Shown in pieces: positions 1 to 64,000 of a stretch of DNA of 64,000 bases. The notes under the pieces are model-generated. The model saw only the letters and a list, made by a program, of their open reading frames with translations, was not told the origin of the DNA and made no database searches. A program made the position numbers and the translations under genes. Position 1 is the stretch's first letter, and the number at the start of each line of letters is the position of its first letter. Origin of the DNA: Marsupella aquatica. Taxonomy: Eukaryota; Plantae; Marchantiophyta. The DNA lies in the NCBI GenBank assembly GCA_973895155.1, contig OZ316891.1, positions 9,363,875-9,427,874 on the forward strand, read 5' to 3'.

Positions 1-110
1 TCAAGCCACCCTCTGCGCGCCTCTGCCTCTTTCACTGCAACATCAGTAACCTTGAACCAATCACATTGCAACCCCTACATTTGACTTTCACCATAAGCAT
101 TTCCCTTGCT

Positions 111-2003
111 CTAATTGCTGGCTTCACTCCCCCTGGCCCTGACTGAGTCCGGTCGACACTTTGGCAGCCCGCGTCTCACCCTGTTGCAGCAGCATAGTTG
201 AAATATGACATACAGGGCATATTGAAGGCAGTGTGTCCTTATTGGCACTTTTTTTGCCAAAAGAGCAACTGGCGAGAGAGGCTGGGAATAATTTGTTAGC
301 AATTTAGGGAATGATTCACCAGTGTAGCAAGTCAGGAGAGCTGTCTTTGCTAGTATTGAACAGTCAAAATAGGACCACACAGAATCTAACAGCCTAGAAT
401 TGAGAATAGAATAAGTAGCACTCAAGCAGCCAACTTATAAGAAGGGAAAGTCCTTCTAGTCGTCATTCTTGCGACTCCCAGGAGTAAAAACAATCCCCTG
501 ACCGGAGGAGGAGGGTCAGTGTACCAGAGCCTACCAGCTTCCTACCAGGTGTACCTGAGGACTAGGGTTAGCAAACAGAGCATACTGGAGGGGGGGAGGG
601 TGACCTCAGTGTACCAAGCATTGGCAACATTCCATTGAGCCTCTGTGATCAGATTGCAATTTGACCCTAGACCTACAGCAATATCTTTGGTACCCAATAA
701 GTTAAACTAGTAATGCTGTATTGAAGCAGACATCCTTTAATATCTCCAACTCATGAAGAACTTATAGAAGTCACTAAGCTGTAAAGGAATGAAGCTGCTA
801 ATTATTGTACCTGGCCTAGATCACTGTCAGTGTGTTGTAAAATGCAATAGAAGATACTATGAGAATTATTGATACATTTGTGACAGCGTGCATGGCCATT
901 TGCATCAGCATGTAAGTTTCATTCTATTTCTCTATATATATGATGACACATTGTGCACAGTCCAATTTCAGAAAATGTACGCAATATCTCATAACTTATT
1001 TCCCAGCAATATTGACAGATGGAGTATAAACCCTATAGGATTCCAAGCAAAATATGATGATGTCCTGAATCTAAGTTGAATGAGTCTAGAAGAATGTTTT
1101 CAATCCTAACAAAAATTGTTTTTACTGTAAGGGTAAAGTGGTAGTCCTCTAGAACTGGAGTTTACCTAGACAATAGAAATCTAAATCACTGCAACAAAGG
1201 ATCTTGCTCTTTTGCCACTCATGGTCTCCTTAAAAATGACATTTGCACTTGAACAAACCCAGGCCATTAGATTCCCCTACCCATTTTCCCGGAGATTTGA
1301 AAAAATGGCCTCTCTTGCCTCCTCTATGAGCCCACATGGTCATCCGCCTGGCCTGTCATAAAAAATACCTTGCAGGTTGGACTCACGTGTTCCAAGAAAT
1401 TGTCCTGCACACCACCCAAGACATCACCCCGATCCAACTTTCTTCTCATTATTTTCTATTTCAACACACTTTTGCTTTGGCCATTGCCTTGACAGTACTT
1501 TCTCCAACTACAACTGTGCAACCTACAACCCACACGCATTGAGGAAAAGAGGGGCCTTCTCCCTCTGGGTCTCCATCTTTTCCTCCCCTTCATTGGGTTG
1601 CTTGCCTTTGGATCATGTCTCCCGGTTCAACATTTTTTGCCCTTGGGCACTGTAATATATACATTGAACTAGTAAGTAATAATTTTCATCACAATTTAGT
1701 ATTAAATTCAAAGGATCATTTCAACCAAAACAAAGGTAGTTGTACTTCACTGGCATCATGCTCTGAACGCCACTGCAAGAATCTGGTGCTGCCCATCACC
1801 TTCAAAGTCAATACCATATAACGAGGCCCATGACCAAATAGCCCTTCGATAACAAGAAAACCACAAAAATCTTTCACCCTTCCCTGTCTCTCCTCGGCTA
1901 CAGTGCAAAGTCCTTCACCTTTCCTCACTGTCATGCCCCATATGTTTCTTATATATTTTCGAATCTGGCCATAAGCTTTTGGCCTACCAAACCCCTGATC
2001 CAC
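111..2003 (-). mobile_element. Highly degenerate LINE ORF1-like remnants (tentative)
   Basis: Broken minus-strand frames (111-425, 1716-2003) with weak resemblance to plant LINE ORF1 (e.g. RFLQWRSEHDASEVQLPLFWLK vs the W-x-P-x-F...P-V-W-V-x-L pattern). No intact domain and no defined ends. Confidence 0.2.
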
Positions 2004-3749
2004 ACCCTATGCAACATTAGAGACGAACCTCAAGATGGAGGCTAATTAATGAGATTAACATTGATTAGCCCCGTACCTGGGTGCCCCACTGCCCAGTATT
2101 CCTGACGTCAGTATAAGGATAAATACTTGGAGTGAGTCAACCTGGACACCAGCTGCCCCTAGGCTGGGTGGTAGAGGAGCTCACTGGGCTAAGGCAGGTC
2201 CCCGGTTACAATCCTGCTAGTGATGTAGTGTTGCTTTTGTCATTCACCCCACCCAGAAGTGGGGATCATTCACGCTCTAATTACACTTAGAAAACTGTAA
2301 CTATGAAGAAGAGACGGGCAACTACGAAGAAGAGATGGGCGGCGAAACAGTCTTTCGTTGTGAATTATGCAACCAGGACCCAATGCTATGACTCACTTTG
2401 TTGGAGCCCATTAACCATTCTGGATGGGCGTTCTTGAGAAACTCATTTACTGTTGCCCATTGGGTCCTGCCATTCAATGCTCACCATTATTGTAATCTGA
2501 AGACAAGGAGGTATGTCTTCACAATTCCGAATGCTACCTTTGGTGCCTGGATCCACCTAAGTGCTTTGCTCGACATGTGTGTTCCCAGCACCTAGCCTAG
2601 CACCCAGCTGTAGTAGTCTTCACCGTTGCAAGTGAGGTTCCAAATACAAGCTTCATGAGCCAGCCAGTTTTGAACAAAATGAGGTTCACCAAAATCCTTT
2701 GCACACACAAAAGACTTGACACGTAATTTCGTTAAGCCAAGCCATGACTCCTGGGGTCAAACCTTCACCTCTTCCAGGTGGGACAATCATGGAGCTAGCC
2801 ACTCAACCAGATCCTGCCTGCGGCTGGGCAACTTGCTGTTCTAGTATCATTCTGTTGAGATTGACTTTCTGGAAAGGAAATTTCAAAACGAAAGAGGAAT
2901 TCTTCGAAACCTTCGTTCATGAAGCCGTGGAAAGTTTGTACAGTAGTTCAATTACCGTAACATAGCTTTCCAAACAAGTGGAGAACTTCCCCAGTCTGCA
3001 GAAATTATAGGCATAGAGTTCACAAACAGAGATGTCTTTCTGCAAAAACTGTATAAGGTGTTGAATTCCTTGCCGAGTTTAATTAGGAGGTGCTGTGTGT
3101 TCCACCCATTGTGGTCTGGAATCTTGATTGCATTGTCTCTGGTCGGTTTGATTACTAGAGAGTAGAGTTTCATGACGATTAAAGGCGGATCATGATGTGT
3201 TGCCTAACGTCCTCTCCAGTCTGCAAAACTTGGAAGAGGATTTGCAGTCGACCCGAGAAGTGCGAATATCAACATACCTCTGGAGTTGATACCGAATTGA
3301 ATGTACTTAAATTGGCTGAAACGAAAGGTGGAAATCTATGTCTCTTCTCATCTTACTGGCTTTCGTTCTACCTGTGCAGGTAGTCCTCTCTCCCATGTGT
3401 AGAAGAACATACGGATGAGGATTCGGTGTTCAAAAGCTGGTATAGACTCCAGCAAGAATTACAAGGGACAAGGACGACCTCATCGTCAGTGTCAGCTCCC
3501 AGCTTCGCTGGAGACCCACCAAAACCTATAGAAACTGTTTACCGACTACACTTTCCTCTCTACTTTTCTTAACAAACAACTGCTACTGTAATTTCATTCT
3601 TCTGTTCTGTAGCATCTCGTAACTTCTGTGAATGCCTTCATTCTTCTACCTGAACTTGTGGACTCGAATGTTGTGTGGTTCTATGTTTTCTTGTTGTCCT
3701 TAACGACCAAATTCAGGTCTTTCATTAGTAACGAGAATCACACCTTGCT

Positions 3750-6180
3750 GCAGATTGATGACTACATTTATGAAGCTTCAAGCTACCAGAGCTTCCCTCG
3801 ATATTCTTCCACGGTCTACAGTTGGAGGGATCCAAGGAAACCAACCTCACGAGTTTGCTCACCTGATGGGTATGAGGTGTGGCTCAAGTGGATATTGGAC
3901 GACTGCTCAGAGGCTGGAATCCTCCTAGTGTTATACGATGCTTTCCTCGCTTGTTAAAATTTGGTACAAGATTTAACTGAGCATGACGGGTGCCGAGTTG
4001 TACTAGTGGGGCACTGCATTGGCCGGTTGGTGATGAAAGATTTGTGCATTGCACTGGCTTCAACCGTCGGCAAACTCCAGTCTTACAACCCTGAGAATGG
4101 TGCACAATCCCTTCCTCAACTTAAAAGGTTGTCCCTCCATGAATTTCCCAAGCTCGGGTCGAACTTGGCAGATGACAGCAAAGAGCAGTGAAAGGGATTA
4201 TTATTTGAATACTTGACTGCTCTCAACTAGCTGGCAGCAGGGCGAAATGATGCTTTTCGCAAGTTACGCCCGCAATACATCAAGTGGAAAACTAAGGGAA
4301 TTGCTGAAGGTCGTGAAACAAAGTTGGTAACTTATTATTGCCTGCGTCACCCATTGAAATTAAAAAAAAGGGATCATCTCTTAAAAGTTTTCGTCGTGTT
4401 TTGGCCTACTGCTACAGAAGTTATTCTGAGGGAAGGTGGGTAACTGCTAAAATTTGCTCCAATTGCAAATTTGTTTTACATCTATTATGATTAGCGAACC
4501 TAATCATTTAAATAAAATCTTTATTTCATTTCAAATAATGAAGTTCAATGATGCTTTCCTACTGTTACAAATCCTAGGCTGGGCCACCTCGGACTTGCAC
4601 TTTGTATCCGAGTTGAGCATTTGTTTGGTACATATATCTTTCACTGGGAAAAACAACTGTCTTAATCGTTCCAGAGGCATCAGCACGGGATGAGGTGGAT
4701 GGATTTTACACTGATCCTAAAGCAGACCATTTTACTATTTGTCGACATGCGTCCAAGATATCATTCAGCTTTCAAAGGTTGCTCGAGTTCATTGCTGAAG
4801 TGTTAAGCCAGGCAACCACGTTCAAACTATGTCCCTCGTTATGCGTATTTAGTTACGATAAAGAAACTTAAGTAGTTTATTGCACCAACTTTATTGTATC
4901 CCAAGAAGGCGTTGCTTGCATATCACTAATCATATGATCTGGTCACTGATTGAAGGTAGATAAGGTTCACAGAACACACTCAAGAAAATGCCATAAAGGG
5001 CCTTCTGTTACAATTGTTTACTTTTTTAGGACTTAAGTTCTCTGCTGGTTATGTTGAAAAATATTGCTTATGTACACAGGTGGTGGTTCAAGTGTGTGTG
5101 AACTGAACAGCTGACATCTAAGTTGAGTAAATTAGATTCTAGTTTTTCCAAAGAGGGCAGAGATCTTGGCGTGCCCAACTTCGATCACAATTCAATGGCA
5201 GGGTAAGGAACGCCAAAGCCCCAAGACTGATATTCCAGCTGAAGTTGTTGGTCTCCAAGGTCAAGTCAGGACTGTCACACAGACAATTGAAGGAGTGCAA
5301 CGCCTAGGACTGGTTGGAATGCCTGCGATTGGAATTTGGCAAATGGAGTGTTGTGCACCATTCAGAGTAAGTTTCAGTACGCATGCTACGTAACCGATGT
5401 GAAGCAAATCATCTCAAACCTGAAAGATCCGAGTTTCCTTCAAGCAGAAATAAGAAGGCTGCCTTACAAGGGATAAAACATGCATCAATCGTTCAGATGA
5501 GACTGGCTGAATAGGAAGAAGGTTCTACTTAGATTGGATGACGTGGATCGTGTGACATGTTCCAAAAACTATTGATTCTGGTGTCTTGCCTGGGAGCCAT
5601 GTTATTGTCACATCACGGGACAGGGGATTCCGCCAGAAAGGATTTCAGTTCCACCTAGTGAAAGTGCTTGACCCTAAGGACTCCAAAAGACTTTTCTATG
5701 ACTGCTTTCCAAAATGAGGATTTACGAAGTTGCTACGAAGACGTTGCAGAAAAATTATACAGAAATGTGTGGGTTTGCCCCTAGCCCTAGTAGTTGCGGG
5801 CGGATACTTGTATGGGAAAGCAGATGTAGAGGTGTGGGATGACGCACTGAAGAGATTCAGGCAAACGCAGATTGCAGATGGGACCAAGAAAGACGGGCTG
5901 AGGCCAGTCATGATGACGAGTTATGAGTCGCTATCTCCTCAAGAGAAACAAATGTTTCTAGATTTCCCACTTGTTTTATGAGATGGATTAGGAACCGGTG
6001 AAACGAGCTTGGGAACAGTGTGGGTGGGCAGCTTCAATGACGCTTGGGTTGAAGAACTTAGAACGGAAAGGCTTGGTAACCATTGAGACGGTAAAACTAC
6101 ATGCATTAGTATACTCAACACGACATGCCAATCAACCCAAAAGAAATTGTTCGAATGCATGAGGTACTAGGCGATCAGGT
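3750..6180 (+). pseudogene. Alpha/beta-hydrolase-NB-ARC (HNL-type) NLR pseudogene
   Basis: Ordered fragments in shifting frames. Hydrolase: VWLKWILDDCSEAGILLVLYDA and RVVLVGHCIGRLVMKDLC (~3880-4050). NB-ARC: degenerate P-loop LGLVGMPAIG (~5300-5335), kinase-2 KKVLLRLDDV (~5515-5545), RNBS-B GSHVIVTSRD (~5592-5620), GLPL KCVGLPLALVVAGGYL (~5763-5810), RNBS-D SYESLSPQEKQMFLD (~5918-5963), MHD-like IVRMHEVL (~6146-6170). Many stops and frameshifts; no LRR seen downstream. Coding-like debris extends back to ~2744. Confidence 0.8.
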
Positions 6181-7661
6181 CTGTGAGTGTGTTTAATTGC
6201 AGTGACGACGAAAAATATTACAAAACCCAGCAGTGATTCTTTCATTCCAGAATCTTGATGTCAGAAATTTTTGGGGCCAAGCAAGATTGTACTCAGATTT
6301 TGGTGAGATTCTTAAATTCCCGAGGGGAGTCAAAAACAATCACGCGAAATAATCATAAGTTGTTGGTAACAATCAGGAAAGTAAACGAAAACAATCTTAT
6401 TCGGTTTCAATTTCAGCACCGACTTTAATCATCCTTGTATTTTCTTGCAGAGTGTCTTCTTGGTTTCCGTTGTGGTCATAGGCTTTTGATCGAGCTATGT
6501 AGTAGGGAGGAGGAATATGATTTTTTTGTTGACGGTCCTTAACTTCCCGAAACACATCAGGATCATGGATGAATTTGGAACCCGACCCCGATTGGAATGT
6601 TTTGCTGATCCGAAGATTTGAGCTCGATGTGACAATATGAGGGAAGAGGAGTACACCATTTTTGCTGATGTTTTGTGTTCAAATTGGGACAACTGTGCAA
6701 GAGTGTGGCCAGAGGTGACCTTAGTGAAGTCCTGGCAGTGCGATTGTCAGGGATTTAGTGTAGGCCTTCCCACAATTCGAAAACTCTGTTCACTTATGGT
6801 CATCCCACGAGATCTACTGTGTCTGGCTCAGCGAAAAAGCTAGAACCTCTGTCCCACGTTAAATCTCTCCTTCTCATCTTTCAAGTCCCACTTTAAATGT
6901 CCAAGATCGATGCAATTTTTGATCTATTCAATTTGGTGGATGTACAACCCCTGTCCACAACAGAAGAATCATGAACTTGAGCACAGATTTTGGCCCTTAA
7001 CAAAAGAAAACTATTCCACGATAAAAGCCAATATGACAAAATTGAACGTCACATATTAGTGACACCTGCAAAGTTAAAAGGCATGATGGAGAGTATTATC
7101 TAAGACTGTAGGACTGCAGAATAAAATCTCGGAGGACAGCTTTTTCTTGTAATTTTCTTGTGGGGGTACTCGTTGGCAGTTAATGGGCGTGGACAAGGGG
7201 TTGCTGATGGACACCTTTCTTATTGGCATAATTATGGGTATAATTCTTGCCATTAAAGGGCGAATGTAAAACAGGGAATGTACCTCTGCAGGCAGTTCAA
7301 ATGAGTGGTACAGAATACCATATAGTACGAGACGTACGTATTCATTAAGGATACTGTCACCGTACAATACATCAGGAATTGCACGTTCATCAAAATAATG
7401 CTGTTGCAATCATCCTTGTGGGGCTTTTCAAGCCACTCAGGTTTATCTCGAGAAAATGTAAAGTGCACCACATTAGCATGTCAGTTCTGCCAAACTCTCT
7501 TGATGACATAAAACCATTGGTACCGTTTTAAATTGGCTTAGCAGCTTGTACAGCAGCATATAATGTGAGGAGACGTGTCACGAGACAATTAAGGAATACA
7601 CAAAGGTTCCAATCCTGCTTTAGATTCATGTAAACCTAAGTAAATGTGTAATTATAAATAA

Positions 7662-7695
7662 ACTAGGCCAAATGCCCACACGTTGCAAGTGTTGT
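7662..7695 (-). mobile_element. Helitron 3'-terminus-like signature
   Basis: Minus strand reads CACTTGCAACGTGTGGGCATTTGGC-CTAG-T, resembling the plant Helitron 3' end (GTTGCAACG hairpin, short spacer, CTAG, host T). The hairpin is imperfect and no 5' end was located. Confidence 0.4.
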
Positions 7696-10600
7696 CCCTA
7701 GCAACCAATAAGTGTATTAGTTCTCAAGAGTAAGTCAGAAGGCCAGGCAATCGGACCCACAAGTTAACCTTAACAAATGGATCTCAAGGAGTGTGCAAGT
7801 TGGGAGAGAGTATCTGGTAGAGCTGTGCACAATGGTTCCTTTAGGTCCATCTCTTGGTTAGTGAAACATCACCATAATCCAATAACTAGAAGTCTTCCAG
7901 CCAAAATGATATTTTCTAAAAAGACCATGAGAAAGAAAAAAAAAAGGGAATTGCACGTTACAATGTTTAGATGTAGTTAGATGTAAATTTCACAGTAACC
8001 ATGTTAAATTACATGTACACAAAATTAAGTTTCTAAGTTGCACTTTCCTAAATTAGCATTCACATTGAAATGAGAAAGGTCATAGCTGGTCCCAACTTTG
8101 GTGCAAATATCCAACAATCATCATCAAGTCCCCAAGACCCATCACTAAAGTGACCCTCCCAGCATGCCAAAATTTGAGCATTCACCGCCAAACTTGGACT
8201 CAAGAGGCAGGCAAGGGAGGCAAGGGTTGACTGCCCCAACACTGGGTGTCACCAAAGTGTTTGGTGCAAGGAAAGCACCATCCACCTAATTTAGTATGCT
8301 ACAATGGATAATGTGATCACCCATGGTACCGTCATGCGAAGATAAATGTTGTCTACAACAATCAGTGAGAGGGGACATTTTCTTCAAATGTAAGATGTCC
8401 TAAGGAAAATTGTACTTGTGTAGGAGTTCTGTGACTGCTTGAGATTTTGTTACGACTGCCAAGTGTTTTGGCTTAGATGTTTGGGGGCTCTCTCAGCTTC
8501 CCACTCAGCTTTAGTGGCAGCTGCCTGGTTTGACTGTTTTTCGCTTCTGGCGGTTGCCCCTCCGTTCTTAGTACTTGCAACTTTTTTTTGGTAATAAATT
8601 GATGGGTTTTCCCCTGTTCAAGACTCTTGGCAAGTGATGCAGCCTGTTTTCTCGGGCAGGGTTTCCTTCTTACTTTTTAAAGAGGAAATTGCACGTGAGG
8701 AAGCCAAACCATATTCTTGTCTTTTCTTGGTTAGTAAAGCATGAACTCCATGACATTACTCAAGCTTTGCGTATTATTAAGTCAGCCTTAAGTTTAAACC
8801 AATCGATGATTTTTTCAACTCTATAAATTTTACCCTCACCCTTCTTTTCTGCCCACACTACATTTAATGGCGGGCTTCAGGTTTCAGTCGAATCCTCATT
8901 CCTGCTGCCGGGTTCACTTACCGAATATTGTACTCCTGGTAGATTCTACCTAGCAGAGAGAATCCACATGCATTATAGTGTGCTTAATACTCTCCAATTC
9001 TGCATGCTGGTGCACAATTTAAAAAGTTGACGGCTGAATAGTCCCACGAGTGTCCCCAAAGATTGGACAAACTCCAGTACTCTTCTGTCTTCGGAAATTC
9101 TTGGGCATTGAGGGAGTCTCTTCTGGCATGAATTGTTGTAGCTATGCTCCTGCTGCTGCATTCAAGTGCCCCTGACTTGTCATTTTGTTCATCTCACATA
9201 TCATGACAAACTGTAAATCTGTGGCATACGAAACCACCAGAAGGCTATCTATCGCTTCCTAGGTCACCATGGCAGCAAGCCTGAAGACTGTCTGTCGATT
9301 GGGGTGGGCCAAATGTGCACTGAGGTCACACATAGTCCTCTTAGAAGGATGGTTGTGGATTGCGATAGCCCAGACTCAGGTTACATAATTACATAGAAAT
9401 TCTACTCGAGTTACGTTGGCCTATTGTAGAATAGGTTGTTTATATTTAGATTTCATTCTAGCCACATCTGATACTTGTACTTACATCTCTAAAATGGAAC
9501 CTAGTCCAGCATTCACCTCCTCGTCCCTCGTTGAGTCACGGTGTTGCATAAAATCAAACATGTACTGTACAAGTGTCCTGAAAAGCTTTAAAGCATCCAT
9601 AATTGTGCATGGATTAATTGTATTTTTCTGTAAGTATGAAAGAGAATAAGCAGTGAGATTTGTCCTCTAGTTGTCTTCCGGTAAATATAGTAAAGTTTTT
9701 GTCTTCAAGTGTGATAACAGGACAAAAAAAACAGAAATAATAGGATTTTTCAAGGATTAAAATCTAATAAGTCCTTGTTTCCAGCCCCTGTGTCCAAGGC
9801 ATTGTGGGTTATAATATTCACTGAAAACTTAGGCTAAAGCCCTCCTTTTGGGATGACATTCTTATAGCACTTGCAACATAGAGTGGGGGGACATTCTCAC
9901 AAACAATGCACTTGAACATGTAGATACTATGTATATTAACTCCTTTTGTTATCTTCATCTTTGTGATTTTTGCTGCTTTATGGAGAAAGCATGCACAGTC
10001 CAGCAGATCAATGACATATGCAACGGTTTGCTCTATTATTACCGAAAAGATTCACCAAAATAATAACAAGATACAAAAAATTCTTCTACTTTGGTAAGTG
10101 TATAACCCTTACAACTCAACTAAAACGCTCAATTTTCCGGGGCGTTACGGTTCTTTTTTATATACAAACTATTTGATCGTCAACCTTCCTCAGTTCAGTC
10201 AAACTAACAATAAAACCCTAAACCCCTACTACAGATACTATTTTATCGTCTGGTTTACTCCGTCCAGTCAAACTAATAATCAAACCCTAAACCCTCCAGT
10301 ACCACGGTTGATTAGGAATTTAGGATCAGTCACCATCCCTCAATATCACGGCCGCACGGTAATTCAAATTGGTGTTCATCGCCGCCAAAACCATCGTATC
10401 ACAGGGAGCCACGTCTCCAGTTCGGATGCCCATCCTGTCGCATTCCCCTCCCCCCCCCCCTAATGTACCGCTGTACTACAAAAAAGACTCCGGGGCCGAC
10501 TGATGGACAAGGACGTGACAATTCGCAGTGGCCAGGGATCGAACCCGTGACTGTCGCCTTTCTCCCGTCCCTCCGTGGCTCCGTGCTTTCTTTGTTATTA

Positions 10601-10930
10601 TTACTACTCCTGCTCCAATTGGATTATTGGAGCGGGATTTTCTCTCCATTATGGCGAGGCCGACTGCTATTAATGGTGGACGAGCCTCTCGCTAGACTCG
10701 CTGGCTACAACCCGGCTAAAGTGGTACTGCCCTACACTGTAGTTCTTCGCAATACTCACCGCCGGTTTGGTATCAGGTAACGCTTGGAGTGTGGGGCTGT
10801 GGGCTATACTGTCCGTAAAGATGAAAAGAGCGAGGGGGCTTTGACCCGAATTTTGAGGAGTGATGATAACCCATAATCAATAGTAACAAGGACGTAATAT
10901 ATTAAACGTATCCTTATATTCATGTTTATC

Positions 10931-11500
10931 GTGAATCCACCTTTCAGATTTTGTCTTATTCAAATTTTTCTTGTTATATATTTTTATTTTAATGTGTCTT
11001 ATCAATGAACGTCTGTGTATCATATACAGTTTTAAATAATTTATGGATCCTTCATGTCATATATTTTTATTTCAATGTGCCTTATCAAGGAGCGCCTGTG
11101 TATCATATACATTTATAATGAATTTATGGACCCCTCTAATTTTTTGTATCTAAAGTATTTTGAACATATTTGGGAGCCCCCTTATAAATTTTAATGTTTA
11201 TGATTTATTAGAGATGAAATGAACTCCACCACTTGAACATTGTCATGAATGAAATAAATGATTCTGATTGTGTCTTAAGTTCTCTTCATGTCTTTCTTTC
11301 CTAAGTTTATGTTTTTTATTGAAATGAGTGTCATTCATGAGGACATTACATTAAGTGCACACATAGTAGCATCCTTGATTGTACTTTTCATTGGTCACTG
11401 TGCACCAATCCTTCTAGTTATGTTTTCATATTTTATTTACTTTCAAATCACTACAAGACAAAAACTCCAGGCATGTTCTAGAATGAGCATGCTATATCAT
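10931..11500. repeat. Dispersed AT-rich repeat, copy 1 (probable non-autonomous TE fragment)
   Basis: Colinear with 27235-27835: both begin GTGAATCCACCTTTCAGATTTTGTCT and share GGACCCCTCT, AGTATTTTGAA, TTAAGTTCyCTTCATG and ATCACTAsAAGACAAAAA...CATGCTATAT blocks. Confidence 0.7.
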
Positions 11501-12334
11501 GTTTTCTGAGAGAGTTACAGGATGCCAAGATGGGGACCCCTAAATTGAGAAGTGCTACTTAATGGACCCTATGAGGCCCCATGAGATTTTATAGAACCGT
11601 TGATTAAGGTCTATCAAGGGTATCACTCATGGGGTCCATCAAGTAAAGATTTTCATTTTGGGGGTAAAGATTTCTAGAAACTTTTTGAAAGTGAGATGGC
11701 CCGAAACTTGCAACCTCATTGCGTATGTGTTGACCCAGTACTCTTTGTCATTGTACAATAGTTCTCAGCCGTGCATCTCAACCCAGGTCAAATTTAGAAA
11801 AGCAATCCAAACTTTTAAAACTTTGGCAAGACTTTTGGACAGTCTTGATCAAATGAAAACTTTGAGTGCCCAATCTTCTTTCTTGTGCGTCTTTTGACAC
11901 AAAGATGCATGAGTTATCTCTAGTTAAGGTAATTTACCAACAACAAAAATTTTCTAGTTTTACTATTTCTGATTCCTGTTTGAAAACAAACCCAAATTTC
12001 ATGGAACGTTCAAATTTTACTTTCTTGGGAATAGCTTGTGATGACCACATTAAGAGTTTTTTGTGAACTCTAGGGGTGAAAACCGCTGTTTGGGCCCAAT
12101 GCTAATTTATTGTAAAGTCTTTGCACAGGAGTAAAGTGCACTTTGCTCCTGCAGCCCTTTATTGAGCTTTCCAACGAGAAACTTAATCATGCACTTGCCT
12201 GGCCCTCCCTTGCAAGTGCGGAGTCCCTCACAAAACTGAAGGTGCCTAGAACTCAGTGACCCCACCAGCAGCCAGAATGAGTTTCACCTCCAATCTCACC
12301 CTGTTTGCCTTTTACGGTGCCAGACGAGAATTAG

Positions 12335-12810
12335 GACTATTATCTTCACTTTTAGGCGGAACAGTCAAGGACGGAAGACTTTACTCTCTTTCATAAGTTT
12401 CCAAGTTAGATTAAATGCCCTTGCAGAGCCTTCAATGGGTATTCTCTTCCATAAATTACAGAAAAATAGACCTTCACTTTTAGGCAGAACCTACAGTAAA
12501 CTTGATTCTCTTCCATAATATAATTTTCATGCAAGTTTCCAATGATGCCCCTCACTTTTAGGCAGAACCTACAGCAAACATGATTCTCTTCCATAACATA
12601 AAATTCATGCGAGATTCTATTGATGCCTTTGCAGAGCCTCTATGGCTATTGTCTTCGGTGAATTACACAAAAAGATACCTTGCAGAACTGACAGAGATCT
12701 TTATTCTCTTCCATAAATTTCATGCAAGTTTAGATTAAATGCCCTTGCATAGCCTCTGTGGGTATTTTCTTCCACAAATTACAGAAACATAGAAAGCCAT
12801 CTGCAAGTGA
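12335..12810. repeat. Degenerate local repeats
   Basis: Recurring blocks TCACTTTTAGGCrGAAC (x3), TTCTCTTCCATAA (x4) and TTAGATTAAATGCCCTTGCA (x2). Confidence 0.6.
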
Positions 12811-15800
12811 TTTAAGTCGGTGGTGGTGGTGTTGTTGTTGTGAGGGAGGTGACCTGGCAAATTGGAGCACCCCAAGGGAATACAATAAAGGCTGGGGCCA
12901 AATGTCTGAAGGGTACTTTGAGGTGGTACAATCAACCTCAGCAGAGTGATTTGGCCACAATCCAAAAGCAATCTCAACCAGTGACTAAAAATGTGATTGC
13001 AAAAGTGCGGGACACTATGGGAGAAGCAGCTTGGTAAAAGAAACTGAAGGCACTGCAGACACCACAGGAATCACCAGTGGAGCCCAAGTTTTCGAAACTT
13101 ATACTTGCTTTATTTTTGGCAGCTAAATGTGTCAAAATGCATAAGACTATAGCCTTATAGGTGAGTGATGAAGTGGCATTAAGGGTTGACTTGTAACCAA
13201 GCACTAGACCTACATTGGGTGTCAGTTACCTACCTACTGTAGTAATATCAAACTGTAAAAAAATTAACGGAGCAGACAAAATTCCAAAGAAGGGAGAAAA
13301 CCATATAGCTCATTTACTAAGCTAATCCAAAAGGACAATTAAGCCTACAAAACTAAAGGAACAAACGTTAAGACCCCTGACCTGAAAGCAGAAAAGAGTT
13401 AAAATTGAATATATAATCTTCCTTATTTTAGCTGCCTCAGCATTTACTTATCCATATTTGTAGTATACTCTCATGATGTGCAATAATCACACACGTTACA
13501 CAGAAGTGAATGAAACTAACGCTTCGTTCGAAATCTCCGCAATATGGATCAAGACTACGGTACTTGGGTCCCTCAGTTGCCATTTCGGCATATTCTAAAA
13601 CGAAGACTCTGGTGAAAACTAGGCAAGTAGAAAACCCGACGGTGCCACCTTGCTGCAGTTTGTGCGTCTTGATCTGACGGCGGACACGTTCCCGCTTAGT
13701 TCGGGATGGAGGCTGAGACCTTCGATGCGCTGCGTCGTGACTGCGAGTTGGCGGCACCGTCGATAAAAGCCACTAAAGTTGGCGGTGATATTTCAGCGGG
13801 AAGGATAGGGGCGACTTCGGCTTTTGCGCAGAACCTTAAATAACTGTCCTGATTGATATTGATGACTGAGTTACTCGATTGGCGATTCGCACGGTGAATG
13901 TGTGCAGTCTGCTGTTATTGTTGGATTGACAATAATGGTGGGGATGCAAAATTGTTGACGACCAAAATGATGATCGCAGTTTCTGCCTTCCCCACACGAA
14001 TCGCATCTCTCGACGACCGAATTATCATTTTCTGGCTTCCCCACACGAATCGCAGGAGACAGACGCGTACGTCGATCAGCTGTACACGGTTCCGTGCCTT
14101 TCCGCAATTCCGCTCTTGCTCCTGTCCGTGGCGAACGAAGGAGGCACGCGCCAGATTGATTCCCAAATGATGTTCGCATTTATCGATCCGCCTGGGTCAT
14201 GATGGACCGATCCGCCGGCTGATGCGGAGAAATAGAGACACCGACATACAGCTTCTGTAATGTTCGTTTCTTCGCCCTGAGACCTATTTTGCATCGCCGC
14301 CATGATGAAGTTCCTTTTAGCTGTTTGGAAAGGAAAGCGTGTCCAACTGTGAGGATGCTTGAAGCGTAGCATATAACGTAATTTCGAACAGTGAATTTAG
14401 CTAATCTGAAAGGGATGAAACGAAGGATTTTGAAGTACTGTGTAAGCCATTCAGAACGAGGACGCGGTACTATATTCCTTTGTGTATCTGAACAGTTACT
14501 GTGACTCTTGTTTGTTTGTTGGCAGTTCATCTACCACTCCAGTGTCTGTATAGAGTGATGTGATGAATGCTTTGTTGGGAGCTACAACACTGAGAACGAG
14601 AGCTTCTCACTGCTAGTGAAAGGGATTATTGAATCTTGCTATAGTTGCCTGTTGTGAAGCGTATATTGTTCAGGGATGTGAGGAGTGTACGACACTGACA
14701 GGACATATTTGGTTCCGTCAGTAGCCTGCGTAATCTGGTGCATGTGCGCATCAGGGACGTGGCTCATTCCACTTTCAGTATCATCTGCCGTTGGAGATTT
14801 AAAAATACAGTCATGAGTTCTAGCTATTAATTCAAGTATCAAACAAGCAATCATGTCCCCGTCAGAAAAGACATGCAAAAACCAGCACTGTATAGCGGAA
14901 TGTCGAGATCGACACAAGCGGTGAACTCACCGTCAGAATTGAAAGACCTGCAAAACGTAGTGGTCCTGTTTGCAAGATCAGAAGTGCTCAGTGGAATGTC
15001 AAGGTCGAAACCAGGCGATGGATACAGGCCAACACAATTCGGAAATGAAACAGGAGTGACAGAGTGCTCGCACTGGGCATCGCAAAAGGAAAATCAATCT
15101 AATCTTTTCACTACAATAACTAGATCACGGTTACTTTGCTTGCCCAATAGAACGTTCACTGTGAAACCAAAAGACAGACTTATCGAACCCGAGTCTACGG
15201 AAATTGGCTCCTAACAAACGGCCAAGCATGTTATGCTGCAGGTAACATGGTAGTTCCTGTGTTCCTCCAATGGCTGTCAGCGCCGCATAACGCTCTCGTT
15301 TGTTTGTTTACCTGCAAGGCCATCGGATCGTCGTTGGCATACACTGTACAGTAGTACAGCGTAGTTTGGCCCTATTGAGTCCTGAGTCCTGACCACTCTC
15401 CAGACTCCAGAAGTCCAGATTGCCATTCGGATATTTGGCTAGAGGGCAGACTCCGCCACTCCGGACTAGAATAGGTGAGGATCTAGCCGTACTGTCCCAG
15501 ATAGTTTCCTAGAAACCATTCTTCGGAGCGTAATAATAGTTCACGGTCTGGCTGTGGTCTTTGTGGACTTCCCGGCTGGGCGGCGGACTCCTACAGATTG
15601 GAATTGCCAACCGTGAGAAGGATAAAACTTTTAGACGCTCTTCTACAAATCGTACACACACACAGTCTCCCATAAAGAGGAGTGCGGAGGAACTCCCGTT
15701 CCAGGGCCACAGTTAGATCGAGCTCACTGGCACTTCCAGCCTCCAGGTTCTGAAATCATAGAAAAATTAGTAGGAAGCGCATCCAGCAAGGTTCAAAGGG

Positions 15801-16242
15801 CACCACCCTGCTAATATTTTTTGCTAGTTTCAGAGAACAGGTTTGCAACAGTACCACATACCCTTTTGTGGGCTCCCATCCTTGTTAAAGCGTTTCTTGA
15901 ATCTCTGTATGAGTGAGTGAGGAGCTTGGAGCTTGGAGAAATGCGTCGGGATGGATCCGTTGCTATCATTGCATGCACGAGTAGAATCCAGAATTTTGTA
16001 GAGTTTTGAGCTAGTGGTGAAGGGAAGAAAATAGTCTCAAGCAGAGACAACTTTGGAATGAGTTACAGTAGCTCTTGCCCTGAACAATGCAATCCCGAGA
16101 GAGTGAGAAGAACGGAGTGGAATAGATGGGCGCGAGTAGAGAGAGGTGAGAAAAAATTTGAGAGATGAGCTGTGGAAGGAAGTTAGTAACCAGAGAACAG
16201 TCGAAGTTTTTGGAGCTTGCTCAGTGAGATAAGGGACGAAAA

Positions 16243-19200
16243 ATGCGTCGCTCTTTGCAATCGAAATGGGGGAGCTGTCTCTTGATTTTGGTGTTGTTTA
16301 TCGTCAGCTGCATCAGCTGGTCCGAGTGCGTAGCAACTTCGTCGGAGGATGAGAGGAGTGCTCTACTCGACATCAAACATGCGTTGGGTGTAGGAAACGG
16401 TGCTCTTTATGGTTGGTCCCTGACTCAAGGGAACTCTACCCCGTGCGCTTGGGAGAGAGTCATCTGTGACAACGTCACTAATGTGCTGGTTGGGCTCAAC
16501 CTCACTCATCTGGGCCTGGCCGGCACGATTTCTGCTTCCGTTGGTAAGCTGGAGAATTTGCGCTTTTTGGACATGAGTGACAACAATGTCACCGGGGTAA
16601 TTCCCGCAGAAATTGGAGATTGCTTGAGCCTTCGAATGATAGATCTTTCCGGCAACTCCTTGGTTGGAGAAATTCCCATTTCCTTTCTTAAGTTGAAGCA
16701 GCTCGAGGTCCTGGCATTGCACTCGAACCTTCTTTTTGGTCCCATACCGGACACGCTGTCACGGCTTCCAAATCTCATGACTTTGAACTTGGCTTACAAC
16801 AACTTGTCTGGAGAGATACCAGCCTTGCTCTACTGGAGTCAGACGCTGGAAATTCTGATGTTGAGGGGTAATTTTCTGACAGGGGAGATATCTCCGGACA
16901 TTTGCCAGCTCACGAATCTCTGGTATTTCAACGTGCGTGAAAACAATCTCACGGGGCCCATCCCCACCAACATCGGCAATTGCAGCTCCTTCGAAATTTT
17001 GGACCTCGGATACAACCAGCTGACCGGTGAGATTCCTCGAAATTTTGGCTTCTTGCAGGTGAGCACTCTGTCGTTGGAGAACAACAAGCTGACAGGGAGG
17101 ATACCTGACGTTCTTGGATTGTTGGAAGCGCTGCTTATTCTGGATTTGAGCAATAATCAACTCGAGGGTCCCATTCCAACTTCGTTTGGAAATCTTGTCT
17201 ACCTCAACAAGCTCTACTTGCAGGAGAATCGACTGACAGGGATCATTCCCCCCGTTCTTGGCAACATGACACGGCTGCAGTATTTGTTGCTAGATGATAA
17301 TCAGTTGACTGGGCCTATACCTCCCGCGCTTGGCAATTTGCAGCTTTTCGAGTTACGCCTCGCTGGAAATCGGCTCAGTGGTGGCGTACCTGTCAGTTTA
17401 AGTTCTTGCACGTCACTCAATAAGCTGGATTTGCATGGAAATTTGCTGACTGGTGAGATTCCCCAAGAACTGGAGAGGTTGGACAATCTGACCCACCTGA
17501 ACCTCTCGACCAATTACCTCACTGGCGGTATACCAGACCAGCTCGCCAATGTCATCAATCTTGACACATTGGACTTGTCTTTCAACAACCTTAGCGGTCA
17601 CATTCCTTCGTCTTTGGGCAAGCTGGAGCACTTGCTGTACATCTCTCTCTCGGAGAATCACCTTGGCGGAGTAATACCACCGGAGTTTGGAAATTTGTCA
17701 AGTCTCATGTATCTTGACGTTTCTCATAATAGTTTGTATGGAGGCATACCACTCGAGCTCGGTCACTTGCAACAGCTCAACACTCTCCTTTTGGAACACA
17801 ACAACCTTTCGGGGCTCATCCCCCAGGAGCTAAGCGGATGCATCATGCTGAGCACCATGAATGTCTCCTACAACGACCTCGGTGGCAACATCCCTTTTGC
17901 CAACAATTTTTCTAGATTTCCTCCTTCTAGCTTCCTCGGAAACCCCAACCTCTGTGGTGGTCAACTCAGCCGTGCGTGCAGCTCTTATCATCTGAAAGCT
18001 GCGTCTGCTGTTGGAGCAACCACCATATGGATTGTCACCGCAGTGGCTGTATGTCTATTGGTGGTCGCCATGTTTGCCATCTTCAAGTCTTCTCAGCTGA
18101 GACGGCCAGTGAAGACAGTGGACATGAGCTTTGAAGGTCCTCCACGACTTATAATGTACCACATGGGGATGGTCACCGAGTCATGCGAGGAGTGGGTGAG
18201 AATCACAGACAATTTAACGGAGCAGAGTTTGGTGGGGTCAGGGGCGTCCAGCAAGGTTTACAAGTGTACGCTGAAAAGTGGACAGGCCGTCGCCATCAAG
18301 AAGCTCTACAACCACCATCCACAGAACATTCAAGAGTTCGAGAACGAGCTGCAAATGCTGGAGAAGATCAAGCACAGGAACCTTGTGACCCTGCGAGGGT
18401 ACTCCCTCTCCTCCCTGGGGCACTTCCTGCTCTACGACTACATGGAACTCGGCAGTCTCTACGATCTCCTCCACGGTTCTGTGAGGAAGGTAAAGCTGGA
18501 CTGGAGCATTCGGCTGAACATAGCGTTGGGAGCTGCCCAGGGCCTTGCATACTTGCACCATGACTGTGCTCCTCGGATTGTACACCGCGATATCAAATCC
18601 GGGAACATTTTGCTGGATGCCAATTTGGAGCCCCACATTTCCGACTTCGGCATTGCCAAAAACATTCATATGTCGAAGGGTCACACCTCAACGAACGTCA
18701 TGGGCACGATTGGGTACATTGATCCAGAATATGCTCGCACCTCAATGCTCACCGAGAAGTCGGATGTGTACAGCTATGGGATTGTGCTGTTGGAGCTGCT
18801 CACGGATAGGAAGGCGGTGAACAGCGAAGGCAATTTGCTCAGTTGGGTTATGCAAAAAGTGAGCTGCAACACTGTCTTGAGCAGTGCAGTGGCTCCGGAG
18901 GTCGGGTCTACTTGCTCGAACTCCAAGTCCATTGAGAAGGTGTTCAAGCTGGCACTGCGTTGCACTGACAAGAACCCCAACGTCAGGCCGACCATGTATG
19001 ATGTTGTTGAGGTGCTGCTCTCCCTTATCTCTGGCCCAGTGCCCACTAATCAGTCCAATTTCATGCCCAAGCTCTCAAGCTCCACCGACAAGCAGTACGT
19101 TGATATGTTTGTGAATCCGATGTATTACAAGGACAGTCTGGGCAGTGAAAGCCTCTCCGACGTCCGGTTACTGGCAAAATTTGGAGAAGTCATATCATAA
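16243..19200 (+). CDS. ERECTA: ERECTA-family LRR receptor-like kinase (LRR-XIIIb), 985 aa, single exon
   Basis: Signal peptide, LRR N-cap (CAWERVIC), about 20 LRRs including the ERECTA-diagnostic stretch LYWSQTLEILMLRGNFLTGEISPDICQLTNLWYFNVR...IGNCSSFEILDLGYNQLTGEIPRNFGFLQVSTLSL, TM helix, juxtamembrane GPPRLIMYHMGM, intact kinase (GSGASSKVYK, AIKKL, HRDIKSGN, DFG, GTIGYIDPEYARTS) and ERECTA-type tail DVRLLAKFGEVIS. Confidence 0.95.
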   Translation: MRRSLQSKWGSCLLILVLFIVSCISWSECVATSSEDERSALLDIKHALGVGNGALYGWSLTQGNSTPCAWERVICDNVTNVLVGLNLTHLGLAGTISASVGKLENLRFLDMSDNNVTGVIPAEIGDCLSLRMIDLSGNSLVGEIPISFLKLKQLEVLALHSNLLFGPIPDTLSRLPNLMTLNLAYNNLSGEIPALLYWSQTLEILMLRGNFLTGEISPDICQLTNLWYFNVRENNLTGPIPTNIGNCSSFEILDLGYNQLTGEIPRNFGFLQVSTLSLENNKLTGRIPDVLGLLEALLILDLSNNQLEGPIPTSFGNLVYLNKLYLQENRLTGIIPPVLGNMTRLQYLLLDDNQLTGPIPPALGNLQLFELRLAGNRLSGGVPVSLSSCTSLNKLDLHGNLLTGEIPQELERLDNLTHLNLSTNYLTGGIPDQLANVINLDTLDLSFNNLSGHIPSSLGKLEHLLYISLSENHLGGVIPPEFGNLSSLMYLDVSHNSLYGGIPLELGHLQQLNTLLLEHNNLSGLIPQELSGCIMLSTMNVSYNDLGGNIPFANNFSRFPPSSFLGNPNLCGGQLSRACSSYHLKAASAVGATTIWIVTAVAVCLLVVAMFAIFKSSQLRRPVKTVDMSFEGPPRLIMYHMGMVTESCEEWVRITDNLTEQSLVGSGASSKVYKCTLKSGQAVAIKKLYNHHPQNIQEFENELQMLEKIKHRNLVTLRGYSLSSLGHFLLYDYMELGSLYDLLHGSVRKVKLDWSIRLNIALGAAQGLAYLHHDCAPRIVHRDIKSGNILLDANLEPHISDFGIAKNIHMSKGHTSTNVMGTIGYIDPEYARTSMLTEKSDVYSYGIVLLELLTDRKAVNSEGNLLSWVMQKVSCNTVLSSAVAPEVGSTCSNSKSIEKVFKLALRCTDKNPNVRPTMYDVVEVLLSLISGPVPTNQSNFMPKLSSSTDKQYVDMFVNPMYYKDSLGSESLSDVRLLAKFGEVIS

Positions 19201-21804
19201 CAATGCTTTAAATCATTCGTCATCGACACCTGCGGCTGAATTGGAGTCATTCATGTTCCGTTCAATTTGGTCTCTTCTAGCCCAGTCGCTGTAATATAGA
19301 CAGTGAGTACAGTTGTGTAGCAACACTTCCCTCATTTTTCTGCAGAAAGAGTTTTGTAATATACACTTCACTTCGAACTTTTGAAAGGAAACACTGTAGA
19401 GCAGTTATCTCTTGTGAATAAGAAGAATTTTCGATTCCTATCTGTGTTGCTTTTTCATATAGTTGATTGCTTGAAGGACGTGTAAATGGGTTGGACGAAT
19501 GCAGGATAAAATATTGAGGTGTTGACTGGCGTCAACTTGTATTCCTCCCTTTCTCCGTCTCTCGTTCTGTAGGTTGACAGTGTTGGGAACCAGGCATCTT
19601 TAACTCAATGTCTGATTCCTCTCTGACATCAACCACGGAAAGAAAGAGACCTTCGCCAGGGCTCAAAATGGTAAGTTCCTGTTCCGTCTAATTCTGCTGA
19701 GAACTATTTTGTAGAATTCTTCTAATTGAACTTTTAGCAATCCCAACACTCGCAATGATGTAGACTTTCAACATGTTGGAGTTGGATTTGGACTTCTCTG
19801 CCCCTCCAGTCTTGCTTTTATGTCAGTGTCTACTTTCTTCAAGCATTCATGCGTTTCTACAGAGTTTGGAGACTTTGTATGCTGTCTGCTACGGAAGTGT
19901 ACCTATCTTCAAGCTTACTTTTGCCGGCATTTGGATTCGTTTGATGTTAGATTCAGTTTGCTCAATCACTTGTACTGTGTCTCCAATGATCTGAGTTACG
20001 ATGCAATCTTTTGGGCTCGCGATGAATATCTATCCAATTCCCCGTGTCCTCCTTGTTTCGTACTTCAGCCTTGGAACTAACACAATCATTCTCTGGGTCG
20101 GATCTCCATTGATTGGGTGTTCCATTAAATTGTGCTATGAGCTGAGCTGGCTGTCGCTCAGTTCCACGAACGTGCGGGGAACAATAGCAGTCTGTTCGTT
20201 CTATGCAAATGCTTACAGACACCAAATGTTGACCTTAGTGTTTACATAACCTAGCATGCCCTAGACAATATAGTTTACCACTAAAATCATGGTAAATGTC
20301 CTTACAAGCCTCTTTCGATAGGGCATGACATGTTGTTGGCTATTTTTCATGGCTAAGGCCATCAATGTCCTTCGCCCCACTTTGGAAATCTGCTTGGACC
20401 CCTTATACCACCACCCCACTTTGTACATAGGCTTGAACCCTTAAACCACCACTGGTCATATGAACTTACGACACCATCTGCCATCGATATAAATGGAAAA
20501 GTGTCCAATACTTTCCCCTTAAATCACTTTGGAAACTGTTCAAGACTTCCCTCTTAAATCACCATTGGCTTGGACACCTGTTCGTCACCCTTACCCTCAA
20601 AGTATCAATTGGGAGTGAAGGGGAAGCCAGGCCTTCCACTCTGCTTCAATGCCCTTAAATCAAGTGGATGTGGGTTGACTGAATACTAGCCTTAGCACTC
20701 TTAATTTGCTCGAAGCTTAGCCCAGAGGAAAATGATGTTAAATGAAAGCTCTCTGGTCAGCCACTCTTGGGCCATAATTTAGGACACTAATGGCTATGTC
20801 CCTTGTAGCAACTGACTGCTACACATCAGTCATGGTTACATGCTACCTTGCCATAGCTGTTTGCAACACTCCCAGTCTCATTCTGGCCTGCGCAACACTA
20901 GGATGTCTTCAAACCCTTGTTAGGAATGAAAGACAGGTTTGGTGACCAATTCAACTTTTAGCCCAATTGAACTACCGTTCACAAATATCTTAGCCCCTAC
21001 ATTCATTTTCAGCCTAATCTTATGACTTTGAAAACAACTTACCCCCAACAACATTGATGTTGGCTCAAACTATTTTTTTAACTAATTTTACATGCGAACG
21101 AGAAAAAGGCCAATCTAGTAACAGGATAAGGAACTTTATTGGCTTCATCCTGAAGCCCCACGTATGAATGAATGAAAATAATTAAAGTCGTCCTGTATTC
21201 AATCAGGCACTGACTAACTACGACCTGAGAGTTGATGGCAAAAAATTAGAGTGGGCAGCAACTGTACTACTCTTTAGAATGTGAAATCAGCATCTTTCAT
21301 CTCAAGTAGAGGGGTCTGACGACCTTCGCTTTTTTCGCTGACAAGAATTGACATACATATTGACCTACAGCAAAGCTGGGCCTGGTGGTCGTTACCATTG
21401 TGCTGCATATATCTCTGCTCATAGAATCCTCACTGCGTAGAAATGTTCGTTCACAAACTCACTTTCTTGAGCCAACCTGTGAAGTCTGACAAACTTGATG
21501 ATCGGCAGGATTCTCTACCAGAGTCTGCTCGTTGGTGTGACGTTTACCCTGATTCTCCTCCTCCATCTACTTCTCCAGAATTAATTGTTGCTCCAACAAT
21601 ATAACAAACCATCTGGGCTTCCTGCTTTTTCAGTTTGGACCCACCGAAGGCTTTACAGCAACTCTAAGCAGCACATCAATCAACTCTTCCAAAGAGAATT
21701 AGAGAAACGTCCCATGACCTTCCTGACAACAAGCTCTGAACAAAGGATGACAGGTTCAACCTTTCACATCAGTGTGGAGAAGTTCACGGACGATCAGATT
21801 TTCT

Positions 21805-22956
21805 TTCCGCAAAGCTAAGACAGCGCCGATCCAACTTCTTTAGATGTTGGGAGCAGCCCAAGTGACACAATATGAGCAACACAGTTTGACAATTGAGGTC
21901 AAATTGTGTTGGGAGTGCTGTAATGAAATCACAATTACGTATACATGCATACACTTCCTATGTACCTGCCTTAAGGAAGGTAGCCAAGATATCTTATCAA
22001 CCACTTCTGTACCTTAACTCCGTACTTACTGACCGGAGTTTCCTGGACATATTTCCAGACATCAAAATGCAGGGGACAGATTGACTCTTGCACTGCACTC
22101 TAGGTACTGCCGTGGTGTTTACCTGCAATGGGCATCTCCAATTCAGCAACTCAATGCCACAATCGAGTAGCATCCTTCCAGCATCATTGTCAACTGCCTC
22201 GACTATTGTTCTATTTCGATGGAAGGAATCAACTTGCTCTAGACGGGCCAGTCACTTCTAGAATCATCAGTGTCACATGATTTTGATCAAGTACAGCTTT
22301 CTGCATGGCTTCAAACGCTTCTGCTACAGAAAATGATGAACACAGGGCCCCAGTTCGTTATTAAAGTGCACCCACCCAAACCCAAACAGGTACACACGAC
22401 AGTTCCTTTGTGTCTGGCTAGCAAATTTTAACTGGGCCAAGTTGTCAAACTCAACTCAATCTTGTCAAATCCAGGAAAGCAAGAGCCGATTCCTTCTCAT
22501 TTGATTAGCCAACGGCTAATCTATATCAGTGGTGTCTCACGGTAGTCATGGCGTGTGAAGGTCCAAGACAATCAAACCCCGAATTTCTGATTTAGGTCAC
22601 AGAAGTGTCCAAAGTCTTGAAGCTACAAGTCCCCAGGAACTGCATGCCATTCTCTGCCATTATACATGAAAAAGTTTCCTCCAGTAGCTACCACAGAATT
22701 GTATCTTTTCGGAGCAAGTCCTGGACGAAGTACCCACAACTTTTGCAAGTCTCCAAACATCTTGGTGCCGGTCTGGTCTCCCGACATTATTCTGGACGAA
22801 CAACATCTTCAAGGGAGGGTTGTACCAGAATCTTGAGAGAGGCTCCAATGCAGTCTTTAAAATCAGGGGACATAGAGTGTTGATAACACACTTAGATGGT
22901 CTTCTGCCTCCGATAAATATCATGCTATCAGCAATTGTCGCAGTTGTATGCGGCAT
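21805..22956 (-). pseudogene. Decayed Kelch and TYW2 (Met-10-like) parts of a plant TYW2/3/4 gene
   Basis: Immediately after the stop at 22957 the same frame continues MPHTTATIADSMIFIGGRRPSKCVIN (Kelch repeat). Further down are frameshifted TYW2 pieces: GNMSxKLR...EVVD (~21995-22055) and VAHIVSLGLLPTSK/SWIGAVLALRKE (~21805-21882), matching the plant TYW2 motifs GNLSEKLR...EVVVDL and VADRVNLGLIPSSEGSWVTAIQALRPE. Large internal deletions. Confidence 0.75.
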
Positions 22957-23856
22957 TTACGACACCGGGCTGGTACCTGTCTCGAGAGAATTGATTCTCA
23001 AGATAACTTTCGATTGTCTCGTTTGAAGGCTTGACAAAAGCCTGTCTCGAACATCTACACTTATCCCTTTCCTCCGCCTATGCACTCCTTTCTGGCCCAG
23101 TCCCTTCACCGACCCAGGAGGCGTGCTGACCGGCTGAGCTATTTCCCCATCAAATTGGACAACAAAAGTGGACGTGAATCTACTAATGCGTTCCTGGTTC
23201 AAGATGAATTTTTTATTGGCAGATTCTGTGAGGAAAGTAAGATACTCTTCGGGCACTAAAAGCTTCCCTTTCTCCCCAATGGGTACTTCCAGACGAATGG
23301 AGGTGCGGACAGCAACTATTATCCGCTTCCCTACGCTCGAGATTCCTGATTCCCGGTAACCTGACGCCATGGCACAGGCCAAAAGTCGTTGAGCAGCGGC
23401 CAACGACGAGCACTCCAGAGCCAGAATGAAGGGCTCAAATCGAAACACCAACAATCCGTCCTGCTTGGTCTCCTGGTACAGTCTTCTCACAGTGATCAAA
23501 ACCTCATCGATTTTGGCCGCCTCATGACTGACATAAATCCAGCTTCCTCCTTGCTTGACTTTGGTTCTCGCTCCTGAGTTCTCCTCCCCCACGGCTTGGT
23601 AAGGATCTGAGCTAAGGAGCGCAGCGGACTGCTCCAGAAAAATGGAGACACGGCCTGAGCAGGAGCTGGTGGTGAAAAAGGATGGGTGAGAATTGATGCA
23701 GCTGATGAGATCTGCAATGGGGGCATCCACACCACCTTTGCGAGATTTATCGTTGTCATCTAACATCAAAGTCTTCAGTACCACCTCCTTGCGTATGTCG
23801 AATTCCCTCTGGCACGTCATTTTTCGCTGCTCTGCTGTGCCTGACTGTATACACAT
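22957..23856 (-). CDS. TYW3: tRNA wybutosine-synthesizing protein, TYW3 methyltransferase domain (truncated TYW2/3/4)
   Basis: 299-aa ORF with TYW3 motifs FDIRK, DKSRKGGVDAPI, FFTTSSCSGRVSI, WIYVSHE, FRFEPFILALEC, ASGYRESGI, IVAVRTSIRLEVP and ANKKFILNQERI. The start may be the second ATG (23820). Functional status uncertain. Confidence 0.8.
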   Translation of the reverse strand: MCIQSGTAEQRKMTCQREFDIRKEVVLKTLMLDDNDKSRKGGVDAPIADLISCINSHPSFFTTSSCSGRVSIFLEQSAALLSSDPYQAVGEENSGARTKVKQGGSWIYVSHEAAKIDEVLITVRRLYQETKQDGLLVFRFEPFILALECSSLAAAQRLLACAMASGYRESGISSVGKRIIVAVRTSIRLEVPIGEKGKLLVPEEYLTFLTESANKKFILNQERISRFTSTFVVQFDGEIAQPVSTPPGSVKGLGQKGVHRRRKGISVDVRDRLLSSLQTRQSKVILRINSLETGTSPVS

Positions 23857-24411
23857 TACTTTTGGTCAAGAGAATTCCGGGATCCCACGACAATTCTTTT
23901 GGAACCAAAGTCACACAATCTACCATTTAATTCATTCTCCCACAATGAAACCTAACTTAAAACCTAACCGTCATCCAATGTGCCATCTTCGGACTGTCAC
24001 TAGTCGTTCAGAATTAAATCAGACTGTCCCCAATTCCCAGATGTGGAGCATGAGAAGAATTTCACCGTGATTCCTAGAGGTCTCAGTCTTACAGTAAGCG
24101 ATTCCAGTGAAGCAATTCTTCACTCTCTGATTCTCGAAAGACTTGAAGTTTCTCACCGTCAAGATTTCACCAATTCAATCAAGGAATAATTCATTATGAC
24201 GACGATACCAATGTTTGCACTCTTTCTCTACTGATTCTGATCAAATTGAAGCCAAGGGAAATAAACAATGCATGAGCTATCAGGAACTTACCCAAAGGCA
24301 TTCTTCTTCTGTCAATGTAACGCTTGGGAGGCAGAAAGAAACCTTAAACCCTAGACCCTAGACCCTGGGAGACAGATTCCCTTTCAGTAGCCCACTCCAA
24401 AGTACTGTACT

Positions 24412-24579
24412 GTAGTTTGTTCATGTATAGGATATGGGAGGTCTGGTCTGGGGTTACTAGCCTGGTAGTAAAGTAGTTTGTTCATGTATAGGATATAGGA
24501 GGTCTGGTTTGGCTTTACTAGACTGTACTATAGTTTGTTCATGTATAGGATACAGGAGGTCTGGTCTGGGGTTACTAGA
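24412..24579. repeat. Tandem repeat, ~57-61 bp x3, upstream of TYW3
   Basis: TAGTTTGTTCATGTATAGGATAyrGGAGGTCTGGTyTGG...TTACTAG repeated three times. Confidence 0.85.
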
Positions 24580-26216
24580 GTGTAACTCCCTCTCATCAGA
24601 AAGTGAAGAAAACCTGATGGACGGCCAAGGGGAATATATTCTGAGTTTTCTTTGGAGGAGGGTTCAGGCTAGAACTTCATACCAGACCTCCTTCATAGTA
24701 CCTAATTTCTTCCCGAAAGAAGGTTACTTCCAGGCAACAGATTATGTGAATAGCAAGTGTGGCCCAAAATGTTTACATGTAGGTGCCTCCTCTCAAAATG
24801 TTTACATGTAGATAACCTGTTTTCCGGACAGAATTTACTTTCCCAGTCCTCCCTTCCAAGTGTCCCCTCTTGTATTTACATACCTGTTGGCTCCTCCCTT
24901 ACTTTTCCCCCTCCCGTCCATATGTATGTTCCTAGGTATTGTGACTTAGTTACCTAGCTTACGGCCATTTGACTACACGCACTACAAGTGACCGAAGTGG
25001 CAAAATGTTTGCATTAGCTCAGTGCGCACTTAGGTTGTTTTTTTCCCAAATCTTCACTCATCATGAATTTATTTTTTGTGAGTTTGTGCGAAAATATTTT
25101 TGAGCGAAACATCATAATATTTGACACTCCAACAATTTGCTCATATTGTCGTCAGAGGCTCTCTTAGGTAGAGGAAAATGTGACAAAATTTGCTAAATTA
25201 CATATTTTGTGGAAGCCCCTGGCACAAAAGATGTGATGGAAATTTAGTTTATCAATAAGCTTATTACACACTCAAGTTTTATTTCGGGAGTCCCTTCGTA
25301 CGTCTTGGTTCCAAATAAAATGTGACTTGTAAGGGCTAAGGAGGGACTTGTAAGGGCTAAGGAGGGTTAGGTACCCATCAGGTTTCCAAATGAAAATATG
25401 ACTTGTAAGGGTTAAGTAGGTTTACCCATCTTCTGTTTTGTTTGTCATAATTATGTGCTATTGAAATGTAAAGTCGAGATTTCAACTAAGTTGTTTGATT
25501 ATTCTTTTCTCTCTTTGTCATGTTATGCAGTCCTTCGCTTTCATACTTTCCTATTCACTTTTTAAAGATTCTTTCCTCCTTGTTAACTTAAAAAGTTTAG
25601 TCAGGGTTTCCAAGATGCAAAATAAAATCATGTTCGCCCTGAAATGGAAACAGGCAGGTGGGCAACATCTGAGTGGGACCCATGGGATAGTAATAAATGA
25701 GTTCCCAGCAACCTTCAACGTGAATAGGTTGGAGGTGCAAGTAGGTTATGCCATTTGAGACAACATTGTCACCTGAGTAGGTTCTGTGTGTGTGTGAGGG
25801 GGGCAGTAGATTACGACATTCAGGACAACACTGTCACCATGCGAAGCAAGCAACTGAAACTATATGGTCACAACCTACAAGTATTTTGAAGCTTGTGACC
25901 ATGCTATTCCTGGGTGGGGTCCAGATTTGGGGTTACAGTTGACCTCGTGCGACATTGGGGGCCACACTATCATCACAGTCATATAGCTTTGGTTGTGAGG
26001 AAATAACCAGGGAGATGACCAAACATATGTGGTCACATCAGGGATTCAGGCTGAACAATATGGTCCTGACAACATCGTGTACAAGACATTGTGGGGCCAT
26101 TTTTTATAATATGGTTTCAGACAATACGGTTTGGGGCCATTTTCAGGCCCCCTCACTTTGTTCAACTGAACTAAAGTTCAGCCAATAACTACAATATGTA
26201 GTTGCAAAGGAGCATG

Positions 26217-26606
26217 GCCAAGGGATGTATGTGGAACAAATCCCAAATCAACAATTACTGAGAATTACTGCCACTAGTGGAAATCCCTAATCTGCCACAC
26301 TCAAACGAAAAAAAGTGATTAATATACCAGGGTTTACACCTGCTGCCAAGGGGTGTATGTGGAACAAATCCCAAATCAACAATTACTGGCTAGAGCTCAA
26401 ACTAGTAGAAATTCCTAGTCTGCCACTCAAACTAAAAAAGTGATCAATATACCAGGGTTTACACCCGCTGCCAAGGGGTGTGTGTGGAACAAATCCCAAA
26501 TCAATAATTACTGAGAATTACTGGCTAGAGACCAAACCACTGGAAATTCCTAATCTGCCACTCAAACAAAAAAAATTGATTAATATACCAGGGTTTACAT
26601 CTGCTG
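26217..26606. repeat. Tandem repeat, ~125-135 bp x3
   Basis: Units start GCCAAGGGrTGT..GTGGAACAAATCCCAAATC (26217, 26345, 26470) and end ATATACCAGGGTTTACA. Confidence 0.9.
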
Positions 26607-27234
26607 GTACGTACTCTTGAAGCCATATGTAAGCTGAAGTACAGTGAGCCACAAAGCTATGGGCAATGCCTCCTACTGGCCTAAAATTTCGCAAGCCTTG
26701 CACTCCTTGACTCCAGCCATCCTGCCCTCCTCCAAGAAAGGAGCCATCGAGGTCAAGGCTGACCTTCACCCTTGATAGAAAATTCAATGAACCGGACTTT
26801 GCTCAACTATACTGTAATAAGGTACATCCAAAAGGTGCTGGGGAACAGGGCAACTAAGGTAGGAAAATATGGTTGATACTCTCCATTGGTAGGGGCTCTG
26901 TGGTTTGATATTGTCTGTTAATTCATTTATATTTGGCCCTTGTGTCACCAGTGTAGTGCATGACATATTTGACTGAGCCTATGCTTTTGAACAAAACATT
27001 GATGTGAAGTGATGGGAGTAGCCCCACACTCTTGCGTTGACACTCATGCATCCCAACCCATGTTTACAGATGCGTCAATTACTCATGTCCACAATTTGGA
27101 CATACTTTCAACAAATTCCAATATACAACTGGTAAGTTGTTTCAATGGAAGGCTATGATAGTTCATGGTTGTGATGGATGGAATATAATTGGTAAACCAC
27201 ATAATCTAGCATATGTTTTGAGGCTGCTATAATG

Positions 27235-27835
27235 GTGAATCCACCTTTCAGATTTTGTCTCATTCATATTTTGTGTCAAGTATTTTAATTTTAATGTGCC
27301 TTAACAAGGTAAATCATTTGTATTAATTTGATTTTGAATTAAGTTTAGGACCCCTCTTAATTTTAGTGAAGATAGAGTATTTTGAATGTATTTGGCTCCC
27401 CTCATCAAGGTTTAATCTTTCCTTTTCAATCACTCCTTAGTGAATTCTCTTTTTTCTCATGAGAGTGTAAGAAATGAATTTGATCAATGTGAACATCTGG
27501 TGTATTAAGTTCCCTTCATGGTTTACTTTGCAAAATTTATGGTTTTAATTGAGTTGAATGACATTACCTAGAAGCAAGTGAAAATCTGTACTGTATGTGC
27601 ACAACTCAACTCTTTAGTACCTTTGTACTTTCTTGGTCATAATGTGATTTTATGTGCATATATTTTACATGTCCCTATTTAAATGAATTACATAACTCAA
27701 CTCTTTAGTATCTTTGTACTTTCTTGGTCATAATGTGATTTTATGTGCACATATTTTACATGTCCCTATTTAAATGAATTACATATCACTAGAAGACAAA
27801 AAAAGAGACATGTTCCAGGATGAACATGCTATATT
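27235..27835. repeat. Dispersed AT-rich repeat, copy 2, with an internal ~90-bp tandem duplication (~27604-27784)
   Basis: Colinear with 10931-11500; AACTCAACTCTTTAGTA...AAATGAATTACATA occurs twice in tandem. Confidence 0.7.
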
Positions 27836-28303
27836 GCCAGAATGTGCTGGAGTTGTGACATTGACAATTGAGTAAACTTAATAATGCTCACAATCAGGGC
27901 ACAAAGTAATGAAACTCTAGAGAGGACCCCATAAATCTTTGATGTGTCTGACTTATATATATGGTGTGGTTTAGAAATGAATTGGAGGCTGTATAATGGA
28001 CATGCATGGACACACTATTACCCAGGAGTTGATACTCAACAGTGTACAACTCATCAATTCCTGACTTTATGCATTGCACATGTGCTTTGTATCTGCACAA
28101 TTTGATGTGTAGGTTGTTGACAATCCTACTTAAAAATAGGCAATTTATTGAGCCATTAGCCACAACCAGAATGTTTGGTTTTTTTTCATTCATAGAGTAA
28201 GCCCACTGTATGGATCTGGGTTTTTTCTGAAGAATTATACCTTACACTTGTAAAATCATTCAAACTCAAAAACACATCATGCAGTTACTAGGGCATCATT
28301 ATT

Positions 28304-28307
<4 letters not shown>

Positions 28308-28334
<27 letters not shown>
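28308..28334. repeat. (CA)13 microsatellite
   Basis: Read directly from the sequence. Confidence 0.9.
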
Positions 28335-28335
<1 letters not shown>

Positions 28336-29269
28336 TTTTTTTCATTGCACATCTGTACTGGATGTTAAATCCTGTGAGGATTGTCTTGCCAATCTATGTG
28401 GGAGCATCCCTTTTTTTTCCATTGCAATTCTGTACTGGATGTTATATGCAGATGATGGACATAATTAACATCAAATTTAAATGATAGAGCCTCGGGGGCC
28501 TCACTCTAAATTAAAGGGGGTCTCATAACCCGCTTGACATTTTAGCTATTAAACACCCTAAAAAATAAGAATTTACTATTTTTCTACTATTTTTCTACCC
28601 TTATATTTTTGTAATATTCTAAAAATATTCCCAAAATTCATTTATAAAACCCTATCTTCTCTTATAATTCTCAAAATTGGATTTTAAAAACCCTAATGTT
28701 CTTCTACTGAAATTTAAAACTATTCTTCTCAACTCAATAACAAACCCTATCCTTACTTTCACGTGATGGGTAGAAAAAGGAAATAAGTGAGGACCCCGGG
28801 GATAGAGTTTCTATTGTTAGTAGCCAGCACAATGCATTCAACTCATGGAAGACAACCATCTGGATTTGTTTCTGGTATTAGTGTCACCCCTGTTTCAGAG
28901 ATGGATGACATCCAAAACATACAAGTGACAGGAGCAATGGCGCAATTCCACCACATACAACAAGAACCAGCCCAGATTTGCAACATATCTCTTGAGTATC
29001 TCTCCAGGTTTGTTTAGAATATGAGTAGCCGTCGTTCCCTCATCATTGAATGGGGGAAAATGTTTCAACGCAAAACTAATAGGATTTGTAAAGACAGCCA
29101 TCTTTCTTTTATAGTGGAAAATGTTTGCTAGATTCCCCTAAAACTTCACCACTTTTGTGAACATTTGCTAGGTTTTTGCCTTCCTTTGGCGACTTTCACA
29201 CCTAGCCACAGAACCCATTTGCCAGAATATGACAATCATCCTTAAATAAAGGGACTTTGCCTTACTGGA

Positions 29270-29660
29270 AAAAACAACACTAAATGTTCTGCTACATACA
29301 ACCCATCCTAAACCACCAAAGAAAAAACCTTAAAGTTAAGCTACACACATAATCCAAACCATTGAAGAAAAAACCTTAAAAATTCTGTCACAGACAGCCC
29401 ATTCTAAACCACCAAAGGAAAAACCTTAAAACTAAGCTTCACACAGCCAACCCAAACCATTGAAGAAAAACTCTTAAAACAACTGTTACAGACAGCCCAT
29501 CCAAAACCACTGTAGGGAAAACCTTAAAAATTATTGTGTAGACAGACCATCCAAAACAACCAAACAAAAGTCCTTAAAGAATATGATATTGACAGCGCAT
29601 CAAAAACCACAGAGAAAGAACTCTTAAAGCTACAAATTCATCAAAGAAGAAACCTTAGAA
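29270..29660. repeat. Degenerate tandem repeat, ~48-52 bp x7
   Basis: Recurring CCATCC.AAACCAy..AAGAAAAAACCTTAAA units. Confidence 0.75.
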
Positions 29661-30377
29661 ATTAGGTGTAAGGTAAATAATCCATCGCCTCAAGGAAGTC
29701 ATGGGATGTAAACCCAGAGGGGGTATAGTGATGGTCATTGATTAATGAGTATAACTTCTCATTAAAATTTCTCCATTTTCTATCTAAAAACTGCACTTGA
29801 AATTGGATTATTCTCCAGGCTCGCTAGCAAGGGGGGGAAATGTCATAACCCTAAGGCCAGGTTGGAGGGGTGTTATGTCTCATAACTATCCATAGAAAGA
29901 AAAATAGAAAACTATACAAGGGGTTTATGCATATATTAATCTCCCAAATACAGGGCATTGTGGGAATCAATGCCCCAAACAACCAAAGCTCTACTGTAGC
30001 TTGAGTTTTGAGAGGCTTATTGTCCATAATGTTCTCGTAAAGGGACCTTAATATACTTAAAGGTGTAAGGTAGTTTTAAAAATATAAGCTGATTCAAATC
30101 TTGAATGATTGTGCATTTTTCTCCAATAGTGCCCTGAGAAATACAAAGAAAGAAACCATGAAAGGCATTAAGCTACAATTAGGACATCCAAAGATAATGC
30201 CCTGAGAAATACAAAGAGAAAAATCATGAAGAGCATGAAGCTATAGACAGCACATCCAAAAAGATAATGCCCCAAGAAAAATCATGATAATGTCCTGTTT
30301 ACAAGGCAGTGAGGCATATAAATGGTCCCCAAATGAGAGGTTCAACTCAGTTTTAATTGGCTATTATTATTTTATTA

Positions 30378-31150
30378 TTTTGGTTTTTTTTGGAACAAAC
30401 TGAATCTTTATTCGGGAAAACCCGGTCAAAAAGAGTACATCTGCCTAGAAGGAGGAGGCAGTGAATGGGACTCACCCAAAAAAACAATTAACGGGGCCTA
30501 AGAGAGGGAGCACACCCATAGAAAATAAGGGGGGGACCTCCCAACCGGACTGCCATGAAGGAGGGGCAAGTCAAAGGTGGCAAGGACAGTCCCCAAATGG
30601 ACAGAAGGAAAACAAACAAAACCTGCATGAACCAGAGCCAACAAACAAGACCGGAGTCCGCCAAAAGTCATGTTGGGCAACTGCCAATCACCTTCTCCAC
30701 TGGTTGACCACCCAAAATCAATCCTCAGCCATTGTCCATGAACCACCTTCCTTGTCGTGTCTTATCTTCACCTTGATCTCCAATGTATTTGTTTGTATGG
30801 TCAGGGCTCAACATCTACAAGATCAGACTTGAGAACCATCAATCAGCCACCATCCTGAATTGGAGCCTGGGAGTAAGAGCAAATGATCTCACTCCTAGCC
30901 ATTTGATCTCAGCACCGCATCCTCCTGCCAACAGACATCCTGCTGAGCATGGTTCCACTGATGACTGGAATGCCATGAGATCCGTGGAATATAATTGTTT
31001 CAATCCCCAGACTCGTCGCCCTAGATACCAATGAGAATGGAAAGCATGGACACTGGACAAGTATATGATTGGGCTGCTGGGGGGCCCTGCGGAGGGTGTG
31101 CCAAGCCTGTGGAGAAGGTAAAGGCTAGCCATCCAGCAGAGTATCTAGGC
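30378..31150 (-). mobile_element. LINE 3'-end remnant
   Basis: Minus strand has a frameshifted VWGL(R)NNYIF-like motif (~30985-31015; W-x-x-R-N-x-x-I-F is typical of plant LINE ORF2 C-termini), then AATAAA (plus TTTATT ~30407) and an A-rich tail (plus T-run 30378-30391). Confidence 0.4.
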
Positions 31151-32407
31151 AAATGACCGATCTAAGAGTGCTGCCAAAAGAACAAGACAGAGAGATGATT
31201 ATTCCCCCAAAGTCCATAATCCCCAAAAAACTATATATATATTTATTTATTTATATTTATTTATTTATGTATCCCATGAGACCAAGAGAGTGTCCATAGG
31301 AACCAAATCTACTTTAATATCACCGGCAATGACTATAGTTATCACCAAAAATATTTGATAGCTAAGAATCTATCCAACCGAGCTGCCATCGTGGTGAAAA
31401 TCTTCAGATCGAGTATATAAATCATCCATAGCAAGGAATAAGACGATTAGAAAATGCCTGAAGGCCCGAGAGGAAGATCAAACAAACATGAACCCCAGAA
31501 GTCCACGAAGGAGCCAAAATCCGGGTCCAAGGAAGTATCCAGCACCAGACAAACTCCTCCCCATAGGGAAGGCACACTGAACCAAAGAACAAAGTGATGT
31601 ATGGGGCCATCCCCCCAAGCAGAGCATGATGTTGGATAGCAGCAAAAGAAAAGCAACCAATCACAAAACTATCAGTTTGCTAAGTGATGACGAGACAAAA
31701 GGAGTATGTGATAAGTGAGAGGGAATCTAGTGAACTATACAGTATGAATAGGGGGCAAGAAGGTTTTGTTAGACTAACAACAAGGGAAGGTTGAAAAATG
31801 AACGAAGAAGAGACCAGTGGCTGGTCAGAGACAATAATACTCTGGAAACAGGATATATATACACTTAGAGGCTTGAGAGATATACAGTACAAGCCTGAGA
31901 GATTTTTATTTGTACTTATTTAGTTTAGTAGAAGTAGAGGAGACTCTTGCTGGAGAGGTAATCCAAATCTTGATAGGGCATTCTCCTTCAAGACTGGAGT
32001 CCCATGCTTCACATCAAATGTGATGATGTGCAGTGTCATAATATGTAATGTTCAATCAAGAGCATTCTCCTCCAAGAATGGCATCCCTGTAACTGCACAT
32101 CAAAATATGATAATATGCCGGTGTGATAATACATGGTGCACAATCAAGAGCATTATGCTCCAAAATGGCATCCCTCTAATTGGACATCAAAATATGGTAA
32201 TATAGTGTGTACAATCAATGAGATTTAAACAGAATAATTACACTAGGTTTGTGATGCTATGGAGTGACATGGTAAAGTTAACTTTAGTTTGATGTAATAT
32301 GAAATGACATGGTAAACCATAAGTGTGATATTTGGATGTGCAATTACTAGACTCCCAAGAATGTACCCCAAAACACAAAAGGAAAAGAATGCACTGAAAA
32401 ACATGAC

Positions 32408-32904
32408 AGCTTTTTGTTAACCTGTCCCCCAAACTACTCGATATGATTAAAGTGCCCACCCAAGCAAAATTAATTATTAACCCGTCCCCCATTTTGTATT
32501 GAGGTCAGTATTAACTCATATATGAGTTTCCTTGCCATGTGACAATTCACTATTGGCTAGCCTTAACAAGCCACCACCACCCTCGCCCCCCCTTCCCCAT
32601 TGCAAGGCACAATTGTAGGTCCAGGAGGGGCAAAAATATGTTATTTTTTGCTCCATGCTCCCCTCACAAAACCCCACACTTTTGGCCCTCATTTTTACTC
32701 AGGAAAATAATAGCTGGGAAGGGGGGACAACGGGGTGACAGCGGATTATGGCTAGCCAATACTAACATGCTACGTGGCAACTGGAACCCGTATACGAGTT
32801 AATACTGACTCAAATAAAAAATTAAAAGTGGATTGATAATTAATTTTGTTTGGGGGAGCATGTTAGTAATATGAGTACTTTGGTGAACAGGTTAGTAAAA
32901 TGCT
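32408..32904. mobile_element. Fold-back / MITE-like element with ~150-bp imperfect terminal inverted repeats
   Basis: Left arm TAACCTGTCCCCCAAACTACTC...CAAAATTAATTAT...GTCAGTATTAACTCATATATGAG...TATTGGCTAGCC pairs with right arm GGCTAGCCAATA...CCCGTATACGAGTTAATACTGAC...ATAATTAATTTTG...GAGTACTTTGGTGAACAGGTTA. No clear TSD. Confidence 0.7.
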
Positions 32905-33116
32905 TAAAAGCATGAAGCCTACAATATTAAGCTACAAAAGGTCCTAGTTTTGGGGTCAGCTGTAATTCTTTGTTTCTTTGCTTCTTGGCCTCTCTTGGCC
33001 CTTTGGTTGTCCCCCCTTATTGGGTCTTTTGCCTAGGATCATGGTTGGGCGCCCTTTGTTTTAGGCAGTTAAAAAATATTATAAAGGGCACAAATATTAT
33101 AGAGGGCACACTCATG

Positions 33117-33394
33117 ACCCTGCATCAAATCTACACCGCATTAATGTGCTCCAACTATAGCGGCACCCCGTACGCTGCCTATCACGACATCCAATGCGGC
33201 CTGCCCGTTCCCCCGACCAGACGTCGGTTTATGTTCTACCATTTCTTCTTTGACTGCCTCAATTGCGTTTCCGTCCATCATCCGTCCATTTTGAATTCGG
33301 GCGGGAGCGCGAACCGAGTCCACGATCTTGCCAACACTACCCTCCCCTACCCCGTCTTGACAGTCAAGTGTTGTCGAGAGCACAGAAGTGCTTG
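33117..33394 (+). repeat. MULE left terminal inverted repeat (~280 bp)
   Basis: Reverse complement of ~47332-47648 with scattered substitutions (e.g. AAATCTACACCGCATTAATG / CATTAATGCGGTGTAGATTT; GACAGTCAAGTGTTGTCGAGAGCAC / GTGCTCTCGACAACACTTGACTGTC). Confidence 0.92.
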
Positions 33395-35474
33395 ACATGG
33401 CATGCAATGGTGAGACATTGTAGGGTGGTCCGCTTTGTTTCGTCGTCATAAATAGTCAATGTTCTGTTGCTGATCGTGCCTTGCTGAACCTGTGATGCTG
33501 TGCGTTTTGATGAGTATAATCATCAATGTTTTGCCGCTGATCGATTGTGCGTTCTTCAACCTGTTTCTATGGTGGGCAGAATACAACTTTGAGGTAATTG
33601 TGCGGTTCATTGCTAGTAACTTGAGGCGCTCTGTACTGTACAAGCAACTTTTGGATGTCTCCCACCTTGCAATCAGTCGCGGAACTCGACTACCTTAACA
33701 CTTAGCTCCGGCACCGCTGACTCCGACGCCGAGCTCCCTTATGGTCCAGGCCTGAATAGGCCATCCGAGGAGGACTTAGCATGGGGAGACTTGTGGGCAA
33801 TGAGACGTGGCAAGGGGCCAAGCTGGGGACACATAATAAGGACTTGGACTAGCCTATGGCTGGTCGGGTCAAGGGGAAATGGGTCGGGCTCAAGGATGAC
33901 CGTCCGGACCGTCAGATGGACTTTGAGTTCTGAGGGCTTGGGACTGAGCTCCTCTTGGGCCCAAGGCCAATGGAGTTGACGCCATTGGCAATGGACGCTC
34001 GGGGCGCAAGTTGTGGCCCGATCCGGGTTGGGCCAATCGGGGGCCCCGAGCGGCGATCAGACGGTCTGAGGGCCTAGGCATGAGCACTGGGTCGGCCCGG
34101 TCACAACGGACTAAGGCACTTTGCTTGCGGATGCCTATCAGGAAAGTTATGGGCGTTGCCAGTTGGTGGCCGCCCATTATGCACAATGGGATCCGGGTTG
34201 GGGGCCAAATGTTTAGGGACCAAAGCTGGTCCAGGGGTGGCAGGTCTCCAGAAGCATATATGAGGGGAGTGGTGTCTCCCTGGGGGCTAAGGCCGAACCA
34301 AAGTCGTGAGCCGCGGCGGTCGCGACACTAAGGGAAACCGCCAAACAAAAATGGTGATATCTTCCCAACGGGAAGTCCGTTGGAGGACTTCTTGGGTACG
34401 TTGGAAAGCTCTTGAGCAGGGCTACGCCCTTGTGAGCTCAGATGGGTCCAGGGGTGCCATGGGTTCTTGTGGTTTGCGGGTGTTAGCTCGTCCGCTTGCC
34501 AAATCCTGCCGAACAGCAACCAAGCCGCGTTCAGCCTCCCAAGGGAACTTGCGTTGGGGAGACAAGGCCAAGTAGGTATGGAGGCTGAGTCCCAAGGGCG
34601 CTCGGTCTCTAGACCATCAGTGGGGCAAACCGGGAGCGGTTGTTAGAGTTGGGGCCATTCTGGTCCCAACGTGTTGAGACAAGCTTGGGACAAACTTTAG
34701 GACAAGCTATGCTATTTGGGCCATGAGCATGTCCTAGGGTCAGGGCGGTCAGTTGGTGATAGATAGGTACGAGGGGGAACCCGGGCCGCACCCAAGGAAG
34801 GAGTTGTTCTGGATGAATAGTGGGCGTGGGTTATGGTTTTGGCTTATGGCGTCAGGAGGACCTATCACTGACCTATTTACCAACGTCTGTTGAGCTTGAG
34901 TTAGGATGCTAGACTGGGCGAGTTCTAGATCCGGAGGGGTTACTCACCGAGGTGCTTGGTTGTTTGTGCAGACAGTGAGGACCGTTGAGTGGCGGTCGTG
35001 TAGGTGAGCAAGTGCGGTTTTGTATGAGAGTGGCTGCAGGTGGTGCTAGAGGCACTTGGATGCTTGCTCGAGGTATTCCGTGGAGGCGTTTGGGCACCAA
35101 GGGCACTTAGGCGCAAGTGCTAGGATTGGTGAGGGCGCTGGGTGGCGAGGTCCACCACTCAATCTACATCTTCATTGTGGGGGGTTTTGGGCTTTACAAA
35201 CGGTGTTGCGTTTTTTCCTCATTTGCAAATAGTGTGTCATTGTTTAGGTTCTATCACGTTTTTCCTTCATTTGGTTTCGAAACTCAAGCTTGACAACTGA
35301 CTCGGACATCCTGCTCAAGTAAGCAATCTCATTCAGTTTATCGCTATTGCATGTCATACGAGTACTTTGTCTCTAGTGTTACCAAATCGATTGTTTCAAT
35401 GTTGCTCCTAACCCTTATTTCAGATTGACAGTTTATGTTCTACTCATTGCTGCAAATGTACTGTCATGTAGGGA

Positions 35475-38399
35475 ATGGAGCCAAATCGGCAATGTGTTGT
35501 AGGGCCTAGGAAGGGGAAGCCTCCTGTTCCACCGGAGGCAGAATGGGAGAAGTTCCCAATAGCCAAGATCCACAAACATTGCATGCGAGCTAAAAATCCA
35601 TCCCATAGAAGAACATTAGGGTCAGGTTTTCTTTGCAAAATCATGACACTCAGATGACTCATGTCAACACTTTGTGAAGAAGCATGCTTTTTGGATCACA
35701 TGCGATCAGTACATCGCATGAATCCATAACCGTGTTCGGTTGGTCGTCCCAAAATGGCAGCACGCTAGAGGTTTGTAGCTTTGATTCAATCATTCTGCGT
35801 TCATTTCATAGACAACTACTAGTTCATGTTCTGGTATGGATTGATTAATTACTCCTGGTTTATGTTTTGCTATTCAAACAATGGTTTGTGTGTGCCTACA
35901 GGAATCAACTGAGTACGGCAGCCATGATTCACAACAAAGAGTTAACTTTGGGTTCCTACCCTGCACGAGTGTGGAAACTCAAGCGACAATGAATGTCATG
36001 GTTGCTACGATGGGTGAATGGCCTCAAGTTAGCTCATGAAGGGGATGAGACAACATGGGTTCTGAGTAAGGTCACAGAGCGGTACAATGATTGGAGGAAA
36101 TCTCAAGAGTTCACCAGCATGCTCACCGCTGTGAAATCAAACATTCTTGCATTCTGGGAAAATCATAGTCCCAACATTGATCTAGTGGAGATGCGAGCTA
36201 GGGTATGTGCAATGCAGTTTATGTTGTGTTGATATCGGGTAAGTTCATTGTAGTTTATGTTGTGTCGGTACCGGGTACTTGAAATCTAGTTTATGTTGTG
36301 TCGAGAAGGGTATGTGAATTGTACTTTATGTTGTATTGCTATAGTAATGCAGTTTTGGTAGTAAGTTTTGACATATGAAATGCATCATGGTCATAGGCAA
36401 TGCTTCCAAAAGATGTGGACGAATGGAGAAGTGACAATGGGATGCCCCCAAGTGGATCTTGCCCACTCTGATTTGAACGCTGACAAGATTGTATTTAAGA
36501 AGCGTGTCATTTTTTAGAAGGAGCCACCTCCAAAAACTAGAGCAAAGGGTAAGGGTAAGGGTAAGGCCCCATGTAAGAAGCCTGCTAAGAATTCTGAAAC
36601 ATAGAAGCAGACATGGCCAAGAAGCAGTCAAGGGCCAGGAAGGCTCAAACGCAAGTTCAACAGAGACAGGGCTTGAGGTCTAGGACCAAGGCCACACTGG
36701 GAAGGAACACAATTGAAAGCCAGGTTAGGCACATTCATATGCTATCTATTGTGGCATTGATGTTCCAAGCAAATTAATGTTCTTTCCTTTGTATTATGGA
36801 ATGCGACTCTTTCTACTTGTGTGCAGGCAAAAGCTGTAGTTCCTGACAGATCGTCTACATGGAAGAGAAGGCGTGTACCAAACACCCAAGAACCAACTAA
36901 GAAAAAGCAAAAAAACATCAACAACACTTTCCATGTACCTCACATTGTCTTTGCCTTCATTGCAACACCTCCTATCCTATTGCAATTTTGGTGTTTGTCA
37001 CATGTTCTAGACAGACGACAATGACAACATAGATGAAGCTTCAAAAGAAAGGGCTGGAGATAGGGCAGACATTGATGGGGCCACAAAAGATGGGGCAGAG
37101 GATGCCACTAGTGAGCATGCTTCACAAGAACAGGTTGGACGGATGATGATGATGGGGCCACAGAAGACAAGGCAAATTATGATGGGGAGACATAAGAGGG
37201 GCCCAAGATGACAAGGCAGAGGATGATGGGGCCACAGAAGATGGGGCCCAACAAGATGGGTCCACAAAAGATGGGGCCCAACATGATGGGTCCACAAAAG
37301 ATGGGGATGAAGATTATGGGCCACAGAAGACGAGGCAGAGGATGATGGTGTTACAGGAGATGGGTCCACAGAAGACGGGGCAAAGGATGATGGTGTCATA
37401 GGAGATGGGCCCACAGAAGATGGGGCCCGAGAAGAAGCTTCACAACAAGTATCTTCAGAACAAGACAGCCAAGAAGCCATAGAAGAGGGTAAATTTGCAG
37501 AGGAACAGGAAGGAAAAGAAGGAGAACCTACAGATGAAACTCGTCTTGAGGCATATGTCAAATGCTTGTCGGAAATTAAGGTGAGGCTATAGTCTGTGTT
37601 CTTTCCTGTTCAATGCCATTTGCTCTTGTTATATTCCCAAATCCATTGTCATGCGTTATGTTCTTGCAGGGAAGGGAAAAGCAACAACACACTAGCCGAG
37701 CAAAGGTGTCTGGCCAAAAAAAACAGGCAAAGAAGACAAAGAAGGTGTCTTTCCTCAATGAAGAGCACACCAGTGCACCCCTACCTGGTCCAAAATCATG
37801 GACTAAGATGAGATGGACCCAAGGATTGGGGAAGATCATAACACATCACGTTGACAAATTGACCAAAATTATTCCTCCCTATTCAGACTTAGTTCTGGAT
37901 GGGGTTACTATTCCATTCATTGACACCTATAATGTTGGAGGCAAATATAGTAGGAACACCTGGTTGCCTTTACATGCTGCAAGGCGCAAGATCTTCAGCA
38001 GCAGGGAATATTTGGCATTGGGTTTATCACACAAGGTAATCACCCTTCGGTTGTAACAATCTGCTCAACACTTAATTGATGTTTTGCAAATGTCCTAGCC
38101 GTATGTGTAATGGTTTATGTTTTGTGGTGCAGAAAAATTGTTGTGCCTTTTCGACCTATTCATGAAGATCATCCATGGCCGGGGTACCTTTTTGTGTGGG
38201 TCGGCCCGGATGGCATCCCAATTCTACCAAGGCATGTCGATTGCATACTCGCAAATCGCCATACCCCTCATCGATCTTCAAATTAAGAAAGCCTTGGGAC
38301 TTGTCCAAGCATTGGGGCTCAGATGAAGTTTGCAAGTTCCCTCTCCTGAAATTGGATCTTGTGTCCACAATAGCCTTCGTGGAAGCGTTTCCTATGTAA
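35475..38399 (+). pseudogene. MULE accessory gene of unknown function (multi-exon, disrupted)
   Basis: Exon-like blocks bounded by GT/AG: ~35475-35770 (MEPNRQ...FLCKI...DHMRSVH), ~35902-36202, ~36398-36723 (basic, KGKGKGK), ~36827-36933 (KRRR, KKKQK NLS-like), ~37011-37580 (acidic DGATED repeats), ~37670-38035, ~38133-38399 (Cys/His/Trp-containing C-terminus). Several in-frame stops and frameshifts. Confidence 0.65.
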
Positions 38400-39704
38400 A
38401 GTGAACTGCCAGTTGGCAACTCTCAATACAAAGAATTTTCCATATAATGGTGTAATGGTTGATTGTCCCCTCCCATAGTTTGAGAAAATGATGTTTCACA
38501 CTTGTACAGATTGTTATGAATGGTAGCCAAAATTGTGTGTTCGCCAACGCACTTGTCATGCCTTGAACAATAATAAAGTCAACCTATCTTGAACAAGAGC
38601 TGTATCCTTTATGTTTTGACACACCAGTATATTTCTGACGAGGGCAGGTTGATGTTCTATTTACAACCTTTAATGGTTATGCAACCGACATCTCCAAACG
38701 CGTGCAAGTCATGGTTTATGTTCTGTCATGAACATACTTGGGTTTATGTTCTGTCATGGTTTATGTACATAGTGGTTTATGTTCTGTCATGAACATACTT
38801 GGGAGCCTTGGTTTGTGAAAACTCTGAACAACATGTAGGCAAACTCTTGTGTGCTATAAGTAGTTTATCCCCTACCTAGAAACAAAGTCATTATGAGTTT
38901 TGTGTACTTTTGACCGAGTTATGGTTGATGTTTTGTCCATCTCTCACATATTATCTATAACACAAGACTCATTATCAATGTTTTGCCACACACATATATA
39001 CAAGGGCTACAACAAAGGGGTATGTTATTATATTATTCATCATCTTCCAAGAGAGGTACAACATTCAGATCAATATTGACATTCATGTCAATATCCCTAC
39101 CACCCCCTCGAAGATGAATAACACGGTTTGGAACTACTGGCAAGGACAAATTTGTAGTCCTTCGCCGCCGCTTGCCTTCCTGATATTCTGATCTTATCCT
39201 ACATAGATGTTGTCTATTAGATTCCCTAGTTACTTTACGCTTTGAAGGCACTGCACATGGCACCAAGCGTTCATCATATTGTATAGATGGTGCCTGAGTT
39301 TGCTGCCCTCTCTTGCCCCCATGGTAAATATCTATAACCCCTAAGCGATGCTTAGATGTCAGCCCTATAGGCCTTACAAATGCATCTGCAAGACCTATAT
39401 TGGGCTTCCCTGATCGAAAGCACTTTGATTTGTTGTTGAGCTTTCAGTTTGGTGAGTGTGACTTGTGATGCCAGGAATGCTTGTTCTGTGAGGTAGTCAT
39501 CTCCTTCAACAATTGCCAACTGCTGTTCAAAAATGTGGATTAAGTCTGCCCTCATAGTCGGCTCTCTATTCTGAAAAGCTACAGTAGGGTGTTGTAAAAT
39601 CTGAATCATAGACAATTATAGTAAGATGCTACTAAACATAAACAAGAATACTTGCAACAAACATTGATAGAACATAAACATAAGCATATACATAGTAAAC
39701 AAAG

Positions 39705-39994
39705 GTGCAGAACATAAACTTAAACAAACGCCATAAACCCTGAACATGTGCAGAACATAAACTTAAACAAATGTTGTAAACCCTGAACATCATGTGCAGA
39801 ACATAAACTTAAACAAATGCCGTAAACCCTGAACATGTGTAGAACATAAACTTAAACAAACGCCGTAAACCCTGAACATGTGCTGAATATAAACTTAAAC
39901 AAACTATGTAAACTTAAACAAAGAGAGATTTGCAGAACATAAACTTAAACAAACTTTGTAAACTTAAACAAAGAGAGATTTGCAGAACATGAAC
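39705..39994. repeat. Intronic tandem array (~43-bp then 50-bp units), about one AACATRAAC motif per unit
   Basis: GTGCAGAACATAAACTTAAACAAAyG..rTAAACCCTGAACAT x4, then two 50-bp variant units. Confidence 0.9.
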
Positions 39995-41360
39995 CTGTTC
40001 AGGTTGTTGGTAAATGTCTGTGTCCTCATGGACTCCGGTTGGTTGTCCTCCTTTCGGCTCTGTTTCTTCATGTTGAAGCAGTTCCAAATGGTCAATGCCA
40101 CCCATCAAAGTACCAAACCTGGACCCTAATTGTTGTACTAGAACACCTCCATCGAAGCCTCTAAATAAGAGAGCCTTGATCTGATGTTTACACATATTTC
40201 CCTCATCCGCCCATTTACAATCACAAGAAGGAAAGTTTGAGAATATATTCTGAACAATGTGCTCCTTCCCATCAGGCTTGCCACTTCTTACTATTGCTTG
40301 GTTGGGCAGGCTTGGATCAGGAAAATAGACTTTGTGGTATTTCATGGCATGCATGGCCTTGTGGAGGCTATTCAGGACAACCTCTTCCTTTTTGTAATTG
40401 ATAATTCTCCCCCTTGCTTTGCACCAAAGCTGGTACCAAAAGAAAGGAAGCATAACCTGGAACAAAGAAGTGACAACCCTGTCTAGACGCAGAGCTCCAA
40501 TGGACCCAATATTCCTCTTGATCATCTTCTTGAATGTTAAATGCCAAGCTTCAATTGCACCATTTGTATTCTGGTTGGCTCGAGGCATGTCTCAAACAGC
40601 CCTCATCCACTTTGCTGTGATTCCACAAATGCATAAAAACAATAATTAGTTGTAATCATGAGAAAACTCCAAGAAATATGCTTTACTCATTGCAAGGACA
40701 AATGAGTAGGAGGTCAGCAGAACGTGAACCTGTTTTGTGCATCCAAGTGTCTTCAAAATATGCTAGGAATCGTTGTTCCATGTGGTACTTTGCTTGGAAG
40801 GATCGCCACTTAACTTGCATGTCTTCCTCAGTATTGGCGTACATGGATCCCCTAGATCATCATTCATATCCAGAAGCTTGGTTCTATTTGGTACAATCTT
40901 GATCAAATTCTCCTTCCAAGCTCTGTATACAGAAACACGTGAGTGGGTTGGGCAGAACATAAACTTCATACGGCTAGTTACAAATGTGGTAACATTACTT
41001 GCAACACAAAATGTTTTCAATGTGGGAAAACATACCATCGAACATGCCAACTGCAAAAATAAATGGGGATATTGGGAAAGACAACTTTCAATGCGCTGAC
41101 TTCAGCTTGAGCACAGTCAATAATGAAGCAGCTAGGACTCCAATCAGGTTTTTGCGCCAACGCTGTATCCTTTATTGCCTTCAAAAAAGTAGCAATGTGC
41201 TCAGCTGATTCAGACTACTGGATGCACCATGCTATGGGTAATCCCATCTGGTGTTGATCAAAAGCAACGAGCGTGAAGAAAGGGAACTGCAACCGCACTG
41301 GGGTTAGAAAGGCGGAACATGAACTAGGAGATAAATTAAGTCAACTACATCGTGTAGTGA

Positions 41361-41890
41361 CATGGGCAGAACATGAACTATAATACTAGAAACAAGATAT
41401 ATGAAGAGCCAAACATGAACTACAAGACAAAAAATGAAATAGGTCACATGGGCACAACATGAACTATAATACTAGAAACAAAATATATGAAGAGCAAAAC
41501 ATGAACTACAAGACAGAAAATGAAATAGGTCACATGGGCAGAACATGAACTATAATACTCGAAACAAAATATATGAAGAGCAAAACATGAACTACAAGAC
41601 AGCAAATGAAATAGGTCACATGGGCAGAACATCAACTACAAAATATATGAAGAGCAGAACATCAACTACAAGACAAAAAATGAAATAGGTCTTATGAACA
41701 AAACATGAACTATAACACAAGGGATAGACACAACAAACATATGAAGAGGGCAGAACATGAACTACAACCCAGACACAAAATGAAGTCAATTGCATGGTGA
41801 AAAAGGTGTGATGGGCAGAACATGAACCATAATTGAAGGAACAAACACAAGAAAACATATGAAGAGGGCAAAATATGAACTATAAGACAT
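41361..41890. repeat. Intronic tandem array (86-bp unit, two AACATGAAC motifs per unit)
   Basis: Units start CATGGGCA at 41361, 41447, 41533 and 41619, then degenerate copies to ~41890. Confidence 0.9.
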
Positions 41891-43356
41891 GGAATGTAAT
41901 GAAATGGACATCCTGAGGAGATGAAATGCTAATTACATACCCCATATTTATTAGTTGCAAACGTACTATCTAACGCCAACACTGATCCATGAGATAGGGT
42001 GATCATCTGCGCTCTTTGCCAAGGTGACTGCAATGAAAGTATGAAATCCTGCTTTGGTGGGCCCGCCATGTACTCTTGTGAGAGAAGCACTCTCTCAGGA
42101 TACATCCCCATCCATTTGCGTATCGATGCCTGGTCATTGTCAGACCATAGCCAGGTCTCCTTGTCAACTTTTCGTTTGAGTTTTCGAAGATCTTGTTTAG
42201 AAACCAGGTCGTCTCTCCCATCAAAAGTTAGTGTCACACCAGGATCAGTGGTATTGTGTCCACAATCATCACCATCTCTTTCAAACTGCGATTGACAGTG
42301 GAGGTCATAAATATCAAGGACGGACCATCCTGCCCTCAATAAGTCCTCAAGGTGCTTCTGGACCTCTCTGGTCAACCATGGAGCAATGGTGCATTTTGGT
42401 CCCCAAGAGGGAGGCCCCAATTGTGGATCCCAATGGCCATGCACAATGTCCCCTCTCTGATTACAATGCTTTCTGCAATTGAAACACAGACAGAACATAA
42501 ACCACTACATACAAATGTGATGGTAGAGAGTAAAAACAACTATGTTGCACAAAATTAGGCAGAACCTAAACTTTAGCACATAAATTCATGTGAACATGGA
42601 CCCTGAAAGAGACTTGTCCGAGTAAGCATAATTAGACAGAATGCATCCTTGCCTGTTTATGTAGGAGAGCTGAACAACATCAGGGTTGGCTTTCATCCTC
42701 TTCGCAATGAAGTGACACCGACATCCTCGCTTGACATGGTTGTTGAATGCATTCTTACGTAGTCTAGGTCTACTCCCAACTCCTGATGTTGGTTTTGTTC
42801 CAGGAAGTGGAGGAATAGCTACGCTACGCATGTCTTCCTCTTGTGGGCCATAGGAACACCAAAAGATGGTATATTCTATCCAATCAGTGTTATTTGAATT
42901 AGATTTTCTTGAGGTTCTAATATGAAATGAACTCTCAAATTTTGGATCCTTTCTGCCCTCGCCATCTCTAAAATCAGTGAGACGGTTCCATGGAATGAGA
43001 GCTTGGTCATATGGGCTCCAAGCAATGTGTAGCGACGAAAATTTCCCAGCCGGTGGAATCTGTACGTACTCCCATGTTTCATGAATCATTGGATTACGCA
43101 AAGGCTCCCAACAATTATCCTGCCACGACGGTGGTAGAACATAAACTACAAGACAAATATTTCGGGTACAAAACTCACACCGCACGATTGGGTACAAAGC
43201 GCGTGCATTTGCATTGCAAGGGCAATTGAAAAAAAACGACGTGTTTGCACAGTAGTACCACCAACACAAAGACAAAGAGCACATGAACTGACAAATAACA
43301 GAAACATTTAGGGGGAAATGAAATCGGTGGAAATGAATAGCGTCATAACATGATAT

Positions 43357-43700
43357 TGTTGAGCATAGACGACATTCGTAACGGCAAGCCCATGAACCAT
43401 CCAACGCACAATAGTCGACACAAAGAGATACGTGGTTCACCTCCACATGAGGCTACGTCCACGGGAACACACAAGAGCTTTACTGCACTCTAGGCCGACC
43501 GGCCATAGCAAGCATCCACAGCACAAGCTCTCCCTATCTCTCAACTAGCTCCGTAACAATGAGCCTAAGTTCCACCAGGGTCTGACATCAGCCCTGGCTA
43601 TATACACAACAGCACTACCGCTAACATTAGCTAAGTCCTAACCTGAGTTAGACTAACTGGGGTTAGCTCATGAGTCACAAGACTAGAGCAATATCTAACA
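43357..43700 (-). repeat. Copia 3' LTR (344 bp)
   Basis: TGTTGAGCATAG...ATATCTAACA, adjacent to the PPT. Confidence 0.95.
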
Positions 43701-43907
43701 AACTCCCCCTTGACTCTTGTCTTGGGGATTGGACTAAATGCAACCATATGGAATCCTCAGCGGGAAGTTCTAGACAATCACCAAACCAGGTCTCCCCCTA
43801 AAAACCACAAGGATTAACTAAGGGTTAACTAGAACTAAGCCGTAGCCTAATAGGAATGAGTAATCCATATACAAATAGTCAAACATTGCTAAATAACTCT
43901 ACATGCA

Positions 43908-46791
43908 CTACAACTGCAAAACTTGCAAAGTAGCACGGTGTCTTGAGAAACTCTCCAAAGGAATCACTTTGGTAAAGGCATCAGCGGGATTGAGCTTTCC
44001 ATCAATCTTGACTAGCTCAAAAGTTTTATCAGACACTGCTTGCCTGATAAAATGGTACCTGATATCAATGTGCTTCACCCTGCTATCCATCACTTGGTTA
44101 GCAGCCAAGTGAAGAGCACTCTGACTATCACAGTTTAGAGTCATTTTGCCATGCTCTAAACCCATCTCCGCGATCAACTTGTCCAACCAAATTGCTTCCT
44201 TTGCAGCTTCTGCTGCTGCAACATACTCTGCTTCTGTAGTAGACTGAGATATGCACTTCTGCAAGGTAGATTTCCAACTGATACATCCTCCTCCAAGAGT
44301 GTATACAAACCCAGTTGTAGACCTCCTTGTATCCAGACAGCCTCCATAGTCAGAATCTACATAGCCAACTAACGTTCTATCTGATCTGTTATCAAATAGT
44401 AATCCATAGTCCTGTGTACCCTTCAGATACCTGAGAATCCACTTCACAGCTTCCCAATGTACCTTCCCTGGATTTGACATGAATCTGCTAACCTTGCCCA
44501 TCGCTAGGGCCAAGTCAGGCCTAGTACAAGTCATCAAATACATCAGACTGCCTACTGCCTTCTCATAAGGTATCTTAGCCATCAGACCTTTCTCCACAGC
44601 ATCCGTAGGAGAGAAAGCCGATGATAACTTAAAATGTGAAGCTAAAGGAATACTCACTGGCTTACAGTTTTCCATGTTGAATCGTGCAAGTACTTTCCTC
44701 GCATACTGGCCTTGACTCAAGCACAACTGTCCAGTATCAGAGTTCCTAAAAATCTCCATCCCTAAGATCCTTTTGGCCTTACCAAGATCCTTCATCCTGA
44801 ATTCAACACTCAATTTTGCCTTGAGACTATCAACCTCAGATTGATCTTTAGCCACAATCAGCATGTCATCCACATAGATCACCAGAATGATGAAACCAAA
44901 TACATCATTCTTGACTGATTTCGTACACACACAAGGATCATACACCATCCTTGTAAAACCTTGAGCAAGCATGAAATCATCAAACCGCTTGTTCCACTGT
45001 TTGGGAGACTGCTTCAATCCATACAAGGACTTGAGCAATCTGCAAACTAAGCTCTCTTGGCCCTTCTTCATAAAGCCTACTGGCTGTCGCATGAAGATCA
45101 TCTCTTCCAAGTTGCCATAGAGAAAAGCAGTAACAACATCCATCTGATCCATCACCAAACCAAAAAACACAATAAGCTGACACAAGATCCGAATTGTGGA
45201 ATACTTAGCCACCGGTGAAAAGACCTCATTGTAGTCCACTCATTTCTCCTGAGTGAACCCCTTGGCAACAAGCCTTGCCTTGTAGATCTTATCTCCACCC
45301 TCTGAAGGACTGTCCTTCAACTTGTAAATCCACTTGCTGTCCACCACTTGCTGACCTCTTGGAAGCTCCACCAGCTCCCATGTCTTGTTGTCACTCAAAG
45401 ATTGCAACTCCCTCTGCATTGCTGCATTCCACTCATACTTCTGCTCTGAAGCACAAGCCTCACTGTACGAAGAAGGCTCTCCTTCTTCCAAGATCAAAGC
45501 CATATCATCATCATCAGGTGCAATGTCAATGTCATCTAGCTTAGATGAGTCTGCCCATTGACCATACCTGGTAGGAGCTCTAGTAGAACGACTGGAAGTT
45601 CTTCTAGTAGATGACTCAGGCTGATCTGTTGCTGCTGCTGGTTGAATTTGAGGTACCCTAGCAACAATCTGCTCCTCTTATTCCATCACAGGAACCAGCT
45701 CCAAGCCCGGAGCTTCTCCACCTCTCCTGTCATGAACAACATCATGACTAATCTCCCCCTCAACCGGGTCCGGGATGGGAGATTTCCCCTTGTCAGTATG
45801 GGAGTCCTGAGAACTCTCCCCCTCCTTTGATGATCTGGACTCATTAAAGGACACATCTCTACTAACAATTAGTTTACAGGTTACTGGATCCCATAACCTA
45901 TAACCCTTCACACCTTTCTGATAGCCAAGGAAAATGCACTTCTTCGACTTGGACTCCAGCTTGGATCGAAGCTGGGAAGGTGTAAGCACATAAGCATCAC
46001 ATCCAAAAATCCTCAGATGTGAGTAATCTGCTGGACGCCCGTACCTCATTTCAAATGGCGTCTTGAATCCAATAGAACTGGATGGAGAAAAATTTACCAG
46101 ATAAGCTGCAGTGTTGACAGCTTCAGCCCAAAACTCATGTGGTAAGCATGATTGACTCAACATACTCCTCGAGCGGTCCAATAGTGTTCGGTTGAGTCTC
46201 TCAGAAACACCATTCTGCTGAGGAGTATAGCTTGTTGTGAGATGGCGGGTAATCCCCTGCTCCTTACAATACATTCCAAATTCCCCGGAACTGTATTCAC
46301 CGCCATTATCCGATCGTAGATATCTCACCTTATTACCAGTCTGATTTTCAACTTGGGCTTTCCACTCCTTAAAAGTGGCAAAAACATCAGACTTACTGTG
46401 TAGAAAATATATCCACACATACCTTGAGTAATTGTCTATGAATGTGACATAGTATAACCGTCCAGAATGTGAGGGAGTAGGGGCTGGACCCCACACATCA
46501 CTATGTACATACTCAAGTACCTCCTTGCTGGTGTGAGTTCCAACTCCGAAGGGTTTCCTGTGCTGCTTCCCTAGCACACAGTGCTCACAAAATTCCAACT
46601 TACAAGATTGCAAATTAGAAAGTAATCCTTTCTTCTGAAGAATAACCAAACCTTTTTCACTCATGTGGCCCAAACGGAAGTGCCACAGCCGGGCCGTCTC
46701 CTCATGAGATAAGGTTACATTGGCTTCATCACAAACTACACTGCCCTCCAAAACGTATAGATTGTTATGTCTCTTTCCCTTCAATACAACT
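43908..46791 (-). pseudogene. Copia pol (GAG-pre-integrase, integrase, RT, RNase H) in one frame with two nonsense codons
   Basis: LWHFRLGHMSEKG...CEHCVLGKQHR, VHSDVWGP, LRSDNGGEY, PQQNGVSER, YKARLVAKGFTQ, LYGLKQSPKQW, IYVDDMLI, GYVDSDYGG, KHIDIRYHFIR. Stops TAA 45678-45680 and TGA 45240-45242; the segment between the listed ORFs is open. Confidence 0.95.
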
Positions 46792-47173
46792 TGTTGAGCA
46801 TAGACGACATTCGTAACGGCATACCCATGAACCATCCAACGCACAATAGTCGACACAGAGAGATACGTGGTTCACCTCCACATGAGGCTACGTCCACGGG
46901 AACACACAAGAGCTTTACTGCACTCTAGGCCGACCGGCCATAGCAAGCATCCACAGCACAAGCTCTCCCTATCTCTCAACTAGCTCCGTAACAATGAGCC
47001 TAAGTTCCATCTCTCAACTAGCTCCGTAACAATGAGCCTAAGTTCCACCAGGGTCTGGCATCAGCCCTGGCTATATACACAACAGCACTACCGCTAACAT
47101 TAGCTAAGTCCTAACCTGAGTTAGACTAACTGGGGTTAGCTCATGAGTCACAAGACTAGAGCAATATCTAACA
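46792..47173 (-). repeat. Copia 5' LTR (382 bp, includes 38-bp tandem duplication 46971-47046)
   Basis: Matches 43357-43700 apart from about 4 substitutions (by eye) and the duplicated ATCTCTCAACTAGCTCCGTAACAATGAGCCTAAGTTCC. Confidence 0.95.
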
Positions 47174-47331
47174 GATATCAGGTGGCAATGGCAGAATCAC
47201 ACGCACCCTTTGCTTACAATGATGATCACGTTAAAAGTAGTGGCATCATAATCCTGACACTTCAGAATGAAGCACTCGTGAAGAATGAATCTACCATCAT
47301 TCTACCGTGAGCTCGTGTACAGGCGGTCCGG

Positions 47332-47648
47332 AAGCGCTTCAGTGCTCTCGACAACACTTGACTGTCGAGACGGGGCAGGGGTGGGTAGCGTTGGCAGGGT
47401 CGTGGACTCGGTTTGTGCTCCTGCCCGAATTCAGAACGGACGGACAACGGAAGGAAACACAATTGAGGCAGTCGAAGGAGAAATGGTAGAAAACAATCCA
47501 ACGTCTGGTCAGGGGAATGGGTAGGTCGCATTGGATTTCGTGACGAGCATTATATTGGGTGCCGCTAGTATATTGGGTGCCGCTAGTATATTGGGTGCCG
47601 CTATAGTTTGAGCGCATTAATGCGGTGTAGATTTAACGCAAGCAGGGT
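47332..47648 (-). repeat. MULE right terminal inverted repeat, with an 18-bp triplication (47551-47603)
   Basis: Inverted copy of 33117-33394; TATATTGGGTGCCGCTAG occurs three times in tandem. Confidence 0.92.
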
Positions 47649-49098
47649 CACTCATGCAAAAGCACCCGGGTTTGGCCAAAGCTAGCGCGTGACTGGGCGA
47701 CAGAAACAGCGTGATCAGCTGAGAGCCACCCACAAACTAATCATCAATACAGTAATCATTACGGGAGTAGTGCGTGCTCTGTCCTCCGAGCGACCCAGCA
47801 TTCCAGGATGCCGTGGAATCGTGGATGGATTCGTTCTTCAATGTCCAGGAGATAACTACGAGGAGAGAGTACAGCTGAACCAGAGTTGTTGTCGATTCTC
47901 TCCTCTCCTCTGCCCTCCTCACAATAGGCCTTCCCTTCCACCATCGTCATCATCACTGCTGTCGTCACTCTCGTCAACCCGATCCCCACCCTACCACATG
48001 GTTTCCCCTTCTTCGTCTGCCTCCTCTCTGCTTCTCTTCTCTCGTATGCTTTTGGTAAAGTTCAGCCCCTTCCTCCCCTTGCGTCGTCCAAAGGAAGGAA
48101 GGATTGAAGGAGAGGAGAGGAGAGGAGAGGAGAGCTTGAGGGAATTGTTCTTCGGGAATTCTGTGAGCCATACATTCTCAACAGACAGCCTCTGCTCTGC
48201 TGTGCGAGCAAGGAAAGGTTGAAACTACTGTAGGAACCCTCAAATCTGCTGGCCGAGCAAGGAAGAAGAACTAGAGAAGGTAGGAACTGGGAACCCTTAA
48301 AATCTGCTGTCAGGGAAAGGAAGGAAGAACCTGAGGAGGTAGGAACTAGGTACTACGAACCATTGTTCGGCGCATCCATTCATTGACATGGGCGGAAGAA
48401 TGAACGAGCGGGATTTCTTTCTAGCAAGAGGGCAGGTGTGACCCAGAGGCGGTGGCTTCCTCGCTTCACCACACTGCAGGTTCGCGGGCCAAGCTGAGGC
48501 CGCCTGCACGGGCCGTCCGATGAGGTTAGAATGTTTCAATTAAAACTAAAATCATACATATTTCTGACGGAGACGGTGACTTCGTTCTGAATAATTATAG
48601 CTCCAGAAAAGAAGTATCCTTGTGGGTCAATCTGAAAGAAGCTCAGGTTTGCTTGCCGCTATTGGGTGGAGGCATCATTCCTCCCTGTTGCAACGAACGT
48701 GCATGGGTGGTGCTGTTCGTCGGGGAGAGAGAAAGTGGGTCTGGAAGGGGACGGGAGGCATGTGGAGTACTCAAAGTGTAACTTGTCCTACTGGCCAAAG
48801 CTCCCCTTCGATCGCCAGCGACCTTTCTTTTGGGTAATCTTACCGCATGGTGACTACCTGAGCTGAAGTCCTCGCTGGTTGTATGCATGTGGTCTAGTTA
48901 CTGTGTGTGCTCTGTATAATTCGTATTTGACGCTTTCAAATAGGAGAGGTGCCACCACGGCTGGATAGTCTGGTCGTTGAGACAGGTATACCGGTCAATT
49001 AGGCAAGGAGAGAAGGGAAAAGCGGTGAGACAAAGGTGAGCAGGAGGACCCTGATGGTTTACTGCACAAGGATCGAATTGGAGTAATTTCGGGGAGCG

Positions 49099-52000
49099 AT
49101 GGTCAAAGGAAGGACAGATGATGGGAGCCAACTGCAGGAGCCCCTTCTCCCTGATGGCCTGGGCAGCTTTAGCTCCCAGCCCTCGCCGAGTCCTCCTTCC
49201 AGACAGCATACCTTGGACTTGGAATCTAACAACGTAGACGGAATTCCGGCCGATTCAAACCAAAATCATGGTGGTGTATCAGATAAGCCACGGCTCGAGA
49301 GCCAGGGGTCGAGATATTTCTCGTCTCTGTCAGGCCAGTGGAAATTCAATCCCTCGCAGCATGGGCAGGAAAACTTATCATCAGCAAAGGACGTCCAGAA
49401 GGATAGGGCAAGACGCGCCCAAAGCAAGAGACGTCTGCGAAATCCTATCCAGAAGAAGTCCTTTGTGAGGCGAGCAGCTCATACTGCAGCTAATGAGCCG
49501 GTGTATTTTTTCAAGAATTTGATGTGGGGAGTAGTCTTGTGGCCAAAGTGGGCGTGGGAGGCAATTCGTTCCCAAAAGACTTTGACCATTTTGTCTCTAA
49601 AATCAGGTTGGAGCGCTGATCCTTCCACAACCCATCCAATTCTGAATCCTCTGTATGTCGATCATCTTCAGGGGAAATAGACCCTTCTTTTCCTCCCTGT
49701 ACAATTAAAATGTAGTTGCGATGTGCTTGGTCTTTAATGACATTTTAATAACCTTGCAAATTTAGCTTCTGGCGTCACAGGTCTCTTCTATAATTATTAG
49801 GTACTCATCATTGGCTGATGATTGAGGCCCACAATGTCCACAAGGAATGAAGGGTCGGTTGCAGTGTTTCGCAACATGCAGCTTTCTTGACCCTGATCGT
49901 TCTCAGCGCGCAATAGTCAATTCCCAATTCTCGACACTTCGGCTTGAATTATCACACGAACTACTTTTGCAAATCGTCGGAGAATCAATTTGCTTGCTTC
50001 GTTGTACAAACTACGAGTCATGACGAGTGAGTCGCATAGTAATGCAGGAGCAAAACCTTCAATTCTCAACTCGACAAGGAATTAGGTCTCTATTGATTGG
50101 GACAACTCACTCGCTAACCCTAGTGAGTCGATCATGGAGCAGTAGTCAATTTCAACACTTGGACTTAACTTTTGACACAAACTAAGTTCGCAAAGCCGAT
50201 TTATTTTCGAGAGGAAGCACAAAGAGGGCTATCGTTTTCAACCTGCCACTCGCGGAGACCATGTGCGATAATTGCTGCTCATGGACATGATGCTTGTCAT
50301 TTTATTTAATTGGGCTTGTGTAGTTGATGGGAAGACCTTCTTTCTCTAGGCATGGGATTGCCTTATTACAAGTCGTGCTCTTCTAGATCGAGTTTCTTCA
50401 ACGTGCCCAAAATCTTGTCCTTGCTCGTACTGTCCCTAAGCCTGAACTAAATTGTCGTCAATTTGTGGCCGCATTCATGTAGTGGGGTTCTTGGTCTTGC
50501 AGGAGTCGGTATTACCGTCATGCAATTCTTTTGCTATTTATGTATTTTTTTTCGGTTCCTGATGCTGAAAAACTATAGAGAAGACCATAGCAGGTCATCT
50601 AACATCCTTCCATGTGCTCAGGAATTGCTGCTGGTATTGCTTCCATCATATGTGTTCTCGACCTTCCAGCGCCATATGATGAACTTTCGATTATGGCTAT
50701 TTGGGCCATTGTTACGATTGATATTCTTGCTGAGTCAAATATTGGGCTTTCCTTAAGCAAGGGTGTGAATCGAGTGGCGGGAACTTTCTCAGCTGGAGCT
50801 TTGGCTGTCATTTTAACTCAACTTGGACCTGATGTACCAGAAAGCATATATCCTTACTATGTGGTACAACTCTGTCCTCTGAAATGTTTGCTTTGTTGTG
50901 AAGGATCGTCCTTGTACATTTGGGTTGTTTAGGTTGATCACATGACCGATTTCCTTTGCAAGCAGCAACTGTAGCATCACATATACCTGTGGAAGTTTAG
51001 CATACCATTTCAGTGTCTCCGGATAACCTTGAACATCGTCAGAGCGAAATTCATAACCTGCAGGTGTTACGCACTGTCCATGAAGAGATAGTATCGATCA
51101 TGGACGGAGTTTCAAGTCTCAAAGTTCTGTTGCAAAATGCTAATGCAGATTGCTGTCAAGACATGGCGAAGTTCTATTGCCTTTTGATTGTCCACTTCTT
51201 AGATATAAGATGACACTGACATATTTCGTTTGATGATTTGCAGGTATTTTGGGTCACATTCGGAGGTTTCGTGTTCCGGTTTTTGAAAGGAATACCTCCT
51301 CTAAAAGATCAGTGGGGTTATGCTTTTACTGTAGCAACCTTATCCTTTCACATTCTCCTCATTGGCACCTATCAGGAGCCGGAGAATTTGACGCTACCGC
51401 TAATGAGATTTTTAATGATATTATTTGGATTCTTCTTGTCTTCGCTTGTAAATGTAGTTTTCGAGCCAGTATACGCGGGAGATGCACTCCACAAACTGGT
51501 TGCAAAGAATTTTGACACAGCGGCGGAAGTTCTTTCCAGGTTAGACTCGGTTCCTCTCTCTATGTGGTCCCTTACAGGAGGATGTCGTTCTGCGTGGATC
51601 TTGCTTGTGGTTATCCCAAATGTTCAAGCTGGGTTTGACAATGTATCCACCTCTTGGAATCTGTATTGAGGTTGCTTTCCTTATTCGCGTGCTCCAAATT
51701 TTATAGATTCAGATGATTCATTGGATCTTTGTCTTTTTGCAATCCCTGCAGATGTGTGAAAGAGTACAGTAACTCCACTATGCTAGATCATGTTCCGGAC
51801 ATCCTCTGTGGGCGATCAGAGGATGATAAAATTCACCAAAGCTATCATGAAGTGGTTATGTCAGATTCAGACGTCGACAAGCTGGTATGCAATTGAACTT
51901 TTGAGGAGTTAGTTGACCTTAAGACGTGCGTGAGACTAGAAGAGGATGGTTTTCCTAAGCAGATTTGTTGGAGCTGGAGCAAATTATTAGACGCTTTTCT

Positions 52001-53608
52001 ATTGAGTTTGGAAGTAGCTCTATCTAGATTAGCATCGTTCAGGTTGATCTTGCTGAAGCAAAATAATTAGGTTGGTGTTCAAGGGAGTAAACGCAGAGAA
52101 GGACCGGGAAACCCATGCATTTGATGTATGATGGCTAACCTGTCTGGAAAAATTAGTAGTGAACTGGTTGCTGTTTTTTAACCTTTGTAGAAATGCGCTG
52201 ATCATTTCGTTTTGCAGCTAGGTGCCGTGACATGGGAGCCTTGTCATGGGCGCTTCTTTAGGGGTTATCCATGGCATCTCTATGATGATATAACAGATTA
52301 TCTGCGTTATACATTGTACGATGTTATTGCTCTGGACTCCTGCTTGAGGGCAAGCATACAAGCACCAAAATTTCTGCGGGATATATTCTCTGAGGTTTTT
52401 AACATTTCTGTTCGACTGTCATTTAAATCATTCGATGCAGCGTGGTCTAAAGATTTGGTGTTCATTAGGAACTAGAATGCTGATGAGGTTCTATGGTGTC
52501 CGAGGTCCTCGAGTATTCTTCACTTTGTTAAGTTCTTGAACCTTGATGTAAGGATGTTGTCATATCTCTAGTGGATTTCTTTGATCTAGGACAACTGGAG
52601 ACGCTTTCAACCAGGACTCGTATGATTATTAAAGCCTGGATTATCGGACAAACGCAGGAAATGACTGTCATTGCCGAGGAGTGTGCGATGGTGCTTCATA
52701 CTTTGGCTGATAGTATGCGAAATATGAAGAAGTTTTCTTCGGAGGATATTTTGTGTCGAGCTGAAGAAGCAGCACTTGCACTTCAGAACAAGATCTACAT
52801 TAACACTCACCTCTTGTTGGGTAGCGGTGCTATGGAGTCTCCCAGATACCCTTTTTATGTTGCCTCGAGTCATGCAGATGGTGATCAATGGGGTGTTGCC
52901 GGAAACCCAGTAACTGACAATAGAGGCCAAGAAGAAGACCATTCCAAAGTGGGTCCAAATGATGTGCTTGATAACTGTTCAGACTACTCCGGTCACTCCA
53001 GCAAATCTGGAAAGCATTTTAGGTTCAATTCTGACGAGAATGATGCAAGTCGTCCCAGCTTCCACAACTTTTCAGCACCTGTGCCAGTTGCGCAGCAGCA
53101 GGACTTTGATCAGCTGGAATCTAGCATTGGCAGAAACGTCCAGGACAATTGTGGTTCTGATATCAGAGAGATCGAGCAGACTTTAAACTTATCCCCCGGA
53201 CAACCTGGGCATGAACTGAATCAGAGGTTGGGGGAGATAGATGATCATGGCAAGCAAGGGGCGTCAGTCGAGAGAGGTAAACATGGCTTCCCTCTTCATG
53301 ACCTTCGAGTGCAGACCGGAGCTTCCCAATTTGACCCGGCAGATGGGACCACCAGTTTTGCGAGCAAGATACCAGGGCGACCATCTGCTGGATGGAAGCA
53401 AAATTTTATGCAGAGAAGGTCGAGCTTAGGTCATAACTGGGAAGGCACCCTAGAAAGAATATCTGCTTTGTCACTTGTAAAATTTGCTTCTTTATTGATT
53501 GAAGTAGTTGCAAAAATGAAGTTTATTGTAATTTCTGTAGATGAGCTATGCCAAGCCGCGAGATTTCAAGAGATTAGTACAGAGGAGAACACAGAGAACG
53601 TCCAGTAG
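49099..53608 (+). CDS. ALMT: Aluminium-activated malate transporter / anion channel (ALMT family), 6 coding exons
   Basis: Exons 49099-49606, 50622-50863, 51244-51539, 51752-51884, 52219-52394, 52658-53608 with GT-AG junctions that keep frame. Motifs LSLKSGIA, AIWAIVTI, GLSLSKGVNRVAGT, PVYAGDALHKLVAKNF, WEPCHGRFFRGYPW and LSLVKFASLLIEVVA. Confidence 0.93.
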
Positions 53609-54609
53609 GCTGTTCATGAATTATGATTTTGAACTTCATTCAATTGGTTTTTGTCCTTCCGACCAACAGTTTGTAGTGCTGTTGAGAAGTCTGAGTGGGG
53701 CAGTTTTCCAGCCTACATTGGTACGACTGGGAATGCCACCTGCAGTGCGTTAGCTTTATAGCAATTATGGTATGAATATGGATGGTCTCATAACTTGAGG
53801 CACAAGCAGTCCAGCATTTTAAGATTTGCTGGCAGTGGAAGTTATGACCACTTTGAAGTGATCCTCATCAATCAAATTGAAGGAACCCAACTTAGCAACT
53901 CATTCAAGCAAGTTCTGCCATTTAGGCAGCAGGCGCTGGTTGTGCCTACCTAAAGCTTGTTCTGTGCTACAGGAAAGGGTTCGTCAACTATGAAAGAGAA
54001 ATTCAAAACAGGGGAGAAGGAGACAAACATGAGCTTGAGCGCAACCTGTGGTTGGTGTAGAGATGGCAATTGCAGGAAAATGCGTTTCAATGATCCCATT
54101 CCCAATCCATGTGCCTGTCGAGTGGCCTTCGGATTTCAGATTGTCTAATGTCCTCTGATTTCATGTTGACTACATTCAAAATATTTGTTTCAAGATGCCT
54201 ACGTTCCCCAAATTATCCCCGATCGATCTTCAAGATACTCATCAATCAGTACCAAGAATTGACCTGACCACACCATGGGGGGCTTTCGCAGATAATTTCT
54301 AAGGATACCAACCATCAGTAATTATCATGGAATGGTGCAGACTGTAGGAGACGACAAAGGTGAAATAAGCCGTTCATATTCACCAATGATCCATATAGTC
54401 ATGTGCATGCTGTGATTTGGCTTGTTTCTCGTGGGCCATTACTGTCTGCAATCCATGACATCGATCATGTGTTTTCTTGCCCATTGTTTGGTAAATAGAC
54501 CACTCCCATTTTTTGGCACGATCGGTTATTATATAGTGGTCAGATTAGATGGATGGATATATGTTAATGGGGTTACTCATGAAATCCTTCACAAGAGTGG
54601 GGAGGCAAG

Positions 54610-54846
54610 ATCTTGATGTCAGCCCATGAGACTACAAGGCTCAGAGCTTCATCAGATGACATTCGTATGAGATTAATATGTTGTATAGCCTCTCATAAAG
54701 GAAACACATTGGAGGGGGTTAATCTTGATGTCAGCCCATGAGACTACAAGAATCAGAGCTCCAACAAGAGCTTGTCAGATGACATTCGTATGAGATTAAT
54801 ATGTTGTATAACCTCTCATAAAGGAAACACATTGGAGGGGGTTAAT
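54610..54846. repeat. Tandem duplication, ~112-125 bp x2
   Basis: ATCTTGATGTCAGCCCATGAGACTACAAG...CACATTGGAGGGGGTTAAT at 54610 and 54722. Confidence 0.9.
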
Positions 54847-55872
54847 GGCCGTAGGATAACCCATCGCTCTTAGAGGATTATGGGCTGTATTTCCTAGGGC
54901 TGTTAGCTCGGGGGATTACAACCCACGTACTCCAAAGTGGCCAAGGATTATTTTGTAGACACTAAGTGTATTTTTGTCCTACTTTTCACCAGAAAACTTT
55001 CAACCAAGTCTCTTAACCCTGAGGTAGGGTGCCCAAAATCTCATAACCTCCCTAAATTAGGCTGAGCAAAGAGTTAAGACCATCTCCATGAATTTTTTTA
55101 AATAACTTTCAACTTCATTGCCTTTTTTTAACAACTTTCAACTTCATTGCCACTAAAGATGTTCAAATTTAAAATGTTGCCAGTATTTTTTTGTATATAC
55201 AGATTTACCACGGTTTTCTCATGTGGCTACCTTGGTTACATTGGTGAACTTGCCATGCATATATGAAACGGTGACATATTTATAAATACCAAAAAAGCAA
55301 TGACATGACAATATTGTAAATTGGAACATCTTTAGTGACAAAATAGTTATCTTTAGTGACAGAAAATGATGGTCCCATGGACCACATAGTTGGTCTTTGA
55401 AACCCCAATGAACCACATTTCGCAAAATTTGAGTTTAATTGTAATAATTTGATGTTCATAAATTCAAATAATTTTTTTAGCTTTGAGGATGTGCTAGATG
55501 AGTAGTTAAGCTATACTTCCATCAAAGTGATTGTGATTCTTTTGGCCATTTTGGTTGAATTATTCATCATGGAATCCGGAGAGGCAAATTTTATTACATT
55601 AATTTTCATTGCATTAATATGAAATATTAGGGCTTGTGTGTTTTTGTGTCTCATCCTTCTCTACAGTAGTTGCCTTACCAGAGAAAAACTAAAAATTAAT
55701 TTAGGACTCATAATTATCAAATTATAAGCCCCAAACCCCCACGGACTACCAAATGTGGTTGACGAGAGCATTGTGTCCAACCTGGTGGTCCATACTGACT
55801 TCACTTTCTTAATAAGAAAATACTTAAAAGCTGAAATCTTGAATCAAAATGAAATTCACCAGAAGTTTAACT

Positions 55873-56226
55873 GGGGCCCCCAATCTCGCCTATGACGAGC
55901 AAGACCAGACTAGACCAGAGGCTCCAATCTCGCCTACTATGATCTAGACCAGACTAGACCAAACTAGACTAGACTAGACTAGACTAGACTAGACTAGACT
56001 AGACCAGAGGCCCCAATCTCGCCTATGACGATCATAAGCAGACTAGACCAGACTAGACCAGAGGCCCCAATCTTGCCTATGATGACCTAGACCAGACCAG
56101 ACCAGACCAGACCAGACCCGACTAGAGCAGACTAGACCAGAGGCACCAATCTTGCCTGTGATGACCTAGACCAGACCCGACCCGACCAGACCCGACCAGA
56201 CCAGACCAGACCCGACCAGACCAGAC
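55873..56226. repeat. Compound minisatellite upstream of SEC10: ~25-bp core x5 separated by variable pentamer runs
   Basis: Core GGCCCCAATCTyGCCTATGAyGA at ~55875, 55920, 56009, 56063 and 56142, separated by (AGACT)n, (AGACC)n and (CGACC)n runs. Confidence 0.9.
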
Positions 56227-56919
56227 CTCTCGAACCAAAGTCGGGCGCCCAATTGCCAGCTGTCCGTCGTCGCGTCCGTCCTCCTCCCGTCCGAGGGAGA
56301 AACGCAGTCCGGAAATGACCGGACTGGATCAAACCAGACTGGTCTAACTCAGACTGGAGAAAACCAGACCGGAGCTCGCGCGACTGCACCAAAATCATTG
56401 TTCGGATGCAGACGCTTAGTAATATCGATCAAACTGTTCGATCGGAGCCCTGCCTTTTCTTCCTTCCCGCTTCTCTCGCATTGAAGCAAAACTCCTGTTC
56501 TGTTCTCCACTCTGTCCCTTCCTCTTCAAGCGAAGCCCAAGCGAAGGGGAGTGGAGTGGAGTGGAGAGTGGAGTGGAGAGTGGAGAGTGGAGAAATCGTT
56601 CTCGTCTTCCGTGTCCTTGCTTTGCTCTGCCTGCCTGTGTTGGTACAGCTCGGTCAGTCCGTGCTTTTGGTGGTGCTCCGTCTCTGTTTTTCCTCTGTTT
56701 GCTCCGTCATTCTTCGCGATTCGGGCTCTGGATCGACCGCTCCATCCGCCCCTGGAGCGATTGAGCGCATGAGCGCGCTCGGAGGGAAGGTGTGGCGATG
56801 ACTTGATTCTCCGCACTGAAACTTGAGGTTGGCAATCTTATATCACTCGTTTGTCCAAGCGATCGGTGCCATGGAGGAGATCTGATTTATGTTCTGGTGG
56901 AGGCCGTACTCGTCACGAA

Positions 56920-59900
56920 ATGGCGGACTTCCCGCGGATCCGGAAGGTTAGTGAGTGTCGCATTCCATTCGTTGCGTTGCCGCTTGACGGCGTGATCCGA
57001 GTGCTGGTTTACTGCGGCTTCTTTGCGAACGTAGTAATGTGTCACTGCTGAACTTTTAGATGTGTTGATAAGTTAGCTGCTGTGGAGATATTCGGTCCTG
57101 TGATGGTGCTTGATGGGATTTTGTCAACGCTCCATGGGTACTGGTCAGTAGCTAGCATCACAGGCGAGGAGGGTTCTTCACTCCTGAATTTCGGAGTATG
57201 ATTATGAACTTGGCTCGATTCCAGCTCGTCTGGCTGACCAGTAATTGCAATCGTGTTCCTGGAAGGCAACTGAAAGGACTGATTTTGGAGAAATTAAGTT
57301 ACCTCTGTGAAGGTAGCCGTTGCAATGTGTCATCAAATATTGGAAGCAAGGAATGCGGCATTCTCCGATCATGGGAGTTCCCTCAAAATGCCTAACTGAG
57401 CATTGTCACCGTCCTTCGAAGTGCCTATGAATTGCAGTATTAGGTGTTAATTCAATGTATTTTTCTGGTTCTAAAGAAGCAGGAGAGGGATAGGGAGTAT
57501 GCAAACAAGATATCGAATGTTAAGAAGGGGCCTTCATCGAAGGACTCATCGACAAGCTCTCTCTCGCAAGCCCCACTATTTCACACTGATGAATTTAAGG
57601 TAACATAATGTCCTCCTGAGATACTGTCTTGTCATTTGTTTTTTGCTCTCCCATGGCTTGGGTTAGCCAATTTTCTCGTGGCAAATGTCTTGCAGCCGAT
57701 GTGCAACTGTGGTAGAGTAGTTCCTTCCATTTGCTAAACCATAATCGAGACACCCGACCTCCTTTTACATATCTGGGCAGGAATTTTATTCTTCCTTGAA
57801 ATTTGCAGCTTGACCTTGGAGCCGAGCCTGACTTGCACATCAAGTTTGAGTATTCACAGCGTATTTGTTCTTGACAGGGCACTTTCTCCTTTGATGATTT
57901 CTACAAGAATCTGGTACTGGAAGTGTTGCCACCGGTCCAGGAAGAAGTTCTATCTCCAGGTGGAAGTGAGACTTTCCCAAATGGAAATCTACATAGCAAT
58001 TCGGACGCATCTAAGTTCAGCACACCCGCCGGACCTCCTTTTGCGGAGGCTGAGGAGTTGGAACCTCTTTTCAAAAATGCGAGAAAGGAACTAGTGGATC
58101 TCTGCATCCAAGTATGTAACCTTCATCTGTACTATCATGTTTTCCTGCAAGTCGTTATCATTTATGTTGAAAACTTTGCTCCTGATGCCAGACGATTAAG
58201 TCGTTTATTACTAGTTTGCCCGAAAATTGGTGATTGGTCCGTTATGGTTGTACATCCCTTATGCTCGTAAATATTCTTTACCGCTGGGAACCTTTGCACA
58301 GAAGGCAATACGAGAACTAAATATTTGGAGCAATGCTAAGATAAGTTGAGGCATGTCTCAGGTGGATGCACGCCTTCAGCAATTAAAGCAGGAGGTTTCT
58401 GCCTACGATGTAAAGCATACTCAAAAAATTGGCGAGGTGAGCAGCTTTTGGTATGTTTGCCATCCTCTGAGTATGCTGTCGTGATGGTTCTTCTGGTAAG
58501 TACATAATATTGATGATCTTGCTCAATATGTACTGCCAGAGCTCTTTTAGTGTAGATAATATTTGAACCCTGAGCAAGCTTCACCGGTTTATGGATCCTG
58601 AATGATAAAGATCGAAAATCACCTCAGTCCCAATTTAGTAGGAGAGTGTCCTTGTGTCAAAGTTGCAATCCTTCTGTCCTCAGTGTCCAATGACCCTTTG
58701 GTGGTTCGGCAGTTGGACGCTGGACTGGATATGCTGTTTGAGAGTTTTGGACGGCTTGACTCTCGAATTTCAGGTGTCAGTCAGACCGCTGCCCGGATAG
58801 GTGACCATTTACAGGTACGGCTTTTGAGGTGCTGGGCGCGACTATTTTTGTGCTAATTCCATTGTGCAGGCCCCCTTTCTTAGTTCCTCCAGTCAATTTA
58901 AACTTAATAATGGTTGTAGGATGGGTACCAAAGCTCAGTGGTCACAATCTTACATGTTTGTGGTGAGATTCCTCAGGGTTTTATTAAGGTGAAAGCATAA
59001 GAGGGAGGCTGATGCATCTCATGCCTTCATTCTTTCTCAGATATTTGATTTTCCCTTGGGTTGCAGAATGCTGATGCTCAGAGGGAGGCAGCAAACAAGA
59101 CAATGGAGCTTATCAAGGTCCGGAATCATGCTTCCTTATTGATCAAATTATGTCTAGTTCTGCTTGACAAGCTGGGTATCAATTTCGAAAAGATCGTGGT
59201 AACGCCATGCTCTCATAATCTTGATAACTGCCACGTGGGAAGGGCTTCTTAACTGACCCTTTCTCTTTTGAATGTGTCCAGTACCTGATGGAGTTTAATA
59301 GCAGTCCTGGAGATCTCATGGAGTTGTCCCCTTTGTTCTCAGATGATAAGAAAGTTGCAGAGGCTGCAGCTGTAGCTCAGAAACTTCGTAAGTTGATCGC
59401 CCCATTTGTTTTCTAGAACCTTCAGTTCATGATGTGGAGTTGCTTGGCAGAGGTATAGATGGCATATGACTTTTGGAGTATATGGTGTTCGGCACAGGAC
59501 TCTTATCTTCTAAGAATAGAGACGTTTTTTGCCAGATTGTAACTTGGCTGGACTCAATCGTGGGGCATGTTGCCAGGATCAATTGCTGAGGATGATCTTG
59601 GAGTGCCAGGAGGGACATCTTCACAAATGAAGAATACTCCAAATGCCAGTGTAGGGTTGGAAGTTGCTGTCATGAACTTACAAGATTATTGTAACGGTCA
59701 GTCTGAGTGTACTTCACATTTTCTCTGCCACCTCTGGATACCTGGGATGATAGTTGAGTTTGATGTCAAGTTTGGTGATTCAATATCAACTGCCTTTACA
59801 AAGAGGCCTTCATGGGAGACCTTAACAGAGTCCATTCAATTCGAATTGTTTTTCAGAACTGGAAAACCGCCTTTTGGCTAAGTTCGATGCAGCATCTCAG

Positions 59901-62900
59901 CGAAGAGAGCTGTCGACTATGGCAGAGTGTGCTAAAATACTAAGCCAGGTAGGTTACAGCTTAGTTTACATTCTGATCAGTTTGGAAATGAGAAAGAGCG
60001 GATTGTTAAAGTCTCCAGAAGAAATATTCTGACCCGTCCGCTGTTGGTTGACGAAGACAATTATTCTCGTAGTTCTGGTTGGAAAAAGACTTCCAAACTT
60101 GCTCGTTCTTATGGTTCTTGTGTTGTGTTACCCTTGATTCTACACAGTTCAACAGAGGAGTGAGCGCGATGCAGCGATATGTGGCATCACGTCCAATGTT
60201 CATGGATGTAGAGATTATGGAATCAGATGCCCAAACAGTTCTGGGAGATCCGTCCAATGTTGCAAAGGGTCTCAATATTTTGTACAAGGAAATTTTAGGT
60301 TTGTCTCTGCCTTTTAGGATTACTGGTTCTCATGTTGCATTGCCTTAGGGACTGCTTTTGGTTCAGATTTTTGTGCCCTCTTCGGGGGATCACGAAGTGG
60401 AGATGACGCTGTGTTGGTGTTCGCTGAAGGTTCTTTCTAATGGTTGCATAATTCTGAGTACAATTTGAATGTTTGCAGATACTGTTCAGCATGAGGCAGC
60501 CATGGTGGCTAGTGTGTTCCCTTCACCTGATGCTGTCATGTCCATTCTTGTCCAGGTACTTTTTGGCAAACATAACAATCTATATTACACTGGCATCCAA
60601 CTTAGATGGCAATGAAGCATACATCTTTGCAACATCTTGTCAATTCCTGTTCACACTATCTCTGAACCAAAACTATTCTCATTCACCCAGCGTGTGTACG
60701 CACATAATTGGTGTCGAAGATATTGGATTCTGTAATTCTCAGACTTATCGCTTCTCAATTTCCACTTCGAAACAAGAGCATAAAGAATAGTCTCTGCCAG
60801 TACGTTGCCTTGCACCGATGCATGTCGTTATCAGCCGAGGGCTGGGTGCAGTAGTGTTAGTATTGACGAAGTTCAGTTTCACAATAGCACGCGACGTCTG
60901 TTCCGTTGAAAGTAGTGTTGAATTTGATCATTCGTCTGACGACTTCAATGTAATTGTTGCAGAGAATATTGGAACAACGGGTGTCTTTGGTATTGGACAG
61001 GCTTCTTGTAAAGCCATCATTCACAAGTCTCCCTCCTGTGGAGGAAGGTGGTCTTTTACAGGTGCAGATGCCTTAATCGATTCTTCAAATTTGGAGTGAG
61101 CCTGTTGTTTTGGTTCATACTGCTCTCTTGACGAGATGAATGAAGTGCAGAATTATAGTGGCCATTTACTTTGATCTTACAGGAGTAGGCTGATGTTTGT
61201 CTGATGTCATTTCACTCCTAATTTGTTTGGGGTGAGGATTGTGCAGTATTTGCGAATGCTGGCCTCTTCTGTTGAGAAAACACAGGAGCTAGCGAAGGAG
61301 CTACAGGCACTTGGATGTGGGGACCTGGATGCTGAAGGTGGGTTAGTACTTCTGGATAACGTGTAACAAAATTTCACTCTTTGTTCTTTTAAGTCAAGTG
61401 AGCACAGGATCTAATTGTGCATTGAACCTGTATTCTGGAGGTGGCCACCGGAATACTGAATGTCGCTTTAATGTGATTTGCGGAATGAGATATTTAATTC
61501 AACACTTGTTATCCTGTCATGCCTGTGTCGACATGGGGGATGGGTTGTCGTCAATGGTTTCTCTCATATTGCCCATGCTGCTAATGTCAGGGCTTGCTGA
61601 GGATCTATTCTCAACCCACAGAGATGAGTACCCAGAGCTGGAGCAAGCATCTCTGCGTCAGCTGTATCTGGCCAAGGTAGTCATTCAAATAATTGTGCTT
61701 AAACATGGATTTCTTCATTGTAAATTGATCTTTAACACCCTTTTTTTGGTGAAGTATTTATTTATATAATATTCTGGTGACAATTTCAGATGGCAGAAAT
61801 AAGATCAGCGGCTCCAACCGAGGTAGATGGGGCCAATGCCGCACCTTTATCTGCTCCTCGGCATAGCAGATCCTCTACTACCTATGGACAAATTGTAATG
61901 TCTGTTAGTGTGGTGACTGAATTCGTGCGATGGAATGAAGAGGCAGTTCAACGCTGTACTCTTGTTACTCCCCAGGTCAGTTGAACACTGAATAGGGCTT
62001 TAGTCCTTACATGCTATTCAGTTGTTGTGGAGCTCTCAAATATTGTAAGTTTACTGTAGAAAACCGGTATATGGAGACTGCAAATGACGGCGGTACTAGA
62101 CAGTGTGAAGCTTCTTTTTTTGGCATACAGACTTATCTTGGTTTGTAATCCGAGCTTAACATCTGTTGTTGGACCGCAGCCAATACCTCTCGCGACAAAT
62201 GTGAGGGCTATTTTTACCTGTCTGCTTGACCAGGTTTGTGGAAACGATTTGCGTTGGGTCTGATATATCACGTTTGTGATGACCAGTTTGAATATTGATT
62301 TCGTGCCACCTTAAATTGAAGGCGACGATGTACCAAATTGGATGGATGGCTTTTAGTTTTTTTTTGATAAAATCGGTCAAATTGATGGGGAGAGTGGAGA
62401 CCGAGAACGGTGTCCACTCAGGACTATGTCATCTTTATGGTCTGGAAAATACTGGTAAGAACCAGTTTAGATCGCGTCATCCAACTGTCTTAATTCGGAT
62501 TGAGCAGTCCCTGGCTGCGATACAACAGGGAACGAGGAACCTACCTATTTACTTGCTAATCTAACCATGACAGAGTTTCCCTTGGTATTTTGTAGGTCAG
62601 CTCATATACAACAGAAGGGCTTGAGAGAGCACAGGAGGCACTGAATGAGGCAGCAGTGCAGCGGGAGCGCTTCACAATTGGTTCGACTATGAGCCGGCGA
62701 GTTGCAGCTGCTGCTGCCGCAGCTGTAAGACCAAAAGCACTAATCTCCCCTATAGACTGGGAAGGAATTAGAAAATTTGCGAATGCCATCACTCTGCCAC
62801 TACAGTAGAACTTCAGAATTTATAACTTATTTTGTTCTGCTTGCATTTAACCCGAAAGACAAGTTGTAGCAAATTTTAGTGCCTTTTGGAGATTTTATTT

Positions 62901-64000
62901 GTGAAGTATATTTCTGGCAATTCATCTTTGACCAATTTAAGATAAATTTTTTCTGTATTGACCAACTGTCAATATATTCTACAGGCGGAAGCTGCTGCCC
63001 ATGCAGGAGAAAGTAGTGTTCGGAGTTTTATGGTTGCTGTGCACCGCGCTACAGCTAACGTGGCTCTTGTGCAACAAGTATGTCACTTTTTCAATCTTGA
63101 GTTGGGGATGTCGTTTAACGGTCGAACTGTTCTAAATGGGATTGACAGCTATACCGTCGGAACGTCTTACCTCGATACTTTCTATAGTCCAAGCACCGAA
63201 GATATTGTGTAAATACGACGAATGTCAAACTTTTATTTCCTTGATGAGAACTTTATCCTACCGAACTCCTTGCGATCTCATGGTACGGGTCTTATTTGGT
63301 CATATTCTGATTGCTCTGTATGCTGCAGCATTTTGTTAACACAATCACTCGCTTGCTGCTGCCCGTGGATGGAGCACATGCTGCATGTTGTGAGGAAATG
63401 GCAAATGCAATGGCTAATTCTGAAAGTGCTGCGTTGAAAGGGCTTCAAGTTTGTATTGACACCATTCTGGCAGAGGTGAGTATGACGTGGATTTGAAACA
63501 GGGCTGTGCTGATGTAATTCTCTTCAAGTAGCCAAAATCATGTCTCACTGTCTAGTTCAAGTACAGGTTGCTGTTGCTATCATGTCTTTTCACTGGGGTT
63601 TCGCATTATGGTGATAACTCTCTTGAATTTGCTGTGATTACCAATTCTGGGAATCGATACAGGCAGAGAGACTTCTTGCTGCGGAGCAAAAGCAAGCAGA
63701 TTTTAAACCTACTGAAGATGGCAATCCTCCCGACCATAGACCAACCACCGCATGCACGAGGTGCTTGGCCAAATTTACTTGAGATCGTAGCATAGGACAG
63801 TGAGCTTGGAGATCTTCATAACAAATCTTGCCTAATTTCATTCCAGATCGACTAAGATTCATACTTTTGTGTTGGTGCCAGGGTGGTGGGATATCTAGCC
63901 CGAATGGTGGAGGCTGTACAGGGAGCATTGGAAGGACTTAACAAACAAGCCTTCATGACAGAACTGGTATTTGTAACCTCCATTGTGTGCTTAGGTTATT
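56920..64000 (+). CDS. SEC10: Exocyst complex component SEC10 (EXOC5), multi-exon, 3' end beyond window
   Basis: Short GT-AG exons encode in order FHTDEFK, LFKNARKELVDL, LFESFGRLDSRISGVSQTAARIGDHLQ, YLMEFNSSPGDLMELSPLFSDD, GLEVAVMNLQDYCN, FNRGVSAMQRYVASRPMF, VVTEFVRWNEEA, RRVAAAAAAA, RLLLPVDGAHAACCEEM and LEGLNKQAFMTEL. The first exon MADFPRIRK (56920-56946) is inferred and less certain. Confidence 0.95.

What the first reader, a model, noticed from the sequence alone, without database searches (positions are those of the whole stretch)
16243..19200. Intact ERECTA-family receptor kinase with no introns
Seen: one uninterrupted 985-codon ORF from signal peptide to the FGEVIS tail, with all kinase motifs intact, in a window where other host genes are intron-rich. 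Known: ERECTA-family genes are unusually intron-dense (26 introns in Arabidopsis ERECTA), and those introns are needed for ERECTA mRNA accumulation in Arabidopsis. Inference: this is a functional retrogene or a case of wholesale intron loss that escaped intron dependence. No poly(A) tract or TSD is visible, which suggests an old event.
Basis: partly seen in the sequence, partly recalled or inferred. Interest (0 to 1): 0.7.

Follow-up and report, generated by a model that had tools for sequence, protein, structure and literature searches.

The report
Liverwort ERECTA lost all 26 introns
This leafy liverwort carries an intact ERECTA growth-receptor gene with no introns in its coding region, as Marchantia does, so liverworts likely shed long ago all 26 introns that mosses and vascular plants keep and that Arabidopsis needs to express the gene.

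Summary
In detail: 16243-19200 is one unbroken 985-codon ORF, genomic in independent DNA contigs. It is the ERECTA-family (LRR-XIIIb) orthologue of a leafy liverwort: 88% identical to a Calypogeia fissa protein and 65% to Marchantia's. Trees place it in a liverwort clade (100/100) that follows the species tree. It is under purifying selection (pN/pS about 0.12). It is not peculiar to this genome. A 2018 supplementary table lists the single Marchantia polymorpha gene (Mapoly0070s0019.1) with 0 introns, against 25-27 in six Physcomitrella genes; the authors preferred to blame low counts on incomplete annotation. That model is full length, and this second liverwort class shows the state is real. 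Best reading: one ancient, precise, probably mRNA-mediated loss on or near the liverwort stem, not a recent retrocopy. No parent at 80% identity or more was seen. Expression, hornwort and Haplomitriopsida structures were not testable. The scan had not noted this before. Known family, datum already in print but unrecognised; moderate interest.

The parts
16243..19200 (+). ERECTA-family LRR receptor kinase CDS, single coding exon, 985 aa plus stop
16243..16335 (+). predicted signal peptide (aa 1 to about 31)
   Evidence: hydropathy peak at window starts 9-14; cleavage point inferred
16345..16470 (+). LRR N-terminal cap (LRRNT_2, aa 35-76)
   Evidence: Pfam PF08263, E 9.2e-07
16486..17892 (+). 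about 20 plant-type LRRs (aa 82-550), collinear with ERL1/ERL2 ectodomains; liverwort-shared 1-aa deletion near aa 366
   Evidence: (5XKN, 634 bits, aa 37-583)
18025..18081 (+). predicted transmembrane helix (aa about 595-613)
   Evidence: hydropathy maximum 2.89
18220..19017 (+). RD-type Ser/Thr kinase domain (aa 660-925); T817, T822, Y825, Y830 match the spacing of Arabidopsis T807, T812, Y815, Y820
   Evidence: Pfam PF00069/PF07714; motifs; residue numbers from PMC5441908 passages; mapping by spacing is my inference
19180..19200 (+). conserved C-terminal FGEVIS motif and stop

Best explanation
This is the intact ERECTA-family receptor kinase gene of a leafy liverwort, with no intron in its coding region, and it likely lost all 26 ancestral introns in one ancient event, probably through a reverse-transcribed mRNA, before leafy and complex-thalloid liverworts split. 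Shown: the unbroken ORF, family membership, orthology to the Marchantia gene, purifying selection, gap-free former junctions. From a paper: Marchantia's gene has 0 introns, moss and lycophyte genes 24-27. Inferred: a cDNA replaced the intron-bearing gene, either by gene conversion in place or as a retrocopy whose parent was then lost (not separable here). Also inferred: the gene is expressed without coding introns, and the protein works as other ERECTA receptors do, binding an EPFL-type peptide outside and signalling by its kinase inside, in a non-stomatal role, since liverworts lack stomata, TMM and EPF1/2.
For: Orthology: kinase-domain tree (36 rows) and full-length tree (30 rows) both give a liverwort clade at 100/100, split into leafy and complex-thalloid groups, inside the ERECTA clade (97/98 and 100/100); all 6 full-length liverwort proteins share a 1-aa LRR deletion absent from all 16 non-liverwort rows. 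Shared state: Table S2 of PMC5902711 gives Mapoly0070s0019.1 a 2,949-base CDS and 0, against 26 for Arabidopsis ER; 2,949 bases equals the 982-aa protein MARPO_0070s0019 plus stop, which aligns over aa 32-981 at 65%, so the model is complete. Ancestral state: subfamily XIII-2 has a 26-intron structure shared by Physcomitrella, Selaginella, Arabidopsis and rice (PMC5296948 section 11); moss ORFs that run into introns mark five junctions (near aa 541, 589, 631, 745, 868) that are contiguous here. Precision: no indel attributable to a junction. Locus-specific: SEC10 and ALMT nearby stay split. Selection: 26 synonymous and 10 non-synonymous changes, no stop, among 36 coding sites; pN/pS 0.12, p 1.6e-9. 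No close parent; one ERECTA-family gene counted in Marchantia.
Against: Gene structure is known for only two liverwort lineages (this window with its near-identical relatives, and one table row for M. polymorpha); I did not see the genomic DNA of C. fissa, M. paleacea or Riccia. Two independent losses are therefore possible. The liverwort+moss branch is only 92/87 and 92/88, below the starred threshold. No poly(A) or target-site duplication remains, so the mRNA route rests on precision and completeness alone. A parent under 80% DNA identity would be missed, and one search lists only the best 120 of 5,478 hits. The variant list was 40 of 60 rows.
Confidence: 0.78

Rival explanations
1. Independent losses: leafy liverworts and Marchantia each lost all ERECTA coding introns separately, or the introns went a few at a time along the liverwort lineage.
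For: Only two lineages have a known structure. Table S2 also lists a Pinus taeda gene with 1 (2,493-base CDS), so low counts may recur.
Against: Needs two complete, precise losses of 26 introns, while neighbouring genes keep theirs and the other 120 of the table's 122 genes have 10 or more. The liverwort genes form one clade with a shared indel.
Confidence: 0.1
2. The intronless state is ancestral for ERECTA and the 26 introns were gained in other land plants.
For: Other long-ectodomain LRR-RLK subfamilies are intron-poor (X 0, XII 1, XV 0). Liverwort+moss support is not decisive (92/87, 92/88).
Against: Mosses and vascular plants share the same positions. With liverworts sister to mosses (gene trees here; Setaphyta, recalled) this needs identical parallel gains. 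The related subfamily XIII-1 has 12 conserved introns.
Confidence: 0.05
3. A recent functional retrocopy sitting beside an intron-bearing parent elsewhere in this genome.
For: Complete, precise intron absence is what retroposition gives; a copia element lies 25 kb away; the TYW neighbour is not beside ERECTA in Marchantia or Riccia. The whole genome could not be searched.
Against: Run X1, read whole, gave 10 records at 80% or more: one identical full contig and nine partial ones, the seven listed being 35-47 bases at LRR or kinase motifs. The tree follows species, not duplication. Marchantia's only copy is intronless too.
Confidence: 0.05
4. A processed pseudogene or an assembly made from cDNA.
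For: No RNA evidence could be obtained here.
Against: pN/pS 0.12, no stop or frameshift among the listed variants; 88% identity over 988 columns to C. fissa; continuous genomic contigs in two studies.
Confidence: 0.02

Closest known systems
Marchantia polymorpha ERECTA (Mapoly0070s0019; called Mp4g14620 in bioRxiv 10.1101/2023.10.27.564390, the identity of the two tags being my inference)
   Same: Orthologue; 65% identity over aa 32-981; same 1-aa LRR deletion; single family member; 0 introns in Table S2 of PMC5902711.
   Different: Other liverwort class; Marchantia lacks the FGEVIS ending kept here and in Riccia-like form; TYW gene is on another scaffold.
Calypogeia fissa protein CAM6124468.1
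   Same: 88% identity, full length, sister in both trees.
   Different: Unnamed in its source; its exon structure was not seen.
Arabidopsis ERECTA / ERL1 / ERL2 (LRR-XIIIb)
   Same: Same architecture; ERL2 and ERL1 ectodomain structures are the best PDB matches (634 and 622 bits, next family 516); activation-segment Thr/Tyr spacing kept.
   Different: 26 introns each, reported essential and additive for expression (Karve et al. 2011, seen only as cited in PMC5902711, PMC5296948, PMC3744415); act with TMM and EPF1/2 in stomata, which liverworts lack.
Moss ERECTA genes (Physcomitrella, Sphagnum, Ceratodon)
   Same: Sister clade in both trees; 56% identity for Sphagnum.
   Different: 25-27 introns in six Physcomitrella genes; intron read-throughs visible in Sphagnum- and Ceratodon-cluster ORFs.

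Membership tests
ERECTA family (LRR-RLK XIIIb / XIII-2) | Kinase domain groups with ER/ERL to the exclusion of FEI (XIIIa) and other RLKs | tested here: met
   ERECTA clade of 25 rows at 97/98, 11 outgroup rows apart; full-length 100/100
ERECTA family (LRR-RLK XIIIb / XIII-2) | Signal peptide, cap, about 20 LRRs, one TM helix, RD kinase, collinear with ERL1/ERL2 ectodomain | tested here: met
ERECTA family (LRR-RLK XIIIb / XIII-2) | Catalytic and activation-segment residues; conserved short C-terminal motif | tested here: met
   VAIK, HRD, DFG, GTIGY, DPEY, T817/T822/Y825/Y830, FGEVIS; the usual STY is STN here
ERECTA family (LRR-RLK XIIIb / XIII-2) | 26-intron gene structure, proposed as a key character in PMC5902711 and PMC5296948 | tested here: not met
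   0 coding introns. This is a trait of moss and vascular members, not of the clade: the accepted Marchantia member also lacks it
ERECTA family (LRR-RLK XIIIb / XIII-2) | Binds EPF/EPFL peptides and signals through a MAPK cascade | not testable with these tools
   no ligand sequence or assay at hand
Retrogene (retrocopy) | Precise loss of all parental coding introns | tested here: met
Retrogene (retrocopy) | Intron-bearing parent elsewhere in the genome | tested here: inconclusive
   none at 80% or more in run X1; whole genome not held
Retrogene (retrocopy) | Poly(A) remnant and target-site duplication | tested here: not met
   no A/T run of 7 or more in 15001-21000; target-site duplication not searched by a tool, none expected at this age
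Retrogene (retrocopy) | New genomic position relative to the ancestral locus | tested here: inconclusive
   only one neighbour tested; TYW is unlinked to ERECTA in Marchantia and two Riccia species, which reflects general loss of synteny

The most novel reading that the evidence does not exclude
All liverwort ERECTA genes descend from a single retro-event on the liverwort stem that replaced the 26-intron gene, and the intronless gene has since acquired coding-sequence or UTR features that make it stable without coding introns; this would be a natural, very old escape from the intron dependence of Arabidopsis ERECTA, possibly tied to the loss of stomata, TMM and EPF1/2, and would give a direct handle on why that mRNA needs introns.
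Probability: 0.35. Interest if true: 0.6.

Novelty: new member of a known kind. Interest (0 to 1): 0.4.

Why it matters
Papers treat the 26-intron structure as a fixed character of ERECTA genes and link it to the intron dependence found in Arabidopsis; the one intronless entry was not discussed and low counts were put down to annotation. A second liverwort class with the same state shows that a whole plant lineage runs this receptor without coding introns. That makes a cheap test possible: do liverwort ERECTA coding sequences accumulate as mRNA in Arabidopsis, and does intronless Arabidopsis ERECTA accumulate in Marchantia? The answer tells whether the dependence sits in the sequence or in the host's RNA surveillance. 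The protein itself is an ordinary family member.

Tried and rejected
Whole-genome search for a parent: no genome held. Expression: no RNA holder listed among 9 runs; this is no evidence either way. Genomic DNA of relatives from metagenome contigs: 3 loci, 29-36% identity, LRR part only, not ERECTA; not used. Synteny by the TYW neighbour: unlinked in Marchantia (scaffold 137 against 70) and in both Riccia species (different contig lengths, tags 5,500-6,300 apart), so it cannot separate loss in place from retroposition. ERECTA nested in a TYW intron: rejected, the TYW remnants end near 21.8 kb. Search of 50% representatives: one single-stretch full-length hit (P0007), otherwise other LRR proteins; used only for 8 unnamed, long-branched outgroups. 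Karve et al. 2011 is not held. Ten paper searches showed no title or read passage that discusses an intronless liverwort ERECTA; only listings were seen for most hits, and subscription papers and bioRxiv supplements were not searched, so it may be in print. No hornwort structure was found. Pfam scans of 148 short frames in 1-27 kb found only an NB-ARC fragment and one sub-threshold hit. Earlier scan notes: three bacterial LRR findings, unrelated; none by words.

Full report
Observation. The ORF at 16243-19200 (+) is real and unbroken: 985 codons from ATG to TAA. Pfam finds LRRNT_2, LRRs and a kinase. The best solved-structure matches are the ERL2 and ERL1 ectodomains (634 and 622 bits over aa 36-583; the next family, GSO1, 516 bits). 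All kinase motifs and the FGEVIS end are present. A hidden in-frame intron is excluded. Over aa 70-575 and 640-930, 10 of the 14 vascular-plant proteins aligned differ from it only by a 1-aa deletion near 366 and a 1-aa insertion near 880; the other 4 (Adiantum and three ER-clade rows) show one further 1-aa gap each. Where the observation check says 11 and 3, these counts of 10 and 4 are the ones that one search gives. The DNA is genomic: one 13,433-base contig of run X1, which may be the source of the window, matches 12000-25068 with no difference, and run X3 from another study covers 16276-17345 and 17399-18914 in gap-free contigs. ALMT (4 frames) and SEC10 (5 pieces) later in the window are split, among 125 selected frames scanned. 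The claim holds for the coding region; UTRs are untested.

What it is. The closest protein is from the leafy liverwort Calypogeia fissa (88%), then Marchantia and Riccia (62-65%), then lycophytes, ferns, mosses and seed plants (50-56%). Among the best 120 listed of 5,478 hits there are four liverwort clusters, one each for C. fissa, Marchantia (two species), R. sorocarpa and R. fluitans. A kinase tree of 36 rows and a full-length tree of 30 rows, both from rows I chose, put the gene in a liverwort clade (100/100) within the ERECTA clade (97/98; 100/100), with leafy and complex-thalloid subgroups and mosses as sister (92/87; 92/88, not starred). Outgroup branches are long. All six full-length liverwort proteins share the 1-aa LRR deletion. 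It is the orthologue of the Marchantia gene, not a stray duplicate.

Is it functional? Contigs of three related runs differ at 60 sites passing the filter, 40 shown, 36 in the CDS: 26 synonymous, 10 non-synonymous (two in one codon, counted apart), no stop; the only two indel rows lie upstream of the ATG. With 714 synonymous and 2,241 non-synonymous sites this gives pN/pS 0.12, binomial p 1.6e-9. Expression could not be examined.

What is already in print. PMC5902711 (passages; supplement Table S2 read whole) lists 122 ERECTA-family genes. The column is headed 'No. of exons' but gives 26 for Arabidopsis ER and the text uses it as intron number. MpERL (Mapoly0070s0019.1) has a 2,949-base CDS and 0; six Physcomitrella genes have 25-27; Selaginella 24 and 27; one Pinus taeda model has 1. 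The text says all members contain multiple introns and prefers incomplete annotation as the cause of low counts. For Marchantia that does not hold: 2,949 bases is the 982-aa protein plus stop, aligned to this gene over aa 32-981. PMC5296948 (section 11) reports the 26-intron structure shared by moss, lycophyte, Arabidopsis and rice, with no liverwort sampled. Moss ORFs called on unspliced DNA or RNA run into introns at five places (near aa 541, 589, 631, 745, 868 of this protein; reading them as introns is my inference from the break in homology), all contiguous here. The intron dependence of Arabidopsis ERECTA (Karve et al. 2011) I saw only as cited by others. Ten searches showed no discussion of the liverwort state (listed under Tried and rejected); the library lacks most subscription journals.

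How it came about. Shown: complete and precise absence of coding introns, confined to this gene among its neighbours. From print: the same state in Marchantia, 24-27 introns in mosses and lycophytes. Inferred: one loss before the two liverwort classes split, hundreds of millions of years ago (age recalled, from no call). Precise loss of all 26 at once points to a reverse-transcribed mRNA, by conversion in place or by a retrocopy that outlived its parent. I could not separate these: the TYW neighbour is unlinked to ERECTA in Marchantia and Riccia, and no poly(A) run survives. A recent parent is unlikely: run X1, read whole at 80% likeness, gave one identical contig and nine partial records, the seven listed being 35-47 bases long. 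An old, diverged parent would escape this test, though Marchantia is counted with a single member and a preprint passage calls it the pro-orthologue of the three Arabidopsis genes.

How it works. By family knowledge it is a plasma-membrane receptor for EPF/EPFL-type peptides with an RD kinase; the four activation-segment residues that matter in Arabidopsis (PMC5441908 passages) have counterparts at the same spacing. Liverworts lack stomata and have lost TMM and EPF1/2 (preprint passage), so a non-stomatal growth role is the likely one; this is untested. Why it can do without coding introns is open. The CDS has GC3 of 63%, and a possible non-coding exon lies at 19573-19670; either could matter, neither is shown. 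The dependence may also simply be particular to Arabidopsis.

Verdict. Observation confirmed; interpretation partly supported. This is an ordinary ERECTA orthologue whose unusual gene structure is shared with Marchantia and already tabulated, though unrecognised. What this window adds is a second liverwort class, which turns a suspected annotation error into a probable lineage-wide, ancient loss. New member of a known kind; interest 0.4.

Noticed in passing
window 21836-23856 (-): The neighbouring TYW gene keeps an intact 299-aa TYW3 ORF, followed in order by short, stop-containing remnants of the Kelch and TYW2 parts (22995-22864, E 1.7e-05; weaker pieces to 21836, E 0.1-5). In Marchantia and Riccia the fusion is 998-1,082 aa; no long Calypogeia hit was among 101 listed. 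It may be a fission or decaying duplicate of TYW2/3/4.
   Followed up: partly
window 19573-19670 (+): Possible non-coding exon 370 bases after the ERECTA stop: one of the two strongest of 14 acceptor-like sites on the + strand and a GTAAGT donor 98 bases later; a weaker donor at 19303. May be chance; needs RNA.
   Followed up: partly
window 43908-46871 (-): Copia-type retrotransposon pol (integrase, RVT_2) split over three frames.
   Followed up: no
window 39914-43452 (-): Fragmented transposase-like ORFs, one with a weak SWIM zinc-finger match (E 7e-04); MULE-like by recall.
   Followed up: no
window 49099-53608 (+) and 58602-63493 (+): Intron-containing ALMT gene and SEC10 exocyst gene.
   Followed up: partly
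window 5718-5978 (+): Isolated NB-ARC fragment (E 6.6e-08), with no long ORF around it; likely a decayed NLR.
   Followed up: no
window 18694-18696 (+), aa 818: The activation segment reads STN where 19 of the other 21 aligned proteins have STY or a like residue at this column by eye (Tyr in nearly all, Phe in one Selaginella row); C. fissa keeps Tyr.
   Followed up: no
PMC5902711 Table S2: A Pinus taeda ERL model is listed with 1 intron and a 2,493-base CDS: a partial model or a separate retro-event.
   Followed up: no
protein P0272: An unnamed 204-aa metagenome fragment groups with the leafy-liverwort ERECTAs (98/94) and runs through the last canonical intron site; whether its contig is DNA or RNA is unknown.
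   Followed up: partly

What the first reader, a model, noticed from the sequence alone, without database searches (positions are those of the whole stretch)
33117..43300. MULE with a strand-polarised 9-bp motif amplified in its introns: candidate VANDAL/VANC-like sequence-specific anti-silencing or binding system
Seen: GTTYATGTT occurs about 32 times exactly (by-eye count) inside the element, plus many 1-mismatch variants, but only sporadically elsewhere in the window (e.g. ~11305, ~31485). Left half, 11 copies, all plus strand: 33227 (in the TIR), 35431, 35822, 35858, 36217, 36253, 36289, 38113, 38714, 38742, 38775. Right half, about 21 copies, all minus strand: 39635-39986, 40956, 41316-41819, 42494, 43138. 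Orientation flips where the two convergent genes meet. Copies sit in introns and UTR/intergenic DNA, and four otherwise unrelated tandem arrays (36-, ~30-, 43/50- and 86-bp units) have each amplified the same 9-mer; two arrays space it ~43 bp apart. Known: Arabidopsis VANDAL MULEs encode VANC proteins that bind short family-specific motifs (e.g. YAGTATTAY for VANC21) accumulated as tandem repeats in non-coding parts of the element, causing loss of methylation. Inference: this distant element has evolved the same architecture, with the accessory gene as candidate binder. Alternatives are internal transposase-binding sites or an RNA-level splicing/processing signal, since the motif follows the sense strand of each gene.
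Basis: partly seen in the sequence, partly recalled or inferred. Interest (0 to 1): 0.88.

Follow-up and report, generated by a model that had tools for sequence, protein, structure and literature searches.

The report
Self-marked Mutator transposon, orphan accessory gene
A Mutator-type jumping gene, probably from a liverwort, carries one short sequence tag 32 times in its non-coding parts, always facing the direction of its own two genes; the tag likely lets the element's second, uncharacterised protein recognise the element and switch it back on, a trick so far described in Arabidopsis-type elements that use an apparently unrelated protein.

Summary
Observation confirmed. 32 of the window's 34 exact GTTYATGTT copies lie in one MULE: 11 plus on the left, 21 minus on the right (shuffles give 1.7). 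The element runs 33117-47648, with ~280-bp TIRs, an 8-bp TSD, a nested Copia and a solo-LTR-like insert. The motif extends to RGTTYATGTTCTG and stays the top 9-mer with arrays masked. It is exact in 9 of 13 inferred introns and absent from 4.8 kb of coding exon. Other family copies restore a tenth site and differ in array length. The best transposase hit is Calypogeia fissa. The accessory gene has no Pfam match, including VANC domains, and only two anonymous homologs. Points against over-reading: intron T-richness explains much of the polarity (about 8:1), there is no helical phasing or local CG protection, and conservation across copies is not significant. New here: the last copy sits 20-45 nt before the 3' splice site in 8 of 9 introns, and two introns begin with the motif. 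Best reading: a VANC-like self-recognition system, not VANDAL/VANC itself, shaped by splicing (0.45). An RNA-level signal is the main rival. Binding and demethylation are untested.

The parts
33109..33116 (+). Left 8-bp target-site duplication (CACTCATG)
   Evidence: Identical 8-mer follows the right TIR at 47649-47656
33117..33393 (+). Left TIR (~277 bp), with one motif copy at 33227
   Evidence: Inverted repeat with 47332-47648, 37 differences in 236 aligned bases; CG o/e 1.13
33675..35159 (.). Nested high-copy solo-LTR-like insert, ends AGT...ACT, 5-bp TSD CAATC; no motif copies
   Evidence: Contig depth about 200-fold or more above the MULE body, loose ends at 33675 and 35159; flanks; motif list
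35475..38402 (+). Accessory gene, 7 inferred coding exons, broken in this copy. N-terminal region with Cys/His residues and helices, Lys-rich patch, 15-bp (5-aa) acidic repeat at 37225-37435, conserved C-terminal domain
   Evidence: Three-frame translation; two stops and two frameshifts differ in other family contigs; C-terminal exon has 2 Logan homologs, E 6e-9 and 5e-4, ending at the same WxYHTR; no Pfam
35431..35439 (+). Motif in inferred 5'-UTR intron of the accessory gene, 41 nt before the acceptor
35822..35866 (+). Two motif copies in accessory intron 1 (35771-35901)
   Evidence: both intact in the two X1 family variants laid here; first copy changed in a third variant
36201..36334 (+). 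36-bp array in accessory intron 2, 3 exact copies and 1 near copy
   Evidence: a family contig goes back 74 bases here
38113..38121 (+). Motif in accessory intron 6, 20 nt before the acceptor
38607..38932 (+). Motif cluster between the two genes (28-bp array; 3 exact and 4 one-mismatch copies), all on the plus strand; may be a 3'-UTR intron (38648-~38966, unproven)
   Evidence: region has no T skew (odds 0.8)
39033..43088 (-). MULE transposase gene, 6 inferred coding exons, broken in this copy
   Evidence: PF10551 MULE E 1.4e-7, PF04434 SWIM E 6e-4; Calypogeia fissa protein P0001 62% identical, E 1.6e-62; tblastn
39601..39994 (-). Transposase intron 5: starts with the motif (GT donor, inferred), 43/50-bp array, 8 exact copies
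   Evidence: a family variant skips 97 bases
40615..40729 (-). Transposase intron 4: its donor is a one-mismatch motif copy, exact in family contigs of all four runs (40724 G>A)
   Evidence: donor position fits the P0001 sequence
40956..40964 (-). Motif in transposase intron 3, 42 nt before the acceptor
41287..41940 (-). Transposase intron 2, filled by an 86-bp (42+44) array, 10 exact copies
42494..42502 (-). Motif in transposase intron 1 (GC-AG intron), 30 nt before the acceptor; two near copies upstream
43138..43146 (-). Motif in inferred transposase 5'-UTR intron, 27 nt before the acceptor
43357..47173 (-). Nested Ty1/Copia insertion (LTRs 3 differences in 218 bases compared, TSD GATAT); no exact motif
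   Evidence: RVT_2 E 8e-51, rve E 3e-13
47332..47648 (-). Right TIR; motif-homologous site differs at 3 of 9 bases
47649..47656 (+). Right target-site duplication

Best explanation
This MuDR-like element has filled its non-coding DNA with one 12-13-bp tag (RGTTYATGTTCTG) that is likely a binding site for the element's own orphan accessory protein, which would recognise copies of its own family and likely counter their silencing as VANC does for VANDAL. Shown: the element anatomy, the motif's enrichment, its exclusion from coding exons, its independent amplification in four arrays, and array-length differences between copies. Inferred: (1) selection for motif density, because unrelated units amplified the same word and isolated copies recur intron after intron; (2) the binder is the accessory protein, not the transposase, because the motif fills the body and is not kept in both TIRs; (3) orientation and position come from splicing constraints, because the sense word is U-rich, starts with GT and contains a YTNAY branch-like core, so copies can double as splice signals, while the antisense word carries a cryptic CAG acceptor; (4) the output is reactivation or demethylation, by analogy only.
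For: 32 of 34 window matches lie in 9.2 kb of element DNA. The motif is the top 9-mer with arrays masked and nothing similar shows in 8 control blocks. It is exact in 9 of 13 inferred introns (simulation mean 1.2, max 5 of 5000) with 0 copies in 4,834 coding bases. A PWM at score >=14 gives left 13+/0-, right 0+/25-, outside 1. Family contigs restore a tenth intron site and show gains and losses of array units, as described for VANDAL21. The accessory gene carries a 14-unit peptide repeat between two other regions, as VANC proteins do, and stops in this copy read as sense codons in other copies. One copy lies in the left TIR, 110 bp from the end. VANC acts on internal non-coding DNA, whereas TnpA and AtMu1 transposase act at termini.
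Against: No recognisable DNA-binding or VANC domain was found: Pfam is blank for all accessory pieces tried, PDB gives E >= 0.66, and AF2 models are unusable (pLDDT 48 and 58). There is no helical phasing (p 0.37). CG o/e near motifs (0.44) equals that of other non-coding element DNA (0.42), and the element body is CG-depleted (0.20-0.43), so there is no sign of lasting protection. Conservation across family variants in intron 1 is not significant (1 of 18 motif bases vs 22 of 109 others variable, p 0.12), and one variant breaks copy 35822 while one contig has an insertion in copy 35858. The splice-site position bias (8 of 9, P 3e-4) is not predicted by DNA binding alone. Co-variation of motif and protein across subfamilies could not be tested.
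Confidence: 0.45

Rival explanations
1. RNA-level signal: GUUYAUGUUCUG acts in the nascent transcripts as a splicing or processing element (branch-site or donor helper) read by an RNA-binding protein, either the accessory product (positive feedback on its own and the transposase's splicing) or a host factor.
For: All 32 copies are on the sense side of the nearer gene. The last copy is 20-45 nt before the acceptor in 8 of 9 motif-bearing introns (null mean 2.6, P 3e-4; window chosen with the data in view). Two transposase introns start with the motif. The motif's TTTAT is the only YTNAY in the last 55 nt of 4 introns. Copies between the genes are all plus although that DNA has no T skew. An Atlas lead to SAM-like domains scores 0.85, below the tool's 0.9 line.
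Against: Four other introns have a canonical CTNAY downstream of the motif. Splicing does not need 8-10 copies per intron. One copy lies in the TIR, probably upstream of transcription (inferred from MuDR). No RNA-binding domain was found. Three host ALMT introns lack the motif (max PWM 4.4), so it is not a general host branch site. Five motif-bearing stretches show no conserved RNA fold (z 1.5 to -1.9).
Confidence: 0.22
2. Internal transposase-binding sites: the transposase's N-terminal Cys/His region binds the motif along the body, aiding transpososome assembly or transposase-driven activation as shown for AtMu1.
For: Mirror-image polarity about the element centre is what an end-oriented site would show. 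One copy is in the left TIR. AtMu1 transposase alone activates cognate copies.
Against: The right TIR differs at 3 of 9 motif bases while other TIR blocks are near-identical. AtMu1 and MURA bind in TIRs. Copies are densest 3-6 kb inside the element, not subterminal.
Confidence: 0.13
3. Captured host transcription-factor site: the element amplified an intronic enhancer word (two GTT units 6 bp apart) for a host factor that drives its expression in some tissue.
For: Same enrichment data. The accessory gene has no recognised DNA-binding domain.
Against: No enrichment in 54.8 kb of other window DNA with several host genes (2 exact copies). A DNA enhancer would not by itself need strict polarity.
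Confidence: 0.12
4. Neutral: slippage and ectopic conversion spread one T-rich word through T-rich introns without selection.
For: Intron composition favours the sense word about 8:1, so polarity alone is unremarkable (P 0.07-0.11 for 19 loci). The window has many unrelated tandem arrays. Conservation test not significant.
Against: About 0.09 sense copies are expected in 2.5 kb of such introns against 28 seen. Flanks of the copies are unrelated, which conversion of longer tracts would not give. Other arrays of the window do not share the word.
Confidence: 0.08

Closest known systems
Arabidopsis VANDAL21/VANC21 and VANDAL6/VANC6 anti-silencing systems (PMC5735166; PMC10398659)
   Same: MULE with accessory gene; short motif with C- and T-types confined to introns, intergenic and terminal non-coding DNA; motif amplified in tandem arrays that gain and lose units between copies; accessory protein with tandem peptide repeats.
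   Different: Different motif; no DUF1985/DUF287 match; long TIRs (VANDALs lack them or have short degenerate ones, PMC6446971); host probably a liverwort; motif tied to splice sites; binding and demethylation untested here.
Maize MuDR (mudrA/mudrB) (PMC3440606)
   Same: Long TIRs (~215 bp there, ~280 bp here) and two convergent genes, a transposase and an accessory gene of unknown function.
   Different: No motif shared by all introns is described in the passages read; relation of the accessory gene to MURB not tested.
Spm TnpA and AtMu1 transposase as sequence-specific activators (bioRxiv 10.64898/2026.08.24.746577)
   Same: Element-encoded protein recognising a cognate motif to activate its family.
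   Different: Those act at termini or TIRs; here the motif fills the element body. TnpA-like proteins appear restricted to flowering plants per that preprint.
Calypogeia fissa protein CAM6117684.1 (P0001)
   Same: Closest transposase found, 62% identical over the SWIM-bearing exon and 73% over 70 residues of the MULE domain.
   Different: Its DNA context could not be fetched, so its motif content and accessory gene are unknown.

Membership tests
Mutator-like element (MULE) | MULE DDE transposase with SWIM finger | tested here: met
   PF10551 E 1.4e-7, PF04434 E 6e-4
Mutator-like element (MULE) | TIRs and 8-11-bp TSD | tested here: met
   TIRs 84% complementary over 236 bp; 8-bp TSD; TSD range from PMC6446971
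MuDR-type layout | Two convergent genes between long TIRs | tested here: met
   MuDR layout
MuDR-type layout | Accessory gene homologous to MURB | not tested
   No MURB sequence came from any call; Pfam blank on all pieces
VANDAL/VANC | Accessory protein with DUF1985 and DUF287 domains | tested here: not met
   No Pfam family at E <= 1 or 10 on the accessory pieces, apart from one E 0.21 chance hit; pieces are short and from a broken copy, which limits sensitivity; domain names
VANDAL/VANC | Absent or short degenerate TIRs | tested here: not met
   ~280-bp TIRs vs description
VANDAL/VANC | Short motif enriched in non-coding regions only | tested here: met
   28 exact copies in 2,532 intron bases, 0 in 4,834 coding bases
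VANDAL/VANC | Motif amplified in tandem repeats that vary between copies | tested here: met
   Four arrays; joints at 36277>36204, 39732>39830 and 38788>38893 in family contigs
VANDAL/VANC | Helical periodicity of motif spacing (recalled from Sasaki 2022, not read) | tested here: not met
   17 non-redundant spacings, Rayleigh p 0.30-0.43 for periods 10-11; small sample
VANDAL/VANC | Accessory protein binds the motif | not testable with these tools
   Needs EMSA, DAP-seq or ChIP
VANDAL/VANC | Binding causes family-specific loss of methylation | not testable with these tools
   Indirect proxy negative: CG o/e 0.44 near motifs vs 0.42 elsewhere
VANDAL/VANC | Transposase falls in the VANDAL clade | not tested
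   No VANDAL sequence available; the only search hit was a liverwort protein
TnpA- or AtMu1-type terminal activator | Target motifs concentrated at termini and kept in both TIRs | tested here: not met
   31 of 32 copies are internal; right-TIR site has 3 mismatches
Ordinary host branch-site or intron signal | YTNAY core 18-45 nt before the acceptor | tested here: met
   8 of 9 motif-bearing introns
Ordinary host branch-site or intron signal | Same word common in host introns | tested here: not met
   0 of 3 ALMT introns; 2 exact copies in 54.8 kb outside the element's own DNA; genome-wide count not possible

The most novel reading that the evidence does not exclude
A DNA transposon that marks almost every one of its introns with a private RNA word at the donor or branch region, and encodes a new protein that reads it, so that splicing or export of both of its transcripts depends on its own product: a self-addressed RNA-level switch with no described counterpart in plant transposons in the searches made here.
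Probability: 0.15. Interest if true: 0.92.

Novelty: new variant of a known kind. Interest (0 to 1): 0.66.

Why it matters
Element-encoded sequence-specific anti-silencing is described for Arabidopsis VANC and for TnpA-like proteins that appear restricted to flowering plants. The same cis-architecture in a probably-liverwort MULE, with an accessory protein unrelated to VANC, would indicate independent origin of the strategy across land plants. It would also supply a new protein-motif pair for targeted epigenome editing, and a candidate function for MuDR-type second genes, whose role is unknown. The motif is known in advance, so a binding test is direct. If the RNA-level reading holds, it is a new way for a transposon to control itself.

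Tried and rejected
No whole genome is held, so no genome-wide count was possible. Accessory-protein identity: word-based homolog searches found nothing new; the HMMER search of representatives found 2 anonymous singletons; Pfam and PDB were blank; Atlas gave no usable hit for the window exon and only a SAM-like lead at 0.85 for P0006; AF2 models had pLDDT 47.6 and 57.6, so no fold search was run. A BED-like zinc finger in exon 1 and a degenerate Ulp1 motif in exon 7 were considered by eye (recalled patterns); neither has tool support. Related loci: none in viral contigs; 3 near-identical metagenome contigs of one distant, decayed transposase, each with 1 motif copy and no enriched word, too distant to test co-variation. 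No RNA holder listed. Helical phasing, local CG protection and RNA structure were all negative; Rfam 0 hits. Polarity was rejected as independent evidence: it is 2e-6 under 50:50 but 0.07-0.11 once intron T-richness is allowed for. Some intron borders were off by one and were adjusted; counts are unaffected. Earlier scan findings: none. Sasaki et al. 2022 EMBO J was not held. A supplement search of PMC5735166 for motif strand gave no hits, so whether VANC motifs are strand-polarised stays open.
Full report
1. Observation. The exact 9-mer GTTYATGTT occurs 34 times in the window against 1.72 +/- 1.19 in 100 dinucleotide shuffles. Thirty-two copies lie in one element: 11 on the plus strand (33227-38775) and 21 on the minus strand (39635-43138); the other two are at 11305+ and 31485-. 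Contexts extend the word to RGTTYATGTTCTG. An unbiased k-mer scan of the element's own 9.2 kb ranks it first, also with the arrays masked (11 copies, 0.12 expected, none on the opposite strand), while 8 control blocks of the window reach only -log10 p 6.0. A PWM from 19 non-redundant copies at score >=14 finds 13 plus and 0 minus in the left half, 0 plus and 25 minus in the right half, and 1 outside (the PWM matches its training copies by construction). Four arrays of 36, 28, 43/50 and 86 bp contain it. Their units are unrelated outside the motif in 12 of 13 cross-array pairs.

2. The element. A Copia (43357-47173) and a very high-copy solo-LTR-like insert (33675-35159) are nested in it; neither holds an exact copy. 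The minus-strand gene is a MULE/SWIM transposase. Its only hit among 334 candidates is a Calypogeia fissa protein, 62% identical, so the host is probably a liverwort (inference). The plus-strand gene converges on it, as mudrB does in MuDR (PMC3440606, passages). Both genes are broken in this copy. Contigs of four public runs hold several diverged variants of the element. Those show sense codons at two accessory stops (loose ends) and one transposase stop (41037), and indels at 37139 and 38320, so the family very likely has intact members. In run X1 the commonest variant has depth about 110 against 11-23 for single-locus contigs; this suggests several near-identical copies, but the tool warns that depth is no copy number.

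3. Where the motif sits. Introns were inferred from GT/GC-AG ends, frame continuity and, for part of the transposase, the P0001 alignment; no RNA data exist here, and two of the 13 are 5'-UTR introns with unknown starts. The motif is exact in 9 of 13 introns (simulation mean 1.2, max 5 in 5000), with 28 copies in 2,532 intron bases and 0 in 4,834 coding bases. Family contigs of all four runs restore a tenth intron site (40724). The three accessory introns without a copy hold only 12-mers with 3-4 mismatches. Array lengths differ between family copies (joints at 36277>36204, 39732>39830, 38788>38893). Its TTYAT core fits the YTNAY branch consensus (recalled). It is the only such word in the last 55 nt of four introns, while four others have a canonical CTNAY further downstream. 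Three host ALMT introns lack it.

4. Results against over-reading. Polarity is real but mostly compositional: motif-masked element introns favour the sense word 8:1 and host introns 7:1, so 19 of 19 independent loci on the sense side has P 0.07-0.11. Only the cluster between the genes, in unskewed DNA, goes beyond this. There is no helical phasing among 17 spacings. CG o/e is 0.44 near motifs and 0.42 in other non-coding element DNA; the body is CG-depleted (0.20-0.43) and the TIRs are not (1.13). In accessory intron 1, 1 of 18 motif bases against 22 of 109 other bases varied among family contigs (p 0.12); one variant breaks the first copy and one contig has a 3-base insertion in the second (10 indel rows were not shown). 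The TIR copy is not kept in the right TIR.

5. The accessory protein. It has an N-terminal region with Cys/His residues and predicted helices, a Lys-rich patch, a 14-unit 5-residue acidic repeat and a C-terminal domain. The C-terminal exon has two anonymous Logan homologs among 1.84 billion representatives (E 6e-9 and 5e-4). Both end at the same WxYHTR as the window exon once its frameshift is allowed for, which points to a real, conserved, uncharacterised domain. No Pfam family, VANC domains included, and no PDB sequence matches. Models were too poor to search, and an Atlas lead to SAM-like domains is below threshold.

6. Mechanism. Unrelated repeat units that each amplified the same word, plus isolated copies in intron after intron, point to selection for density of a recognised site rather than to slippage (0.09 copies expected, 28 seen). 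This is the pattern shown for VANC21 and VANC6 targets: non-coding location, C- and T-type motifs, arrays gaining and losing units, and VANC proteins with tandem peptide repeats (PMC5735166, passages and section 9). I commit to DNA-level self-recognition by the accessory protein with an anti-silencing or activating output (0.45). In this reading orientation and position follow from splicing constraints: the sense word is U-rich, starts with GT and holds a branch-like core, while the antisense word holds a cryptic CAG. Every step after the sequence pattern is inferred. Rivals are an RNA-level splicing or processing signal (0.22), internal transposase sites (0.13), a host-factor enhancer (0.12) and neutral spread (0.08).

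7. Comparison and novelty. It is a MULE with a MuDR-like layout. It is not a VANDAL/VANC member: the domain test and the TIR test fail. It may work like one. TnpA and AtMu1 transposase act at termini (bioRxiv 10.64898/2026.08.24.746577: abstract, section 7 and passages; its supplements were not seen). Also read: PMC10398659 (passages) and PMC6446971 (passages). Sasaki et al. 2022 EMBO J (eudicot origin of VANC, Ulp1 domain, periodicity) is recalled; only its reference line was seen. Nine literature searches (listings only, except the papers named) showed no report of such a system in a liverwort or other bryophyte; most subscription papers are not held. Verdict: new variant of a known kind, interest 0.66. 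The cis-pattern is solid and the protein is an orphan, but the function is untested.

Noticed in passing
window 33675-35159: Very high-copy solo-LTR-like insert whose ends read AGT...ACT rather than TG...CA, with a 5-bp TSD; many contigs in all four runs break at exactly these two positions.
   Followed up: partly
window 43357-47173: Young Copia insertion (LTRs 3 differences in 218 bases), 3.8 kb, apparently lacking gag and protease; the right LTR has a perfect 38-bp duplication.
   Followed up: partly
window 39705-39975: In this array the GTT unit repeats three times at 6-bp spacing (GTTTAAGTTTATGTT), suggesting a modular GTT-N3 recognition pattern.
   Followed up: no
motif positions +10 to +12 across 19 copies: Variants of the CTG tail are mostly CTA (4) and TTG (2), the products expected from deamination of a methylated CHG site.
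   Followed up: partly
window 42473-42652: Transposase intron 1 is a GC-AG intron.
   Followed up: no
window 47551-47603: Perfect 18-bp tandem (2.9 copies, containing TAGCGGCACCC) in the right TIR only; a possible transposase-site amplification.
   Followed up: no
window 32441-32872: Nested inverted repeats (43 and 38 bp arms) just left of the MULE, MITE-like.
   Followed up: no
window 24404-24584: 57-bp array (3 copies) upstream of a TYW3-like gene carries GTTCATGTA, one mismatch from the motif; other arrays at 26217, 27603, 29289 and 30126 do not.
   Followed up: partly
L003 1300-1400 and 4800-4870: Distant decayed transposase of the same kind has TGTTACAT repeated before and after the gene (4 copies), within chance range.
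   Followed up: partly
window 16228-19197, 22960-23865, 49099-53610: Host genes nearby: an LRR receptor-like kinase and a TYW3-like gene (both named by eye from the translation) and an ALMT transporter (Pfam); the MULE ends about 1.4 kb upstream of the ALMT start.
   Followed up: no

What the first reader, a model, noticed from the sequence alone, without database searches (positions are those of the whole stretch)
39033..43089. Transposase of a TIR/TSD-bounded element resembles the conserved angiosperm SWIM genes AT4G13970/AT1G60560
Seen: the protein contains ALIPWNRLTDF, EYTIFWCSYGP, KRGCRCHFIAKR, RDDLVSKQDLRKL, LSLQSPWQRAQMI, LALDSTFATNKY, GLPIAW, AIEAWH and CDCKWADEGNMCKH, and lies between ~280-bp TIRs with a TSD. 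From recall, these blocks match the Arabidopsis zinc-ion-binding/SWIM proteins AT4G13970 and AT1G60560 in order (ALIPYTRVDDF, EYILYWCSFGP, KRGCRCHFIVKR, RDDLL, LGIQTEWQLQQMI, CSCSWAEKGYICKH), which are annotated as low-copy host genes. Inference: this element represents the mobile progenitor lineage from which those genes were domesticated, separate from FAR1/FHY3 and MUSTANG.
Basis: partly seen in the sequence, partly recalled or inferred. Interest (0 to 1): 0.72.

Follow-up and report, generated by a model that had tools for sequence, protein, structure and literature searches.

The report
Mobile cousin of three plant genes
This is a broken copy of a multi-copy Mutator-type jumping gene whose enzyme is related along about 600 amino acids to three little-studied genes of flowering plants, which were likely tamed once from this transposon family, though from a different branch of it than the one seen here.

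Summary
Observation confirmed. The gene (six exons, 3 stops, 2 frameshifts) lies in a 14.5-kb element with 277/317-nt TIRs and an 8-nt TSD. It encodes a MULE transposase keeping D, D, CxxH, W and E. It aligns at 26-32% identity with three flowering-plant paralogue groups: A (AT4G13970-like), B (AT1G60560-like) and a third, C. It shares two exact intron positions with them; a FAR1-type protein gives 16%. None of 30 A/B/C proteins keeps all five catalytic residues, dN/dS is 0.05-0.33, and none of 17 loci has credible TIRs, so they look domesticated. A+B+C form one 100/100 group. Its nearest neighbour is a multi-copy yew (Taxus) protein, and a sister position for this element is rejected (AU p 0.0006 and 0.016). 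So this is a cousin, not the progenitor branch. The root is unresolved and no MUSTANG sequence was in the tree. New here: a decayed second gene, and 37 copies of an 11-nt motif confined to non-coding DNA and always on the sense strand, a VANC-like pattern. The scan already noted the same kinship in a moss genome (e1-7364688).

The parts
33109..33116 (+). left copy of the 8-nt target-site duplication
   Evidence: identical to 47649-47656
33117..33393 (+). left terminal inverted repeat, 277 nt
   Evidence: 237 of 277 aligned bases match the right arm
33675..35159 (.). nested high-copy insertion, likely a solo LTR, flanked by a 5-nt direct repeat
   Evidence: summed contig depth hundreds of times that of the MULE body, and loose ends at 33675 and 35159; flanks printed
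35475..38327 (+). second, decayed spliced gene (ORF2; about 7 exons, my prediction), convergent with the transposase; acidic 5-aa tandem repeat and basic tracts; candidate accessory (anti-silencing) protein
   Evidence: six GT-AG introns and exon frames; no Pfam family for the exon pieces scanned; 15-nt repeat
33227..38785 (+). 13 copies of the 11-nt motif GTTYATGTTCT (up to 1 mismatch), all on the + strand, all non-coding
39669..43288 (-). 24 copies of the same motif, all on the - strand, in every transposase intron and upstream, partly in 43-, 50- and 86-nt tandem repeats
42653..43089 (-). transposase exon 1: WRKY/GCM1-type zinc finger (C78, C123, C125; H148 and H157 in exon 2); no Pfam model
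   Evidence: model of homologue P0003 matches AFT2 (4lmg), Z 6.9, rmsd 2.4, 71 residues
41941..42472 (-). transposase exon 2, with first catalytic Asp (D314); the following intron is shared with groups A, B, C
41036..41286 (-). transposase exon 3, with D380 and C401xxH404; one internal stop and one at the exon junction
   Evidence: Pfam MULE PF10551, E 1.5e-7, above cut-off
40730..40922 (-). transposase exon 4, with a frameshift; the following intron is shared with groups A, B, C
39995..40614 (-). transposase exon 5, with W474, a stop, catalytic E493 and the SWIM finger (602-615)
   Evidence: Pfam SWIM PF04434, E 6e-4, 19.7 bits against cut-off 19.6
39033..39600 (-). transposase exon 6, poorly conserved tail with a frameshift
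43357..47173 (-). nested Ty1/copia element with an internal deletion, inserted upstream of the transposase start; LTRs 340 of 344 identical; 5-nt TSD
   Evidence: RVT_2 E 8e-51; contigs in 3 of 4 runs join 43351 to 47174, so sibling MULE copies lack it
47332..47648 (-). right terminal inverted repeat, 317 nt, with a 36-nt internal duplication
47649..47656 (+). right copy of the target-site duplication

Best explanation
This is a dead copy of a multi-copy Mutator-like (MULE) cut-and-paste transposon, and its transposase belongs to an unnamed plant MULE family from which three flowering-plant gene groups were likely domesticated in one event, from a branch nearer to a multi-copy conifer element than to this one. 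Shown: TIRs, TSD, exon structure, all catalytic residues, sibling copies, homology and shared introns, loss of at least one essential residue in every A/B/C protein. Inferred from Muta1 and IS256-family work: an intact copy would bind its TIRs through the N-terminal zinc finger, cut with the DDE core helped by the CxxH histidine and the tryptophan, and insert with an 8-nt stagger. Inferred: the host genes kept the zinc finger and SWIM finger, lost cutting, and likely act as DNA- or chromatin-binding regulators as FAR1 does. Inferred, weaker (about 0.45): ORF2 binds the oriented 11-nt motif arrays to keep its own family unsilenced, in the manner of VANC.
For: Mobility: TIRs and 8-nt TSD. Contigs 85-99% alike cover all 30 bins in all 4 runs laid; in run X3 the listed contigs identical to the window have depth 24-25 and variant ones 81-103, and variant contigs read open at four of the five breaks. 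MULE membership: Pfam MULE and SWIM; the model of homologue P0003 has the IS256 transposase ISCth4 as top match (Z 16.1, rmsd 3.3, 237 residues). Homology: exon 1 alone finds 70 proteins at E<=0.001 among 1.84 billion; the 20 looked up by name are from Riccia, Taxus, a clubmoss, a fern and angiosperms or are unnamed (10 more also unnamed or of these taxa), none named FAR1 or MUSTANG. Identity to 30 A/B/C proteins is 25.7-31.7%, local score 573-786 for 29 and 336 for one incomplete model, against 15.6% and 93 for the FAR1-type protein of L020. Two of the four introns common to 17 full loci (L026 is cut and shows three) fall at the same column and phase as introns of this gene; chance about 2e-5 under uniform placement. 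Domestication: 0 of 30 A/B/C proteins keep D, D, H, W and E together; mutating the matching His or Trp abolishes Muta1 transposition (PMC5225508, passages); dN/dS 0.05-0.14 in 6 scorable A/B pairs (1 of 7 saturated) and 0.14-0.33 in 4 C pairs; 14 of 17 long loci have no bracketing inverted repeat, and of the other 3, two were inspected and are separate MITE-like elements or AT-rich DNA and one is a 26-nt match; group C loci share neighbour genes. One origin: A+B+C 100/100 in two models, Taxus next; the Taxus cluster has 18 members at 90% identity.
Against: The root is not fixed: with the single FAR1-type outgroup (branch 3.8-7 changes per site) a root on the A+B+C stem is not rejected (p 0.28), so nesting of the genes inside transposon diversity is inferred, not shown. 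TIRs were shown only for this element. The Taxus and Riccia proteins are called transposon-like from copy number and diversity, and the Taxus model lacks the exon(s) with D2 and CxxH. Three of the 7 scorable non-A/B/C family members also lack an essential residue (P0003, P0022, P0033), so residue loss alone does not mark domestication. Two of the four angiosperm introns and three of this gene's five are not shared. Transposases also show low dN/dS. No MUSTANG, MuDRA or Jittery sequence could be obtained. Neighbour sharing for A and B was seen only between close relatives. The P0003 model is of modest quality (mean pLDDT 62).
Confidence: 0.75

Rival explanations
1. This element's own branch is the direct progenitor (sister group) of the AT4G13970/AT1G60560 genes.
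For: Two shared introns and 26-32% identity; it is the only member with demonstrated TIRs.
Against: It pairs with Riccia P0003 (100/100); Taxus P0027 is nearer to A+B+C; AU p 0.0006 (LG+G4, 17 rows) and 0.016 (LG+C20, 13 rows). Exon-1 ORFs of Taxus-like hits and locus L044 break at the first angiosperm intron position, which this gene lacks.
Confidence: 0.07
2. The direction is reversed or parallel: an old host SWIM-gene family and these transposons are sister lineages, or a MULE captured such a host gene.
For: Root unresolved; possibly domesticated-looking members exist outside seed plants (P0022, P0033).
Against: The gene is the element's only transposase, keeps the full catalytic set, and folds like IS256 transposases; capture would require regaining the CxxH histidine. 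Diverse members occur within one liverwort genome (4 Riccia proteins at about 29% to each other) and as 18 near-identical copies in yew.
Confidence: 0.1
3. Groups A, B and C come from two or three separate domestications of related elements, as reported for FAR1/FRS and MUSTANG.
For: Multiple exaptations are reported for MUG and FRS (PMC4948706, abstract and passages). A/B and C lost different residues (His to Arg against Asp to His).
Against: All three share the same four introns and form one 100/100 group with no transposon-like row inside.
Confidence: 0.2
4. The oriented 11-nt motif is bound by the transposase itself or acts on RNA as a splicing aid, and ORF2 has another job.
For: The motif always reads on the sense strand, two copies begin exactly at splice donors, and one lies in the left TIR. 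AtMu1c transposase activates its own family without an accessory protein (bioRxiv 10.64898/2026.08.24.746577, section 7).
Against: Arrays in introns, intergenic and terminal DNA, same orientation, spread by tandem repeats, plus an accessory protein with tandem peptide repeats, is the pattern described for VANC21 (PMC5735166, passages). AtMu1c binding peaks at TIRs, not introns.
Confidence: 0.45

Closest known systems
Flowering-plant 'SWIM zinc finger family / zinc ion binding' proteins: group A (P0023, P0032, P0071 Amborella, L051), group B (P0035, P0094, L061), group C (P0116 Hevea, L001-L017, L020, L026)
   Same: Same zinc finger, MULE core and SWIM over about 600 aa; two identical introns
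   Different: Host genes: no credible TIRs, low dN/dS, one or two essential residues lost; two further introns; this element is not their nearest mobile relative
Riccia sorocarpa KAL3701242.1 (P0003)
   Same: Nearest full-length protein, 47% identity, sister in every tree
   Different: Has Tyr at the CxxH histidine; its flanks could not be examined
FAR1/FHY3/FRS family
   Same: MULE core plus SWIM; precedent for transposase-to-regulator conversion (PMC8599713, passages)
   Different: Defined by PF03101, which none of 17 family members hits at E<=0.1; the one FAR1-type protein in hand is 15.6% identical and intronless over 662 aa
MUSTANG (MUGA/MUGB)
   Same: MULE plus SWIM, DDE decay, old angiosperm host genes (PMC3435246, passages)
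   Different: MUG has PF03108, with PB1 in MUGB, and all three domains in one exon; this family has neither domain and four introns across them
Muta1 (Aedes) and ISCth4 (IS256; PDB 6xg8)
   Same: DDE, CxxH, W and 8-9-nt TSD (PMC5225508); same core fold, Z 16.1
   Different: Different DNA-binding domain; 11% identity to ISCth4
VANDAL/VANC anti-silencing system of Arabidopsis (PMC5735166)
   Same: Short motif in introns, intergenic and terminal DNA, same-orientation arrays, tandem-repeat spread, accessory gene with peptide repeats
   Different: ORF2 has no detected similarity to anything; no binding or methylation data here; this element has long TIRs

Membership tests
MULE (Mutator) superfamily | Long TIRs | tested here: met
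   277/317 nt, 85.6%; published range 14-500 bp (PMC6446971, section 6 part 1)
MULE (Mutator) superfamily | TSD of 8-11 nt | tested here: met
   exact 8-nt repeat; one copy only
MULE (Mutator) superfamily | MULE domain with DDE, CxxH and conserved W | tested here: met
   PF10551 above cut-off; D314, D380, C401/H404, W474, E493; ISCth4 top fold match for P0003
MULE (Mutator) superfamily | Dispersed multiple copies | tested here: met
   variant contigs over the whole element and an empty Copia site in siblings; depth is not a copy number
MULE (Mutator) superfamily | Present-day transposition | not testable with these tools
   this copy is broken; no full sibling contig
FAR1/FRS | FAR1 DNA-binding domain PF03101 | tested here: not met
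   0 of 17 members at E<=0.1; exon 1 has no Pfam hit at E<=1; control protein of L020 hits at 3.8e-9
MUSTANG / MuDRA type | MuDR DNA-binding domain PF03108 | tested here: not met
   0 of 17 members; no positive control in hand
MUSTANG / MuDRA type | [quoted passage not shown] | tested here: not met
   four introns in A/B/C and in this gene across these domains
MUSTANG / MuDRA type | Phylogenetic placement among MUG or MuDRA | not tested
   no such sequence could be fetched
Domesticated transposase (groups A, B, C) | No TIRs around the gene | tested here: met
   14 of 17 loci none; 2 explained, 1 a 26-nt match; flanks 1.1-10 kb
Domesticated transposase (groups A, B, C) | Purifying selection with intact frames | tested here: met
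   dN/dS 0.05-0.33 in 10 of 11 pairs, 1 saturated; 18 of 18 spliced loci open
Domesticated transposase (groups A, B, C) | Loss of catalytic residues | tested here: met
   0 of 30 keep D, D, H, W, E
Domesticated transposase (groups A, B, C) | Synteny across distant species | tested here: inconclusive
   shared neighbours among group C loci; for A and B only between close pairs
Domesticated transposase (groups A, B, C) | Low copy number genome-wide and a host phenotype | not testable with these tools
   no plant genomes or mutants; loci came from metagenome contigs
VANC-type anti-silencing | Family motif dense in non-coding DNA in one orientation | tested here: met
   20 exact copies against 0.17 expected; 37 with <=1 mismatch, 0 in 4,764 nt of exon
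VANC-type anti-silencing | Accessory protein homologous to VANC | not tested
   no VANC sequence in hand; no Pfam hit for ORF2 pieces
VANC-type anti-silencing | Motif binding and loss of DNA methylation | not testable with these tools
   needs EMSA, ChIP or methylome

The most novel reading that the evidence does not exclude
A third, unnamed and undescribed family of Mutator-derived host genes, beside FAR1 and MUSTANG: three paralogues from one domestication older than the Amborella split, with an active site rebuilt in two alternative ways (Asp kept with His changed to Arg, or Asp changed to His with His kept). Its mobile relatives survive in liverworts and conifers, and the one here carries its own anti-silencing system, an unknown accessory protein plus strictly oriented intronic motifs.
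Probability: 0.4. Interest if true: 0.72.

Novelty: new member of a known kind. Interest (0 to 1): 0.52.

Why it matters
FAR1/FHY3 and MUSTANG are the two textbook cases of plant regulators derived from Mutator transposases. A further family, with two Arabidopsis members that my searches found barely mentioned in print, could be tested at once with existing knockout lines. A TIR-bounded relative that keeps every catalytic residue gives a before-and-after comparison for how a transposase loses cutting. Groups A and most of B keep DDE and lose the CxxH histidine, so screens that score DDE alone would misjudge them. The kind of event is known, databases already label some members 'MULE transposase domain-containing', and the scan saw the same kinship in a moss, which caps the score.

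Tried and rejected
Word-index protein searches with exon 2 and exon 1 found nothing and the profile search found only 2 proteins; these are sensitivity limits, as one search shows. PDB sequence searches gave no real hit. The viral-contig scan found no match. No whole genome is held, so copy ends and further TSDs could not be compared. No RNA holder was listed, which says nothing on expression. The 38-row tree finished only as a quick search and leaves the base open; the 17- and 13-row trees leave out near-duplicates and partial proteins, and the FAR1-type row. Rooting with the single FAR1-type protein failed. Two first splice reconstructions picked wrong sites and were replaced. Inverted repeats around L037 and L007 were rejected as TIRs. 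Zisupton/KDZ, recalled because of the 8-nt TSD and SWIM, was dropped: Pfam MULE, CxxH and the IS256 fold fit MULE. The Atlas feature search with P0003 listed two streptophyte clusters and then animal and fungal MULE clusters, but only 5 of the ten best named hits agree, so it is a lead only; ORF2 could not be searched there. Literature: 'At4g13970' gave 1 paper and 'At1g60560' 2, all unrelated by title and abstract start; seven other searches listed no title or abstract describing this family; supplements of PMC5715367 (10 files), PMC4948706 (2 files, 1 not searched) and PMC13547354 (3 files) lack both gene ids. Hoen and Bureau 2015 is not held, and Data S1 of bioRxiv 10.64898/2026.08.24.746577 (309 genes, 38 domestication events) could not be seen; either may already list these genes.
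Full report
Setting. The window is gene-rich plant DNA (an LRR receptor kinase, TYW3, an ALMT). The nearest named full-length homologue of the transposase is from the liverwort Riccia sorocarpa. An unreviewed note of this scan calls the genome a liverwort; I did not check that. No whole genome is held.

The element. The only long inverted repeat bracketing the gene is at 33117-33393 and 47332-47648, with 237 of 277 aligned bases identical. An exact 8-nt direct repeat flanks it. Inside lie, left to right: a high-copy, likely solo-LTR insertion (33675-35159), a decayed spliced gene on the + strand (35475-38327), the transposase on the - strand, and a copia element with 98.8% identical LTRs and its own 5-nt TSD (43357-47173). 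The two genes converge, each running inward from a TIR. Contigs of public runs that are 85-99% alike cover all 30 bins in each of the four runs laid, and in 3 of 4 runs they join across the copia site. In run X3 the listed contigs identical to the window have depth 24-25 and variant contigs 81-103. Depth is no copy number, but sibling copies clearly exist. They read open at four of this copy's five breaks; the fifth is not among the rows shown. CpG is depleted in both genes (observed/expected 0.35-0.36 against 0.59-0.60 in host regions), as expected of methylated transposon DNA.

The transposase. Six exons give an 867-residue read-through with three stops and two frameshifts. All nine quoted blocks are present in order. 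Pfam finds MULE and SWIM; exons 1 and 2 match nothing. D314, D380, C401xxH404, W474 and E493 are all present. In Muta1 the DDE, the CxxH histidine and the tryptophan are each required, and TSDs are 8 or 9 nt (PMC5225508, passages). A model of P0003 (17-row alignment, mean pLDDT 62) has ISCth4 of the IS256 family as best match (Z 16.1, rmsd 3.3, 237 residues), and its N-terminus matches the yeast factor AFT2 (Z 6.9, a middling score). AFT as a WRKY-GCM1-type finger is recalled.

The family. Exon 1 retrieves 70 proteins at E<=0.001 from 1.84 billion representatives. Of 30 looked up, the named ones are from Riccia, Taxus (one cluster of 18 members), Diphasiastrum, Adiantum, Amborella, Magnolia and eudicots; the rest carry no taxon. 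Some Ala/Gly-rich unnamed hits may be algal, which is a guess. A scan of metagenome contigs gave 80 loci (83 passed, the best 80 kept). Most sort into three groups; L044 and L075 do not. L051 holds all six motifs recalled for AT4G13970 and lies between HSF and F-box genes; L061 lies between a Kelch F-box and an enoyl-CoA hydratase gene. That fits my recall of the Arabidopsis gene order; no call gave the names. The window protein is 25.7-31.7% identical to the 30 A/B/C proteins and 15.6% to a FAR1-type protein found in L020. Seventeen full loci share four introns at identical columns and phases (L026 is cut and shows three); two coincide exactly with introns of the window gene, about 2e-5 by uniform chance, ignoring splice-site bias. 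None of 17 members scanned hits PF03101, PF03108 or PB1, the domains that define FAR1 (PMC8599713, passages) and MUSTANG (PMC3435246, passages).

Are A, B and C host genes? None of 30 keeps D, D, H, W and E together. A, the eudicot-type B proteins and L001 keep DDE and change the His to Arg. Most of C and three B proteins (grass-type by my inference) change the first Asp to His and keep the His; L026 has His and Gln. The zinc ligands of the N-terminal finger and SWIM are kept in the complete proteins. dN/dS is 0.05-0.14 for A and B and 0.14-0.33 for C. Of 17 loci with long flanks, 14 have no bracketing inverted repeat; two of the other three were inspected and are not TIRs, and one is a 26-nt match; the same test finds the window's TIRs. 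Group C loci share neighbours. Against: three non-A/B/C members also lack a residue, and genome-wide copy number was not testable.

Is this the progenitor? No, a cousin. In a 17-row tree (LG+G4) and a 13-row tree (LG+C20), chosen from 38 rows by dropping near-duplicates, partial proteins and the FAR1-type row, A+B+C are one side of a 100/100 branch, Taxus P0027 joins next (98/97; 95/96), and the window pairs with P0003 (100/100; 100/99). Holding the window and P0003 with A+B+C is rejected (p 0.0006 and 0.016). Amborella has group A, so the A/B split predates the flowering-plant crown (inferred). The root is open: with the FAR1-type outgroup a root on the A+B+C stem is not rejected (p 0.28). 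The direction from transposon to gene therefore rests on catalytic completeness, TIRs, the multi-copy Taxus cluster and IS256 ancestry.

An added feature. The motif GTTYATGTTCT occurs 20 times exactly (0.17 expected), all inside the element. With one mismatch there are 37 copies in its 4,466 nt of non-coding DNA, none in 4,764 nt of exons or in the nested insertions, and 3 in the 49 kb outside. All 13 in the left half are on +, all 24 in the right half on -. The exon calls for ORF2 are my own prediction. This matches the description of VANC21 targets (PMC5735166, passages). ORF2 has an acidic tandem repeat but no Pfam match. Notes on other Mutator elements of this genome, which report palindromic sites and ParB-methyltransferase genes (unreviewed), prompted this test. 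Binding by ORF2 is inference; the transposase itself or an RNA-level role are live rivals.

Novelty. MULE domestication is a known kind of event. Nine literature searches and three supplement look-ups found no description of this family. A 2026 preprint reports 38 domestication events in a table that I could not see (sections 7, 8, 23 and part 1 of 9 read), and Hoen and Bureau 2015 is not held. Other papers seen: PMC6446971 abstract and section 6 part 1; PMC5715367, PMC1702500 and PMC4948706 passages; the rest as listings only. The scan noted the same kinship in a moss (e1-7364688). Verdict: real, a new member of a known kind, interest 0.52.

Noticed in passing
window 16228-19200 (+): LRR receptor kinase in one uninterrupted 990-aa frame. 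It looks ERECTA-like by eye; ERECTA-family genes normally have many introns (recalled), so it may be a retrocopy or an intron-free paralogue.
   Followed up: no
window 32408-32904: About 500-nt imperfect inverted repeat (66%) just left of the element, possibly an old MITE.
   Followed up: no
window 33675-35159: High-copy insertion whose ends read AGT...ACT instead of TG...CA, with a 5-nt direct repeat; likely a solo LTR.
   Followed up: partly
window 43357-47173: Young copia copy that lacks its gag/protease part; its left LTR lacks a 38-nt duplication present in the right LTR.
   Followed up: partly
L001:32-2578: Intronless (likely transcript-derived) group C protein on a very short branch that keeps the first Asp and has Arg for the His; may represent an early-branching or non-flowering seed plant.
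   Followed up: partly
groups B and C (L018, L024, L031; L002-L020): His at the first catalytic position co-occurs with a retained CxxH His, and Asp with Arg, in two separate groups; could reflect a metal site against a salt bridge.
   Followed up: no
P0022 (Riccia) and P0033 (unnamed): Full-length members outside seed plants that lack the His or the first Asp; candidates for separate domestications or simply dead copies.
   Followed up: no
L020:852-2837 (-): FAR1-type frame with Asn at the second Asp and at the CxxH His, about 6 kb from a group C gene.
   Followed up: partly
window 55865-56381 and 24404-27781: Pentanucleotide-based and other tandem repeat arrays of unknown role.
   Followed up: no
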